Shown piece after piece: positions 1 through 32,000 of a DNA stretch of 32,000 nucleotides (positions within the stretch are counted from its first letter, which is position 1; each line of letters starts with the position of its first letter). The notes under the pieces were generated by a model that did no database searches, was not told the DNA's origin, and saw only the letters and a program-made list of their open reading frames with translations. The DNA is from an uncultured Roseburia sp. (GTDB lineage Bacteria > Bacillota > Clostridia > Lachnospirales > Lachnospiraceae). The position numbers and the translations under genes were made by a program. The stretch covers positions 28,568 through 60,567 of the forward strand of contig CALZGM010000013.1 of NCBI GenBank assembly GCA_945787015.1, written 5' to 3'.

Positions 1-895
1 TCATAATCAGGCTTTTGAACAGTGCCGGATTTCTCCCCGACTTCTGAATAGAAGCCTTTGCTTTCTGTCCGATTTCACTCTGCTTCACCTCCAAAATCTG
101 TTTCTCCGGCACACCACTGACGAATGCCCTGTCCACCGTCTGATTCCACATGGTACGAACCCGATTATCCGCTTCTATCTGCTCTGCTTTTGGATTGTTT
201 TTGCCAACCTTTTTCATGGGCAGATACACACCATTCTTATCAAATACTTTCAGCTTCTCCTTATCATCCCTCACATAAATATTGATAAGGTCTGTATAGG
301 AACGTTTTACCTCATCAAGGAAACTGTCGCTCTTAAATCGGCTGTCCTTTATGGTAAAAAGATTACGCTCATATACTTCGCCCTTGGGAATAATTTTACA
401 GCCACTCCGAAGCTGTCCAGCATCATCCATTATCTCTTTTTTGGTTCGTACATGCTTTCCGGTTTCATCATAAAACATGTTCCTTGTGGCAATCTTCAAC
501 ACAGGAGCATCAAGCAGCTTCCGCTCCGAAAAGATAAGATGAATATGATAATTTGTCTTGCGTTTGTTATGGTGCAAAGCAGCGATGCACTCCACGTCAT
601 ATTTTTGCTTGAAGTATTCCGTAAAAAGTTTCAGCAATTTGTCCGGTTCATAATCCACGAATCTTTCCGGCAGTGCAATAATCAGTTCCCTTGCTTCAAT
701 ACACTTGCCTTCTGTTCCGCTTCTCTTAAATTCCTCCTGGTTACACTTGGCAAGTTCCGTCCAAAATTTACGGTCAGTTGTTTCATAAACTGCGTACAAA
801 TTTTCCTGCCTTGCGTGACTAGAGATATAGTTAATTCTTCCTTTTAAATTTGTCAGTTTTGACATCTGTATAAATGAATTTCTTACAATAGGCAT
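1..895 (-). CDS. MOBQ-type conjugative relaxase, N-terminal ~298 aa (3' end runs off the window)
   Basis: Own translation from the ATG at 895: MPIVRNSFIQMSKLTNLKGRINYISSHARQENLY... It has an N-terminal catalytic-Tyr-like motif (RINYISS, compare RSF1010 MobA ADYIQRE) and a 3-His motif (LHHNKRKTNYHIHLIF). The frame is open to position 1. It is missing from the ORF track because it is edge-truncated. Confidence 0.8.
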   Translation of the reverse strand, partial: MPIVRNSFIQMSKLTNLKGRINYISSHARQENLYAVYETTDRKFWTELAKCNQEEFKRSGTEGKCIEARELIIALPERFVDYEPDKLLKLFTEYFKQKYDVECIAALHHNKRKTNYHIHLIFSERKLLDAPVLKIATRNMFYDETGKHVRTKKEIMDDAGQLRSGCKIIPKGEVYERNLFTIKDSRFKSDSFLDEVKRSYTDLINIYVRDDKEKLKVFDKNGVYLPMKKVGKNNPKAEQIEADNRVRTMWNQTVDRAFVSGVPEKQILEVKQSEIGQKAKASIQKSGRNPALFKSLIM

Positions 896-940
896 TGCCC
901 CCTTTCTTTGAAAACTGGTGGCGATTATGCCACTGTGAGT

Positions 941-1174
941 GGACACATAGGTGTCCGTTTACGAACTCATTGCCGTATCCGGCATGGACACAAATGCGAC
1001 AGCATTTGAACGCAGATAAGCATTGTAAATGCTTATACAGCGATGCTCTTTCGCTGTACTGCGAAGCAGCTGCGTTCATGAGCAAGCAGCGTAGCGGATT
1101 GCGAATGTCAGCCCCCTGCAAGGGCGAAATACACAGAGTACAAATCGAAGATTTGTGCGATGGGTGTATTTCGC
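941..1174. repeat. Cluster of perfect hairpins upstream of the relaxase; candidate oriT
   Basis: ggacac/gtgtcc at 941-956. ataagcatt-gta-aatgcttat at 1016-1036. acagcga/tcgctgt at 1037-1057. A nested hairpin with outer arms gcgaaatacac (1124-1134) and gtgtatttcgc (1164-1174), and inner arms acaaatc/gatttgt (1140-1156). Confidence 0.45.
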
Positions 1175-1299
1175 TCTCAAACGCCGAGGGCTTGTGAGAG
1201 AAGTCCGGCTCCTTCCATTTGTTCCCTTACACTGCTTTCTCCTTAACGATATTTACAGGAGCGTGCCACGCTCCCGTCATACACACCGAAGGGAAAAAT

Positions 1300-1533
1300 C
1301 TACCATCGAAAGTCCCGATGCATTCCTACCTTTTCCAGATACTCCTGCCTTGCCTTTTCCCGTTCTTCCTCGGTTGGTGCTGTCTTATATTTTGTATATA
1401 AATCCCGCCTTACCATAGCTTCCAGTTTGTCCTCCAATCCCTTCTTAATCTCTGGCAAAACATCATCTGTTTCCACCAAGTGATACTTCAAAAGTGCGAA
1501 GAACAGTTCCTCGGAAATCTGTATGTTTTTCAA
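1300..1533 (-). CDS. Small helical hypothetical protein (77 aa) of the mobilization operon
   Basis: ORF-track protein MKNIQISEELFFALLKYHLVE... It is co-directional with the ATPase and the relaxase. I recognise no motif. Confidence 0.55.
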   Translation of the reverse strand: MKNIQISEELFFALLKYHLVETDDVLPEIKKGLEDKLEAMVRRDLYTKYKTAPTEEEREKARQEYLEKVGMHRDFRW

Positions 1534-1563
1534 TCTATCAATCCATCCTTTCCATCATCTTCC

Positions 1564-1647
1564 GTGACGGTTGCGTACGATTGCGACGATTATTTCTATA
1601 CCAGCACCGCTATATAAAATACCGTCGCAACCGTCGCTAATCGTCAC
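1564..1647. repeat. Iteron-like imperfect inverted repeat built from ACGRTTGCG units around an AT-rich spacer
   Basis: Units acggttgcg (1567-1575), acgattgcg (1577-1585) and acgattat (1586-1593). Inverted copies cgcaaccgt (1626-1634) and cgctaatcgt (1635-1644). Outer arms gtgacg/cgtcac. Confidence 0.6.
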
Positions 1648-2801
1648 GCTCTCTGTTCTAATGTCAGTTTAATCATTCGTGAACTGTGTCCTCGTTTACT
1701 CTCGTACCGAATACCATAATCCATAAATAAACGCTCCATGCCGATGTTTAATTTTCTTGTAAGGATGTTTGGCTGCATATCCATCTCCGGCAAAAGCTGT
1801 AACAATTCCGAAGCGGTTCCGATCCACTGAGGCTGTTCCTCTGATACCACCTTTGCAATCGCTTCCAGCACCGGATCAGCAGGCTCTTTCCAAAGCTCCG
1901 TTTCTGCTTTTGTCAGCTTCCACACACACTGTTCTCTGTCAAAATCGAGAAGCAGTCGCTGGTCTTGCTGGTCACGTCCTGCCACCTCTAAAACCGCTTT
2001 ATTATCCGTCCTCTTTTCCTTCTGCATGACAAATGCTCCGTCCGCAGCTCCCAGCAATCCATTTGTGCCGGAAATCATATCAAAGCTGTCAGAGGACTCC
2101 ATCTTTCTTGTGTGGTGCACCACCAGCAGACAGATACCATGCTCATCACTAAAGGCTTTCAGCTTGGTTACAATCTCATAGTCACTGGCATAGCTGAATT
2201 TATCTCCACCAAGTTCCCTTACCTTCTGCAAGGTATCAATGATAATCAGCCTTGCGTCTGTATGCTCTTTTACGAACTGGTTAAGCTGTTCTTCCAATCC
2301 TTCATTTAGAGTTTTGGACTGTGTGGCAAAGTAGAAATTTTCACTGCTTTCTATACCAAACATCCTTGATAAACGCTTCTGCAATCTTGCATAATCATCC
2401 TCTAATGCCAGATACAAAACAGTGCCCTTCCGCACCGGATAATCCCACAAATCAAGCCCCATGCTTACATGGTAGCCGAGCTGTGCCATAAAGAAGGATT
2501 TCCCTACCTTTGGTGCGCCCACAAATAGATAAGTACCTGCATAGATCAGTCCGTCCACAATCGGTATCTTGGGTGGATAAGCAGTATCGTAAAGTTCTGT
2601 CATGGATACTGTCTCTAATCCATCAATCCTATCTCTTTTCTCTGCCGTAACTTCCGCACCGGAACCACGATTATTTGTGGCTTGCAGATTGCCCTTATCG
2701 GGCAAATCTGCTATACTTTCCTTGTTAGTTTTACATAGTGACTGCTTCCCATCTGCGCCAACAGATGGAACCGGAGCAGTCGCTTTTTCTTTTACACTCA
2801 T
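1644..2801 (-). CDS. RepA/DnaB-like RecA-fold ATPase (AAA_25-type), probably the replication or mobilization helicase of the element
   Basis: Walker A motif GAPKVGKS and Walker B-like motif ARLIIIDTLQ. The ATG overlaps the mobC stop codon. Confidence 0.75.
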   Translation of the reverse strand: MSVKEKATAPVPSVGADGKQSLCKTNKESIADLPDKGNLQATNNRGSGAEVTAEKRDRIDGLETVSMTELYDTAYPPKIPIVDGLIYAGTYLFVGAPKVGKSFFMAQLGYHVSMGLDLWDYPVRKGTVLYLALEDDYARLQKRLSRMFGIESSENFYFATQSKTLNEGLEEQLNQFVKEHTDARLIIIDTLQKVRELGGDKFSYASDYEIVTKLKAFSDEHGICLLVVHHTRKMESSDSFDMISGTNGLLGAADGAFVMQKEKRTDNKAVLEVAGRDQQDQRLLLDFDREQCVWKLTKAETELWKEPADPVLEAIAKVVSEEQPQWIGTASELLQLLPEMDMQPNILTRKLNIGMERLFMDYGIRYESKRGHSSRMIKLTLEQRA

Positions 2802-3121
2802 TCACTCTCTCCTCTCAATCCATTCATGGTTTCCGCTATCAGTTGGATTGTGTAAAGCAATTCGTCATTTGCTTCACTGCAACTCTCCAGACGCTTCAGT
2901 TCCTCATAAATATCTGCCATCTGATTTCTTAATGCCTTATACACTCTCGGATTACCCTGTACCACCACATCACGGCACTGCAACCGTCTGATAATATAGT
3001 CCTGCTTGGTAAGACCGGATAATGCCACACAATTGTCAATCAGCTTTGCTTCTTCCTCTGATACCCGAAATCCCACAAGTTTGTTTCTCCAGCGTCCTTT
3101 GCTGTCTAAATTTTTCTCCAT
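2798..3121 (-). CDS. mobC: MobC-family relaxosome accessory protein (ribbon-helix-helix)
   Basis: RWRNKLVGFRVSEEEAKLIDNCVALSGLTKQDYIIRRL matches the MobC pattern. The ATG at 3121 overlaps the integrase stop codon (ATGA-type junction). Confidence 0.7.
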   Translation of the reverse strand: MEKNLDSKGRWRNKLVGFRVSEEEAKLIDNCVALSGLTKQDYIIRRLQCRDVVVQGNPRVYKALRNQMADIYEELKRLESCSEANDELLYTIQLIAETMNGLRGESE

Positions 3122-4203
3122 CAATCCATCTCTCCTTTTCCCATTCGCTCAATGTCCAATTTATCTGCCATTTCCGTCTGCTTCGTTGGAAATAAATGTG
3201 CATACCGGTAAGTAATATCAATACTTTCATGTCCTACCCTTTCCGCAATCGCCAGAGCAGAAAATCCCATCTCAATCAAAAGTGAAATCGCACTGTGACG
3301 AAGATCATGGATGCGGATACGCTTGACTCCTGCTGCCTTTGCCCCTCTGTCCATCTCATGGTGCAGATACGACTTGGTAATCTGGAACAGCCTTTCATCC
3401 TCCCCAATCTCATACAGCATACCAATATACTCTTGCATTTCCTCACACAAAAACTTCGGCATTTTAATTGTCCGGTTACTTTTCTTGGTTTTCGGTGTGG
3501 TAATCACATCCCTGCCATTCAACCGCTGATAGGACTTATTGATGGTCAGCTCCTGACGCTCGAAATTAAAGTCCTTTGGTGTAAGGGCAAGCAGCTCCCC
3601 ACACCGGATTCCCGTCCAATAGAGCATTTCAAACGCATAATAGGAAACAGGCTTATCCATCATCACATCCGCAAATTTCAGATATTCCTCTTTCGTCCAG
3701 AACAGCATTTCCTTGTGTTCCTCGCTTCCCATCGATCCGGCTCTCTGCGCCGGATTGGAAGGCAAATGATAATATCTTACTGCATGATTGAAAATGGCAC
3801 TGAGCTGGCTGTGGATGGTTTTAAGGTAAGTTGGGGAATACACTTCCCCATTCTCTCCCTTATAGGCAAGAAGCTCATTCTGCCAGGCAATCACATCCTT
3901 TGGCTCAATCTCCGCAATCTTACGCTCCCCGAAATAAGGAAGTATCTTGGTACGGATAATATGGCTTTTGGACTCCCATGTGTTCTCCTTTACCCGTTTT
4001 TTCTTGTCGGCTTCATAAATCTCAAAGAAGCTGGCAAAAGTCATATCCAGCTTGGACTCACTTTTTAACATCACCTCCCTCTCCCATGCTTGTGCTTCTC
4101 GTTTGGTTGCAAAACCACGTTTCTGTGTCTGTTTCCGCTCTCCCTTATAATTGGTATAGCGGTAAATGACACGCCATTTGTCACCATCTTTATATACAGC
4201 CAT
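3121..4203 (-). CDS. int: Tyrosine site-specific integrase
   Basis: N-terminal arm-binding-type domain (MAVYKDGDKWRVIYRY...REAQAWE). Catalytic pattern TGIRCGELLAL ... HDLRHS ... GHESIDITYRYAHL (R, H-x-x-R, H, Y). Confidence 0.9.
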   Translation of the reverse strand: MAVYKDGDKWRVIYRYTNYKGERKQTQKRGFATKREAQAWEREVMLKSESKLDMTFASFFEIYEADKKKRVKENTWESKSHIIRTKILPYFGERKIAEIEPKDVIAWQNELLAYKGENGEVYSPTYLKTIHSQLSAIFNHAVRYYHLPSNPAQRAGSMGSEEHKEMLFWTKEEYLKFADVMMDKPVSYYAFEMLYWTGIRCGELLALTPKDFNFERQELTINKSYQRLNGRDVITTPKTKKSNRTIKMPKFLCEEMQEYIGMLYEIGEDERLFQITKSYLHHEMDRGAKAAGVKRIRIHDLRHSAISLLIEMGFSALAIAERVGHESIDITYRYAHLFPTKQTEMADKLDIERMGKGEMD

Positions 4204-4218
4204 AACATCATCTCCTCT

Positions 4219-4398
4219 CTATTCGCTGTAACATAACTTCTTGCGAAAGAAGTTGGTATTCACTCTTCCGGTAACTGTCAAATACCCAAGCTTCTGCATT
4301 TCCGCATTCAGCTCTCTGACAACCTTGTATGCATAGGACTTGGAAACATTAAGCTCCTGTGCCACTTCATCCACCGTCATAAAGTTCTTATTCTCCAT
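4219..4398 (-). CDS. xis: Excisionase / MerR-type HTH DNA-binding protein
   Basis: MENKNFMTVDEVAQELNVSKSYAYKVVRELN... The RBS aagggggA lies 6 nt before the ATG at 4398. It sits directly upstream of int. Confidence 0.75.
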   Translation of the reverse strand: MENKNFMTVDEVAQELNVSKSYAYKVVRELNAEMQKLGYLTVTGRVNTNFFRKKLCYSE

Positions 4399-4603
4399 GT
4401 GGATTCCCCCTTTCTTCAAAATTTTGTTTGCCGCTCTCCCTTACACTTTCCTGACAGGTTGCCTTGCGTGGTACTTTGTCGTGTTTCCATCCCTTCGTAC
4501 GCTCACTTTCGGTCATCGCATATTTTTCCGGATGGTATCTGCTCGGACGGTCATTTAGTTTTAACTTAACTTACTTTGTTTAAGTTTCTGTTTTGTATAA
4601 TAC

Positions 4604-4711
4604 TAAACATTTTCCGTTAAGTCAAGTGGTTTTCAGAATAATCTTAAACATTTTTATTTAAGTTCTTCTTGCTATACTCATTAACACATGTTATACTCTA
4701 CTTAAACATTT
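4604..4711. promoter_or_regulatory. Three copies of TAAACATTT in the xis / XRE divergent control region; candidate operators
   Basis: taaacattt at 4604-4612, 4645-4653 and 4703-4711. An inverted partial copy, gtttaag, lies at 4577-4583. Confidence 0.5.
4669..4697 (+). promoter_or_regulatory. Sigma-A-type promoter for the XRE repressor
   Basis: TTGCTA (4669-4674), 17-nt spacer, TATACT (4692-4697). The predicted transcription start falls on the third TAAACATTT copy. Confidence 0.5.
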
Positions 4712-4760
4712 CTGTTTTACTTAACAGATAAATGGCAACAACATGACAGGAGGCATTACT

Positions 4761-5321
4761 ATGGCAATCGGGCAACGAATTCGATTTTTCCGTAACAGAA
4801 AAGGCATGACACAAAAGCAGCTTGGAGAAGTCCTCGGCTTTCTTGGCAAGACTTCTGATGTCCGTATGGCACAATATGAATCAGAATCAAGAGTACCCAA
4901 GCATGATCTCGTAAAAGAAATGGCTGGTATCTTTGATGTCAGCACCCATGCACTTACCGTACCGGATATAGATACCTACATCGGTCTTATGCATACCTTT
5001 TTCGCATTGGAAGATATGTATGGACTGAAAATTGACGAAATGGATGGTGAAGTAGTCTTACGTTTGGATAAGTCCGACTATTCTACCTATTCCTCAATGG
5101 ATAAAATGCTCCGTGCATGGCTCGCCGAAGCTAAAAAGCTGGAGAATGGCGAAAGCACCAAAGAGGAATATGATAACTGGCGTTATAAATATCCGGAACT
5201 GGATACACACCAAGTCTGGGCTAAGGTTCCTTCACAGGAAATCAGCGATATGCTTCTCGCCGGATTAAAAGAAATGGAAAAAGAAGAAAAGAAAGAAACC
5301 AAACGCAAAATGAAAAAATAA
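4761..5321 (+). CDS. XRE-family HTH transcriptional regulator (repressor of the element)
   Basis: MAIGQRIRFFRNRKGMTQKQLGEVLG is an HTH_3 pattern. The RBS aggagg (4748-4753) lies 7 nt before the ATG at 4761. Confidence 0.8.
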   Translation: MAIGQRIRFFRNRKGMTQKQLGEVLGFLGKTSDVRMAQYESESRVPKHDLVKEMAGIFDVSTHALTVPDIDTYIGLMHTFFALEDMYGLKIDEMDGEVVLRLDKSDYSTYSSMDKMLRAWLAEAKKLENGESTKEEYDNWRYKYPELDTHQVWAKVPSQEISDMLLAGLKEMEKEEKKETKRKMKK

Positions 5322-5329
5322 GCATGAAA

Positions 5330-5380
5330 AAACCTTACCAATTTTCAGTTGTCATATCTGAAAATCAGTAAGGTTTTCTT
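5330..5380 (+). terminator. Intrinsic terminator after the XRE gene
   Basis: aaaccttaccaattttcag / ctgaaaatcagtaaggtttt form a roughly 19-bp stem, followed by a T-rich run. Confidence 0.75.
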
Positions 5381-5419
5381 ATGCTCATAAAGTAATCTTA
5401 TTCATTGAATAAGGAAATT

Positions 5420-5459
5420 CTGTTGCCAAATTGTTGCCAGTGCTTAAACAAATTTGTTT
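5420..5459. repeat. Two direct TGTTGCCA repeats plus a 14-bp perfect palindrome; candidate integrase binding or att region
   Basis: tgttgcca at 5421-5428 and 5432-5439 (11-bp phasing). aaacaaatttgttt at 5446-5459. The region lies 40 bp from the guaA stop codon. Confidence 0.4.
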
Positions 5460-5498
5460 GGAAGTCGCATAAATACTGGGTTCTTTTGGCGTTCCACC

Positions 5499-7055
5499 TT
5501 ACTCAAACTCAATTGTTCCGGGTGGCTTACTGGTCAAGTCGTAGAATACTCTGTTGACCCCGCGCACCTCATTTATAATTCGGCTCATCACAGTTTGAAG
5601 TACCTCGAACGGAATCTCTGCAGCCTCTGCTGTCATGAAGTCAATGGTATTGACTGCTCTTAAGGCAACCGCGTAGTCGTAGGTTCTTTCGTCGCCCATG
5701 ACGCCTACGGAACGCATATTGGTAAGTGCTGCGAAATACTGGCCGATGTTGCGGTCAAGGCCGGCTTTTGCGATTTCCTCACGGTAAATCGCATCGGCAT
5801 CCTGCACGATGCGCACTTTTTCAGCGGTTACTTCTCCGATGATACGGATGCCAAGCCCCGGTCCCGGGAATGGCTGACGGAATACAAGATGTTCCGGTAT
5901 TCCAAGCTCTAAGCCGGCTTTACGAACCTCGTCCTTGAAGAGGTCACGGAGTGGTTCAATGATTTCCTTGAAATCAACGCAATCCGGAAGGCCTCCAACG
6001 TTGTGGTGGGATTTGATGACTGCGGATTCACCGCCGAGACCACTCTCTACCACGTCAGGATAGATGGTTCCCTGTACGAGGAAATCAACAGCGCCGATTT
6101 TCTTTGCTTCTTCTTCAAATACACGGATAAATTCTTCACCGATGATTTTACGTTTGCGTTCAGGCTCTTCTACACCTGCGAGCTTACTGTAAAAACGCTC
6201 CTGTGCATTTACACGGATAAAGTTCAATTTATATGGGCCATCCGGTCCGAATACTGCCTCAACCTCATCGCCCTCATTTTTTCTAAGAAGGCCATGGTCT
6301 ACAAAGACGCAAGTGAGCTGCTCACCAATTGCTTTTGCAAGCATAACTGCGGCAACAGAGGAATCCACGCCGCCGGACAATGCGCAAAGCACTTTGCCGT
6401 CTCCGACTTTTTCACGAATGGTTTTGATGGAGTTCTCAACAAAGGAATCCATTCTCCAGGTTCCTGCACAGCCACAGACTCCACGAACGAAGTTGCGAAG
6501 CATCTTGGTTCCTTCCTGTGTGTGAAGTACTTCCGGATGGAACTGGATTGCATACAGATTTTTTTCACGATTTTCTGCTGCAGCAACCGGGCAGTCTGCG
6601 GTATGTGCCACGATGGAAAATCCCGGTGCAATTTTAGAAATATAATCAAAATGACTCATCCAGCAAATTGTTTTTTCGCTGACATCTGTAAAAAGCGGGG
6701 ATGCCGTATTTACGAAGACTTCTGTCTTACCATACTCGCGTACCGGTGCTTTTTCTACTTTGCCGCCAAGTACATGCATCATCAGCTGTGCGCCATAGCA
6801 AAGGCCCAGTACCGGAATGCCCAGTTCGAATAATTCTTTGGTGTAAGTCGGTGCGCCTTCCTCATAGCAGCTGTTTGGTCCGCCTGTTAAAATGATACCC
6901 ATTGGCTTCATTGCTTTAATCTGCTCGATATCGGTACGATATGAATAGATTTCACAATAAACGTTGCATTCTCTGACACGTCTTGCAACCAGCTGGTTGT
7001 ACTGACCGCCAAAGTCAATGACAATCACTTTTTCTTTGGAAATGTCGTTTCCCAT
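5499..7055 (-). CDS. guaA: GMP synthase (glutamine-hydrolysing)
   Basis: GATase start [16 protein letters not shown]-PPase motif SGGVDSS, canonical C-terminus KPPGTIEFE. Confidence 0.97.
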
Positions 7056-7115
7056 TTATCGTTTCCTCCTGATGAATACTCCTGTTACTAAAAGATTGTT
7101 CTTATTATAAAATAA

Positions 7116-7616
7116 TTAGTCCCAATTTACAACTTTTTTCACTCGTTTTATTACCATGGCACCCAAAATACCGATTGCCACACCGGAAGCCAGTCCGGCG
7201 ATGATTAATACCGGCAGATAGTAAACTAAACTTGCTGTCTTTACCACCCAGATTGCCATGAGAATCTGGCCTACGTTGTGGAACACACCGCCCACCACGC
7301 TGACACCTGTCGTTGAAAGTTTTCCGCTGCGCTTAGCGATACACATAGCAAGAAAGCTTAAGATACCGCCTGCTAGGCTGTAAAGCATACTAGCCAGGTT
7401 GGCAAAGGTAAAACCAACCAGCACAATACGCACCATCGATAACAGAAATGCGTTTCTCTCGCCAATCGTATAAAGCGCTACGATAATGACGAGATTGGCA
7501 AGCCCAAGCTTTGCGCCGGGAACGCCAATATTGATTGGAATTAACGTTTCAATATAAGAAAATATAAATGCAAGGGCAACTAACAACCCCAGATATGCAA
7601 TTTTTTTCGTCTTCAT
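7116..7616 (-). CDS. Gx transporter family membrane protein (heptaprenyl diphosphate synthase component I-like)
   Basis: MKTKKIAYLGLLVALAFIFSYIETLIP...GAKLGLANL. It is polytopic and hydrophobic. The ATG at 7616 is preferred over the upstream alternative start. Confidence 0.7.
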   Translation of the reverse strand: MKTKKIAYLGLLVALAFIFSYIETLIPINIGVPGAKLGLANLVIIVALYTIGERNAFLLSMVRIVLVGFTFANLASMLYSLAGGILSFLAMCIAKRSGKLSTTGVSVVGGVFHNVGQILMAIWVVKTASLVYYLPVLIIAGLASGVAIGILGAMVIKRVKKVVNWD

Positions 7617-7654
7617 ATGTCTTCTCCACCCGCATGCCAAAAGCACGCTATGTT

Positions 7655-8041
7655 TTAGTTTGTCACGGCATCCAAATCGGATTCCTCGCCGTTTTCAATT
7701 TCCACTACTACTTTATTCGGCAGGCAGACAATGCTCTGTCCCTGCTTGCTGATTGCTCTGTGATTGACACAGATGCCGTCCGGGCAGGAAGCCTCGGTCA
7801 CGTCTGCTTTTCCGTCCTGAATCACCAAAAGATTGTAGGAGCCATCCGGCAGTTCAATTCGTTCCTCAGTGTCTACCACAAGTGGAAAACGTCCATATTC
7901 TACATCATCTATTTTTACGACTGCCACACCGTTTTTCGTATTGGCACCCTGAAAAAAGCTCATGCAAAAGTACGCCGCCAATGCCACCACAAGAAGAACA
8001 CCGATTAAAATCAAGTCATTTTTTTTCTTATTTTCTTCCAT
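7655..8041 (-). CDS. NusG domain II-containing membrane-anchored protein (DUF1312-like)
   Basis: N-terminal TM helix, then VVKIDDVEYGRFPL ... ASCPDGICVNH ... IVCLPNKVVVEI. Confidence 0.65.
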   Translation of the reverse strand: MEENKKKNDLILIGVLLVVALAAYFCMSFFQGANTKNGVAVVKIDDVEYGRFPLVVDTEERIELPDGSYNLLVIQDGKADVTEASCPDGICVNHRAISKQGQSIVCLPNKVVVEIENGEESDLDAVTN

Positions 8042-8052
8042 CTTTTCCTCAA

Positions 8053-9126
8053 CTAATCTGCTATATAGTTCGCAAAACCATCTGTATGATAAATGGTTCC
8101 GTCATTCATCACCCATAATGCTTCTACGCCGTCTATCCCATTTACAAAAGCCAGTCCCTCTTCATAAGGCATGTTAAAAACAGCGGTCGACAACGCATCT
8201 GCCATACCGGAATCTTTTGCCAAAATGGATACCGAAGCAAAATAGTCAGCCGGCATCAAAGTATCTCCATCAATAATGTGACAGTACCGCTCACCATCAA
8301 CCACATAATATCTCTGATAATTTCCGCTGGTAACCACACAGGCATCGGAAATATCTACTTTTTCCACATAAGCCTCATCGCTTTTCATATCCGGGTTCTG
8401 AATGCCAATGCGCCAGTCGCTGCCATCCAGTTTTTTCCCAACAGCACAAACATTTCCACCTACGCTTAGCAATACCTGTTTCATACCGATTTCTTTGGCA
8501 TATTCTGCAAGTTTCTGCACTGCGTAGCCTTTTCCGATACTTCCCACATCAATGGACATATGCGCATCCGGCAAATAGACCGTGGAGGCTTCCTCATCAA
8601 TGATAATTTGATTGATATCCATATAAGCTGACGCAGCCTGCAAATCCTCCATCGGTGGAAGTTTTGCGTTTTCCGGGTCATCGATACCTGCATCGCGGTA
8701 ATCGTGCCAGATGCTTAACACGCTTCCCATGGCAATGTTAATCTGGCCATTTGTTTTTTCATACATTTCCTTACTAAAAAGCAGCAAGTCAATAATATCC
8801 CGGTTTACCTCCACTGGTGCAATTCCGGCGTTGTCATTAATCGTTTTGATATTATTGATGCCTTCGTAATCATTGTAAATGTCATATAAATCGTTGTAGT
8901 AGGCAAGCTTGTCTTTTAAAAGGCTTACCTGTTCGGTGAATGCTTCCTCATCGGTACTATAACCGATGACGTCTGTTTTCGTATCGAATACATCCAGGAA
9001 GCTTGCTGTATAACGCGACAACTCCGGCTCTTTCTTACTATTGTAAATAACTGCTACCACAAGGAGTAGTAAAAAAATCACACCCACTACTCCGATTTGT
9101 TTTTTTCTATTCATCATGTTCCTCAT
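8053..9126 (-). CDS. apbE: FAD:protein FMN transferase (ApbE family), membrane-anchored
   Basis: The DVGSIGKGYAVQK motif and overall ApbE-like sequence, with an N-terminal hydrophobic anchor. Confidence 0.85.
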   Translation of the reverse strand: MRNMMNRKKQIGVVGVIFLLLLVVAVIYNSKKEPELSRYTASFLDVFDTKTDVIGYSTDEEAFTEQVSLLKDKLAYYNDLYDIYNDYEGINNIKTINDNAGIAPVEVNRDIIDLLLFSKEMYEKTNGQINIAMGSVLSIWHDYRDAGIDDPENAKLPPMEDLQAASAYMDINQIIIDEEASTVYLPDAHMSIDVGSIGKGYAVQKLAEYAKEIGMKQVLLSVGGNVCAVGKKLDGSDWRIGIQNPDMKSDEAYVEKVDISDACVVTSGNYQRYYVVDGERYCHIIDGDTLMPADYFASVSILAKDSGMADALSTAVFNMPYEEGLAFVNGIDGVEALWVMNDGTIYHTDGFANYIAD

Positions 9127-9306
9127 TTTTTCTTATATAAAAGTATATTCTTTGCACGTTTTTTAAGTATAGCATAGATTTTCCTTGTTGTTAACTACTT
9201 TCCTGTTTTTGACAACGTATCTTTGCTATACATTTTGTCCATTTTTTGGTAAAATAAAAATAACAATTAGCCGAATTTTTGGCTGAAGAGAAAGGAGAAG
9301 ATTAAA

Positions 9307-10821
9307 ATGTCACAAACAGTAAAATTGACACCGGATACACTAAAGGCTTTACATGAAGTAAATCCAATGCTCGTATCCTACAATGTTGAGTTTGCAGAGG
9401 TTACTGGGGGTACCTTCTGGAAAGCTTACACACCGGGGCAGATTGCCGGCACTGAGCCTTTTATTGTACAGCCAACTGCAGATGGTATTGCAGCAATGTA
9501 CAAAGATTTGATGCAGGTATATCCTCCTATTGATCTGTATAACGAAAAGCTCCGCAAATTAGCAAAGGATTTAGGTCCTGCATGGGTTCGTGTTTCCGGA
9601 ACCTGGGCTACCAAAACCTACTATGATTTTGATGGCACTACAAACGGCGTTGTACCGGAAGGTTATCTTAATGTATTAACAAAGGAACAGTGGATTGGCG
9701 TTCTTGATTTTGTAAAAGCGATTGGTGCCAAGTTAATGGTATCCGTTTCGAACTGTCCGGGTCTTCACACCGCAGAGGAACCATGGAATCCTTCCGAAGC
9801 AGAAAAACTTTTCGGTCTGAGCAAAGAATACGGTGTTCCGATTAATGGCGCAGAATTTACAAATGAGCCTAATATGATGGAAGAAACCGGTTTTCCGAAG
9901 GGCTACACTGCAGAACACTACCGCAGAGACCACGATTTATTCTTTTCCTGGTTAGAGGAAAACTATCCGGAATGTATCAAAATTGGGCCCAGCACAACAG
10001 GCGGCGATAATATCTCTTTTGGGAAAGGCGGCGGTGTTGAGCAGCTTGTTGGAGAAACCGTGGGATGTGACGACCTTGTTGGCGGCACAAAGACAAAATT
10101 AGATGTGTTCAGTTATCATTATTACAATGGTGTTTCTGACCGTCTCGCATCTGTGATGCCAAACGCCCACTGGCAGCCGGAAGAAGCAACTTCCGAAGCA
10201 TACTTAGATACCGCATTAAACTTCTGCCGTACTTACCGCCCGTTCCGTGACAAATATGTTCCGGGAGGCGAAATGTGGGTAACCGAGTCCGGCGATGCAG
10301 GCGGCGGTGGTGACACCTGGGCTTCCACCTATCTGGATGTTATCCGTACGTTAAACGAACTTGGTGGTTTTGCATCTTTAACAAACGGTGTCATTTTCCA
10401 CAACACCCTTGCTTCTTCAGATTATGGCTATCTTGCACGTCAGGTATTTGACCCAAGACCGAATTATTTTGCAGTCCTGTTGTGGAACCGCTTAATGGGT
10501 ACTACTGCTTACGATTCAGGTGAACCAATCCGTGAGGGAGCACATGTTTATGTTCATTCCCGCAAAGATGGCAAAGAAGGTAAGGTTTACTTAGTCATCA
10601 ACAATTCAAGAACGGAAACTACAACCGTTGAACTGCCGAAGGACGCAGAGCGCTATACCTTAGCAGGTTTAGACGGCAACGTTCGCGCTACAGTTATGAC
10701 CTTAAACGGCAATCCGTTAACCTTAGGTGAAGGCTATGCTCTTCCGGAATTAAAACCGGTTGCACAGGCTGCCGGAACTGTAGAGTTAGCGCCTTGCACT
10801 TGTACGTTCTTTGTATTATAA
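9307..10821 (+). CDS. Glycoside hydrolase, GH79 / heparanase-like (beta-glucuronidase type); no signal peptide seen
   Basis: Acid/base motif AEFTNEPN and nucleophile motif WVTESGDAGGGG resemble heparanase NEPN and GETSSAYGGG. RBS aaaggagaag lies upstream. Confidence 0.7.
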   Translation: MSQTVKLTPDTLKALHEVNPMLVSYNVEFAEVTGGTFWKAYTPGQIAGTEPFIVQPTADGIAAMYKDLMQVYPPIDLYNEKLRKLAKDLGPAWVRVSGTWATKTYYDFDGTTNGVVPEGYLNVLTKEQWIGVLDFVKAIGAKLMVSVSNCPGLHTAEEPWNPSEAEKLFGLSKEYGVPINGAEFTNEPNMMEETGFPKGYTAEHYRRDHDLFFSWLEENYPECIKIGPSTTGGDNISFGKGGGVEQLVGETVGCDDLVGGTKTKLDVFSYHYYNGVSDRLASVMPNAHWQPEEATSEAYLDTALNFCRTYRPFRDKYVPGGEMWVTESGDAGGGGDTWASTYLDVIRTLNELGGFASLTNGVIFHNTLASSDYGYLARQVFDPRPNYFAVLLWNRLMGTTAYDSGEPIREGAHVYVHSRKDGKEGKVYLVINNSRTETTTVELPKDAERYTLAGLDGNVRATVMTLNGNPLTLGEGYALPELKPVAQAAGTVELAPCTCTFFVL

Positions 10822-10831
10822 AATTTAATTT

Positions 10832-11027
10832 GTAACTATTCAGAACCCCTTAGAATAAGATAAGCAGATTCGTCATGCTTGCATGTAAGAAGCTGCTTAT
10901 CTTATTCGTAAGGTGGCTCGAATAGAGTCACCTCCCCATATATGAGCAAAATTAGCTGCGTAGCAGCGGGAAAGTGCGTGGAACGCACGGTTTTGCGAAT
11001 GTATGGGGAGGGGTTCTGAATAGTTAC
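10832..11027. mobile_element. 196-bp MITE (non-autonomous transposon) with internal hairpins
   Basis: Perfect 19-bp TIRs: gtaactattcagaacccct (10832-10850) and aggggttctgaatagttac (11009-11027). Identical 8-bp flanks tttaattt at 10824-10831 and 11028-11035. No ORF. Confidence 0.75.
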
Positions 11028-11045
11028 TTTAATTTTAAGAAATTG

Positions 11046-11094
11046 GCCGCCGGCAAAGTGTTTTGCATTCCGCTTAAACTTGTCGGCGGCTTTT
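11046..11094. terminator. Bidirectional hairpin terminator between the GH79 gene and spoIIID
   Basis: gccgccggcaa (11046-11056) pairs with ttgtcggcggc (11080-11090). The stem is followed by tttt on the plus strand; the minus-strand side has only a T-poor tail. Confidence 0.6.
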
Positions 11095-11149
11095 CCAATT
11101 CATGATAATAGTAAGTTCGCATAGCGTACTTTCTATTATTGAAACCTCT

Positions 11150-11410
11150 TCACCTGTGCCCTTCCATATGTAAGTATTTTTCTCTTGTTGCAAGTCCACC
11201 ACGCAAATGCCGTTCTGCCTTATTTACATCCAGCACTTTCCTTACTTCTGCCGCAAGCGAAGCATTTACCTGCACTAATCGTTCTGTGCAATCCTTATGT
11301 ACGGTCGACTTACTGATTCCAAAATGTTTTGCGGCCTGTCTTACTGTTGTGTTGTTGTCAATAATATAACGCGCAATCTCCATTGCACGCTCTTCAATAT
11401 ATCCTTTCAA
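11150..11410 (-). CDS. spoIIID: Stage III sporulation transcription factor SpoIIID
   Basis: (M)KGYIEERAMEIARYIIDNNTTVRQAAKHFGISKSTVHKDCTERL aligns with B. subtilis SpoIIID MHDYIKERTIKIGKYIVETKKTVR...VSKSTVHKDLTERL. TTG start at 11410, with RBS AGGGGA 5-6 nt upstream. Confidence 0.9.
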   Translation of the reverse strand: MKGYIEERAMEIARYIIDNNTTVRQAAKHFGISKSTVHKDCTERLVQVNASLAAEVRKVLDVNKAERHLRGGLATREKYLHMEGHR

Positions 11411-11455
11411 AAAAATCCCCTGCAATACTTGTTTTTACATTGTATGCAGGGGATT
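11337..11455. repeat. 119-bp direct repeat, copy 1 (functional spoIIID 5' end, RBS, promoter -10 and hairpin)
   Basis: Matches 15370-15488 at 117 of 119 positions. The mismatches are at 11350/15383 and 11409/15442. Confidence 0.95.
11413..11452 (-). terminator. Hairpin plus T-run ending the nucleotidyltransferase gene; it overlaps the spoIIID promoter and RBS
   Basis: Minus strand: cccctgcatac...gtattgcagggg followed by attttttt. Confidence 0.6.
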
Positions 11456-11467
11456 TTGTATTTATTT
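11439..11467 (-). promoter_or_regulatory. Sigma-E-type promoter candidate for spoIIID
   Basis: The minus strand reads CATACAAT (11446-11439), matching the B. subtilis sigma-E -10 element CATACA-T. An ATA-rich -35-like element, aaataaa, lies 14 nt upstream. Confidence 0.45.
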
Positions 11468-12196
11468 CTATTTTCCATTATCCGTCACATGTTTTTTCGC
11501 CTTAGCAGCTAATAAAATCTCGGCAAGATTGTCACCATTAAGCACACCCGGATAATCTTCCTGGAATTCAACTAATACATCCTTATTTTCCTGTTCAAGT
11601 TCTCTGCACTGCTTGTAAAAAGCATGCAAATTTTCTTTCTTATAAACAGCCTCGATAAAAACTCTGGCATCTTCTGGTATTCGGCTATAAGAATCGTATA
11701 AATCGATTATAGCCTTTTGAATTTTTTCAAATGTCAATGGCTCATTCCGTTCTTCCTGCTCAATCAACACACCTACAATATCAGATAAATCATTTTTATA
11801 TTGGCGTCCTGCCATGAGTTTCATTGCTACAAGATATTCAGCTGATACTGTTCTAATCTGTAAAACATTTGCAAAAGTCTTATAATACTTTGAATACTCT
11901 ACCAATCTTGGCGTATAGGAATTGGTATTAATAAAGTCTGTATTTAACCATCCAACCGGAAGACCAAGTCTATCTCCTACTGTGTTGATTGCATCCTTCA
12001 TAGACCCGGAAGACTGAATAATTGCATCTATGTCATAGGTCATTTCCCGAAAACCATAATTAATAAGAATTGCTGCCCCACCAATCAGAATAATCTCCGC
12101 CGGCATTCTGGTACCATTCTTTTTACGAAACTCTTTTGCCAGTTCTTTTAGATAACCATCCAGATTTTCCTTTGTAAATGGTTTATCAACAGACAT
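11468..12196 (-). CDS. Pol-beta-fold nucleotidyltransferase, AbiEii/MenT-like putative toxin
   Basis: NTase signature LIGGAAILINYGFREMTYDIDAI (GG, 13 residues, then DxD; compare AbiEii GGTAL...R.S.DlD). It overlaps the upstream HTH gene by 11 nt. Confidence 0.6.
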   Translation of the reverse strand: MSVDKPFTKENLDGYLKELAKEFRKKNGTRMPAEIILIGGAAILINYGFREMTYDIDAIIQSSGSMKDAINTVGDRLGLPVGWLNTDFINTNSYTPRLVEYSKYYKTFANVLQIRTVSAEYLVAMKLMAGRQYKNDLSDIVGVLIEQEERNEPLTFEKIQKAIIDLYDSYSRIPEDARVFIEAVYKKENLHAFYKQCRELEQENKDVLVEFQEDYPGVLNGDNLAEILLAAKAKKHVTDNGK

Positions 12197-12767
12197 TTCG
12201 CACCTCGCTTTCTACGATATTAAATTGTATAAATTCAGGTATTGCATTCGCAAGTGCTTTTTCTTTTATACTTTCATCTCCGGTTGCAGCATATGACACA
12301 ACTACACTCGCAGGAAAATATGGTTTTTCAAGCTTCCGAGAACGAATATCATTATAATTTGTGCAGATGGGCAAACCGTTTATTCTGGATAAATAGTCAA
12401 TCATTGCCAGCAGATACAATGCTTCTCTATACCATCTACGCTCATAAAGCCTTCGTATTTCATCCGTTTCAAGTGTTTCAATAATAAAATCAATATCGCC
12501 CATATCCTTCACCTGATGACAAGTATTACTCTTAAATGTCTCAAAAGAGAATCTGTAATCCGTCCTGTCTGCGTTATTGTTCTCCAATATTGAATCAACA
12601 GTTACTCCAAGAACCTTAGCAATCCTATATAAAGTTCCAGCTGCACACTTATCGAGGTCTGCTTTGCCGCTACAAATATCTGTGATAGTTGTCATTGCGA
12701 CTCCGCTTTCTTTACTTAAGCGATATCTCGACATATTTTCTTTTTCAAGTAAATCATTTACAATCAT
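12186..12767 (-). CDS. XRE-type HTH protein with an uncharacterised C-terminal domain; putative antitoxin or regulator
   Basis: HTH segment MSRYRLSKESGVAMTTITDICSGKADLDKCAAGTLYRIAKVLGVTVDSIL. RBS aaggaggg lies 7 nt before the ATG at 12767. Confidence 0.7.
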   Translation of the reverse strand: MIVNDLLEKENMSRYRLSKESGVAMTTITDICSGKADLDKCAAGTLYRIAKVLGVTVDSILENNNADRTDYRFSFETFKSNTCHQVKDMGDIDFIIETLETDEIRRLYERRWYREALYLLAMIDYLSRINGLPICTNYNDIRSRKLEKPYFPASVVVSYAATGDESIKEKALANAIPEFIQFNIVESEVRNVC

Positions 12768-12788
12768 CAGCTTTCCCTCCTTTTTCAT

Positions 12789-12817
12789 AGTATATCGGTC
12801 AACCGAACTAATGTCAA
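12789..12817 (-). promoter_or_regulatory. Consensus sigma-A promoter with a palindromic operator for the HTH-NTase pair
   Basis: Minus strand: TTGACA (12817-12812), 17-nt spacer, TATACT (12794-12789). The spacer contains the palindrome tcggttgaccga. Confidence 0.7.
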
Positions 12818-13018
12818 TAATATATTATGTTCAATTTGAGAAAATCTATACCTCCGGTTTTACTATGTACTCGCTCTCCTCTGCACATTTTGATGCAGCT
12901 TCTTCTATAGCGCGTTCCACTTTACCTGCATTAGCTTCAATCAAAAGCTTACACAAAATTACTAAGCAAAAACCGGTGAAACTGCAACTTTGTTCCTTTT
13001 TGTAATATAATCAGAATT

Positions 13019-15091
13019 CTACCAAGCCAACTGACATTCATGTTTCTTAAAGAAATCCACTCTCGGTTCCAGATACTCCAATTTATGTTTCTCTACATCT
13101 CCAACATAAAATGCAATAGGCTCAAAAATATGATTCCAATCCCACAATTCTTCTCCCACATTTAGATATTCTCTAAACATTTCACATCCTTCCGGTGCAA
13201 TTGGATGAACTAAAATCGCCATAATCTTACAAGCATAAAAGCAATCCAAAATAAGCTGCTTTCTATATTCCATATCACCTGTTGCATCGGCAATTTTTAC
13301 ATTATTTACCCAGTGCTTGTTTACCCGCCGTATAAAATCATCCAAAACATATGAAATTCGATGGAACTCATGGTTATACATATGACGCTCATAGTCAAGC
13401 ACCGCTTTTTCAGCCAAAGTCTTTATTTCCTCACTCACTTCTCCCTCAGGAATTCTACCATCACAATTGTTCTGAATTGCATAAAAACAGGTGCGAATCA
13501 GACGATTAAACACATTGGTAATTAAATTGCCATCTTTCAAAACCATATCAACCCCAACACGTTCTTCCTCTTTCATAAACACCTGTGGTTTAAAACCTAC
13601 ACTTTTTGAGGACAGCCCTAAACTCATAAAATGCATTCGCAGCTGATCCTTAGTGTAATAATCAAGCAACTCATCCGCCGTAGGTGGCTTTATTTCTGAA
13701 CTACTACTGGCTTTTGTATCCATATACAATAAATGTCGGTTAGCAATAATATGAGATAAATGTACCTTCTCCATATTCGGCACTTCCCCTTTAGGAACCT
13801 GTAATCCTGTAAATAATCCGGTCTGAGCAATCGCATAGAAATAAATATTATCTTCCCCAATAAACTGATAAACTGTAGATTCATCATCATACCACCACTT
13901 GGACAAATCATCTTCCTTTTCCTTCTCCCTTAAATATGCTAAAGTAAAGGAAATTGGTGCCCATAACGACTCCGGCCACACCCAGAATGTCAAGTCTTTT
14001 AAATCTTCACATTCCGGAAAAGGTACTCCCCATTCTACATTGCCGGACAGTCGAAACGGAACCAATGTCTTTCCAGAAGTATAATGAATATTTTCCGCAT
14101 CCAAAACACTTTTCGCCTTGTCTCTGTCATCCAGGTTTTCAAATTCGAAGACAACAGAAGGTTTCTTCTCCTCATCAATCAGTTTATGAGGTGGTAATTT
14201 TTCGATTAATTTTTCCAAATCAACTATATATTTTCTAGGCACATAAATATAAGGCTTCTTCAAAAATTCTTCTACGGTTTCTAACTGATACTTACGGGTG
14301 TTTGTATTTTTGCGCAAAAAATCATTATATTCCTTTACCATATCGATACAATGTTCTAAGTCAAAATACCAATTCTTAACATCTTTAAGAACAGGCTTTT
14401 TATTCGACAGACAACTGATAGGACCTATAAGTTCAGAAGGCAAAAACTGGTGTCCCAGTGAACATTCATCTGCGTATGCTTTGTCTGAGGTACATCCCGG
14501 TATCGGGCATTTTCCTATTACCTGTCTTCCGTTTAAAAACATCTTCTTTTCCTCATCATAAAACTGTGGCACAGACAATTTCTGAATATACCCGTTCTCA
14601 TATAAAGTTCGAAATACTCTAGCTGATACACGTTTATGAATTGTTCCTGCCTCTTCTAAAGCCGACGCGCCAAAAAAGTCCAAACTAATACCATAGTTTT
14701 CCAAGGTCTTCTTCTGTCTCTCGTGATTACCACGTACATAGTCCTTAAGCGTTCCTTCATATCCCACTTCCTGCAGTTTGCGATAACTTTCCATAATAGG
14801 CGAGCCGTAACAGTCAGTTCCGGAAAGAAAAATAACATTCTCTTTTCCAATTCTGTCTCTTAAAAATCTTGCAAAAATATCAGCATGTATAAACATACCG
14901 CCTACGTGTCCAAAATGCAGGTTCTTATTTCCATAAGGCATACCTGCCGTAATAATTGCCCTTTTAGGAAATGTCGGGCGTTCATTTGATGTTAATCGTT
15001 TACATATCATATACATTTGTTCCTTTCTGTTATTTACTATGATTTTTCCCTGCTTCCCCTTCTGCTGGGGAAGCTCTGACTGTTCCGGCAT
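13019..15091 (-). CDS. metG: Divergent methionine--tRNA ligase paralog (class I aaRS)
   Basis: HIGH motif PYGNKNLHFGH, Zn-knuckle-like CPIPGCTSDKAYADEC, and MetRS-like LRMHFMSLGLSS. The KMSKS position reads TKASSSS. RBS aggagg lies 6 nt before the ATG at 15091. Confidence 0.75.
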   Translation of the reverse strand: MPEQSELPQQKGKQGKIIVNNRKEQMYMICKRLTSNERPTFPKRAIITAGMPYGNKNLHFGHVGGMFIHADIFARFLRDRIGKENVIFLSGTDCYGSPIMESYRKLQEVGYEGTLKDYVRGNHERQKKTLENYGISLDFFGASALEEAGTIHKRVSARVFRTLYENGYIQKLSVPQFYDEEKKMFLNGRQVIGKCPIPGCTSDKAYADECSLGHQFLPSELIGPISCLSNKKPVLKDVKNWYFDLEHCIDMVKEYNDFLRKNTNTRKYQLETVEEFLKKPYIYVPRKYIVDLEKLIEKLPPHKLIDEEKKPSVVFEFENLDDRDKAKSVLDAENIHYTSGKTLVPFRLSGNVEWGVPFPECEDLKDLTFWVWPESLWAPISFTLAYLREKEKEDDLSKWWYDDESTVYQFIGEDNIYFYAIAQTGLFTGLQVPKGEVPNMEKVHLSHIIANRHLLYMDTKASSSSEIKPPTADELLDYYTKDQLRMHFMSLGLSSKSVGFKPQVFMKEEERVGVDMVLKDGNLITNVFNRLIRTCFYAIQNNCDGRIPEGEVSEEIKTLAEKAVLDYERHMYNHEFHRISYVLDDFIRRVNKHWVNNVKIADATGDMEYRKQLILDCFYACKIMAILVHPIAPEGCEMFREYLNVGEELWDWNHIFEPIAFYVGDVEKHKLEYLEPRVDFFKKHECQLAW

Positions 15092-15136
15092 GGTACACCT
15101 CCTTTCCGATTTTTCAAATCGATGAAGTTTGCTCAC

Positions 15137-15177
15137 AAAAAAACGGTCAAAAACTCGCATTGAGCTTTCGACCGTTT
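15137..15177 (-). terminator. Intrinsic terminator / attenuator inside the MetRS leader
   Basis: Minus strand: aaacggtc (15177-15170), 21-nt loop, gaccgttt (15148-15141), then ttttt. It lies about 45 nt upstream of the MetRS start codon. Confidence 0.65.
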
Positions 15178-15205
15178 GGTTCAGATTAACTAGGATAAAC
15201 GCTTG

Positions 15206-15298
15206 TTATGAACACAACACAAAAAGCCCATTGTCAGTTTTAACAATAAGCTGCTGTTGCTGGTTCATTTTGTTCATGCTAATTGATAATTTAATCAT
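15206..15298 (-). CDS. Possible 30-codon leader ORF (MIKLSISMNKMNQQQQLIVKTDNGLFVLCS)
   Basis: Own translation. RBS aaggaagga lies 8 nt upstream. It sits between the promoter and the attenuator terminator. There is no further support. Confidence 0.25.
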   Translation of the reverse strand: MIKLSISMNKMNQQQQLIVKTDNGLFVLCS

Positions 15299-15325
15299 GG
15301 GCTTATCCTTCCTTTGTTTTGTGTA

Positions 15326-15354
15326 ATTCTATCAGTAGTGATATGCATTGTCAA
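15326..15354 (-). promoter_or_regulatory. Consensus sigma-A promoter of the MetRS paralog
   Basis: Minus strand: TTGACA (15354-15349), 17-nt spacer, TAGAAT (15331-15326). Confidence 0.65.
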
Positions 15355-15369
15355 TATGAAATATCTGTT

Positions 15370-15443
15370 TGTCTTACTGTTGAGTTGTTGTCAATAATAT
15401 AACGCGCAATCTCCATTGCACGCTCTTCAATATATCCTTTCCA
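15370..15443 (-). pseudogene. Orphan 5' fragment of spoIIID (about 25 codons, start codon TTG mutated to TGG)
   Basis: The minus strand reads tgg aaa gga tat att gaa gag cgt gca atg gag att gcg cgt tat att att gac aac aac. Homology to spoIIID ends at 15370. Confidence 0.8.
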
Positions 15444-15488
15444 AAAAATCCCCTGCAATACTTGTTTTTACATTGTATGCAGGGGATT
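15370..15488. repeat. 119-bp direct repeat, copy 2
   Basis: See copy 1. It contains the same hairpin/T-run, which here terminates the histidine phosphatase gene, and the same CATACAAT element. Confidence 0.95.
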
Positions 15489-15529
15489 GTTAATTATTCT
15501 ATATTTTATGTAGGTACATTTTCCATCCA

Positions 15530-16108
15530 TTAAACAAATTTTATTCCTCTATTAAATGCGTATTCGCAATCTTCTTGACCTCTTTCGTATCTGCATTCAA
15601 CAATTTCTGCCGGTGCAATATTCTCAATATATTTCAAAGTCCGAAAAGCCATACCATGTCCTACAATAATCACTTTTTCATAATCAGCATATTTATCAGC
15701 CACTCGCTTTATACGCTCTCGCAATGATGAAAGTGACTCCCATCTCATATCTTGCCCTTCCGGATAAACACCTTTATAATCTTGAAACTCCTTTCCAATC
15801 ATTGCCACTTCTTCCGAAGATGTTATAGAATTCGTTTTATCTACAATCCATTCATGCAGTTCTGGTTCCACCACAATTTCCTTATTAATTTTTCTTGATA
15901 TGATTGCAGCTGTCTGCAATGCCCTGGTATATGGAGAGCAAATAATCAAATCTGCATCTAATAGTCTGCTGTCTTCTGCCATTTCCTCCATCTGTTTCAA
16001 ACCAAGTTCTGACAATGGCGCAAAGCTTCTACCAAAACCATAAAATCCTATTTTTGAGACTGCTTCATAATCCGGTTCTCCATGTCGAATCAAATAAAAT
16101 AGTGCCAT
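15530..16108 (-). CDS. Histidine phosphatase family protein (phosphoglycerate mutase-like)
   Basis: N-terminal LIRHGE motif (RHG catalytic signature) and a later GHG motif. Confidence 0.85.
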   Translation of the reverse strand: MALFYLIRHGEPDYEAVSKIGFYGFGRSFAPLSELGLKQMEEMAEDSRLLDADLIICSPYTRALQTAAIISRKINKEIVVEPELHEWIVDKTNSITSSEEVAMIGKEFQDYKGVYPEGQDMRWESLSSLRERIKRVADKYADYEKVIIVGHGMAFRTLKYIENIAPAEIVECRYERGQEDCEYAFNRGIKFV

Positions 16109-16130
16109 TTTATCTTCCCTTTTATACCTT

Positions 16131-16724
16131 TCAATCTATCCTTATCACATGCGAACTCGTCTGTGCTTTTATAGACACACCATTCCATCTATAATCGTAC
16201 AATTCAACATCTTCCGGTGTAACAGATAAGTAGTCTCCATTCATACCTTGAATTCGGATTTCTTCATCATGAATCTCCACATCCACGTACAATGCCTGTT
16301 TATATAAAAGCATTCCGTGCAAATAACCATATTTCTTTTTCAGTTCTTCTGAACTCACAATTTGAGCACCACACCATACATAAGCAGCTGAATTAACAGT
16401 ATAGTACGGAATGTCATTAACAACTGTAAACGCATCTCCATGATCATGTCCATTCATGCATAACAATATATCCTTCCCCTGAAACAGCCTTCTTATCTCT
16501 TCTCTATTATAAATACCTCTATCCCTATGTTCATTCACAAGACTGTGGTGTGAAAAAATAATATACTTTTTTCTGTCACTCAATTCCCTTTTCAGCCATT
16601 CTATTTCGTCTTCCGGAATGATTGGATAGATGGAATTAGCCTCCCTATAAGTTCTTCTATAGTAAGCGCTTTCCTGACCATCCTTACTGAAATAACAAGA
16701 GTTCAAAACAATAAACTTAATCAT
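16131..16724 (-). CDS. Metallophosphoesterase C-terminal half (motifs I-III absent)
   Basis: Only the late motifs are present (FSHHSL and NGHDHGD). No DxH, GDxxD or GNHE motif is found. Only 76 bp separate its start from the aroK stop codon. Confidence 0.6.
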   Translation of the reverse strand: MIKFIVLNSCYFSKDGQESAYYRRTYREANSIYPIIPEDEIEWLKRELSDRKKYIIFSHHSLVNEHRDRGIYNREEIRRLFQGKDILLCMNGHDHGDAFTVVNDIPYYTVNSAAYVWCGAQIVSSEELKKKYGYLHGMLLYKQALYVDVEIHDEEIRIQGMNGDYLSVTPEDVELYDYRWNGVSIKAQTSSHVIRID

Positions 16725-16800
16725 GTTTTTCCTCGTCTCACATGCTATTTACAAAATTGCATTCCCTATAATATCTAGGGACGCTTCTTTTGTCCCGTTA

Positions 16801-17304
16801 TTAACACTTTATGTTACAAATCTCATCGCATATCTGCTCAATACTTTTCCCATCCGTAGCCACCACGAAATCAGCTGCTGCCTCATAGCATGCCCGCCGC
16901 TTTTCCATGAGTTCAGAAATATACTCCACATTCATATGACCGTTTAAGACCGGTCTATCATTGTTGTGCTTCACCCGTTCTAAAATAGTTTCCGGCTTTG
17001 CGGTCAACAGCACAATACGCCCGGCTGCCTTCATCATCTCAATATTTTCTTTCCGTAACACGGCTCCACCGCCACAGGATACGACAGCGTCTTCCTGCTC
17101 GCATAACCGTTTCAGCAAGTCCGTCTCAATATCGCGGAAATGCGGTTCGCCGTATTTCTCAAAAATTTCTGTGATTGGCATGCCCTGTTCTTTGACAATC
17201 TGCTCATCCATCTCTATTTGCGGTAAACCAAGCTGTGAAGAAAGCTTTCTGGCAATCGTGCTTTTTCCGCATCCCATAAATCCGATTAAAAATATATGCT
17301 TCAT
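16801..17304 (-). CDS. aroK: Shikimate kinase
   Basis: MKHIFLIGFMGCGKSTIARKL (P-loop), with overall AroK length and pattern. Confidence 0.9.
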   Translation of the reverse strand: MKHIFLIGFMGCGKSTIARKLSSQLGLPQIEMDEQIVKEQGMPITEIFEKYGEPHFRDIETDLLKRLCEQEDAVVSCGGGAVLRKENIEMMKAAGRIVLLTAKPETILERVKHNNDRPVLNGHMNVEYISELMEKRRACYEAAADFVVATDGKSIEQICDEICNIKC

Positions 17305-17355
17305 ACAAATAAATGCTCCATTCTCAAACAATTCGCCGCAAGAGCCGCGTCATCC

Positions 17356-18243
17356 CTAGCTAAAAAACCGCTCCTTCACTTCTTCTACCGGCATATCCTC
17401 GCCTGTAAACAGTTTAAATGCAGACACGCCCTGCCATAAGAGCATTCCCTTGCCATCAATGCAGGTGCATCCTGCCTCTTTTGCTTCCCGCAAAAGTCTT
17501 GTTTCCAATGGATTATAAACCACATCACAAACCACCAAATCCTTATGAAATGCAGAAGTATCCTTTACGACACTTTCCCCATCCATCGGCTTCATACCCA
17601 CAATGGTTCCATTGATAAAAATATCACTGTCTTTGATTTCTTCCGTCATTTTTGCAGTGTCTGCGGTGTCAAATACATTCACCACGCAGTCCGGTACGTT
17701 CTTACGGATTTTTTCCGCCATTTCAAGCGTACGTTCAAAATCTGCACTCTTTCTCTTAAAAATAGAAAGCTCTCTTGCGCCGTCAATGGCACACTGTACC
17801 TGAATCGCTGTAGCCGCACCTCCGCCGCCTGCGATGGTGATTTTTTTGCCCTTCACATCCACACCACGGTCTCTTAAATTATTGACAAAGCCTTCTCCAT
17901 CTGTAATGTATCCGGTCAGAAATCCATTATCGTTCACAATTGTATTCACCGCGCCGATAATCTGCGCTGCCGTGGAAAGGGCATCCACATATTTTGCAGC
18001 CTCCATCTTGCAAGGCATGGTTACATTATAGCCACGTATCTTAAGCGTCCTCATGGCTGCAATGGCTGCTTCTGTTTCTTCCAACTTTACATCAAATGCC
18101 ACATACGCATAGTCTAACCCCAGCCTTTTAAAACTGTAATTATGCATCGCCGGCGAGCCGGAATGTCCTACCGGCGAACCAATCAACGCCACTAAGCCTG
18201 TATGTCCTGATATTCTTCCTTCCATAATCCTAATTCTCTCCAT
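17356..18243 (-). CDS. aroE: Shikimate (quinate/shikimate) dehydrogenase
   Basis: IGSPVGHSGSPAMHN, NVTMPCK and a Rossmann motif GGGGAA. Confidence 0.9.
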   Translation of the reverse strand: MERIRIMEGRISGHTGLVALIGSPVGHSGSPAMHNYSFKRLGLDYAYVAFDVKLEETEAAIAAMRTLKIRGYNVTMPCKMEAAKYVDALSTAAQIIGAVNTIVNDNGFLTGYITDGEGFVNNLRDRGVDVKGKKITIAGGGGAATAIQVQCAIDGARELSIFKRKSADFERTLEMAEKIRKNVPDCVVNVFDTADTAKMTEEIKDSDIFINGTIVGMKPMDGESVVKDTSAFHKDLVVCDVVYNPLETRLLREAKEAGCTCIDGKGMLLWQGVSAFKLFTGEDMPVEEVKERFFS

Positions 18244-18262
18244 TCTACTGTATGTAAAACAC

Positions 18263-18763
18263 TTATCGATATATCACCTGTAACTGCCCGTCGGCGACGA
18301 TTACCTGCATAATTTTCTTATCTAAAAACGGCTGCATCGCCCTCTTTGCTTCTCCGATACTTCCTTTATAGTTGCCATCTGTCAGTAAAATCACAATCTT
18401 AGAACGTGCCTGAAACAGTTTCAGATACTGTACCAATTGAAAAAAATCCTTCTCTGCGGTGTGCCGCTCATAATCTACGTAGTAGGAAGGCATTCCTGCC
18501 ATCGCCATCGGAACTGCTTTTCCGGAAATTTCTTCGCTCGACTTCCAGTAGACCACATTCAATCGAACATTCCGAAATACTTCGCTGTGTAGCTTTAATG
18601 TACGAAGCAGCTGTGGAAGAATCTCCTGCAGCTGCTCCCGTTCTAAGTTCTCATCTATTACCACGGCCATTTCTAAAATCCCGCCGTTATAATTTCCTTT
18701 TACATGAAGAATGCGTTCTATGCTGTTTTTAAACTGCATCAAAAAAACCGGTGACAAATTCAT
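18263..18763 (-). CDS. Hypothetical protein, degenerate vWA-like fold
   Basis: VVIDENLE (MIDAS-like position, degenerate) and IVILLTDG (vWA-type strand). Confidence 0.5.
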   Translation of the reverse strand: MNLSPVFLMQFKNSIERILHVKGNYNGGILEMAVVIDENLEREQLQEILPQLLRTLKLHSEVFRNVRLNVVYWKSSEEISGKAVPMAMAGMPSYYVDYERHTAEKDFFQLVQYLKLFQARSKIVILLTDGNYKGSIGEAKRAMQPFLDKKIMQVIVADGQLQVIYR

Positions 18764-18782
18764 TCTGCCATGTCCACCTTTC

Positions 18783-19199
18783 TTATGCCTTAATCCGCGG
18801 CATCAAATCTTCGGTATCGCCGCATAAAAGACCGCCTAATGCAGCAAGGATTTTCTTCATCAGCCCCTCTGCCTGCGCATAATCTTCCGGCAAAAAAGTC
18901 ACTAAAAATACACTCTTTGCATCCTGTTCTTTTGCAAACTGTAAGGTGATTTCATCCTTTGGATGAATCTGTGCTGCTTCGACGTCAAAAGAACTTTTTT
19001 CACCCATCGGAATCTCCAGAACTCCGGCCTCTTCCCAGATTTCTGCGTCTTTCACATCTGAAAAAATATTGTAAATTTCACGCACCGTTATTTCCTGCGG
19101 GCAAAAATATAACCAGTCCCCAATTTGTGTTTTTCCTGCCATAAGCTTTCTCCTGTTTTCTGCCGATACCGGCTCTCTATTCACACACTGCTCATACAC
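18783..19199 (-). CDS. Hypothetical acidic protein
   Basis: Long ORF in the operon direction. I recognise no motif. The start may be the internal MAGKTQ. Confidence 0.5.
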   Translation of the reverse strand: MYEQCVNREPVSAENRRKLMAGKTQIGDWLYFCPQEITVREIYNIFSDVKDAEIWEEAGVLEIPMGEKSSFDVEAAQIHPKDEITLQFAKEQDAKSVFLVTFLPEDYAQAEGLMKKILAALGGLLCGDTEDLMPRIKA

Positions 19200-19211
19200 T
19201 TTCTATATACA

Positions 19212-20087
19212 CTACCAGCACAATACCTCGTGTCCGTCCTCCGTTACCAGCACCATGATTTCCCACTGTGCAGACGGCTTGCCGTCATCTGTATATACTT
19301 CCCAGTCATTCTCATCATCCACATAGATCCCTACACCACCCATGTTTACCATAGGTTCGATGGTAAAAATCATACCGGGTACTAAAAGCATCTGCGTGCC
19401 ACGCTTACTGTTATAGCCTACCCACGGGTCTTCGTGGAAAGCTAATCCTACACCATGTCCACCGATTTCGCGCACCACGGTATATCCATTTGCGTATGCA
19501 TGGTCATGTACAGCCTGCCCCATGTCACCCAAAAAGCCCCACGGCTTCACCTGTTCAAGTCCTTTTTGCACACACTCTTTTGTTACTTCCACCAGTTTCT
19601 TTTTCTCAAGACTTACCTCGCCGATACAAAACATTCTGGAGGAATCGGAAAAATAGCCGTTTAAAATGGTAGAGCAATCGACATTAATAATATCTCCGGA
19701 CTGTAACACAACATCCTTAGACGGGAAACCGTGGCATACCTGATCATTTACCGAGGTACATACACTATATGGATACCCCTTATAGTTTAACGGTGCCGGA
19801 ATGCCACCCATTTTTGTTGTCATATCATATACGATTTGATCGATTTCAGCCGTATTCATTCCCTCATGAATATGCTCTTCGATATAATCTAACACTGCAA
19901 TATTAATTTTACAACTTTCCTTAATTCCTGCTATCTGCGCCGGCGTCTTTATAATGTCATGTCTTGGAACAACATGTCCCTGCTCTGCAAAACGTGCGAT
20001 TTTCTGATCAAATGCTTCATGGCAGCCTTTATACTTTCTGCCGCTGCCGCACCAGCAAGGATCGTTACGTCCTATCTTTCCTGTCAT
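19212..20087 (-). CDS. map: Type I methionine aminopeptidase with an N-terminal SEC-C zinc motif
   Basis: RNDPCWCGSGRKYKGCH (SEC-C) plus MetAP core motifs (DIINVD, GHGVG). Confidence 0.9.
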   Translation of the reverse strand: MTGKIGRNDPCWCGSGRKYKGCHEAFDQKIARFAEQGHVVPRHDIIKTPAQIAGIKESCKINIAVLDYIEEHIHEGMNTAEIDQIVYDMTTKMGGIPAPLNYKGYPYSVCTSVNDQVCHGFPSKDVVLQSGDIINVDCSTILNGYFSDSSRMFCIGEVSLEKKKLVEVTKECVQKGLEQVKPWGFLGDMGQAVHDHAYANGYTVVREIGGHGVGLAFHEDPWVGYNSKRGTQMLLVPGMIFTIEPMVNMGGVGIYVDDENDWEVYTDDGKPSAQWEIMVLVTEDGHEVLCW

Positions 20088-20106
20088 AATCTGTCTCTTT
20101 TCTACT

Positions 20107-20760
20107 CTAATAATTTACGGTCACCTTGCCCACCGTAACGCGGTCCCAAACTGCCTCGTTAAGTTCCACTTCATGCCCGCTCACAAAAGCCTCATAATTT
20201 TCGCCGGTGTAATTGTACGCTTCGTATGGCACCTCTTCCATCTGTACCAAAATACTTTGATATTTATTTGCCAAAGCAATCTTTCGCATAGAAGCCTCAA
20301 GCTCCTCCGGCGTCACTCCGAGTCTCTCATACTGTGCTTCCTTCAAATCACCGCAAAAATCCAACACCTCATTTGCCAGATAGGCTTCTTCCTCTTCTGT
20401 AAGTGTCAGCTCGTTTTCCTCGGCAAGCCGGTAAAAAAGTTCATCGTGTACTGCCATATTAATGACCGCTTCTTCCGCCAGCACCCGTATGAAGTGTCCG
20501 TTGGTATGTGTATTCCAATACCGTCTCGGATTCTTTGGATTATACAAAATCGCTTCGTCCTGCACTTCCTTTTCCTGATAGGCAATGTAAAATGCCATAT
20601 CCCGTAACGTAAGCGCTTCTCCATCTACCGTAACAATGACCGCCTCCAGGTTTTTAGAAACCTCAATCGGTTGTCTGGACTCACGATCCTTGTAGCAGTA
20701 TATGCCCATCGCAATTACAAAAATGAGTAAAACTATCTTTACTCCTATTTCCTTTTTCAT
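20107..20760 (-). CDS. Membrane-anchored hypothetical protein (possibly a SurA/PrsA N-domain-like chaperone)
   Basis: N-terminal TM helix IVLLIFVIAMGIYCY. The remainder is helical and acidic. Confidence 0.5.
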   Translation of the reverse strand: MKKEIGVKIVLLIFVIAMGIYCYKDRESRQPIEVSKNLEAVIVTVDGEALTLRDMAFYIAYQEKEVQDEAILYNPKNPRRYWNTHTNGHFIRVLAEEAVINMAVHDELFYRLAEENELTLTEEEEAYLANEVLDFCGDLKEAQYERLGVTPEELEASMRKIALANKYQSILVQMEEVPYEAYNYTGENYEAFVSGHEVELNEAVWDRVTVGKVTVNY

Positions 20761-20772
20761 GAATATCCCAGC

Positions 20773-21210
20773 CTATTTACAAAGCTTTGCAACCACCTGA
20801 TTGATCACTGCGCCTTCTGCTTTTCCTTTTAATTCCGGCATCACATTTTTCATAATCATGCCCTTGTTTTTCCCTGCCACCAATTCGGCAAAACGTTCTG
20901 TAATAAACGCTTCTACTTCCTCTTCTGACATCATCTTTGGAGCATATTCCTGGAAAATGTCATAACGCGCCTGATATTCTTCCAACAAATCAGTTCTGCT
21001 TGCCGGGCAGCTGTCAAACTGTTCCTTCACAGATTTTATCTCTTTTAAAATGACACGGTCAACGATTTCTTCCGAAATATCATCTCTGCATCCTTCGTCG
21101 ATTGCCACCTTTTTTGCTGCGGAAACCAGTGCGGAAATGGCATCCTTACGCACCTTATCTCTCGCCTTCATTGCTGCAACCATGTCTTTCTGTAACTGTT
21201 CAAACTTCAT
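20773..21210 (-). CDS. yqeY: GatB/YqeY domain protein
   Basis: MKFEQLQKDMVAAMKARDKVRKDAISALVSAAK is a typical YqeY N-terminus. Confidence 0.85.
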   Translation of the reverse strand: MKFEQLQKDMVAAMKARDKVRKDAISALVSAAKKVAIDEGCRDDISEEIVDRVILKEIKSVKEQFDSCPASRTDLLEEYQARYDIFQEYAPKMMSEEEVEAFITERFAELVAGKNKGMIMKNVMPELKGKAEGAVINQVVAKLCK

Positions 21211-21234
21211 CTTTCTATCCTCCTGAAATAAATT

Positions 21235-22413
21235 CTATAATACTCTCCGTACCGATACAATTGTTCGATAAGTAGCTGTCCCATAGCAAATACCTAATCT
21301 TGAATTCGCCGCATGAACAATCTTTCCATCTCCCATATAAATTGCCACATGACCAGCATAGCAGATAATATCACCTGCTTTTGCATTTGCATAGCTTACC
21401 GCCTGTCCGCAGCTGCGCTGTTCATAAGAGGTTCGTGGAAGTGATATACCATATTTTCCAAAACATGCCATTACAAAATATGAGCAATCGCAGCCGTTTG
21501 TCAAACTGCTTCCACCGTATACATAAGGGTTCCCTACAAACTGACATGCATAGTTTACCACATCCTGGCCACTGACATTCGTACTGTAGGATGGATTGGA
21601 GCCTCCTGTCAACCCGCCAGAGTTGCCTGCATTATTCCCCCCGGATGATGCTGCCGCTTTCTCTGTTGCAATTCGTATTTCCTCATCTGAAATAATCTTA
21701 TTCTGCTTCTTTATCGTCGTTGCATAGCTCTTAGCAAGTTTTGTTGCATTGGCAAGCTTCGTCTCAAAGCCTTCCATCTTTGCTGTACTCTCTGCAATCA
21801 GTGTCTCTAACTCGCCCTGCTGCTCCTTCATATTCATCTGCAGCTCTTCCATTTCAATCATTTCCAAATCCAACTGTAGTGATAAATCCTCCACTTCCTG
21901 CACCGTATTCTGGTATTCGGTCAGCTGGTTCCTATCATAGTCGTAAACACTGTTAATATATTCTACCCTGTTTAGCACGTCCGACATACCGCCCGCATCT
22001 GCCACCGTCGTCCAGACGGATGCATCACCATTTTCATACATATACTGGATTCGAAGCTTCATTGCCTCGTATTGTTCTGCTTCTCTTTGCTTTGCAGCCT
22101 CTAAATCTGCTTCTGCCTGGTCGATTTCTGCCTGCTTATTGGTAATGTCCTCCTCCAATAGTGTCAAATCCGTGAGTAATGCCATCAGTGCTTCATCATA
22201 AGCATCCATTTTTGCCTGTAAAGCTTCCTGCTCTTTCTCAAGTTCTTCAATTTCCTTATTTACCTTATCCAGTTTGTCCTGTGCTTCCTGCTTTTTTTTC
22301 TTAGCATCATCGATGGTATTGGATGCGTAGGCGGTCAGTGTTCCTCCTGTAAGCATCGCAAAAATCATAACCACGGACAAAATTCTTTTATAAAAATAGG
22401 GTTTCCTTCTCAT
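21235..22413 (-). CDS. Secreted coiled-coil NlpC/P60 (C40) peptidoglycan hydrolase, CwlO/PcsB-like architecture
   Basis: Signal or anchor sequence, a long E/K/Q-rich coiled coil, and a C-terminal NPYVYGGSSLTNGCDCSYFV catalytic Cys motif. Confidence 0.85.
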   Translation of the reverse strand: MRRKPYFYKRILSVVMIFAMLTGGTLTAYASNTIDDAKKKKQEAQDKLDKVNKEIEELEKEQEALQAKMDAYDEALMALLTDLTLLEEDITNKQAEIDQAEADLEAAKQREAEQYEAMKLRIQYMYENGDASVWTTVADAGGMSDVLNRVEYINSVYDYDRNQLTEYQNTVQEVEDLSLQLDLEMIEMEELQMNMKEQQGELETLIAESTAKMEGFETKLANATKLAKSYATTIKKQNKIISDEEIRIATEKAAASSGGNNAGNSGGLTGGSNPSYSTNVSGQDVVNYACQFVGNPYVYGGSSLTNGCDCSYFVMACFGKYGISLPRTSYEQRSCGQAVSYANAKAGDIICYAGHVAIYMGDGKIVHAANSRLGICYGTATYRTIVSVRRVL

Positions 22414-22440
22414 TTTCTCTCTCCGGTATAATTATCATGT

Positions 22441-22474
22441 ATAAAAAATAGGTGCAGCAATTGCTACACCTATT
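22441..22474 (-). terminator. Intrinsic terminator after the CD225 gene
   Basis: aataggtg (22447-22454) pairs with cacctatt (22467-22474) around a gcaattgc core. A T-run follows on the minus strand. Confidence 0.65.
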
Positions 22475-22531
22475 CTACCACATTTTGTATTCTTATTTCT
22501 ACTCAATACGGCATTTTGGGAAAAATAATTT

Positions 22532-23587
22532 TTACTCCTCTTCCCAACCGATATAGGAAATCATCAAGCTATTCATTTTCCCTTCAGAATAACTAATATT
22601 AATGGAATTAAAATAGTCATCATAGTGGTCCGGATGGTGCATATACCATTCAAAGGACTGATAATCATAATCTGTATCTTCGCTTGCATACTCATAATCC
22701 GCAGAGCCAAATGCCTCAACCAGCTCGTTAGGTGTGGTATTCTTTGTTACTCCGTTATAGAGTTCGAAATCAGCCACAGCATCCTGCCAGTCATCAAAAT
22801 AGAGTGTAACAGAAAAGACAATCCCATCCTTACACGCAATTGGTGCATCTGTCACATTCATGATATACAGATAACCGATATGGTAACCATCTTTATTTAA
22901 TAATTCTCTGTATTCATACTCGTTTTTATTAATGACATATTCCTCATCCGAAACCTTAAATCCCGCTTCTGCAAGGTCTGTGTATGAAATTGGCAGGGTA
23001 ATAAGTACACCGTCAATCGTGATTTCCGGCGTTGTGTAACCATCGCCTTCTACAAATTCTCGGGCTGGCTTTTCTTCTTCCATCATCCCATCCGCCTCAT
23101 TTTCGTACTGAATCTCGGCATTCTCAAGATAACTTTCAAAGTTTGTATTCGTTCCGTCATGCAAATAATCCGGATATCGCATCAGACTTGAAAAAATAAT
23201 CGCGCCAAAAATAATTACGATTAAAAAGTTGAAAAGCCAGATGCCAAAACCTATCCACAAGGAAACGGCTGAAGTTTTCTTCGCAGAAAGAAAATCATCC
23301 CAACGTTCCTCGTGATATGCCGCATTGGCTTTTGCTGTATAAACACAACCAATAATACCGCAGACAAATGTAACAAGGTTAAGCCCAATGATTTCCAATA
23401 TCGATGCGGTAAGTTTTAACCCGAACCGATTCTTTACCGGATTCCCGTTCTTATCTAAAGGCGGATTCCCATTCAGATTATAGTCGGAATCAGAATACGG
23501 CTGCCACTGATAGGGATCCTCATTATAATTATATGATTGTTCATTTTGATAGAATCTTTCATTTTCATCCCTGGTTTCGTTTTCCAT
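22532..23587 (-). CDS. CD225/dispanin-family membrane protein with a large C-terminal soluble domain
   Basis: Y/N/P-rich N-terminus, then LVTFVCGIIGCVYTAKANAAYHEERWDDFLSAKKTS (CD225-like) and a second TM helix. Confidence 0.6.
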   Translation of the reverse strand: MENETRDENERFYQNEQSYNYNEDPYQWQPYSDSDYNLNGNPPLDKNGNPVKNRFGLKLTASILEIIGLNLVTFVCGIIGCVYTAKANAAYHEERWDDFLSAKKTSAVSLWIGFGIWLFNFLIVIIFGAIIFSSLMRYPDYLHDGTNTNFESYLENAEIQYENEADGMMEEEKPAREFVEGDGYTTPEITIDGVLITLPISYTDLAEAGFKVSDEEYVINKNEYEYRELLNKDGYHIGYLYIMNVTDAPIACKDGIVFSVTLYFDDWQDAVADFELYNGVTKNTTPNELVEAFGSADYEYASEDTDYDYQSFEWYMHHPDHYDDYFNSINISYSEGKMNSLMISYIGWEEE

Positions 23588-23652
23588 TTCTTACTCCTTT
23601 GTTTTTAAATTAACCCTATTCTAGCAAAGTCCGAAAAGTCATGCAAGCAATT

Positions 23653-25218
23653 TTACATTTCCTTTACAATTAGCAGCTTTTCACCTGCTTTAATGGTTGC
23701 TTCCTTTTTTTGATTCTGCTGCATAAGCGCTTCTGTTGTTGTATGATATCGTTTCGCTATGTTCCAAAGTGTATCCCCGCTTTTTGCAATGTATCCTACC
23801 AGACCCGGTATTTTCTGCACTTCTTCTATATCAAGCGGTTCCTCTTTTACCGATACAATGCGTTCAACTTCTTTCATAGAAAACGCCAGTATTCCAATGC
23901 TGATTGCCGCCTTTATTTCTGCATGCGTCTGGTCTAACATGCTTGCAGATAACTGTACAATATGACACTCATGTTCCACCCTCACTTCATCTTCTGTTGC
24001 CGGAATCTCAATTAACTGCTCAAACGGATAAATTTTCTCGACTGCTCCAACAGGCATGTGATCATCTGTTGTTATATAAAGAAGATTTACCGTTAACGTT
24101 CCTTCTACAAACACACCCCCCGGTTGTTTCTCCATCCGGTCCACATGTGCTGTTCCCTCACAGGAACAAATCTGCAGAATTTTTTCCTGGTTCTCCATGA
24201 GTTCCATCGACTCTACTACCTTACTGACGGCCTCGTTTTTAATCAACAAGTGTTCCAGATGCACAGTTCCCCGTTCCGGTATCAAATTCTGCTTCAGAGA
24301 ATACAAATCCTCTAATAATTCCAGTTTCGTTTCCTGCCACAAACGCACAGATACATACAGCAAAAGTTCCAACACAAGCATTCGTTCTTCCCCGTCATAG
24401 TCAGGTTTCACCTCAAGTTCTTTACCGATTTCTTCTATTTGAATCTTATAATAGAGATCCTCGCCTGTCGGACGTTCTATTTCAAAATCTGTTCCGCATT
24501 CCAGAGGCAGTGTTGTTTCATACCACTGTATGCGATCCGGTTCCTCTTCTTCCTGATACAAAATAGAAAGCAGAATTTCACCGGTTAAATGAATGCCATC
24601 AGAATCCAGTCTGCTTCCCACATTTCGAAGTTCTACACTCTTCCACAGGATTTCTCTGATATTTGGCTTACTGGATGGCAGCGCAATCTCATTTTTCTGC
24701 CGGCAGATATCACGCTTCGCGAAAAGCTGTTGGGATATTTCTATCGGCTTTTTAAGCTGCAGGCAGTCCTCTCCAGGTTCTGCTGCATCCGCCACTTCCT
24801 CCACAGACGGCACCTGTGCTTCTGTACGCAGGACAATGACCGCCCGCACATTCAATTTTCTGGAATGAATCACTCCAATGGTAAGGTCTTCCATTTCGCA
24901 CATCAGGCGTACCGTGTCATATTCGCTGATTCCCTCCATATTGATTTTTTCCTGAAACGGAAGTTCCCCCTTAAGGCAGCTGATTTTTCCATTCTCCTGA
25001 TCACTCCGATAAAGCACTGAGAAAAGAAGCTTTCCCTTTACCCAGACTGCGCCCGCAGCCGGCTTTACCTCTTCCGCCTTTATGTTTCCCTGTCCGCGAA
25101 TTATTTTTACAATGTCGGGTCTGTAATCCGGTACATTATAGTCATCATCTAGTGTAATCTGGCTCTCTGCCCATCCTCTTTGCAGAACGTTATGTAATTT
25201 TATAGTTGACAATTCCAT
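23653..25218 (-). CDS. DUF3794 (SPOCS) repeat protein with a C-terminal LysM domain; SpoVID-like spore morphogenesis candidate
   Basis: C-terminal YIAKSGDTLWNIAKRYHTTTEALMQQNQ...GEKLLIV is a LysM domain. The ATG at 25218 has RBS ggggga. Confidence 0.7.
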   Translation of the reverse strand: MELSTIKLHNVLQRGWAESQITLDDDYNVPDYRPDIVKIIRGQGNIKAEEVKPAAGAVWVKGKLLFSVLYRSDQENGKISCLKGELPFQEKINMEGISEYDTVRLMCEMEDLTIGVIHSRKLNVRAVIVLRTEAQVPSVEEVADAAEPGEDCLQLKKPIEISQQLFAKRDICRQKNEIALPSSKPNIREILWKSVELRNVGSRLDSDGIHLTGEILLSILYQEEEEPDRIQWYETTLPLECGTDFEIERPTGEDLYYKIQIEEIGKELEVKPDYDGEERMLVLELLLYVSVRLWQETKLELLEDLYSLKQNLIPERGTVHLEHLLIKNEAVSKVVESMELMENQEKILQICSCEGTAHVDRMEKQPGGVFVEGTLTVNLLYITTDDHMPVGAVEKIYPFEQLIEIPATEDEVRVEHECHIVQLSASMLDQTHAEIKAAISIGILAFSMKEVERIVSVKEEPLDIEEVQKIPGLVGYIAKSGDTLWNIAKRYHTTTEALMQQNQKKEATIKAGEKLLIVKEM

Positions 25219-25276
25219 AAAAAAATCCCCCAATCCGAAGCTTTTTACATCTTATTCGGACTGGGAGAAATTTATA

Positions 25277-25519
25277 CTAGCAAAGTTTCATACGAATGTC
25301 TTTTGTGATAATGTCATTATAACTAAAGGAAAGAAGCTGAGGTGGATTTACCTCCCGTTCATCTTTGACCAAAACAGTAAATACACTCGGATATGCATTT
25401 TGAATGATACCTTCCTGAATGTCTACCTTGTTGCGCCCGCGGTCAAGCTGAATTAATACTTTGCTGCCACACTGTCTGTGCACGGATGCCCGGACCTTGT
25501 TAATATCTGTCTGTTGCAT
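25277..25519 (-). CDS. veg: Veg protein
   Basis: INKVRASVHRQCGSKVLIQLDRGRNKVDIQEGIIQNAYPSVF is the Veg family pattern. Confidence 0.9.
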   Translation of the reverse strand: MQQTDINKVRASVHRQCGSKVLIQLDRGRNKVDIQEGIIQNAYPSVFTVLVKDEREVNPPQLLSFSYNDIITKDIRMKLC

Positions 25520-25570
25520 AAACCTACCTCCTTTATCCGGCGTTCCCCAACGCCTGCCCTATTGTGCTTT

Positions 25571-25599
25571 AGTATAGCACCGCGTAAAATCCATGTCAA
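25571..25599 (-). promoter_or_regulatory. Strong sigma-A promoter of veg
   Basis: Minus strand: TTGACA (25599-25594), 17-nt spacer ending in TGc, TATACT (25576-25571). Confidence 0.7.
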
Positions 25600-25645
25600 T
25601 CAAAATCATGTAGTTTACAAAAATTTTACCACTATTTCTTGTGTT

Positions 25646-26065
25646 CTAATCGAAAACTACATTTTTATCGATCTTTTCCGTCTCTACAACAATATAGGGA
25701 TAGCTTGGGCTCTTTGCAACATTCTCTCCCTTTCTGGGACCAATCAGCTCACTTGAGAAAAATACTGCATTGCTGCTTAGATACAATTCCTTTACCTGAA
25801 TGCTGTAACCACCGGTCTCCTGTTCCCCATAGCCCCTTACAATATATAGATGTTCCGGTGTTTCATAAGTCAATTTAAAGTCTGCTGCCTTTTTTTCCTC
25901 AATCTGTGTCTTTAACTCTTCCGGTAACTCCTCCTCTGCTATAATTTGAAAATCCAAATCCCTTACCTTGGTCCGGCTGGTCTTTTCAATCCCGCATCCT
26001 GCTGCACATAATGTTAATGCTCCTGCCAGTAAAAATAACACCGCCTGTTTCTTTCTTTTTTCCAA
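25646..26065 (-). CDS. PrcB C-terminal domain lipoprotein
   Basis: Lipobox LTLCAAGC and YGEQETGGYSIQV (PrcB_C-like). A TTG start at 26065 with RBS gaggtg is preferred over the far-upstream track start. Confidence 0.65.
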   Translation of the reverse strand: MEKRKKQAVLFLLAGALTLCAAGCGIEKTSRTKVRDLDFQIIAEEELPEELKTQIEEKKAADFKLTYETPEHLYIVRGYGEQETGGYSIQVKELYLSSNAVFFSSELIGPRKGENVAKSPSYPYIVVETEKIDKNVVFD

Positions 26066-26209
26066 CTCGCACACCTCATTTTCAAGTCTAATTTGTTTCC
26101 ATACCTTATCATAACTTATGCACCTATCCAAATCCTTATGAATTATGGCTTGTTTTTCCCGCTTTTCGGTTTTATAATGTCTGTAGAAATTCAGAAAGGT
26201 TCATAGTTT

Positions 26210-26935
26210 ATGATTCGATTTATTTTTGTTGTAATCGTTGTCGTTCTCTACTTAGTTTTAAGTCTTCCATACGCCGGTTTAGAATGGATTTTGAGGAAAT
26301 TCAATAAAGAGGCCTCTGACTTACGTCAGCTTCGTGTGGTTCAGACCGTATTTAAGTTTGTTTTGTGGCTTAGTGGTGTGAAGCTTACGGTGATCGGTGA
26401 AGAAAATGTTCCAACAGACGTGCCGGTTTTATATGTAGGAAATCACAAAAGTATGTTTGATGTTGTTATCACTTATGCACGTTGTCCAAGATTAACAGGC
26501 TACATTTCCAAAAACAATCTGGAACACATTCCGCTCTTAAATCTTTGGATGCGCCGCCTTCACTGTCTTTTCCTAAACCGTGAAGACATTAAGGAAGGAT
26601 TAAAAACCATCTTAGCCGGTATTGAAAACGTTAAGAATGGCATTTCAATGTGTATCTTCCCGGAAGGCACCAGAAATAAAGGGGAAGACCTGTTACTTCC
26701 ATTTAAGGAAGGCAGTCTAAAGATTGCGGAAAAAACAGGTTGTCCGATTGTTCCAATGGCACTTACCAATACGGCAGATATTTTTGAGAATCATTTTCCA
26801 CGTATAAGACCAACGGAAGTTACCTTAGAATACGGAAAACCGATTTATCCGAATGAACTGGACAAAGAAGAGAAAAAGCATCTTGGTGCCCATTGTCAGA
26901 ATGTGGTTGCAGAAATGCTGGAAAAATTGAACTAA
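26210..26935 (+). CDS. plsC: 1-acyl-sn-glycerol-3-phosphate acyltransferase
   Basis: NHKSMFD (HX4D) and FPEGTR motifs. Confidence 0.9.
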   Translation: MIRFIFVVIVVVLYLVLSLPYAGLEWILRKFNKEASDLRQLRVVQTVFKFVLWLSGVKLTVIGEENVPTDVPVLYVGNHKSMFDVVITYARCPRLTGYISKNNLEHIPLLNLWMRRLHCLFLNREDIKEGLKTILAGIENVKNGISMCIFPEGTRNKGEDLLLPFKEGSLKIAEKTGCPIVPMALTNTADIFENHFPRIRPTEVTLEYGKPIYPNELDKEEKKHLGAHCQNVVAEMLEKLN

Positions 26936-26936
26936 C

Positions 26937-26986
26937 AAAAAATGCGGTTGTGGCGAATATTTCTTCGTCAGAACCGCATCTTTTTT
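26937..26986. terminator. Bidirectional terminator between plsC and murF
   Basis: atgcggtt (26942-26949) pairs with aaccgcat (26972-26979), flanked by an A-run and a T-run. Confidence 0.7.
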
Positions 26987-28364
26987 ATAATGCTTTTACA
27001 ATCTCCGGGAAATTCATAAAATGAGAAGCCTTCACTAAGATAGTATCTCCTTCTTTCACTTCTCCCTTTAATACCGTTATCAATTCTTCTTTTGTCTCGA
27101 AATGCCAAGTTTTTGTCACAGGGCTTACTGCTTTTACAGCTTTTACAATTTCCTCAGACAAGGCTCCTGCACAATAAAGAGCATCAATGCCTTTTCCCTC
27201 AAAATGCTCTCCTACGCTGTAGTGCAGAGCTTTCTCATCTGCTCCAAGCTCGCCCATGTCACCTAACACAGCGATTTTTCTGCCTTCTGCCTTCGATAAC
27301 ACATCAATGGAGGCCTTCATGGAAACCGGATTTGCATTATAGCAGTCATCGATAATCGTCATCCCGTTTCTGTGAATCAGGTTACTTCTTCCTCCGATGG
27401 TTGTAACACCTTCAATACCGCATTTCATTTCTGCCACGGTAAGTCCCAATTCCTTTGCAACCGCTACTGCTGCCAGTGCATTATACACATTGTGTTCGCC
27501 TGCAATCGGGATTTCCACTTCAAATGCTTTTTCCGGTTGTTCGTTCTGGCTGGCAATGTGAATCACTGCCTTTGTCTGCGTCAGTCCAACCGCTTCCACG
27601 TCTGTTGCGTATACAGCTTTTCCTTCGCCTATACCGTAGAATACCGTTTCTTTGCCATTTACCGTTTTTTTCGTGCATAGCTTATCGTCATCTCCGTTTA
27701 AAACGACCACACCATTTGGCTTCATATGTTCAAAGCATTCGGTTTTTGCTTTCAAAATGCCGTCTCGGTCGATCAGATTTTCAAGGTGGCATAAGCCGAT
27801 ATTCGTAATCACACAGATATCCGGATTCGCCATCTCTGCCAGACGGTGCATCTCACCGAAATCGGAAATACCCATTTCAAGAACAGCCAATTCATGTTCT
27901 TCCCTGATTTTAAAAATGGTTAATGGCAAGCCAATTTCGTTATTGAAATTGCCCTCCGTTTTTAGCACATTGTACTTCTGTGACAGCACAGATGCAATCA
28001 TTTCTTTTGTGCTGGTCTTGCCAACGCTTCCTGTAATTCCAACCACCTTAATGTTAAGAGAACGACGATAAAAAGCTGCCAGCTTTTTCATCGCTGCTTC
28101 GCAGGAATCTACCAGAATGTATGGTCCGGCCGGGCTTTCAAGTTCATGCTCGGAAAGTACTGCAAGGGCTCCGCTTTCGAAGGCAGCCGGAATGAAGCTG
28201 TGTCCGTCTACCCTGGCTCCCTTGATTGCAATAAACAGGTAATCTTTTTCCACCAGTCGGTTATCAATCACCGCACCGGCAATCTCTTTTTCCTTATCTG
28301 CTTCGGTTCCGTAATAAGTACCGCCACAGGCAGTGGCGATATTATTAAGTGTCATATTTTTCAT
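26985..28364 (-). CDS. murF: UDP-N-acetylmuramoyl-tripeptide--D-alanyl-D-alanine ligase
   Basis: GITGSVGKTSTKE P-loop, with Mur ligase pattern and length. The start is taken at MKNMTLNNIA. Confidence 0.9.
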   Translation of the reverse strand: MKNMTLNNIATACGGTYYGTEADKEKEIAGAVIDNRLVEKDYLFIAIKGARVDGHSFIPAAFESGALAVLSEHELESPAGPYILVDSCEAAMKKLAAFYRRSLNIKVVGITGSVGKTSTKEMIASVLSQKYNVLKTEGNFNNEIGLPLTIFKIREEHELAVLEMGISDFGEMHRLAEMANPDICVITNIGLCHLENLIDRDGILKAKTECFEHMKPNGVVVLNGDDDKLCTKKTVNGKETVFYGIGEGKAVYATDVEAVGLTQTKAVIHIASQNEQPEKAFEVEIPIAGEHNVYNALAAVAVAKELGLTVAEMKCGIEGVTTIGGRSNLIHRNGMTIIDDCYNANPVSMKASIDVLSKAEGRKIAVLGDMGELGADEKALHYSVGEHFEGKGIDALYCAGALSEEIVKAVKAVSPVTKTWHFETKEELITVLKGEVKEGDTILVKASHFMNFPEIVKAL

Positions 28365-28425
28365 GTAATCCTCCATGTTGCTTGCAGAGTTTCTCCCCTT
28401 GACGAGGAGAGGATTTTCTCTCCGC

Positions 28426-29478
28426 TTACTGATATCTGCGTAATGAAATCTCAATTAATTTTTCACAGAGCTGATTAAAATTCATTCCGATTACATTTGC
28501 TTCCTGCGGAAGGAGACTGGTCGGCGTCATGCCCGGCAAGGTGTTTGCTTCCAGACAGAACATCTCGTTGTTCTCATTTAACAGGAAGTCCATACGGGAA
28601 TAGGTGTCTAAGCCCAATACGATTGCTACGCGTTCTGCGTAATGCTGCATCTGTTTTGCAATTTCTTCCGGCAAATCTGCAGGACAGGTTTCTACTGCGC
28701 TTCCTGCTTTGTATTTATTCTTATAATCATAGAAACCCTGTACCGGTGCAATTTCAATGACTGGTAATGCCTTGTAGTCAATAACGCCAACGGAAAATTC
28801 CCTGCCTTCGACATATTCTTCAATGACCAGATTATTTTCCCAACGGAAGGCTTCGTCTAAAGCTGCCTTAAATTCTTCCTCTGTACGTGCAATGGATACC
28901 CCAATGCTGGAACCGCCGCAGCATGGCTTTACTACGCATGGAAGCTTCAATCCAAGCTCTGCTGCACTGTCTTTTCTATCCTCTTTTTTCAATGCGATAC
29001 CCTGTGGTGTCGGAATGCCATCTGCAATAAAAAACTGCTTTGCCATTCCTTTATCCATGGCAATGGCACTGCTTAAATAACCGCTTCCTGTATAACGGAT
29101 ACCAAATAAATCGAAAGCTGCCTGTATTTTACCGTTCTCGCCGTTTTCACCATGAAGTGCCATAAATACCACATCTGCCATCCGGCAAAGATCAATGACG
29201 TTCGGTCCGAAGAAGCAGTCCGATTGGTCTTTTCTTCCCGCTTTTACCTTTGCAAGGTCCGGTGCAATTTCCGGAATGCCGGCCACCTTTACGCTTACTT
29301 CTTCTGCCCTGTCAAAAATGCCTGTCAAATCCTCCGGTTTATCGCTATATCCCATGAAAACATCCAGTAAAATAACCTGATGTCCGTTCTCTCTCAATGC
29401 TTTTGTAACCATGTCTCCGGTTTTAAAGGAAACATCTCTCTCGGTGCTGAGTCCACCTGCTAATACCACAATTTTCAT
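28426..29478 (-). CDS. ddl: D-alanine--D-alanine ligase
   Basis: MKIVVLAGGLSTERDVSFKTG, with an ATP-grasp pattern ending LEANTLPGMT. The ATG at 29478 has RBS agagga. Confidence 0.9.
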   Translation of the reverse strand: MKIVVLAGGLSTERDVSFKTGDMVTKALRENGHQVILLDVFMGYSDKPEDLTGIFDRAEEVSVKVAGIPEIAPDLAKVKAGRKDQSDCFFGPNVIDLCRMADVVFMALHGENGENGKIQAAFDLFGIRYTGSGYLSSAIAMDKGMAKQFFIADGIPTPQGIALKKEDRKDSAAELGLKLPCVVKPCCGGSSIGVSIARTEEEFKAALDEAFRWENNLVIEEYVEGREFSVGVIDYKALPVIEIAPVQGFYDYKNKYKAGSAVETCPADLPEEIAKQMQHYAERVAIVLGLDTYSRMDFLLNENNEMFCLEANTLPGMTPTSLLPQEANVIGMNFNQLCEKLIEISLRRYQ

Positions 29479-29556
29479 CTTTTTCCTCTTTTCTGTGCGT
29501 AATTCACCAGTTACATTCTGCTTTATAGTAAACCATTTTTTTGCTTCTGACAAGGC

Positions 29557-29582
29557 AAAAAAGTGCTATTTTCATAGCACTT
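29557..29582 (-). terminator. Intrinsic terminator about 80 nt upstream of ddl
   Basis: Minus strand: aagtgctat gaaa atagcactt followed by tttttt. Confidence 0.65.
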
Positions 29583-29613
29583 CCTGCTTCCCCTGCATCC
29601 ATTTTCCTTTCTG

Positions 29614-29951
29614 TTACTTACCGTTAGATTTCTCTACCGATTCCAATAACCGCATCAGCCATAAAAACATCTGTCTGGCCAACAATTCCTCATCCTCTAT
29701 CAGATTCCCATAACGGTATACTTTCTCACGTAATGCTTCCGGTGACATCCTGTCATAATTCGTTACCACCTGATACAAGAGCCGCAATCTTTCCGGGCGA
29801 ATGGAAACGCTGTCGCACAGGCAGCGATACAAACGCTTATCCCGATAGATCTGTCCTAATATCTCACCAATTAGCTGTGCATCCTTTTGTATGTCTTTCT
29901 CCCTGCAATGGGGCAGAGGAAGCACCTTTATTGTAGCAGTCCTTCCTCTGT
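29614..29951 (-). CDS. Doubtful ORF (hypothetical helical protein, or non-coding leader / decayed gene)
   Basis: The frame is open, but the first 11 codons of the track ORF lie inside the hpf terminator. There is no in-frame ATG before residue 93 and no convincing RBS. Confidence 0.25.
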
Positions 29952-29957
29952 TTCGTG

Positions 29958-29985
29958 ACACGCGAATTGCAAAATGAACACGCGA
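29958..29985. repeat. Tandem ACACGCGA direct repeats, 20 bp apart
   Basis: acacgcga at 29958-29965 and 29978-29985, within tgacacgcgaatt / tgaacacgcgatt. Confidence 0.6.
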
Positions 29986-29990
29986 TTCGC

Positions 29991-30020
29991 AAAAAAGCGG
30001 GCGCCAAAGATGCGCCCGCT
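29991..30020 (-). terminator. Intrinsic terminator of hpf
   Basis: agcgggcgc (29996-30004) pairs with gcgcccgct (30012-30020). A T-run follows on the minus strand. Confidence 0.8.
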
Positions 30021-30038
30021 TCACCTATTGTTATATTT

Positions 30039-30569
30039 CTAGAATTCCGGTTCAATCAAACCGTAAGTATTGCCCTTTCTCTTATAAACAACATTTACTT
30101 CGTCTGTCTCTGCATTTACAAATACGAAGAAATCATGTCCCAATAATTCCATCTGTACACACGCATCTTCTGCATACATTGGTTTCATATCAAATTTCTT
30201 CACACGGGTAATCTGAATCTCTTCATCTTCTACCGACTGCTCTTCTAAGAACTCCTGCTTGAATGCAGATGCTGCATTCTGGTGTTTTGAAATTAATTTG
30301 GTGCGGTATTTTTTCAACTGACGTTCAATGACTTCTTCCACCAAATCAATGGAAACATACATATCGTTGCTGACCTGCTCAGAACGAATAATATTTCCTT
30401 TGGTTGGAATAGTAACCTCCACCTTCTGGCGTTCTTTTTCAACACTGAGTGTTACATATACGTCTGTGTCCGGAGTAAAATACTTTTCGAGCTTATTCAG
30501 CTTGTCTTCCACTGCGCTCTTAATACCTTCTGTTAAATCGATATTTCTTCCTGTAATTTTGATTCTCAT
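30039..30569 (-). CDS. hpf: Ribosome hibernation-promoting factor, long form
   Basis: MRIKITGRNIDLTEGIKSAVEDKLNKLEKYF, with a C-terminal dimerisation domain (...VVYKRKGNTYGLIEP). Confidence 0.92.
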   Translation of the reverse strand: MRIKITGRNIDLTEGIKSAVEDKLNKLEKYFTPDTDVYVTLSVEKERQKVEVTIPTKGNIIRSEQVSNDMYVSIDLVEEVIERQLKKYRTKLISKHQNAASAFKQEFLEEQSVEDEEIQITRVKKFDMKPMYAEDACVQMELLGHDFFVFVNAETDEVNVVYKRKGNTYGLIEPEF

Positions 30570-30643
30570 GATGTCATACCCCTTTGTCGCTTATTTGATA
30601 CTACTTCTAAAGATAATAGAAAGTATGCCTGTATCATGATTTT

Positions 30644-30671
30644 ATTATAACATATTCCCGTATATTCGCAA
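30644..30671 (-). promoter_or_regulatory. Sigma-A promoter of hpf with an extended -10
   Basis: Minus strand: TTGCGA (30671-30666), 16-nt spacer ending in TGt, TATAAT (30649-30644). Confidence 0.6.
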
Positions 30672-30722
30672 TCCAATTTTCAGACATTTCATCATTTTTA
30701 GCAAAATTTAATAACAACTTTC

Positions 30723-30775
30723 AAAAAAAAAAAAAAAATGCTCCGCACACGCTATGTATGCGAAGCATTTTTTTC
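30723..30775 (-). terminator. Intrinsic terminator after the ECF S-component gene, with an unusually long T16 tail
   Basis: aatgctccgca pairs with tgcgaagcatt; the single mismatch becomes a G-U pair in the minus-strand RNA. An A16 run lies at 30723-30738 on the plus strand. Confidence 0.7.
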
Positions 30776-30782
30776 ATTCTGT

Positions 30783-31343
30783 TTAGTCTTCCTGTGTTAA
30801 GCTTCCTTTTTTTGCACGTGTCTTGCTGTAGATGAACAGTAATAAGGTACCAAAAATTGCCATTGTAATAGCGTTAGGAATGCAAGCTGCAACACCCTGT
30901 GTAAATACTAATTCCTTCGGTTCTGCGTAGATCACGATATCAAGAACCGGAGCAACAATAATCCATGCTACAACATTGCCGATAATCTGGAATACGTTGT
31001 AGATAACTGCATCTTTTACAGTGAAGATACCTTCTTCTACATTCAACTTTACATGGCATAAGCCTGTGATAAAGCATGCAACGCCGGAAGCGATAACCCA
31101 GCTCATCCATGGAGAACCATACTGAACTGCATCGGAAAGTAAGTGTCCGATGAATGCGATTAAACCGCCGGCGATTGGTCCGAATAATGCAGCGAAAAAT
31201 CCGCCTACTGCATAGGCTGTCTGAAGGCTTACTTCAGGTACACCGGTAGGAACCTTTACAAACATAAATAATAATGTGAATAAAGCGGCTCCAAGACCTG
31301 TTGCAACAATTGTTTTTGTGCTGATTGCAAACATTTTTTTCAT
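30783..31343 (-). CDS. ECF transporter S component (UPF0397-like substrate-binding membrane protein)
   Basis: Six hydrophobic segments. MKKMFAISTKTIVATGLGAALFTLLFMFVKVP... is typical of ECF S units. Confidence 0.7.
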   Translation of the reverse strand: MKKMFAISTKTIVATGLGAALFTLLFMFVKVPTGVPEVSLQTAYAVGGFFAALFGPIAGGLIAFIGHLLSDAVQYGSPWMSWVIASGVACFITGLCHVKLNVEEGIFTVKDAVIYNVFQIIGNVVAWIIVAPVLDIVIYAEPKELVFTQGVAACIPNAITMAIFGTLLLFIYSKTRAKKGSLTQED

Positions 31344-31397
31344 AACTAACTATCTCCTTTGTGTGATATTTACTTTCTATTATATTACCACAAATTT

Positions 31398-32000
31398 CTA
31401 TTTTGTAAACTCTACAGTCCATTCAGGACCAAAATTGATACCATATTTTTTGATAAAACTACCCTGACTGACTGCTAATGCTACCTTCATCAGCTCATTA
31501 TTGTAAATAATCGGCTCGCCTTTCTTTGCCATACCAAAGCTCTGATGGAACAATACCTTTTCGTTAAATACGACTTCGCCTTCATGACGAACTACCACAT
31601 TTAGCATATCACCATATGCAAAACCTGCTTCTTTGAAGGTCTTAAGCGGAATATTGGTCCATAAATTTCCGAAGTTCGGGTCCTCGATTTCAAAGATTCC
31701 TTCTGCCCTGCCTTCTGTTACGGTTGGTTCTAAAATAGGCAGCTCAACGATTTCCTCTACGGGGTATTCCGGTCCGACTCCTTCAAAGTCAATAATGCCG
31801 CTGGCAAGTCTTGCTGCTGTGTAACCAAATAAGTCTCTTCCGTGGAAAATAGCAACCTCTTCGGTTCCTTTTCCGCGCAGACGGTTTACGGATTCATCAA
31901 TTTCACGAACGGCTTCAATGCCCACCCATTTTTTGTAGTGAGTAAGAGAACCATTGTCCGGTGTTACGATATAATAGCCATCCTTGGTTTTTGCTACACA
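31398..32000 (-). CDS. SAM hydrolase / SAM-dependent halogenase family protein (DUF62), C-terminal part; 5' end runs off the window
   Basis: The frame is open to position 32000: ...GYYIVTPDNGSLTHYKKWVGIEAVREIDES... The PDNG motif and the C-terminal beta domain are typical of the family. Confidence 0.7.
   Translation of the reverse strand, partial: CVAKTKDGYYIVTPDNGSLTHYKKWVGIEAVREIDESVNRLRGKGTEEVAIFHGRDLFGYTAARLASGIIDFEGVGPEYPVEEIVELPILEPTVTEGRAEGIFEIEDPNFGNLWTNIPLKTFKEAGFAYGDMLNVVVRHEGEVVFNEKVLFHQSFGMAKKGEPIIYNNELMKVALAVSQGSFIKKYGINFGPEWTVEFTK

Follow-up and report, generated by a model that had tools for sequence, protein, structure and literature searches.

The CIMEs of Streptococcus thermophilus are cis-mobilizable and are flanked by ICE att sites that belong to an identifiable integrase family; their repeats are found in numerous strains at one and the same tRNA or gene end. 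The original work on homology-facilitated illegitimate recombination was reportedly carried out in Acinetobacter and Streptococcus. In this process, one end is homologous and the other is illegitimate (PMC3240628). The T6SS effector/immunity arrays of Vibrio cholerae undergo sequential displacement by recombination through a conserved gene end, yielding a variable array beside the conserved gene in which earlier modules are left stranded and the anchor is partially duplicated (PMC5361080). Sporulation genes harbour intervening elements, such as skin in sigK, SPbeta in spsM and gin in gerE (PMC5025042, PMC4191935, PMC5595907).

Here we describe a 3.9-kb cassette of accessory genes found in a 32,000-nt stretch of DNA (the window), where it lies immediately upstream of spoIIID, between two direct repeats that carry the promoter and 5' end of this gene. 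As for skin, SPbeta and gin, the target is a mother-cell sporulation gene, but this gene is not interrupted, the cassette lacks a recombinase, a short att core and arms, and its junctions are 119-bp duplications that end in codon 25. Like a CIME, it is a recombinase-less block between direct repeats beside a conserved gene end, whereas no matching integrase, recurrence or att signature was found here. With the products of Campbell-type integration or illegitimate recombination it has in common a single homology anchor, the lack of a dedicated recombinase, a new non-homologous junction at the other end and a target segment duplicated as direct repeats, between which homologous pop-out is possible. 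It differs from the studied cases in being natural and deduced from sequence only, and in that its anchor is the promoter and 5' end of a developmental regulator that is left intact. As in the V. cholerae arrays, incoming modules would join via a conserved gene end, and a partial duplicate of the anchor is left behind. In V. cholerae, however, the modules are anchored at the 3' end of an upstream structural gene and comprise effector/immunity pairs, whereas here the spoIIID 5' end serves as anchor for a cargo made up of a tRNA-ligase paralogue and an HTH/nucleotidyltransferase pair. The 119-bp duplication most likely arose as a by-product when two versions of this variable locus recombined, and does not represent the ends of a self-moving element.

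Results

All features located below between positions 11150 and 16724 of the window are on the minus strand. The spoIIID gene (11150..11410) is a complete 86-aa ORF with a TTG start. Its product, which is identical to that of L003 and L004, scores 138.7 bits with Pfam SpoIIID and 125 bits with TIGR02844, both above cut-off. The coding sequence is not interrupted by the cassette.

The direct repeats, located at 11337-11455 (copy 1) and 15370-15488 (copy 2), are identical at 117 of 119 positions, with mismatches at 11350/15383 and 11409/15442. Each copy contains a hairpin followed by a T-run (dG of -22.9 and -21.1 kcal/mol and z of -6.1 and -4.9 in the two copies). The hairpin loop contains CATACAAT and the 3' arm carries GGGGA, the RBS. 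The spoIIID part of each copy comprises codons 1-24 and two bases of codon 25 (24.7 codons). Copy 1 constitutes the working promoter/hairpin and 5' end of spoIIID and matches the sister-species allele (L003) at both mismatch positions. Copy 2 has the same hairpin, T-run and loop, and ends in a dead spoIIID 5' stub of 24 codons and 2 nt, in which the start codon TTG is changed to TGG (15443-15441), as fits a non-functional stub; its hairpin and T-run are predicted to terminate the transcript of the upstream histidine phosphatase gene (HisPhos). The 98% identity of the copies could equally result from a recent duplication or from gene conversion. Identity is lost at once at the coding-side end of the copies and falls to scattered AT-rich matches at the promoter-side end; over the roughly 20 nt upstream of the hairpin only weak similarity is seen between the two copies, which is what the joining of two alleles would give. 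Rfam searches for the hairpin or the leader described below (gathering threshold over the whole window, E-value threshold over 11300-15600) and a tRNA scan gave no match.

Most of the anatomy given in the original prediction is borne out by these alignments, including the 117/119 repeats, the hairpin, T-run, CATACAAT, RBS and approximately 25 spoIIID codons in each copy, and a spoIIID gene that is restored instead of being interrupted. In addition, the consensus promoter anticipated about 15 bp inside the repeat is present, the last stop codon, that of the DUF6036 gene, ends at 11468, 12 nt from copy 1, and the three ORFs of the cassette all run in one direction and match no integrase, transposase or recombinase in Pfam, NCBIfam, PADLOC or PHROGs. 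The description of the cassette as tightly packed holds only in part, as about 280 nt are taken up by a regulatory leader and a gene relic lies in a spacer of 230 nt. A dispersed repeat or an assembly artefact had been named as possible pitfalls; the repeat is neither. Within the 32,000-nt window its 20-mers are confined to the two copies, and both junctions recur in other assemblies.

The cargo next to copy 2 is a module encoding a divergent MetRS-like class I tRNA ligase of 690 aa (13019..15091; Pfam tRNA-synt_1g, 2e-67; best PDB match 1rqg). The best NCBIfam MetG score of this protein, 243.5 bits against a cut-off of 587, is below equivalog thresholds. As regards the class I signature motifs HIGH and KMSKS, HFGH is present and the KMSKS position is occupied by KASSS, which aligns with KFSTS of P. 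abyssi MetRS (1rqg). The module is preceded by a near-consensus sigma-70-type promoter (TTGACA-17-TGnTAGAAT, 15326..15354), the -35 box of which begins 15 nt from the end of copy 2 and which is kept in about 40 species in unrelated contexts. Downstream of this promoter, a leader ORF that encodes 30 aa and has an RBS of its own (MIKLSISMNKMNQQQQLIVKTDNGLFVLCS, 15206..15298) is kept in about 40 loci and called as a gene in L211; its stalling zone contains two Met and four consecutive Gln codons (MNKMNQQQQ). An attenuator terminator (15141..15177), made of a 16-bp stem and a U-run, lies between the leader ORF and the MetRS-like gene, and its stem is conserved with compensatory changes. Alternatively, positions 15222-15230 pair with the 5' arm of the terminator stem to form an antiterminator, a 9-bp helix that is 98% paired across 33 sequences with a CG/UA covariation of 13:13. 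None of 500 shuffles matched the antiterminator score, and slid controls paired at 22-71%. The MetRS-like gene would be gated by a leader-peptide attenuator with three alternative stems.

The MetRS module, with its own promoter and attenuator, was found in 59 species loci in unrelated contexts. Homology to the module in about 55 loci begins only some 15 nt upstream of the -35 box, at the exact end of copy 2, and ends within the last 2-6 codons of the gene; about 40 loci have the same boundary in the promoter region, upstream of which the sequences are unrelated. The ends of the repeats fall on functional or homology boundaries, namely the start of the spoIIID promoter/hairpin and that of the conserved MetRS promoter, and not on recombinase sites.

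Downstream of the MetRS-like gene, a 139-aa gene survives only as a 3'-end relic (12852..12960; 82.7% nucleotide identity to L018 14209-14318); its full version lies downstream of the MetRS module in L018. A second near-consensus promoter (TTGACA-17-TATACT, 12789..12817) precedes the genes for an XRE-type HTH protein of 200 aa (12186..12788; Pfam HTH_26/HTH_3; 93% identical to the L049 protein) and a DUF6036 nucleotidyltransferase of 242 aa (11468..12196; Pfam DUF6036). These genes overlap by 11 nt, and the same overlap and order are found in L049 and L213-L216 in unrelated contexts. Nucleotide identity to L049 is 92.9%, only over 12847-11492, and the homology of DUF6036 to relatives ends 24 nt before the stop codon. 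More than 5,000 homologues were found. DUF6036 has no PADLOC match and no PDB homologue, and PADLOC gave only weak HTH matches. The pair is a widespread bicistronic module, possibly toxin-antitoxin-like.

The variable region is bordered on its left by HisPhos (15530-16108) and a 197-aa ORF (16131-16724). Both genes (15530..16724) resemble the cassette in their low GC content, and the sister species lacks them; low GC extends over 11.3-16.8 kb, beyond the cassette alone. Homologues of HisPhos are located in other islands.

The organization upstream of spoIIID differs between relatives. The exact 37-nt hairpin is present in 120 metagenome loci, the upstream flanks of which are of at least 8 types; the region upstream of the hairpin is a hypervariable slot. 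The MetRS module lies upstream of spoIIID in L212, L014 and L044. Cargo modules adjoin an intact spoIIID without duplication in other Lachnospiraceae: the order is MetRS, HK, HTH, DUF6036, spoIIID in L049, MetRS, spoIIID in L013, and MetRS, 580 nt, spoIIID in L212. None of these three loci carries a duplicated stub. All are from other species, with spoIIID identities of 75-83%. The cassette itself is a mosaic of the MetRS module and the HTH/DUF6036 pair, which are independently distributed, with the gene relic between them. Relatives that lack the cassette were found, as anticipated (L003, L202-L208).

By contrast, the empty site foreseen in the original prediction, in which HisPhos would be joined to spoIIID via one repeat, was not found by exact-protein look-ups or among the 120 metagenome loci, and all readable contigs with the exact HisPhos protein carry the cassette. 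No donor with the exact right junction of the window (DUF6036, 12 nt, hairpin) was detected; at this place L049 has a spacer of 270 nt that contains a small ORF. A 3.9-kb unit bounded by these ends was found only in the strain of the window, among 59 species loci, 120 metagenome loci, plasmids and viral contigs; megablast of the whole cassette revealed no plasmid copy, and a viral-contig scan with the conserved leader 26-mer no viral copy. A match in a phage collection (MT837137) concerned only the spoIIID repeat and proved to be a bacterial fragment with an ordinary intact spoIIID, and is therefore uninformative. Along the window, sliding identity to the sister species gave no clear signal of an import tract around spoIIID. 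L138, in which spoIIID codon 26 is fused to an SH3-repeat ORF, was considered as a second junction of this kind and is not relied on because it may be a deletion or a chimeric contig. The junction HisPhos-copy 2-MetRS is also found in L001 and L077 and the junction DUF6036-copy 1-spoIIID in L002 and L079, with L078 stemming from a second sample.

In relatives, spoIIID is itself the site of insertion of serine-recombinase mobilizable elements, which cut the gene after codon 38 in 27 of 111 informative gut metagenome loci. The 10,853-bp insert of L141 encodes a large serine recombinase and a Mob_Pre relaxase together with Gabija-like genes and a restriction-modification system, and joining its flanks yields a SpoIIID identical to that of the intact allele. 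These elements have a core of a few bp and characteristic arms. Comparison with the L141 attL/attR and the L085 attB located an unoccupied attB-like site in the spoIIID of the window (11280..11314), with a predicted crossover point after codon 38, between 11297 and 11296. A junction at about codon 42, taken from the ends of tblastn alignments, was discarded in favour of this position. The arm motif was not found in the cassette or at its junctions at up to 4-5 mismatches, the window as a whole giving only chance-level matches outside the junctions, and the L141 recombinase gave no tblastn match to the window. The sequence that follows the truncated spoIIID in L014, L018 and L044 was tried as a mere DUF2442 3' relic and turned out to be the left arm of inserted elements. 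The distal part of this left arm resembles the 3' end of DUF2442.

Discussion

A homologous crossover in the spoIIID 5' region, combined with an illegitimate join, probably fused two upstream haplotypes. The first would have carried aroK, the 197-aa ORF, the histidine phosphatase gene and spoIIID, and the second the MetRS module, the HTH/DUF6036 module and spoIIID. One crossover would have taken place in the conserved spoIIID promoter/5' region or further downstream, and one illegitimate join would have linked spoIIID codon 25 to the first bases of the MetRS promoter. Two routes would be compatible with the data, Campbell-type integration of a circularised fragment and homology-facilitated illegitimate recombination of linear DNA; the homology-dependent mechanism mentioned in the original prediction fits the evidence. 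In agreement with such a product, the repeats are a duplicated target stretch able to anchor homology (promoter/hairpin and codons 1-25), cargo adjoins the same anchor in different species (L049, L013 and L212), and the other end is a non-homologous junction where codon 25 of spoIIID runs directly into the MetRS promoter region at its first conserved base. Two further results bear on the parental haplotypes: a recipient haplotype without insert is known only from the sister species (aroK, 438-aa gene, spoIIID), and the absence from the loci searched of a haplotype with HisPhos directly upstream of spoIIID, and of a donor with the exact right junction of the window, counts against the fusion. 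The product would consist of a dead 5' stub (copy 2), the imported cargo and an intact, natively regulated spoIIID (copy 1), and the block would be lost only by homologous (RecA-type) pop-out between the 119-bp repeats. Long direct repeats that duplicate the 5' end of a gene thus need not mark a mobile element; here they would represent the splice of two versions of a hypervariable locus.

The fusion would leave spoIIID expression undisturbed. Each hairpin and T-run would terminate the transcript arriving from upstream, so that the strong vegetative promoters in the cargo would not act on the insulated spoIIID. Within the 3' arm of the hairpin, a sigma-E-type transcript would begin, leaving the RBS free, and the cargo would be transcribed from its own promoters. 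This combined terminator/promoter hairpin may explain how strong-promoter cargo piles up beside a developmental regulator without disturbance.

The main alternative, which we regard as possible but doubtful, is that the cassette is the stranded remnant of one of the serine-recombinase mobilizable elements that target spoIIID. An element carrying the MetRS module would have inserted after codon 38 and attL would have been destroyed by a small deletion reaching from codon 25 across the left arm as far as the MetRS promoter; an intact hairpin-spoIIID gained by one-sided homologous recombination would then have replaced the recombinase-proximal part and rescued sporulation. Such elements are common in relatives (L141; 27 of 111 loci). 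Moreover, L018 carries such an insert with the MetRS module 1.6 kb into it and, next, the 139-aa gene that the window retains as a relic, an arrangement that favours this scenario. In L012, L013 and L014, a sequence similar to the distal part of the left end of the element stands in front of the MetRS promoter, and the deletion would therefore have needed to remove only about 110 nt. However, the stub ends in codon 25 and not after codon 38, the arm motif is absent from the junctions of the window, neither a serine recombinase nor an attR remnant is present, the modules lie upstream of spoIIID without a stub in L013 and L049, and two special events are needed. We give only limited credence to the further reading that the cassette is the immobilised cargo of an undescribed family of spoIIID-attaching serine-recombinase elements, the duplication recording the rescue of a permanently interrupted sporulation master regulator by renewed acquisition of an intact gene with its promoter. 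If true, it would offer a route for domesticating intervening elements into fixed accessory islands.

A recombinase encoded elsewhere could also have acted on the 119-bp repeats as attL and attR, the 4.0-kb unit excising as a circle and re-inserting at spoIIID, as in the cis-mobilizable cassette of the original prediction. Although precise direct repeats surround a compact co-oriented block, the target gene is restored and site-specific elements demonstrably target spoIIID in relatives, we consider this quite unlikely: among the loci and collections searched, the unit was encountered only in the strain of the window, its modules occur separately in dozens of contexts and adjoin spoIIID without duplication in L013, L049 and L212, the known recombinase site is elsewhere in the gene, the arms of the known elements are absent, and the limits of the repeats are promoter and homology boundaries. 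A tyrosine integrase gene 7 kb away (3121-4203), the only integrase within the window, was rejected as the missing recombinase, as it is part of a guaA-linked element that the sister species carries too, and has no 11-mer in common with the repeat. That the duplication is an assembly artefact, contigs of two strains having been joined through the conserved spoIIID 5' region, is hardly credible: the sequence derives from metagenomic data, many species have the very same hairpin 37-mer and two assemblies break inside the cassette at 12670-12724, but separate contigs span both junction types in another assembly and a second sample, three contigs of 50-200 kb carry proteins from both sides and from inside the cassette, and the copies differ at two positions and are therefore resolvable in assembly.

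In abundant human-gut Lachnospiraceae, the spoIIID gene emerges from this comparison as a polymorphic attachment site of serine-recombinase mobilizable elements that carry defence genes, a polymorphism that could explain strain differences in sporulation. These elements are of the same kind as skin, SPbeta and gin; they have a serine recombinase at one end, and precise reconstitution of the gene is predicted. The B. subtilis orthologue of spoIIID helps to control the skin recombinase gene. The literature searched contained no description of spoIIID as an attachment site for such elements.

Firmicute synthetase genes are usually T-box controlled. B. subtilis thrZ is an auxiliary synthetase paralogue, and the E. 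coli pheST leader acts by leader-peptide attenuation. As in these cases, the cassette would combine a second, divergent synthetase-like gene with a sensor of translation or charging status in the 5' leader; unlike the usual T-box control, this leader consists of a 30-aa ORF and three alternative stems and has no Rfam match. This widespread MetRS-like paralogue, with an attenuator absent from Rfam, is a candidate inducible back-up or inhibitor-resistant synthetase of gut bacteria.

The repeats duplicate the spoIIID 5' region

Sequence comparison of positions 11337-11455 (copy 1) and 15370-15488 (copy 2) bore out the original prediction of 119-bp direct repeats carrying a hairpin, a T-run and the 5' end of spoIIID: the copies are identical at 117 of 119 positions, differing at 11350/15383 and 11409/15442, where the sister-species allele agrees both times with copy 1. 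No third copy of any repeat 20-mer was found within the window. In minus-strand reading, the strand on which all genes of this region lie, each copy contains a hairpin followed by a T-run (dG -22.9 and -21.1 kcal/mol; z -6.1 and -4.9), with CATACAAT in the loop and GGGGA in the 3' arm, and then codons 1-24 of spoIIID plus two bases of codon 25. Copy 1 reads on into a full spoIIID of 86 aa (11150-11410; Pfam SpoIIID, 138.7 bits; above the TIGR02844 cut-off). Copy 2 ends within codon 25, and its start codon is TGG, not TTG. Outside the 119 bp, identity between the copies drops sharply, as expected for two alleles. The 3.9-kb cassette between them also has the anticipated layout: the consensus promoter placed about 15 bp inside the repeat was located at 15354-15326 (TTGACA-17-TAGAAT, the -35 box beginning 15 nt from the repeat), the final stop codon lies 12 nt from copy 1, and none of the three ORFs shows a recombinase-type domain, as had been proposed.

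The cassette is a mosaic

The 3.9 kb are a mosaic rather than a single compact design. From 15370 to about 13026 (minus strand) extends a module comprising the near-consensus promoter, a leader of ~230 nt and a gene encoding a 690-aa class I tRNA-ligase-like protein (MetRS module). This protein hits Pfam tRNA-synt_1g (2e-67); its MetG equivalog score is 243 bits, where the cut-off is 587, and its closest solved structure is P. abyssi MetRS. HFGH is present and the KMSKS position reads KASSS. Relatives with 78-95% identity form more than 100 clusters and occur in 59 species-representative genomes, chiefly Lachnospiraceae and Acetatifactor. At about 40 of these 59 loci, nucleotide homology with the window begins ~15 nt before the -35 box, the precise end of copy 2, the sequence beyond being unrelated; homology ends inside the final 2-6 codons of the gene.

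Two further segments lie on the minus strand. A gene relic (12852-12960) shares 82.7% identity with the 3' end of a 139-aa gene that follows the MetRS module in the comparison locus L018. The HTH/DUF6036 pair (12847-11492), 92.9% identical in nucleotide sequence to another such locus, L049, is served by a second near-consensus promoter (12817-12789) and consists of an XRE-type HTH gene and a DUF6036 nucleotidyltransferase gene overlapping by 11 nt. Since homology with L049 ends 24 nt short of the DUF6036 stop codon, the gene owes its final seven codons and its stop to the sequence upstream of spoIIID. DUF6036 homologues of 82-93% identity are extremely numerous, and in another species flagellin and glnA flank the same overlapping pair. 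It should be noted that ERZ8974935 and Logan SRR3178347, short-read assemblies independent of each other, are interrupted not at the 119-bp repeats but at ~12670-12724, within the HTH gene in its 5' part, with 55 nt of overlap; this shared break hints that the community contains the segment in a second copy or as a strain variant.

A variable slot upstream of the spoIIID hairpin

GC content is low (0.36-0.37 vs 0.43) across 11.3-16.8 kb, a region that extends beyond the cassette to include the histidine phosphatase gene and a 197-aa ORF. The sister species, 87-91% identical in the flanks at the nucleotide level, has the order aroK, 438-aa exporter/HAD gene, spoIIID, and its homology with the window is lost immediately after aroK and regained ~18 nt upstream of the hairpin. 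Homologues of the histidine phosphatase (86-87% identity) are located in unrelated islands. Scanning metagenome contigs for the exact 37-nt hairpin yielded 120 human-gut loci, with upstream flanks of at least eight types. In locus L013 an intact spoIIID follows the MetRS module at a distance of 117 bp, and L049 has the order MetRS, hybrid histidine kinase, HTH, DUF6036, small ORF, spoIIID; in neither was a spoIIID stub found upstream of the cargo, and the adjacency of module and spoIIID therefore exists without duplication. In L212, L014 and L044, spoIIID is 0.6-3 kb downstream of the MetRS module.

The 37-nt hairpin (window 11395-11460) is identical in the 120 loci although spoIIID coding sequences differ by 10-20% between species, and more distant species carry compensatory stem substitutions while retaining the CATACAATGTAAAAA loop, a pattern that points to a putative dual terminator/promoter/RBS-masking role. 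As an insulator, the hairpin and T-run would stop transcription from the histidine phosphatase gene at copy 2 and that from the cargo at copy 1. Transcription of sigma-E type would begin downstream of the loop CATACAAT, giving an RNA that lacks the 5' arm and leaves the RBS exposed. The stem covaries among species and the loop is conserved, which fits such a dual insulator/promoter role.

On the other side of spoIIID, ~250 nt between its 3' end and a 504-aa gene (10825-11147) are missing from the sister species and contain an inverted repeat, 86% complementary (10931-10951/10991-11011). The 504-aa protein (9307-10821) has no Pfam match, belongs to a 50-member cluster at 90% identity and adjoins spoIIID on the opposite strand in both the window species and the sister species. 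Locus L080 (MT837137.1) is labelled 'Bacteriophage sp.' in GenBank, yet is a bacterial chromosomal fragment with a HAD hydrolase, a diguanylate cyclase, an intact spoIIID and a Schlafen-like gene.

Elements interrupting spoIIID in relatives

In locus L141, a 10,853-bp insert divides spoIIID after codon 38 (...SKSTVH). It encodes Gabija-like OLD-ATPase and UvrD-like proteins, an EcoO109I-type restriction-modification system with Vsr, an HTH protein, a Mob_Pre relaxase and a large serine recombinase (511 aa) whose gene terminates at the right junction. The two ends of the element are imperfect inverted repeats of each other, as is typical of a serine-integrase attP. With the flanks joined, SpoIIID is identical to that of L085, which carries the intact allele of this species, and excision is predicted to restore exactly this allele. 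Left junctions of this kind, whose arms (end motifs) are homologous while the cargo differs, occur in 27 of 111 informative metagenome loci, split and intact spoIIID being polymorphic within two abundant human-gut species in this set; such junctions were also seen in L014, L018, L044, L136, L185 and L212. This element family is common, and it is a by-product worth notice. No description of spoIIID as an attachment site was found in the searchable literature, a recent Anaerostipes study mentioning only strain differences in spoIIID. Serine-recombinase mobilizable elements split spoIIID after codon 38 in L141 (1432-12570), L082, L097, L099, L103, L108, L113, L119, L122, L127-L129, L136, L143, L156, L159, L161, L167, L170, L176, L177, L185, L195, L197-L199, L014, L018, L044 and L212, with Gabija-like genes, restriction-modification, sugar utilisation or ABC/two-component resistance as cargo.

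In L014, a unit of arm-like motif and terminator hairpin (1790-1815, 4234-4285, 6446-6555 and 8516-8572) recurs three to four times at ~2 kb spacing and flanks truncated spoIIID on both sides, which suggests serial accretion of modules. In L138 (2216-2700), an SH3-repeat ORF is joined in frame to spoIIID codon 26, within 4 nt of the window breakpoint; the fusion may have arisen by deletion, or the contig may be chimeric.

These interrupting elements differ from the window cassette. The corresponding site in the window spoIIID (11280-11314) is unoccupied, and neither an arm-like motif in the cassette nor a serine recombinase in the window was found. As the main rival reading, the cassette might be the stranded left part of such an element, which lost attL and whose host gene was rescued by an incoming intact copy: L018 carries the MetRS module 1.6 kb within its insert, and arm-like sequence precedes the MetRS promoter in L012-L014. 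We consider this unlikely, as the junction lies at codon 25, arms are absent from the window, and the L013 and L049 arrangements are stub-free. An att-flanked cassette moved in trans is more doubtful still, given that neither recurrence nor an att signature was found, nor a cognate recombinase in the window. An assembly artefact is highly improbable, because each junction is spanned by separate contigs from another assembly and a second sample, and three contigs of 50-200 kb encode proteins of both flanks and the interior.

Proposed origin of the duplication

The simplest reading that fits all data is that two alternative spoIIID-upstream haplotypes have been joined. The first (...histidine phosphatase-spoIIID) would have been cut in codon 25, and the second would run from the MetRS promoter, via HTH/DUF6036, into spoIIID. 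The dead start codon of copy 2, the lack of a recombinase and the occurrence of the modules separately elsewhere are consistent with such a join. Such a join would take two events: homologous exchange, either within the conserved 5' region of spoIIID or further downstream, and an illegitimate junction. The structure would follow from Campbell-style integration of a circularised fragment and, equally, from homology-facilitated illegitimate recombination (defined in PMC3240628) of linear DNA; the data fit both routes and cannot tell them apart. A comparable array-building process has been described (PMC5361080). The observation behind the original prediction is thus confirmed, and its interpretation, attL/attR-like or Campbell-type integration, finds partial support. 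The structure is best seen as a further instance of a known process and not as a novel type of mobile element.

The MetRS leader as a candidate attenuator

The attenuator-controlled MetRS-like module is a second by-product worth notice. Its leader is predicted to be a transcription attenuator with classical three-stem logic. A 30-aa leader ORF with a strong RBS (MIKLSISMNKMNQQQQLIVKTDNGLFVLCS), kept in about 40 species, is followed by a 16-bp terminator stem and a U-run. A 9-bp alternative helix pairs the NGLF codons with the 5' arm of the terminator (98% paired in 33 sequences; 13:13 CG/UA covariation at one pair); none of 500 shuffles scored as high, and pairing is much lower in slid controls. 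A helix upstream, inside the leader ORF, is able to sequester the NGLF-codon segment. Ribosome stalling in the MNKMNQQQQ zone, with its two Met codons and QQQQ stretch, would favour read-through; the signal sensed could be Met-tRNA, Gln-tRNA or an arrest caused by a drug. An Rfam search returned no family for the leader. The attenuator and 30-aa leader occupy window positions 15141-15354 and recur at about 40 loci.

A neighbouring guaA-linked element

Positions 1-5400 belong to a separate element of integrative mobilizable type, downstream of guaA, which continues past the window start and encodes an AAA_25 protein (1644-2801), a NikA-like protein (2798-3124), a tyrosine integrase (3121-4203) and an HTH regulator (4743-5321). 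In the sister species (L201, L202), related elements with other cargo are found at the same place.

What the first reader, a model, noticed from the sequence alone, without database searches (positions are those of the whole stretch)
11468..12817. Overlapping XRE-HTH / nucleotidyltransferase gene pair resembling an AbiE- or MenAT-type toxin-antitoxin or abortive-infection module
A 193-aa protein has an XRE HTH and an unrecognised ~130-aa C-terminal domain. Its gene overlaps by 11 nt a 242-aa protein with a Pol-beta NTase signature (LIGGAAILINYGFREMTYDIDAI). That signature resembles the GG...R.S.DlD motif of AbiEii/MenT (DUF1814) toxins.

The pair has its own near-perfect promoter (TTGACA, 17 nt, TATACT). 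The spacer of that promoter holds the palindrome TCGGTTGACCGA, an obvious autoregulatory operator.

The layout (DNA-binding antitoxin first, NTase toxin second, overlapping genes, autoregulation) matches type IV/VII TA and Abi systems. The antitoxin, however, is an XRE-type protein rather than AbiEi. That points to an undescribed variant.
Basis: partly seen in the sequence, partly recalled or inferred. Interest (0 to 1): 0.72.

Follow-up and report, generated by a model that had tools for sequence, protein, structure and literature searches.

The report
Putative nucleotidyltransferase toxin-antitoxin gene pair
A small, self-regulating two-gene cassette common in gut Clostridia encodes a DNA-binding protein and an uncharacterised nucleotidyltransferase. 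It looks like an unstudied cousin of the AbiE/MenAT toxin-antitoxin and phage-defence systems, but nobody has shown that it is toxic.

Summary
On the minus strand, a 193-aa XRE-HTH protein (12767..12186) overlaps by 11 nt a 242-aa nucleotidyltransferase (12196..11468). Both sit behind a TTGACA-17-TATACT promoter whose spacer holds TCGGTTGACCGA.

- **Family.** The NTase belongs to Pfam DUF6036 (44 bits). It is not AbiEii/DUF1814 (18.6 bits, below the 22.5 cut-off; profile-profile comparison aligns motif I only). It still carries GG...[S/T]-x-D-x-D and K...R..K-x-D-x-x-D motifs.
- **Pairing.** The partner lies directly upstream wherever upstream DNA exists, in about 165 loci from other genomes. 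The overlap is 11 or 8 nt in 76 of 79 loci.
- **Operator.** The promoter and a CGG-N4-CCG dyad are kept in 122 of 130 distinct upstream regions. Dyad variants co-vary with the HTH recognition helix.
- **Context.** Flanks are unrelated between loci. Neighbours include genuine AbiEi-AbiEii pairs and Fic genes, and one copy sits in a phage tail module.
- **Partner domain.** The ~130-aa C-terminal domain matches no family and occurs once without the HTH.

Best reading: an autoregulated AbiE/MenAT-like toxin-antitoxin or abortive-infection module with a new antitoxin domain. Toxicity is untested and both structure predictions failed. Verdict: a new variant of a known kind, of moderate interest.

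The parts
12812..12817 (-). -35 hexamer TTGACA of the pair's own promoter
   Evidence: 11 of 12 consensus positions; 3 such sites in the window against 0.32 expected. TTGAC is conserved at 0.9-1.9 bits across 122 aligned upstream regions.
12795..12806 (-). Dyad operator TCGGTTGACCGA in the promoter spacer, abutting the -10 box. The conserved core is CGG-N4-CCG.
   Evidence: Unique in the window. The core is present in 122 of 130 distinct upstream regions, with CGG and CCG at 1.9-2.0 bits. Both half-sites change together in L058 (TGG/CCA) and in L133/L154/L167 (CGA/TCG). In L133/L154/L167 the recognition helix changes as well. Protein binding itself is inferred.
12789..12794 (-). -10 hexamer TATACT
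   Evidence: TATAnT is conserved at 1.9-2.0 bits.
12775..12782 (-). Ribosome-binding site AAGGAGGG of the HTH gene
   Evidence: Read from the sequence. A GGAGG-like site is conserved upstream of the start in relatives.
12186..12767 (-). Gene for the 193-aa putative antitoxin and autorepressor. Residues 1-62 are the XRE HTH (nt 12582-12767). Residues ~73-193 are an unannotated, mostly helical domain (nt 12189-12551).
   Evidence: HTH_26, HTH_3. The C-domain has no family match. It is conserved over its full length in relatives. A C-domain-only homologue exists in L095.
12201..12206 (-). Ribosome-binding site GAGGTG of the NTase gene, inside the end of the HTH gene
   Evidence: Read from the sequence. 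The overlap is -11 or -8 nt in 76 of 79 loci, which implies translational coupling.
11468..12196 (-). Gene for the 242-aa DUF6036-family nucleotidyltransferase, the putative toxin. Key residues are G39 G40, R50, T53, D55, D57, D87, K126, R131, D136 and D139.
   Evidence: Pfam DUF6036 E=2.2e-11, 44.2 bits against a 23.6 cut-off. All 45 diverse relatives match DUF6036.
11414..11455 (-). Terminator-like hairpin followed by a T-run, after the NTase stop codon. It belongs to the host spoIIID upstream region, not to the cassette.
   Evidence: Predicted dG is -22.9 kcal/mol. The identical hairpin lies upstream of spoIIID in L008 and L009, which lack the pair.

Best explanation
This is a two-gene, autoregulated toxin-antitoxin (and possibly abortive-infection) module. 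It works like AbiE/MenAT but is built from different families.

- **Toxin (inferred).** The downstream 242-aa DUF6036 nucleotidyltransferase is the growth-inhibiting component. By analogy with MenT and AbiEii, it would add nucleotides to an RNA 3' end such as the tRNA CCA end and so block translation.
- **Antitoxin (inferred).** The upstream 193-aa protein is the antitoxin. Its unannotated C-terminal domain binds and neutralises the NTase. It may do so by inducing auto-phosphorylation of the invariant Ser/Thr (T53) that lies two residues before catalytic D55, as shown for MenT1 T39, MenT3 S78 and AbiEii T65.
- **Autoregulation (inferred).** The N-terminal XRE HTH binds as a dimer to the CGG-N4-CCG dyad between the -35 and -10 boxes of a near-consensus promoter and represses the operon.
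- **Coupling.** The 11-nt overlap couples NTase translation to translation of the antitoxin.

Shown here: the anatomy, family assignment, strict pairing, operator conservation and covariation, mobility and genomic company. Inferred: toxicity, the target, the neutralisation mechanism and DNA binding.
For: 1. **Family.** DUF6036 scores 44.2 bits (cut-off 23.6) for the window protein and matches 45 of 45 diverse relatives. The next-best families are DUF2204 (11 of 45) and AbiEii (3 of 45). The NTP_transf_2 (MNT) and Polbeta families are not among the listed matches.
2. **Motifs.** G40, R50, D55, K126, R131, D136 and D139 are invariant and D57 and D87 nearly so. Position 53 is Thr in 34 and Ser in 11 of 45. 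hhalign places T53-x-D55-x-D57 on the [S/T]-x-D-I-D motif of four genuine AbiEii. PMC11375011 and bioRxiv 10.64898/2026.01.19.700257 identify that residue as the phospho-acceptor.
3. **Pairing.** The partner is directly upstream in 79 of 80 genome loci and 85 of 87 metagenome or viral loci. The exceptions are all at contig edges. The overlap is -11 nt in 60 loci and -8 nt in 16 of 79.
4. **Operator.** The motif is present in 122 of 130 distinct upstream regions. L133/L154/L167 have CGA-N4-TCG together with a recognition helix changed from DICSGK to SE[VMI]TTGK. L058 has TGG/CCA. The site is unique in the window.
5. **Modular antitoxin.** In L095 the partner is the C-domain alone (136 aa, no HTH), placed in front of an NTase 48% identical to the window protein.
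6. **Mobility.** No flanking gene family is shared by more than 6 of 75 loci. DNA homology to L001-L004 is limited to 12841..11514.
7. **Company.** Among 149 non-redundant neighbours there are 4 AbiEii, 2 DUF6088, 3 Fic and 3 AAA_21 genes. AbiEi/DUF6088-AbiEii pairs lie immediately upstream in L051, L052, L059 and L065/L067. In viral contig L090 the pair sits between the major tail protein and the tape measure protein.
8. **Decay pattern.** Three loci have a disrupted NTase with an intact partner (L059, L078, L112). None shows the reverse.
Against: - No experiment or published assay exists for any DUF6036 protein.
- The NTase fails the AbiEii gathering score, and profile-profile similarity stops at motif I.
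- No solved structure is detectable by sequence or profile.
- The AlphaFold model of the NTase was unusable (pLDDT 51.8), so the fold rests on the Pfam match and the motifs.
- No PADLOC model hits the NTase.
- The module is rare on plasmids (3 distant hits) and absent from GenBank phage records.
- The 3-versus-0 decay asymmetry is too small to be significant.
- The pair is intact and well conserved in hundreds of species, which also fits a useful non-toxic function.
Confidence: 0.6

Rival explanations
1. Regulator plus benign enzyme. The XRE protein is a ligand-sensing repressor whose C-domain is a sensor or oligomerisation domain. It controls a non-toxic nucleotidyltransferase that modifies a small molecule (as the resistance enzymes ANT and Lnu modify antibiotics) or repairs RNA ends.
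For: - The DUF1814 superfamily itself contains ANT(2'')-Ia.
- Foldseek on the weak HTH model lists two-domain XRE regulators such as SinR, PrgX, Rgg and ComR.
- RNA-repair genes occur next to some copies: HAD_SAK_2 in L095 and RlaP in 2 of 149 neighbours.
- The pair is intact in nearly all loci.
Against: - The C-domain exists without any HTH, still coupled to the NTase (L095). That argues for a protein-protein partner and not a repressor accessory domain.
- The cassette shows TA-like behaviour: an overlap of 8-11 nt, 1:1 co-inheritance and unrelated flanks.
- It sits among AbiE and Fic genes and in a phage tail module.
- The [S/T]-x-D-x-D and K...D-x-x-D motifs resemble the toxin branch.
Confidence: 0.2
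2. Reversed roles, as in HepT/MntA. The NTase is the antitoxin and nucleotidylates and inactivates a toxic C-terminal domain of the HTH protein.
For: Type VII HEPN/MNT systems use an NTase as the antitoxin (PMC7641770, listed; PMC3632139). The partner's C-domain has invariant polar residues (H84, K87, E115, D124, R142) that could form an active site.
Against: - None of the 45 relatives matches NTP_transf_2 (MNT) among the listed families. The nearest families are DUF2204 and AbiEii.
- The partner has no conserved R-x4-6-H HEPN motif. The only invariant His is H84, and the nearest conserved Arg is 12 residues away.
- A DNA-binding toxin encoded first in the operon is atypical.
- The disrupted copies affect the NTase and not the partner.
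Confidence: 0.08
3. Mobile-element control module. A phage- or island-borne repressor plus an NTase acts in the element's own biology, for example lysogeny control, superinfection exclusion without toxicity, or modification of phage nucleic acid. It would not be an addiction or suicide module.
For: One clade sits inside a siphovirus tail module (L090/L092/L094). The window copy lies in a 4,033-bp segment bracketed by 138-nt direct repeats. The promoter-operator layout resembles those of phage repressors and restriction-modification control proteins (PADLOC Control_protein E=7.8e-5).
Against: - Only 7 of 2.9 million viral contigs carry it, and no GenBank phage does.
- Most of the ~165 loci sit in ordinary chromosomal neighbourhoods with no shared mobile-element genes.
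- The operator is found only at the pair's own promoter in the window.
Confidence: 0.1

Closest known systems
AbiE (AbiEi-AbiEii) of Lactococcus and Streptococcus agalactiae; DUF1814/COG5340; recently reclassified as type VII TA
   Same: - It is a bicistronic operon with the DNA-binding antitoxin first and the NTase second.
- The antitoxin is bipartite: an N-terminal DNA-binding domain for autoregulation through inverted repeats, and a C-terminal neutralising domain.
- NTase motif I has a Ser/Thr two residues before the first catalytic Asp, and there is a K...[RK]-x-D-x-x-D motif towards the C-terminus.
- It is found on mobile elements and in defence islands.
   Different: - The NTase is in Pfam DUF6036 and is below threshold for AbiEii. 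Profile-profile similarity is confined to motif I.
- The protein is about 240 aa, against 280-330 aa for the AbiEii neighbours.
- The antitoxin has an XRE (Cro/C1) HTH instead of the AbiEi winged helix, and a C-domain that matches no AbiEi or DUF6088 model.
- The operator is a single short dyad inside the promoter spacer.
- No toxicity or phage-defence data exist.
MenAT1-4 of Mycobacterium tuberculosis (MenT NTase toxins with diverse MenA antitoxins)
   Same: These are NTase toxins paired with antitoxins from unrelated families. MenA1 and MenA3 neutralise by inducing auto-phosphorylation of the Ser/Thr next to the catalytic Asp (T39-x-D41, S78-x-D80). This corresponds to T53-x-D55 here, which is always Ser or Thr in 45 relatives.
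   Different: The MenT proteins are DUF1814 members and this one is not. No tRNA-modifying activity is known for DUF6036. The antitoxin domain here is new, and the host range is gut and rumen Clostridia.
HepT/MntA (HEPN/MNT) type VII TA
   Same: It is a two-gene module with a Pol-beta-superfamily NTase, and is often found in the same islands. An NTP_transf_2 (MNT) gene lies next to the pair in L096.
   Different: In HepT/MntA the NTase is the antitoxin and the partner is a HEPN RNase. Here there is no NTP_transf_2 match and no HEPN motif, and the gene order and HTH placement point the other way.
XRE-antitoxin type II TA systems (HigA, HipB, Xre-RES, Xre-COG5654)
   Same: An XRE HTH antitoxin represses its own promoter through a dyad. 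The HTH resembles HigA, HipB and SinR in profile and fold searches.
   Different: The toxin partner is an NTase and not an RNase, kinase or NADase. The antitoxin also carries an extra ~130-aa domain of unknown family.

Membership tests
Pfam DUF6036 (PF19502) nucleotidyltransferase | Score at or above the Pfam gathering cut-off (23.6 bits) | tested here: met
   The window protein scores 44.2 bits, E=2.2e-11, residues 16-178 on profile positions 3-148 of 164. All 45 diverse relatives match.
AbiEii / DUF1814 (PF08843) NTase toxins, including MenT | Score at or above the Pfam gathering cut-off (22.5 bits) | tested here: not met
   The score is 18.6 bits, E=0.0019. Only 3 of 45 relatives reach E<0.01.
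AbiEii / DUF1814 (PF08843) NTase toxins, including MenT | Profile-profile homology to genuine AbiEii over the whole catalytic domain | tested here: not met
   hhalign of A6 (45 sequences) against A8 (4 AbiEii that score 96-147 bits on PF08843) aligns only 31 columns of motif I, with probability 1.3%.
AbiEii / DUF1814 (PF08843) NTase toxins, including MenT | Motif I: hGG...[S/T]-x-D-h-D, with a Ser/Thr phospho-acceptor two residues before the catalytic Asp | tested here: met
   G39 G40 ... T53-Y-D55-I-D57. Position 53 is Thr in 34 and Ser in 11 of 45, and D55 is invariant. It aligns to R-x-[TS]-x-D-I-D of AbiEii. The residue's role comes from PMC11375011 and the 2026 bioRxiv paper.
AbiEii / DUF1814 (PF08843) NTase toxins, including MenT | C-terminal motifs III and IV (a catalytic Lys, then Asp residues unique to the family) | tested here: inconclusive
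   K126, R131, D136 and D139 are invariant, in AMKLxxxRxYKxDxSD. By eye this resembles AbiEii EK...R-x-[RK]-D-F-Y-D-V. hhalign did not align it and no structure is available.
AbiE / MenAT system | Cognate antitoxin of the AbiEi/COG5340 type (AbiEi_* or DUF6088 domains), or a MenA family | tested here: not met
   The partner matches only HTH_26 and HTH_3. Its C-domain matches nothing. The AbiEi and DUF6088 neighbours in L051, L052, L059 and L065 are different proteins.
AbiE / MenAT system | NTase toxic when expressed alone and neutralised by its partner; nucleotide transfer to tRNA; phage defence | not testable with these tools
   This needs expression, biochemical and phage assays.
Toxin-antitoxin module (generic) | Compact bicistronic operon with strict co-occurrence of both genes | tested here: met
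   The partner is present in 79 of 80 and 85 of 87 loci, with all exceptions at contig edges. The overlap is 8 or 11 nt in 76 of 79 loci.
Toxin-antitoxin module (generic) | Autoregulation by the DNA-binding antitoxin at an operator in its own promoter | tested here: inconclusive
   The comparative evidence is strong. The dyad is present in 122 of 130 upstream regions, its half-sites change together, and it co-varies with the recognition helix. Binding and repression have not been measured.
Toxin-antitoxin module (generic) | Patchy, mobile distribution in unrelated genomic contexts and on mobile elements | tested here: met
   No flanking family is shared by more than 6 of 75 loci. DNA homology is limited to the cassette. 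Copies occur in a prophage tail module and in an insertion bracketed by 138-nt repeats in the window.
HEPN/MNT (HepT/MntA) | NTase of the minimal MNT type (NTP_transf_2) and a partner with a HEPN R-x4-6-H motif | tested here: not met
   None of the 45 relatives shows an NTP_transf_2 match among the listed families. The partner has a single invariant His (H84) with no conserved Arg 4-6 residues before it.
Known anti-phage defence systems (PADLOC-DB v2.0.0) | A PADLOC model matches the effector protein | tested here: not met
   The NTase has no hits. The partner hits only generic HTH models (PDC-M69A 1.5e-5, Control_protein 7.8e-5, capH 0.002).

The most novel reading that the evidence does not exclude
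The pair founds a new and very abundant type VII toxin-antitoxin and abortive-infection family in gut and rumen Firmicutes and their prophages. A previously unannotated helical domain, usually fused to an XRE HTH and sometimes free-standing, switches a DUF6036 nucleotidyltransferase off by inducing auto-phosphorylation of its invariant Ser/Thr. This would extend the MenA/AbiEi mechanism to a second NTase family and a fourth, unrelated antitoxin fold.
Probability: 0.3. Interest if true: 0.6.

Novelty: new variant of a known kind. Interest (0 to 1): 0.45.

Why it matters
**If confirmed**
- It would assign a function to DUF6036. That family has about 1,570 clusters at 50% identity among 1.84 billion representative proteins and no literature.
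- It would assign a function to an unannotated partner domain found in thousands of gut-microbiome proteins.
- It would show that the NTase-toxin strategy and its phospho-switch control reach beyond DUF1814.
- It would add a defence or addiction module to catalogues such as PADLOC and DefenseFinder, which currently miss it in dominant human- and animal-gut Lachnospiraceae and Ruminococcaceae.
- The natural operator and recognition-helix variants offer a ready-made specificity pair for engineering repressors.

**If the NTase is not toxic**
The finding reduces to a widespread regulator-enzyme cassette of unknown role.

Tried and rejected
1. **Structure prediction.** AlphaFold2 failed for both proteins. 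Only alignments of hits at 78% identity or more were allowed as input. The NTase model had pLDDT 51.8, was all-helical and is not interpretable. The partner model had pLDDT 63, with only the HTH and helices 75-129 moderately confident. Neither can confirm or refute the fold.
2. **Foldseek.** A search of the partner model against the PDB returned only HTH proteins, none with E at or below 0.001. It says nothing about the C-domain.
3. **PDB sequence and profile searches.** Searches with the single proteins and with diverse profiles A3, A4 and A6 gave nothing significant for the NTase and only HTH hits for the partner.
4. **Third homologue search.** Using a diverse profile to deepen the alignment again returned only close relatives.
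5. **Literature.** DUF6036 and PF19502 appear in no paper, and DUF2204 in one irrelevant paper.
6. **pNP40 AbiEii.** Fetching it by accession failed because the record is not in the collection. Genuine AbiEii sequences were taken from neighbouring genes instead.
7. **Rfam.** The whole window gave no hits. In particular there is no T-box leader before metG. No tRNA genes were found.
8. **metG link.** I considered whether metG is functionally linked to the pair, as an aminoacyl-tRNA synthetase next to a possible tRNA-modifying toxin. I rejected this. No metG or any other gene recurs next to the pair in 75 other loci.
9. **HEPN reading of the partner.** I rejected this because the motif is absent.
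Full report
**1. Observation**

The finding lies on the minus strand.
- The ORF listing gives a 200-aa ORF at 12788..12186 and a 242-aa ORF at 12196..11468.
- The 12788 ATG touches the -10 hexamer. The real start is therefore ATG 12767, which gives 193 aa and is preceded by AAGGAGGG. Homologues are 189-196 aa with the same start.
- The two genes overlap by 11 nt. A GAGGTG ribosome-binding site for the second gene lies inside the first gene.
- The promoter scan finds TTGACA-17-TATACT at 12817..12789, matching 11 of 12 consensus positions. Only three such sites occur in the window, against 0.32 expected from shuffles.
- TCGGTTGACCGA (12806..12795) is an imperfect palindrome in the promoter spacer. 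The extended motif occurs nowhere else in the 32 kb.

**2. The two proteins**

*The 242-aa protein*
- It matches Pfam DUF6036, 'nucleotidyltransferase of unknown function', at 44.2 bits (cut-off 23.6).
- It matches AbiEii only below threshold, at 18.6 bits against a cut-off of 22.5.
- PADLOC and NCBIfam give nothing.

*The 193-aa protein*
- It has a Cro/C1-type HTH at residues 5-62 (HTH_26, HTH_3).
- Its remaining ~130 residues match no family in Pfam, NCBIfam, PADLOC or PHROGs. The same is true for divergent homologues.

*Searches against solved structures*
- Sequence and profile searches of the PDB find no relative of the NTase. They find only HTH proteins for the partner.

**3. Family size and conserved residues**
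- The NTase has 5,361 hits among the 90%-identity clusters.
- An exhaustive search of 1.84 billion representatives finds 1,569 clusters at 50% identity with E<=1e-3, and 235 with E<=1e-30.
- All 45 diverse full-length representatives match DUF6036. Eleven also match DUF2204 and three weakly match AbiEii. NTP_transf_2 (MNT) is not among the listed families.
- G40, F49, R50, D55, W83, N85, S93, A124, K126, R131, D136, D139 and E201 are invariant. G39, D57 and D87 are nearly so.
- Position 53, two residues before D55, is Thr in 34 and Ser in 11 of the 45 sequences.

**4. Relation to AbiEii and MenT**
- Genuine AbiEii genes (PF08843, 96-147 bits) happened to lie next to the pair in several fetched loci. 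I aligned four of them and compared profiles.
- hhalign aligns only motif I, over 31 columns, with probability 1.3%.
- In that alignment GG, T53, D55 and D57 fall on GG and [S/T]-x-D-I-D of AbiEii.
- The literature shows that this Ser/Thr is the residue on which the cognate antitoxin induces auto-phosphorylation, which switches the toxin off. The residues are MenT1 T39, MenT3 S78 and AbiEii T65 (PMC11375011; bioRxiv 10.64898/2026.01.19.700257).
- A second conserved block, AMK126-L-x-x-x-R131-x-Y-K-x-D136-x-S-D139, resembles by eye the AbiEii block EK...R-x-[RK]-D-F-Y-D-V (motifs III and IV, described in PMC7450476). It was not aligned by any tool.
- Conclusion: the protein has the same motif logic as AbiEii but is a different family. 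Membership in DUF1814 was tested and not met.

**5. The pair is a unit**
- A scan of one genome per species found 247 relatives, of which 80 loci were kept. They come mostly from gut and rumen Lachnospiraceae and Ruminococcus, with a few assemblies labelled Bacteroidaceae, Selenomonadales, Parolsenella or Erysipelotrichaceae.
- The partner gene is directly upstream in 79 of the 80 loci. The exception starts at a contig edge.
- In 87 further metagenome and viral loci the partner is present in 85, and the other two are at contig edges.
- The overlap is 11 nt in 60 loci and 8 nt in 16 of 79.
- Both proteins are conserved over their full length down to ~55% identity.
- In the most distant pairs the partner diverges faster than the NTase:

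| Locus | NTase identity to window | Partner identity to window |
|---|---|---|
| L095 | 48% | 34% |
| L096 | 42% | 31% |

- In L095 the partner is only 136 aa. It is the C-domain alone, with no HTH, and the preceding gene ends 4 nt before its start. The C-domain is therefore the part tied to the NTase. The HTH is an add-on, as in AbiEi, whose N-terminal domain regulates and whose C-terminal domain neutralises.

**6. Promoter and operator**
- Of 130 distinct upstream regions, 122 share ATTGACAnTAnTTCGGTnnACCGATATAnT, while the sequence further upstream is unrelated. The CGG and CCG triplets carry 1.9-2.0 bits each, and the four bases between them are variable.
- Both half-sites change together in L058 (TGG...CCA) and in L133/L154/L167 (ACGA-N4-TCGT, at the same position).
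- In L133/L154/L167 the predicted recognition helix changes from T-x-x-D-I-C-S-G-K to T-x-S-E-[VMI]-T-T-G-K.
- L139 has the altered helix but a different, longer palindrome.
- This covariation is strong comparative evidence that the HTH protein binds the dyad as a dimer and represses its own near-consensus promoter. Binding itself has not been shown.

**7. Context**

*In the window*
- The pair lies between a methionyl-tRNA synthetase gene (15160..13019) and spoIIID (11410..11150).
- A 138-nt direct repeat (11337-11474 and 15370-15507, 93-95% identical, 4,033 nt apart) brackets metG plus the pair. The repeat consists of a hairpin plus the first ~74 nt of spoIIID. The distal copy is a dead spoIIID fragment whose TTG start codon has become TGG.
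- Contigs encoding an identical SpoIIID protein (L008, L009) have one copy of the repeat and neither metG nor the pair.
- The segment therefore looks like an insertion.

*In other loci*
- In another lineage (L001-L004, between flagellin and glnA) DNA homology covers only 12841..11514. That is the promoter and the two genes.
- Across 75 loci no flanking gene family is shared by more than 6.
- Among 149 non-redundant genes within two positions of the pair, 4 are AbiEii, 2 DUF6088, 3 Fic/Doc, 3 AAA_21 and 2 RlaP.
- Complete AbiEi/DUF6088-AbiEii pairs lie immediately upstream in L051, L052, L059 and L065/L067.
- Seven viral contigs carry the pair. In L090 it sits between the major tail protein (phrog_88, E=5e-59) and the tape measure protein (phrog_1272). 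Head-tail adaptor and tail terminator genes lie further upstream. This is a typical position for an accessory gene ('moron') carried by a phage.
- The pair is rare on plasmids (three distant actinobacterial DUF6036 genes) and absent from GenBank phage records.

**8. Which gene is the toxin?**

Several lines favour the NTase as toxin and the partner as antitoxin.
- The DNA-binding protein is encoded first.
- The partner has a modular architecture.
- The NTase's nearest families are DUF2204 and AbiEii, and MNT-type NTases are not among them.
- The partner has no HEPN motif.
- Three loci have a broken NTase with an intact partner, and none shows the reverse:
  - L059 has a frameshift in motif I.
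  - L078 is truncated at residue 158.
  - L112 has an in-frame loss of residues 4-33.

The last point rests on too few cases to be significant. Toxicity remains an inference.

**9. What failed**
- Both AlphaFold jobs gave low confidence, because only near-identical homologues could be supplied as input. The NTase model had pLDDT 51.8 and the partner model 63.2.
- Foldseek on the partner model returned only HTH proteins.
- No paper in the searched library mentions DUF6036 or PF19502.

**10. Verdict**
- The module is real and widespread. It behaves like a toxin-antitoxin or abortive-infection cassette that works like AbiE/MenAT.
- It is not a member of that family. It combines a DUF6036 NTase with an XRE HTH fused to an unannotated domain.
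- I rate it a new variant of a known kind.
- My confidence in the toxin-antitoxin reading is about 0.6, and I score interest at 0.45.

Noticed in passing
window 11337-11474 and 15370-15507 (segment 11475-15507): A 138-nt direct repeat (93-95% identical, 4,033 nt apart) consists of a hairpin plus the first ~74 nt of spoIIID. The distal copy is a dead fragment in which the TTG start has become TGG. The repeat brackets metG plus the HTH-NTase pair. Contigs with an identical SpoIIID protein (L008, L009) have one copy and lack all three genes. It looks like a Campbell-type insertion or duplication at the 5' end of spoIIID, with no integrase inside the segment.
   Followed up: partly
window 11411-11455 (minus strand): The hairpin just upstream of spoIIID has a predicted dG of -22.9 kcal/mol. 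Its 3' arm (GGGGA) and T-run overlap the likely ribosome-binding site and TTG start of spoIIID. It is 100% conserved in four sequences, including genomes without the pair. It may be a terminator, a translational control element, or both.
   Followed up: no
window 1644-5321: A likely integrative mobilisable element lies next to guaA (5499..7055). It comprises a tyrosine integrase (3121-4203), a NikA-like mobilisation protein (2798-3124), an AAA_25 ATPase (1644-2801) and an XRE HTH protein (4743-5321). It lies ~6 kb from the pair and is not obviously linked to it.
   Followed up: partly
L051:3523-5009, L052:3813-5245, L059:860-2463, L065:1760-3275 (and the matching genes in L067): Complete AbiEi/DUF6088-AbiEii pairs sit immediately upstream of the HTH-DUF6036 pair in several unrelated lineages. 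This gives tandem NTase modules of two different families. It could reflect a shared insertion hotspot or a functional link.
   Followed up: partly
L090:3176-14921 (also L092, L094): In an 81-kb IMG/VR contig the pair lies inside a siphovirus tail module. It sits between the major tail protein and the 1,969-aa tape measure protein, with head-tail adaptor and tail terminator genes upstream. This is a phage accessory-gene ('moron') position.
   Followed up: partly
L095:7108-8750; L096:6822-8768: In L095 the partner lacks the HTH (136 aa, C-domain only). It is preceded by a HAD_SAK_2 phosphatase of the 'Swiss Army Knife' RNA-repair type. In L096 a minimal NTase (NTP_transf_2) gene lies directly upstream of the pair.
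   Followed up: partly
L133, L154, L167 (upstream of the HTH gene); L139: There is a natural operator-specificity switch. The dyad is ACGA-N4-TCGT instead of TCGG-N4-CCGA, and the recognition helix is SE[VMI]TTGK instead of DICSGK. L139 has the same helix but a different 9-bp-arm palindrome, CTTGAAAAC-TTT-GTTTTCAAG.
   Followed up: partly
L059:3455-4137, L078:6001-6474, L112:4001-4594: These are NTase genes disrupted next to intact partner genes. L059 has a frameshift in motif I, L078 is truncated after residue 158, and L112 has an in-frame deletion of residues 4-33. Assembly errors were not excluded.
   Followed up: partly
window 15326-15354 (-) and 25571-25599 (-): Two further near-consensus sigma-70-type promoters match 11 of 12 positions. 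The first lies just upstream of metG. No T-box or any other Rfam element was found before metG.
   Followed up: no
window 9307-10821 (+) and 16131-16724 (-): A 504-aa ORF and a 197-aa ORF have no Pfam match at E<=0.001. The 504-aa gene is conserved in the syntenic contigs L005 and L006.
   Followed up: no
L177:3317-4405; L178:3354-4411: These are distant DUF6036 genes on actinobacterial plasmids. One is a 362-aa protein with DUF6036 at its C-terminal end (Mycolicibacterium), possibly a fusion. The other is a 176-aa DUF6036 protein preceded by a 173-aa protein with no Pfam match at E<=1 (Rhodococcus). DUF6036 may therefore pair with other partner families.
   Followed up: no

Follow-up and report, generated by a model that had tools for sequence, protein, structure and literature searches.

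A MetRS-derived synthetase clade of Clostridia with tRNA-Gln-specific regulatory elements: a candidate non-canonical GlnRS

The window analysed here is a 32,000-nt stretch of DNA from an uncultured Roseburia sp. On its minus strand lies a gene for a MetRS-fold enzyme, within a 3.9-kb block flanked by a 117-nt direct repeat (2 mismatches between the copies). Outside this block, at 1.6-5.3 kb, lies an integrase element. The features of the block and of the coding region are as follows.

11337..11453, minus strand: direct repeat copy 1, 5' end of the real spoIIID gene (11150-11425)
15369..15486, minus strand: direct repeat copy 2, terminator hairpin and spoIIID 5'-end fragment
15011..15091, minus strand: MPEQSELPQQKGK… ORF behind a strong SD; here read in frame with the enzyme (27-residue extension), but a uORF of its own in other species
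13019..15010, minus strand: conserved CDS of the MetRS-fold enzyme, 663 aa and stop
14906..14917, minus strand: HIGH motif (HFGH) after the clade-specific YGNK
14450..14509, minus strand: zinc knuckle CPIPGC…C…H, probable C3H, after the clade-specific LNGRQV
14057..14254, minus strand: insertion of ~60-66 aa in the connective-peptide (CP) domain, common to the Bdellovibrionota MetRS clade
13700..13714, minus strand: KASSS loop replacing KMSKS

Counted from the first ATG, the open reading frame spans 13019..15160 on the minus strand. In a preliminary description of this DNA the start was placed at 15091 (MPEQSELP) and about 47 residues were described as an N-terminal extension. That start is preceded by a strong SD, GGAAAGGAGGTG. 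The universal start in relatives is MICKRL, at the ATG at 15010 with its own SD, AGAAAGGAA, and in ~10/37 species MPEQSELPQ… is missing, interrupted by a stop or in another frame. The extension therefore falls mostly outside the conserved protein, and from the sequence comparison it is probably in large part an upstream ORF fused in frame.

The protein was matched by Pfam tRNA-synt_1g (PF09334; E = 1.8e-67). Its AF2 model (pLDDT 87) contained the MetRS fold, with Rossmann core, CP zinc knuckle and helical anticodon-binding domain, and the CP insertion was modelled as a small alpha/beta unit. The top 50 PDB matches were all MetRS, and the best Foldseek matches were 1rqg and 1qqt (TM 0.68/0.81). 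Scoring against the curated equivalog models for MetRS (NCBIfam NF001100, TIGR00398, NF008900) gave bit scores below the metG cut-offs (243.7 vs 587, 203.7 vs 336, 82.7 vs 598), and relatives scored likewise. The first two of these scores bear out the gene's description as a divergent MetRS-family paralog, distinct from an ordinary housekeeping metG. The GlxRS catalytic domain (Pfam tRNA-synt_1c; TIGR00440) was not matched by the protein; only MetRS, LeuRS and IleRS-type models matched.

The motifs reported earlier proved genuine on alignment to E. coli and P. abyssi: HFGH, the CPIPGC…C…H zinc knuckle, the LR/LSS segment (QLRMHF…LGLSS with SLRYYY…KLSS) and KASSS, whose counterparts are KMSKS in E. 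coli and KFSTS in P. abyssi. In KASSS the second Lys of KMSKS is gone, and the Met and following Arg are also replaced, as might be expected of a pseudo-synthetase that has lost catalysis and has a tRNA-Gln-binding or regulatory role. The missing second Lys is not unusual by itself, because it is absent too from bona fide MetRS of archaeal and Bacteroidota type (KFSTS, KVSTS or KISTS). Its loss could lower activity; KFSTS-type MetRS are nonetheless active enzymes. At 51-90% identity HFGH, the amino-group Asp (D66), the first loop Lys, the zinc ligands (C168, C173, C183 and H187, invariant in 30 sequences) and ~190 other positions are invariant, and a new invariant Lys (K29, in YGNK) adjoins HIGH. 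T-box control, found upstream of relatives (below), is moreover typical of enzymes that restore charging. A dead enzyme is considered highly unlikely.

Equivalents of D52, Y15 and W253 are retained. At the positions of L13, Y260 and H301, which set Met specificity in E. coli MetRS, the protein has M, F and Y. These residues were considered as a sign of a new amino acid, a reading weakened once Bdellovibrionota MetRS showed the same M, F and Y; since this sister group shares them, there is no obvious sign of a pocket adapted to Gln. The equivalent of W461, the Trp that stacks on C34 in E. coli MetRS, has given way to I, L, V or T.

Relatives were found at >140 loci in Lachnospiraceae, Clostridium, Fusibacter, Vallitalea, Ruminococcus, Monoglobus and Collinsella, and across this whole range the loop normally reads K(A/I)(S/A)SS. 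They form a monophyletic clade with the synapomorphies YGNK, DCYG, LNGRQV, LWAPISF and K(A/I)(S/A)SS. The sister group is the KMSKS-bearing MetRS of Bdellovibrionota (Halobacteriovorax, Bacteriovorax, Oligoflexus), the nearest MetRS branch, which shares the ~60-aa CP insertion, a WPES insertion and the three pocket residues. With type-2 (E. coli/archaeal-type) MetRS the clade has in common the Rossmann fold with HIGH, the CP zinc knuckle and the helical anticodon-binding domain. It differs from type-2 MetRS in five motifs (KMSKS>KASSS, YANGP>YGNK, DDHG>DCYG, LPDRYV>LNGRQV, LIAPISF>LWAPISF), in a conserved N-terminal RPxFPKR, in lacking the C-terminal tRNA-binding (Trbp111-like) domain, in scoring under the metG cut-offs and in being preceded by sensors of tRNA-Gln instead of tRNA-Met. 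The gene is thus a member of a large, conserved, previously unnamed, MetRS-derived class I synthetase clade in Clostridia, here called the KASSS clade. A literature search, which covered part of the T-box surveys, did not find a paper on a MetRS-like GlnRS or on this clade. It had been reasoned in the preliminary description that the gene would be the ordinary housekeeping MetRS if no other MetRS gene existed in the genome and the KASSS form were the norm for the whole clade. KASSS is indeed normal across the protein clade, but that clade is a paralog family and not the MetRS of the host clade.

The gene had been called island-borne, a description that is right in part only. Its block is bracketed by the 117-nt repeat, and the integrase element is not part of it. 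The chromosomal contexts of relatives differ and have no conserved neighbour, and spoIIID and guaA linkage is common to the nearest relatives. No conserved operon partner was present within ±6 kb across 55 loci in Lachnospiraceae, and no phage carriage of the gene was found. In Monoglobus gltX precedes the gene by 47 nt, and on R. albus pRUMAL02 it follows a GluRS-like gene. Flank searches of the loci returned one GlnRS only, a canonical gene with a plain 5' UTR at 6 kb from the KASSS gene in a Lachnospiraceae MAG (L010). The presence of GlnRS in this member of the Lachnospiraceae counts against the need for a second enzyme.

MetRS-like domains that act in hydrazine synthetases exist (PMC12376268), and the present enzyme could by analogy be a tRNA-independent amino-acid ligase for a secondary metabolite. 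The cupin fusion or pairing and the biosynthetic cluster of those systems were not found for the KASSS enzyme, in either the domains of the protein or the neighbourhoods of relatives. Its full anticodon-binding helical domain is kept, and regulation goes through tRNA sensing, so that such a role is barely credible.

Matches to the T-box family RF00230 (94-123 bits) were obtained directly upstream of relatives at 52-69% identity. The specifier reading frame was calibrated on neighbouring valS (GUA) and argS (AGG) T-boxes. All T-boxes found upstream of relatives (~40) specify Gln as CAA or CAG, and AUG occurs in none; the specifier loop reads GAA-N-CAA-G-N in ~30 and GAA-N-CAG-G-C in ~10. Since both CAA and CAG occur, and are synonymous only as Gln, the specifier is read as Gln. 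The bulge is UGGC in all CAG T-boxes and in most CAA ones. The discriminator base of bacterial tRNA-Gln is G73, and that of tRNA-Met and tRNA-Lys is A73 (identity table, PMC9976931). The UGGC bulge fits the former and not the latter two. No tRNA-Gln gene was present in the loci for direct reading of its discriminator. A Lys (AAG) specifier was considered and rejected: all four bases occur after AAG, AGG would be the reading of the CAG variants, and UGGC mismatches A73. In a group of relatives at 59-65% identity the gene has a plain promoter and no leader.

In the window no T-box or other known RNA was matched in Rfam at the gathering threshold or at E-value ≤ 10. Here and at 60 Lachnospiraceae loci a promoter, a leader ORF of 30 codons (uORF1) with four invariant Gln codons and a terminator take the place of the T-box. 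The leader features in the window are listed below.

15326..15354, minus strand: sigma-70-type promoter (TTGACA, 17-nt TG-extended spacer, TAGAAT; 11/12 matches), kept in nearly all Lachnospiraceae loci
15206..15298, minus strand: leader ORF uORF1, 30 codons, MIKLSISMNKMNQQQQLIVKTDNGLFVLCS, with SD AAGGAAGGA; present in 61 loci
15251..15262, minus strand: run of four Gln codons (CAG CAA CAG CAG), proposed to do the sensing
15208..15268, minus strand: hairpin inside uORF1, proposed anti-antiterminator/pause hairpin (segment 1, codons 11-19; segment 2, codons 21-30)
15222..15229, minus strand: GGGCUUUU in segment 2, one proposed antiterminator strand; invariant
15162..15169, minus strand: GAAAGCUC in the terminator 5' arm, the proposed partner strand
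15134..15177, minus strand: intrinsic terminator (16-bp stem, 5-nt loop, U-run)

Indels within uORF1 are all multiples of 3, and the length of 30 codons is retained even where the N-terminal half differs. The QQQQ run is invariant as Gln in 61 loci, with CAA and CAG swapped synonymously between lineages. Attenuation through Met codons was rejected, as codons 8 and 11 of uORF1 vary (I, T, L, G, K, A) and QQQQ never does. The minimum free energy fold of the leader had z = -6.2, and compensatory changes were counted in 15/49 consensus pairs. The uORF1 hairpin was present in the RNAalifold consensus and showed compensatory changes in one locus (L079); its inner part, followed by a U-run, was flagged at 15252-15225. 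Compensatory pairs in the terminator were UA/CG, GC/AU/CG and CG/UA. The GAAAGCUC site also covaried: L031 pairs a G>A change with C>U, and the L076 group has GCCC. An additional long-range helix in the consensus sequesters the leader SD.

With a ribosome masking the Gln codons and the terminator 3' arm absent, pairing of GGGCUUUU with GAAAGCUC was predicted in 46/50 sequences. In equilibrium folding with a stalled ribosome the terminator was still predicted to win, so antitermination would have to be kinetic; the folding test favoured it in its co-transcriptional version only. The predicted leader structures suggest the following mechanism in vivo. A constitutive promoter would drive a leader of ~230 nt, and the 30-codon leader ORF would be translated by a ribosome. 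When Gln-tRNA-Gln is scarce the ribosome would stall on the four Gln codons, which lie in the 5' arm of the internal hairpin. The freed 3' arm (GGGCUUUU…GUUCA) could then pair with the 5' half of the terminator, and RNA polymerase would read through into the enzyme gene. Without a stall the terminator would form. In the more distant relatives the same decision would be taken by the Gln-specifier T-box riboswitch. The gene is probably inducible and accessory in Lachnospiraceae, in keeping with the accessory status first assigned to it.

These leaders bear directly on the idea of a genuine second MetRS that charges tRNA-Met, for example an inhibitor-resistant copy, with incidental Gln-linked regulation. 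The MetRS fold, the intact HIGH, the retained D52, Y15 and W253 equivalents, the Bdellovibrionota-like pocket and the name methionyl-tRNA synthetase given to relatives by JGI pipelines all speak for such an enzyme. It is contradicted by the lack of AUG among ~40 specifiers, by a bulge incompatible with A73 of tRNA-Met, by leaders in which Met codons vary and QQQQ is conserved, by scores far under the metG cut-offs and by the replaced Trp at the C34-stacking position. It is regarded as very improbable. The earlier suggestions of an inhibitor-resistant, MetRS2-like copy or a dead pseudo-synthetase thus found no support in the T-boxes and leaders. The suggested neofunctionalisation does look right. 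MetRS2 of S. pneumoniae and B. anthracis is likewise a second MetRS-family gene in a Firmicute with variable genomic context. That enzyme charges tRNA-Met and is of the ordinary type-2 kind, with KMSKS; the KASSS clade, in contrast, falls short of the metG models and has its link to tRNA-Gln.

Because expression is controlled by sensors of tRNA-Gln charging, the enzyme probably acts on tRNA-Gln and is not a spare MetRS. Formation of Gln-tRNA-Gln is suggested by the Gln-specific regulation together with the gltX linkage, which makes the enzyme a candidate non-canonical GlnRS. Taken jointly, a MetRS-derived clade whose expression is tied to tRNA-Gln charging, which most likely aminoacylates tRNA-Gln and whose product is most probably Gln-tRNA-Gln, is the reading we favour, with moderate confidence. 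In Lachnospiraceae the enzyme would provide an inducible second route beside canonical GlnRS, and in other lineages it may be a constitutive partner of GluRS.

The amino acid loaded on tRNA-Gln could be another one: Glu, in a GluRS2-like enzyme feeding GatCAB, or Met, the ancestral substrate, with regulated mistranslation of Gln codons in Gln starvation. The sister MetRS clade has exactly the same residues in its Met pocket, a T-box or attenuator senses only the acylation of tRNA-Gln and not which amino acid it carries, and a GluRS-like gene is found in linkage with this one. Glu and other amino acids are known substrates of the MetRS-like domains in hydrazine synthetases (PMC12376268). Constitutive plain promoters or co-transcription with gltX in some lineages would, however, be harmful for a mischarging enzyme, and a GluRS2 analogue would repeat the job of the ND-GluRS. 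Invariant clade-specific changes beside the pocket (I>W in LWAPISF, DH>CY, G>K) also suggest an altered substrate. A different amino acid is judged unlikely.

The likeness to canonical GlnRS (class Ib, tRNA-synt_1c) would be one of analogy, in the proposed product and in the presumed induction tied to tRNA-Gln. Homology between the two is limited to the class I Rossmann core, the KASSS enzyme matches Pfam 1g and not 1c, and it coexists with a true GlnRS in L010. Second synthetase copies such as mupirocin-resistant ileS2, thrZ and tyrZ belong to the expected family or to a known alternative class. In these T-box-controlled cases of Firmicutes, which include class I lysK, an accessory synthetase is turned on when its cognate tRNA is undercharged, and a T-box with the matching specifier lies upstream, as it does in relatives of the present gene. 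In the KASSS clade, unlike those cases, the fold family is that of MetRS yet the tRNA sensed is tRNA-Gln. A T-box-regulated class I lysK has been described in B. cereus (PMC2916919). The leader in the window resembles the trpL, hisL and pheST attenuators in its promoter, its short translated ORF, whose regulatory codons follow one another in a hairpin's first arm, and its alternative antiterminator and terminator. It differs from them in its Gln sensing codons, its Firmicute host, the absence of an Rfam family and the extra helix over the leader SD. In Firmicutes attenuator-type sensing of tRNA is usually performed by T-boxes, and we know of no described attenuator with Gln sensing codons.

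Beside GlnRS and GluRS+GatCAB, the clade may represent a third independent solution for Gln-tRNA-Gln: a MetRS-derived GlnRS, widespread in Clostridia and present in some Actinomycetota, sometimes as a module of GluRS and 'GlnRS-M', and put under tRNA-Gln control twice, by the T-box and by a newly evolved Gln-codon attenuator. This wider proposal is tentative, with chances somewhat short of even. If the enzyme does charge tRNA-Gln, it would be a rare instance, comparable with the class I/class II LysRS duality, of a synthetase fold family switching both amino acid and tRNA. The view of Gln-tRNA-Gln formation would then be revised for a large part of the gut Firmicutes, and the targets of many catalogued but undiscussed Gln T-boxes would be explained. 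New annotation would be required for thousands of entries named 'class I tRNA ligase family protein' or 'methionyl-tRNA synthetase', and MetRS- or GlnRS-directed drug programmes in Clostridia would have to reckon with an extra enzyme. The leader in the window would add a Gln-sensing leader-peptide attenuator to the cis-regulatory repertoire of Firmicutes.

The minus-strand gene with KASSS in place of KMSKS encodes a protein of the MetRS fold, as judged by a Pfam tRNA-synt_1g match (1.8e-67) and by its closest solved structures, the MetRS of P. abyssi and E. coli. An AlphaFold model with 30 family members as input had a pLDDT of 87, and its 50 top PDB matches were all MetRS. The ORF and its landmarks are as follows.

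15160 to 13019, minus strand: MetRS-like ORF, from its first ATG
15091, minus strand: start MPEQSELP… of the preliminary description, with a strong SD upstream (GGAAAGGAGGTG)
15010, minus strand: ATG of the conserved start MICKRL, common to all species compared, with its own SD (AGAAAGGAA)
14906-14917, minus strand: HFGH
14450-14509, minus strand: CPIPGC…C…H
13700-13714, minus strand: KASSS, aligned with E. coli KMSKS

All motifs listed in the preliminary description (HFGH, CPIPGC…C…H, QLRMHF…LGLSS, and KASSS at the E. coli KMSKS position) are present. The second lysine of the KMSKS loop is indeed absent, but this alone is not remarkable, since KFSTS, KVSTS or KISTS is found in genuine archaeal- or Bacteroidota-type MetRS. 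With the lysine lost on one side and these genuine enzymes on the other, a dead pseudo-synthetase is considered highly improbable. The proposed N-terminal extension of ~47 residues (MPEQSELPQ…) exists in frame behind a strong SD in the window, but not as part of the conserved protein, which has only ~17 residues ahead of the Rossmann fold; the segment is out of frame, stop-ended or absent in ~10 of 37 species. An ORF beginning MPEQSELPQQKGK… (15011-15091, minus strand) has a strong SD and three Gln codons. In the window it shares the reading frame of the enzyme; ~10 of 37 related species either lack it or have it as a separate or out-of-frame uORF. It might act as an additional checkpoint or serve to couple translation.

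The gene had been called a divergent, non-standard MetRS-family member, and this held: the product scored far under the cut-offs of all NCBIfam metG equivalogs (243.7 vs 587, 203.7 vs 336). Relatives formed >100 clusters at 78-94% identity in a protein search and occurred in 59 species genomes and 80 metagenome loci (54-93% identity), with 191 matches < 1e-30 among 1.84 billion cluster representatives. Carriers include the cultured Vallitalea pronyensis, Clostridium amylolyticum and Fusibacter, as well as Ruminococcus albus 7 (megaplasmid pRUMAL02), Monoglobus pectinilyticus and Collinsella aerofaciens; database names are 'class I tRNA ligase family protein' or 'methionyl-tRNA synthetase'. The family (KASSS clade) was delimited by a motif table and an NJ tree, in which it was monophyletic. 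Its features are YGNK ahead of HIGH, DCYG, LNGRQV, LWAPISF, a K(A/I)(S/A)SS loop, a conserved N-terminal RPxFPKR and no C-terminal tRNA-binding domain. The sister clade, Bdellovibrionota MetRS, retains KMSKS and shares a ~60-aa connective-peptide insertion, a WPES insertion, and M/F/Y at the equivalents of E. coli L13, Y260 and H301; the pocket residues alone are therefore no proof of a new amino-acid specificity. Bdellovibrionota MetRS (P0271, P0284, P0307, P0308 and others) also score too low for the NCBIfam metG cut-offs, with some entries labelled merely 'class I tRNA ligase family protein'. The KASSS-clade protein shares the fold family of MetRS but does not qualify as MetRS proper by sequence or by regulation, and a true second MetRS is highly unlikely. 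A partial second copy with a leader copy (locus L057, 3262-3579; residues 133-238, 81% identity) lies on a different contig of the MAG that also holds L036, and may be either a pseudogene or a duplication introduced by assembly.

Immediately 5' of the gene, members at 52-69% identity have a T-box that matches RF00230 (94-123 bits vs a gathering score of 93). The specifier position was calibrated on two adjacent T-boxes of locus L040 (valS GAA-GUA-G, argS GAA-G-AGG-G). Upstream of the MetRS-like gene the specifier loop read GAA-N-CAA-G-N in ~30 loci and GAA-N-CAG-G-C in ~10, with no exception to CAA/CAG among these ~40 T-boxes; the two codons are synonymous only as Gln. The other frame was rejected: Lys (AAG) would flip to Arg (AGG), and the base 3' of AAG is any of four. 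A UGGC bulge was present in all CAG and most CAA T-boxes. It is complementary to discriminator G73, which characterises bacterial tRNA-Gln; the discriminator of tRNA-Met and tRNA-Lys is A73 (Table 1, PMC9976931). TBDB holds 226 Gln T-boxes among ~23,500, their targets being undiscussed there. In L040 (5649-14775), three T-box-controlled synthetase genes are consecutive: argS (AGG), MetRS-like (CAA) and valS (GUA). In a third group of relatives (59-65% identity) the promoters are plain and the UTRs short.

No Rfam family was found in the window leader, which is strongly conserved among related loci and folds with z = -6.2 against shuffled controls. Its elements are:

15354-15326, minus strand: near-consensus promoter
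15298-15206, minus strand: 30-codon leader ORF with SD (MIKLSISMNKMNQQQQLIVKTDNGLFVLCS)
15177-15134, minus strand: terminator with 16-bp stem

The leader ORF was found in 61 loci; its indels are multiples of three in every case, and its length is constant even with an unrelated N-terminal half (e.g. MVYLSDSKAIMNQQQQ… and MGYISKNMTNMNQQQQ…). The four Gln codons encode Gln in all cases, with CAA and CAG swapped synonymously, and Met codons 8 and 11 vary. An RNAalifold consensus of 18 diverse leaders contained a long-range helix hiding the leader SD, a hairpin with the Gln codons in its 5' arm, and the terminator; 15 of the 49 predicted pairs had compensatory double changes. In 46 of 50 sequences, masking the footprint of a ribosome stalled on the Gln codons and omitting the terminator 3' arm let the terminator 5' arm pair with the 3' half of the leader ORF released in this way (predicted antiterminator GGGCUUUU with GAAAGCUC, plus flanking helices). 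The terminator remains favoured at equilibrium, and antitermination would therefore need to be kinetic, like that of classical attenuators. An inner leader-ORF hairpin (15225-15252, minus strand) followed by UUUUGUGUUG was classed as terminator-like and is a candidate site of RNA-polymerase pausing, which would couple transcription to leader translation.

At the Monoglobus and R. albus pRUMAL02 loci no T-box was found, and both have plain promoters. The MetRS-like gene begins 47 nt past a co-oriented gltX in Monoglobus; on pRUMAL02, a conjugative megaplasmid, it follows a 55%-identical GluRS-like gene, slightly under the gltX cut-off, and a small ORF.

L148 2241-5962 and L146 131-4468 (Monoglobus and R. 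albus 7): long (548-552 aa), bacterial-type GluRS or GluRS-like gene immediately 5' of the MetRS-like gene

This third set of family members is coupled to GluRS. The enzyme might put Glu or Met on tRNA-Gln, which is rather unlikely beside loading with Gln itself. In L010, a Lachnospiraceae MAG locus with an 87%-identical MetRS-like copy, a canonical GlnRS (17971-19650; 51% identity to E. coli GlnS) is encoded 6 kb off, with an ordinary short 5' UTR and neither leader nor attenuator.

No conserved neighbour of the MetRS-like gene was found across the Lachnospiraceae loci compared. DNA homology to relatives spans 13026, just past the stop codon, to ~15370 (coding sequence and ~270 nt of leader), and a loose order gene…spoIIID…guaA is common to the window and its closest relatives, L002 and L038.

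11337-11453 and 15369-15486: 117-nt direct repeat with 2 mismatches (terminator hairpin and first ~20 spoIIID codons)
11150-11425, minus strand: true spoIIID gene

The repeats flank a 3.9-kb block (promoter, leader, MetRS-like gene, HTH, DUF6036) that probably arose by insertion or duplication at spoIIID; the arrangement resembles the outcome of duplicative or Campbell-type insertion. The overlapping HTH-protein and DUF6036 nucleotidyltransferase genes (11468-12788, minus strand) are toxin-antitoxin- or AbiE-like in appearance, and a 93%-identical copy of the pair lies at another distance from the MetRS-like gene in L038. Genes for an AAA_25 protein, a tyrosine integrase (3121-4203) and an HTH protein (together 1644-5321) adjoin the 3' end of guaA (5499-7055); they form a small integrative element, separate from the MetRS-like block and irrelevant to the finding. 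Two ORFs lack a Pfam match: one of 504 aa (9307-10821, plus strand) and one of 197 aa (16131-16724, minus strand), by eye similar to the C-terminal region of metallophosphoesterases (GHDH motif).

Two unrelated sensors of tRNA-Gln charging, a T-box and a putative leader-peptide attenuator, would govern one protein family, a third set of which is coupled to GluRS. The simplest explanation is that the enzyme restores tRNA-Gln charging; beside such sensors, a tRNA-independent ligase is scarcely credible. The regulation is very probably Gln-specific. tRNA-Gln is a fairly likely substrate, and Gln as the amino acid loaded has close to an even chance. The gene would behave like thrZ, tyrZ and lysK, the T-box-controlled second synthetases, but here fold family and sensed tRNA are mismatched; the window leader would work like those of trpL, hisL and pheST, but with Gln codons, a Firmicute host and no Rfam family. 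The protein is not homologous to GlnRS. A literature search found no published description of it or of its Gln-codon leader. The tRNA-Gln claim for a MetRS-fold enzyme is specific, unexpected and directly testable: the enzyme would restore charging most likely by direct Gln-tRNA-Gln synthesis, and would give Lachnospiraceae a second, inducible route alongside GlnRS.
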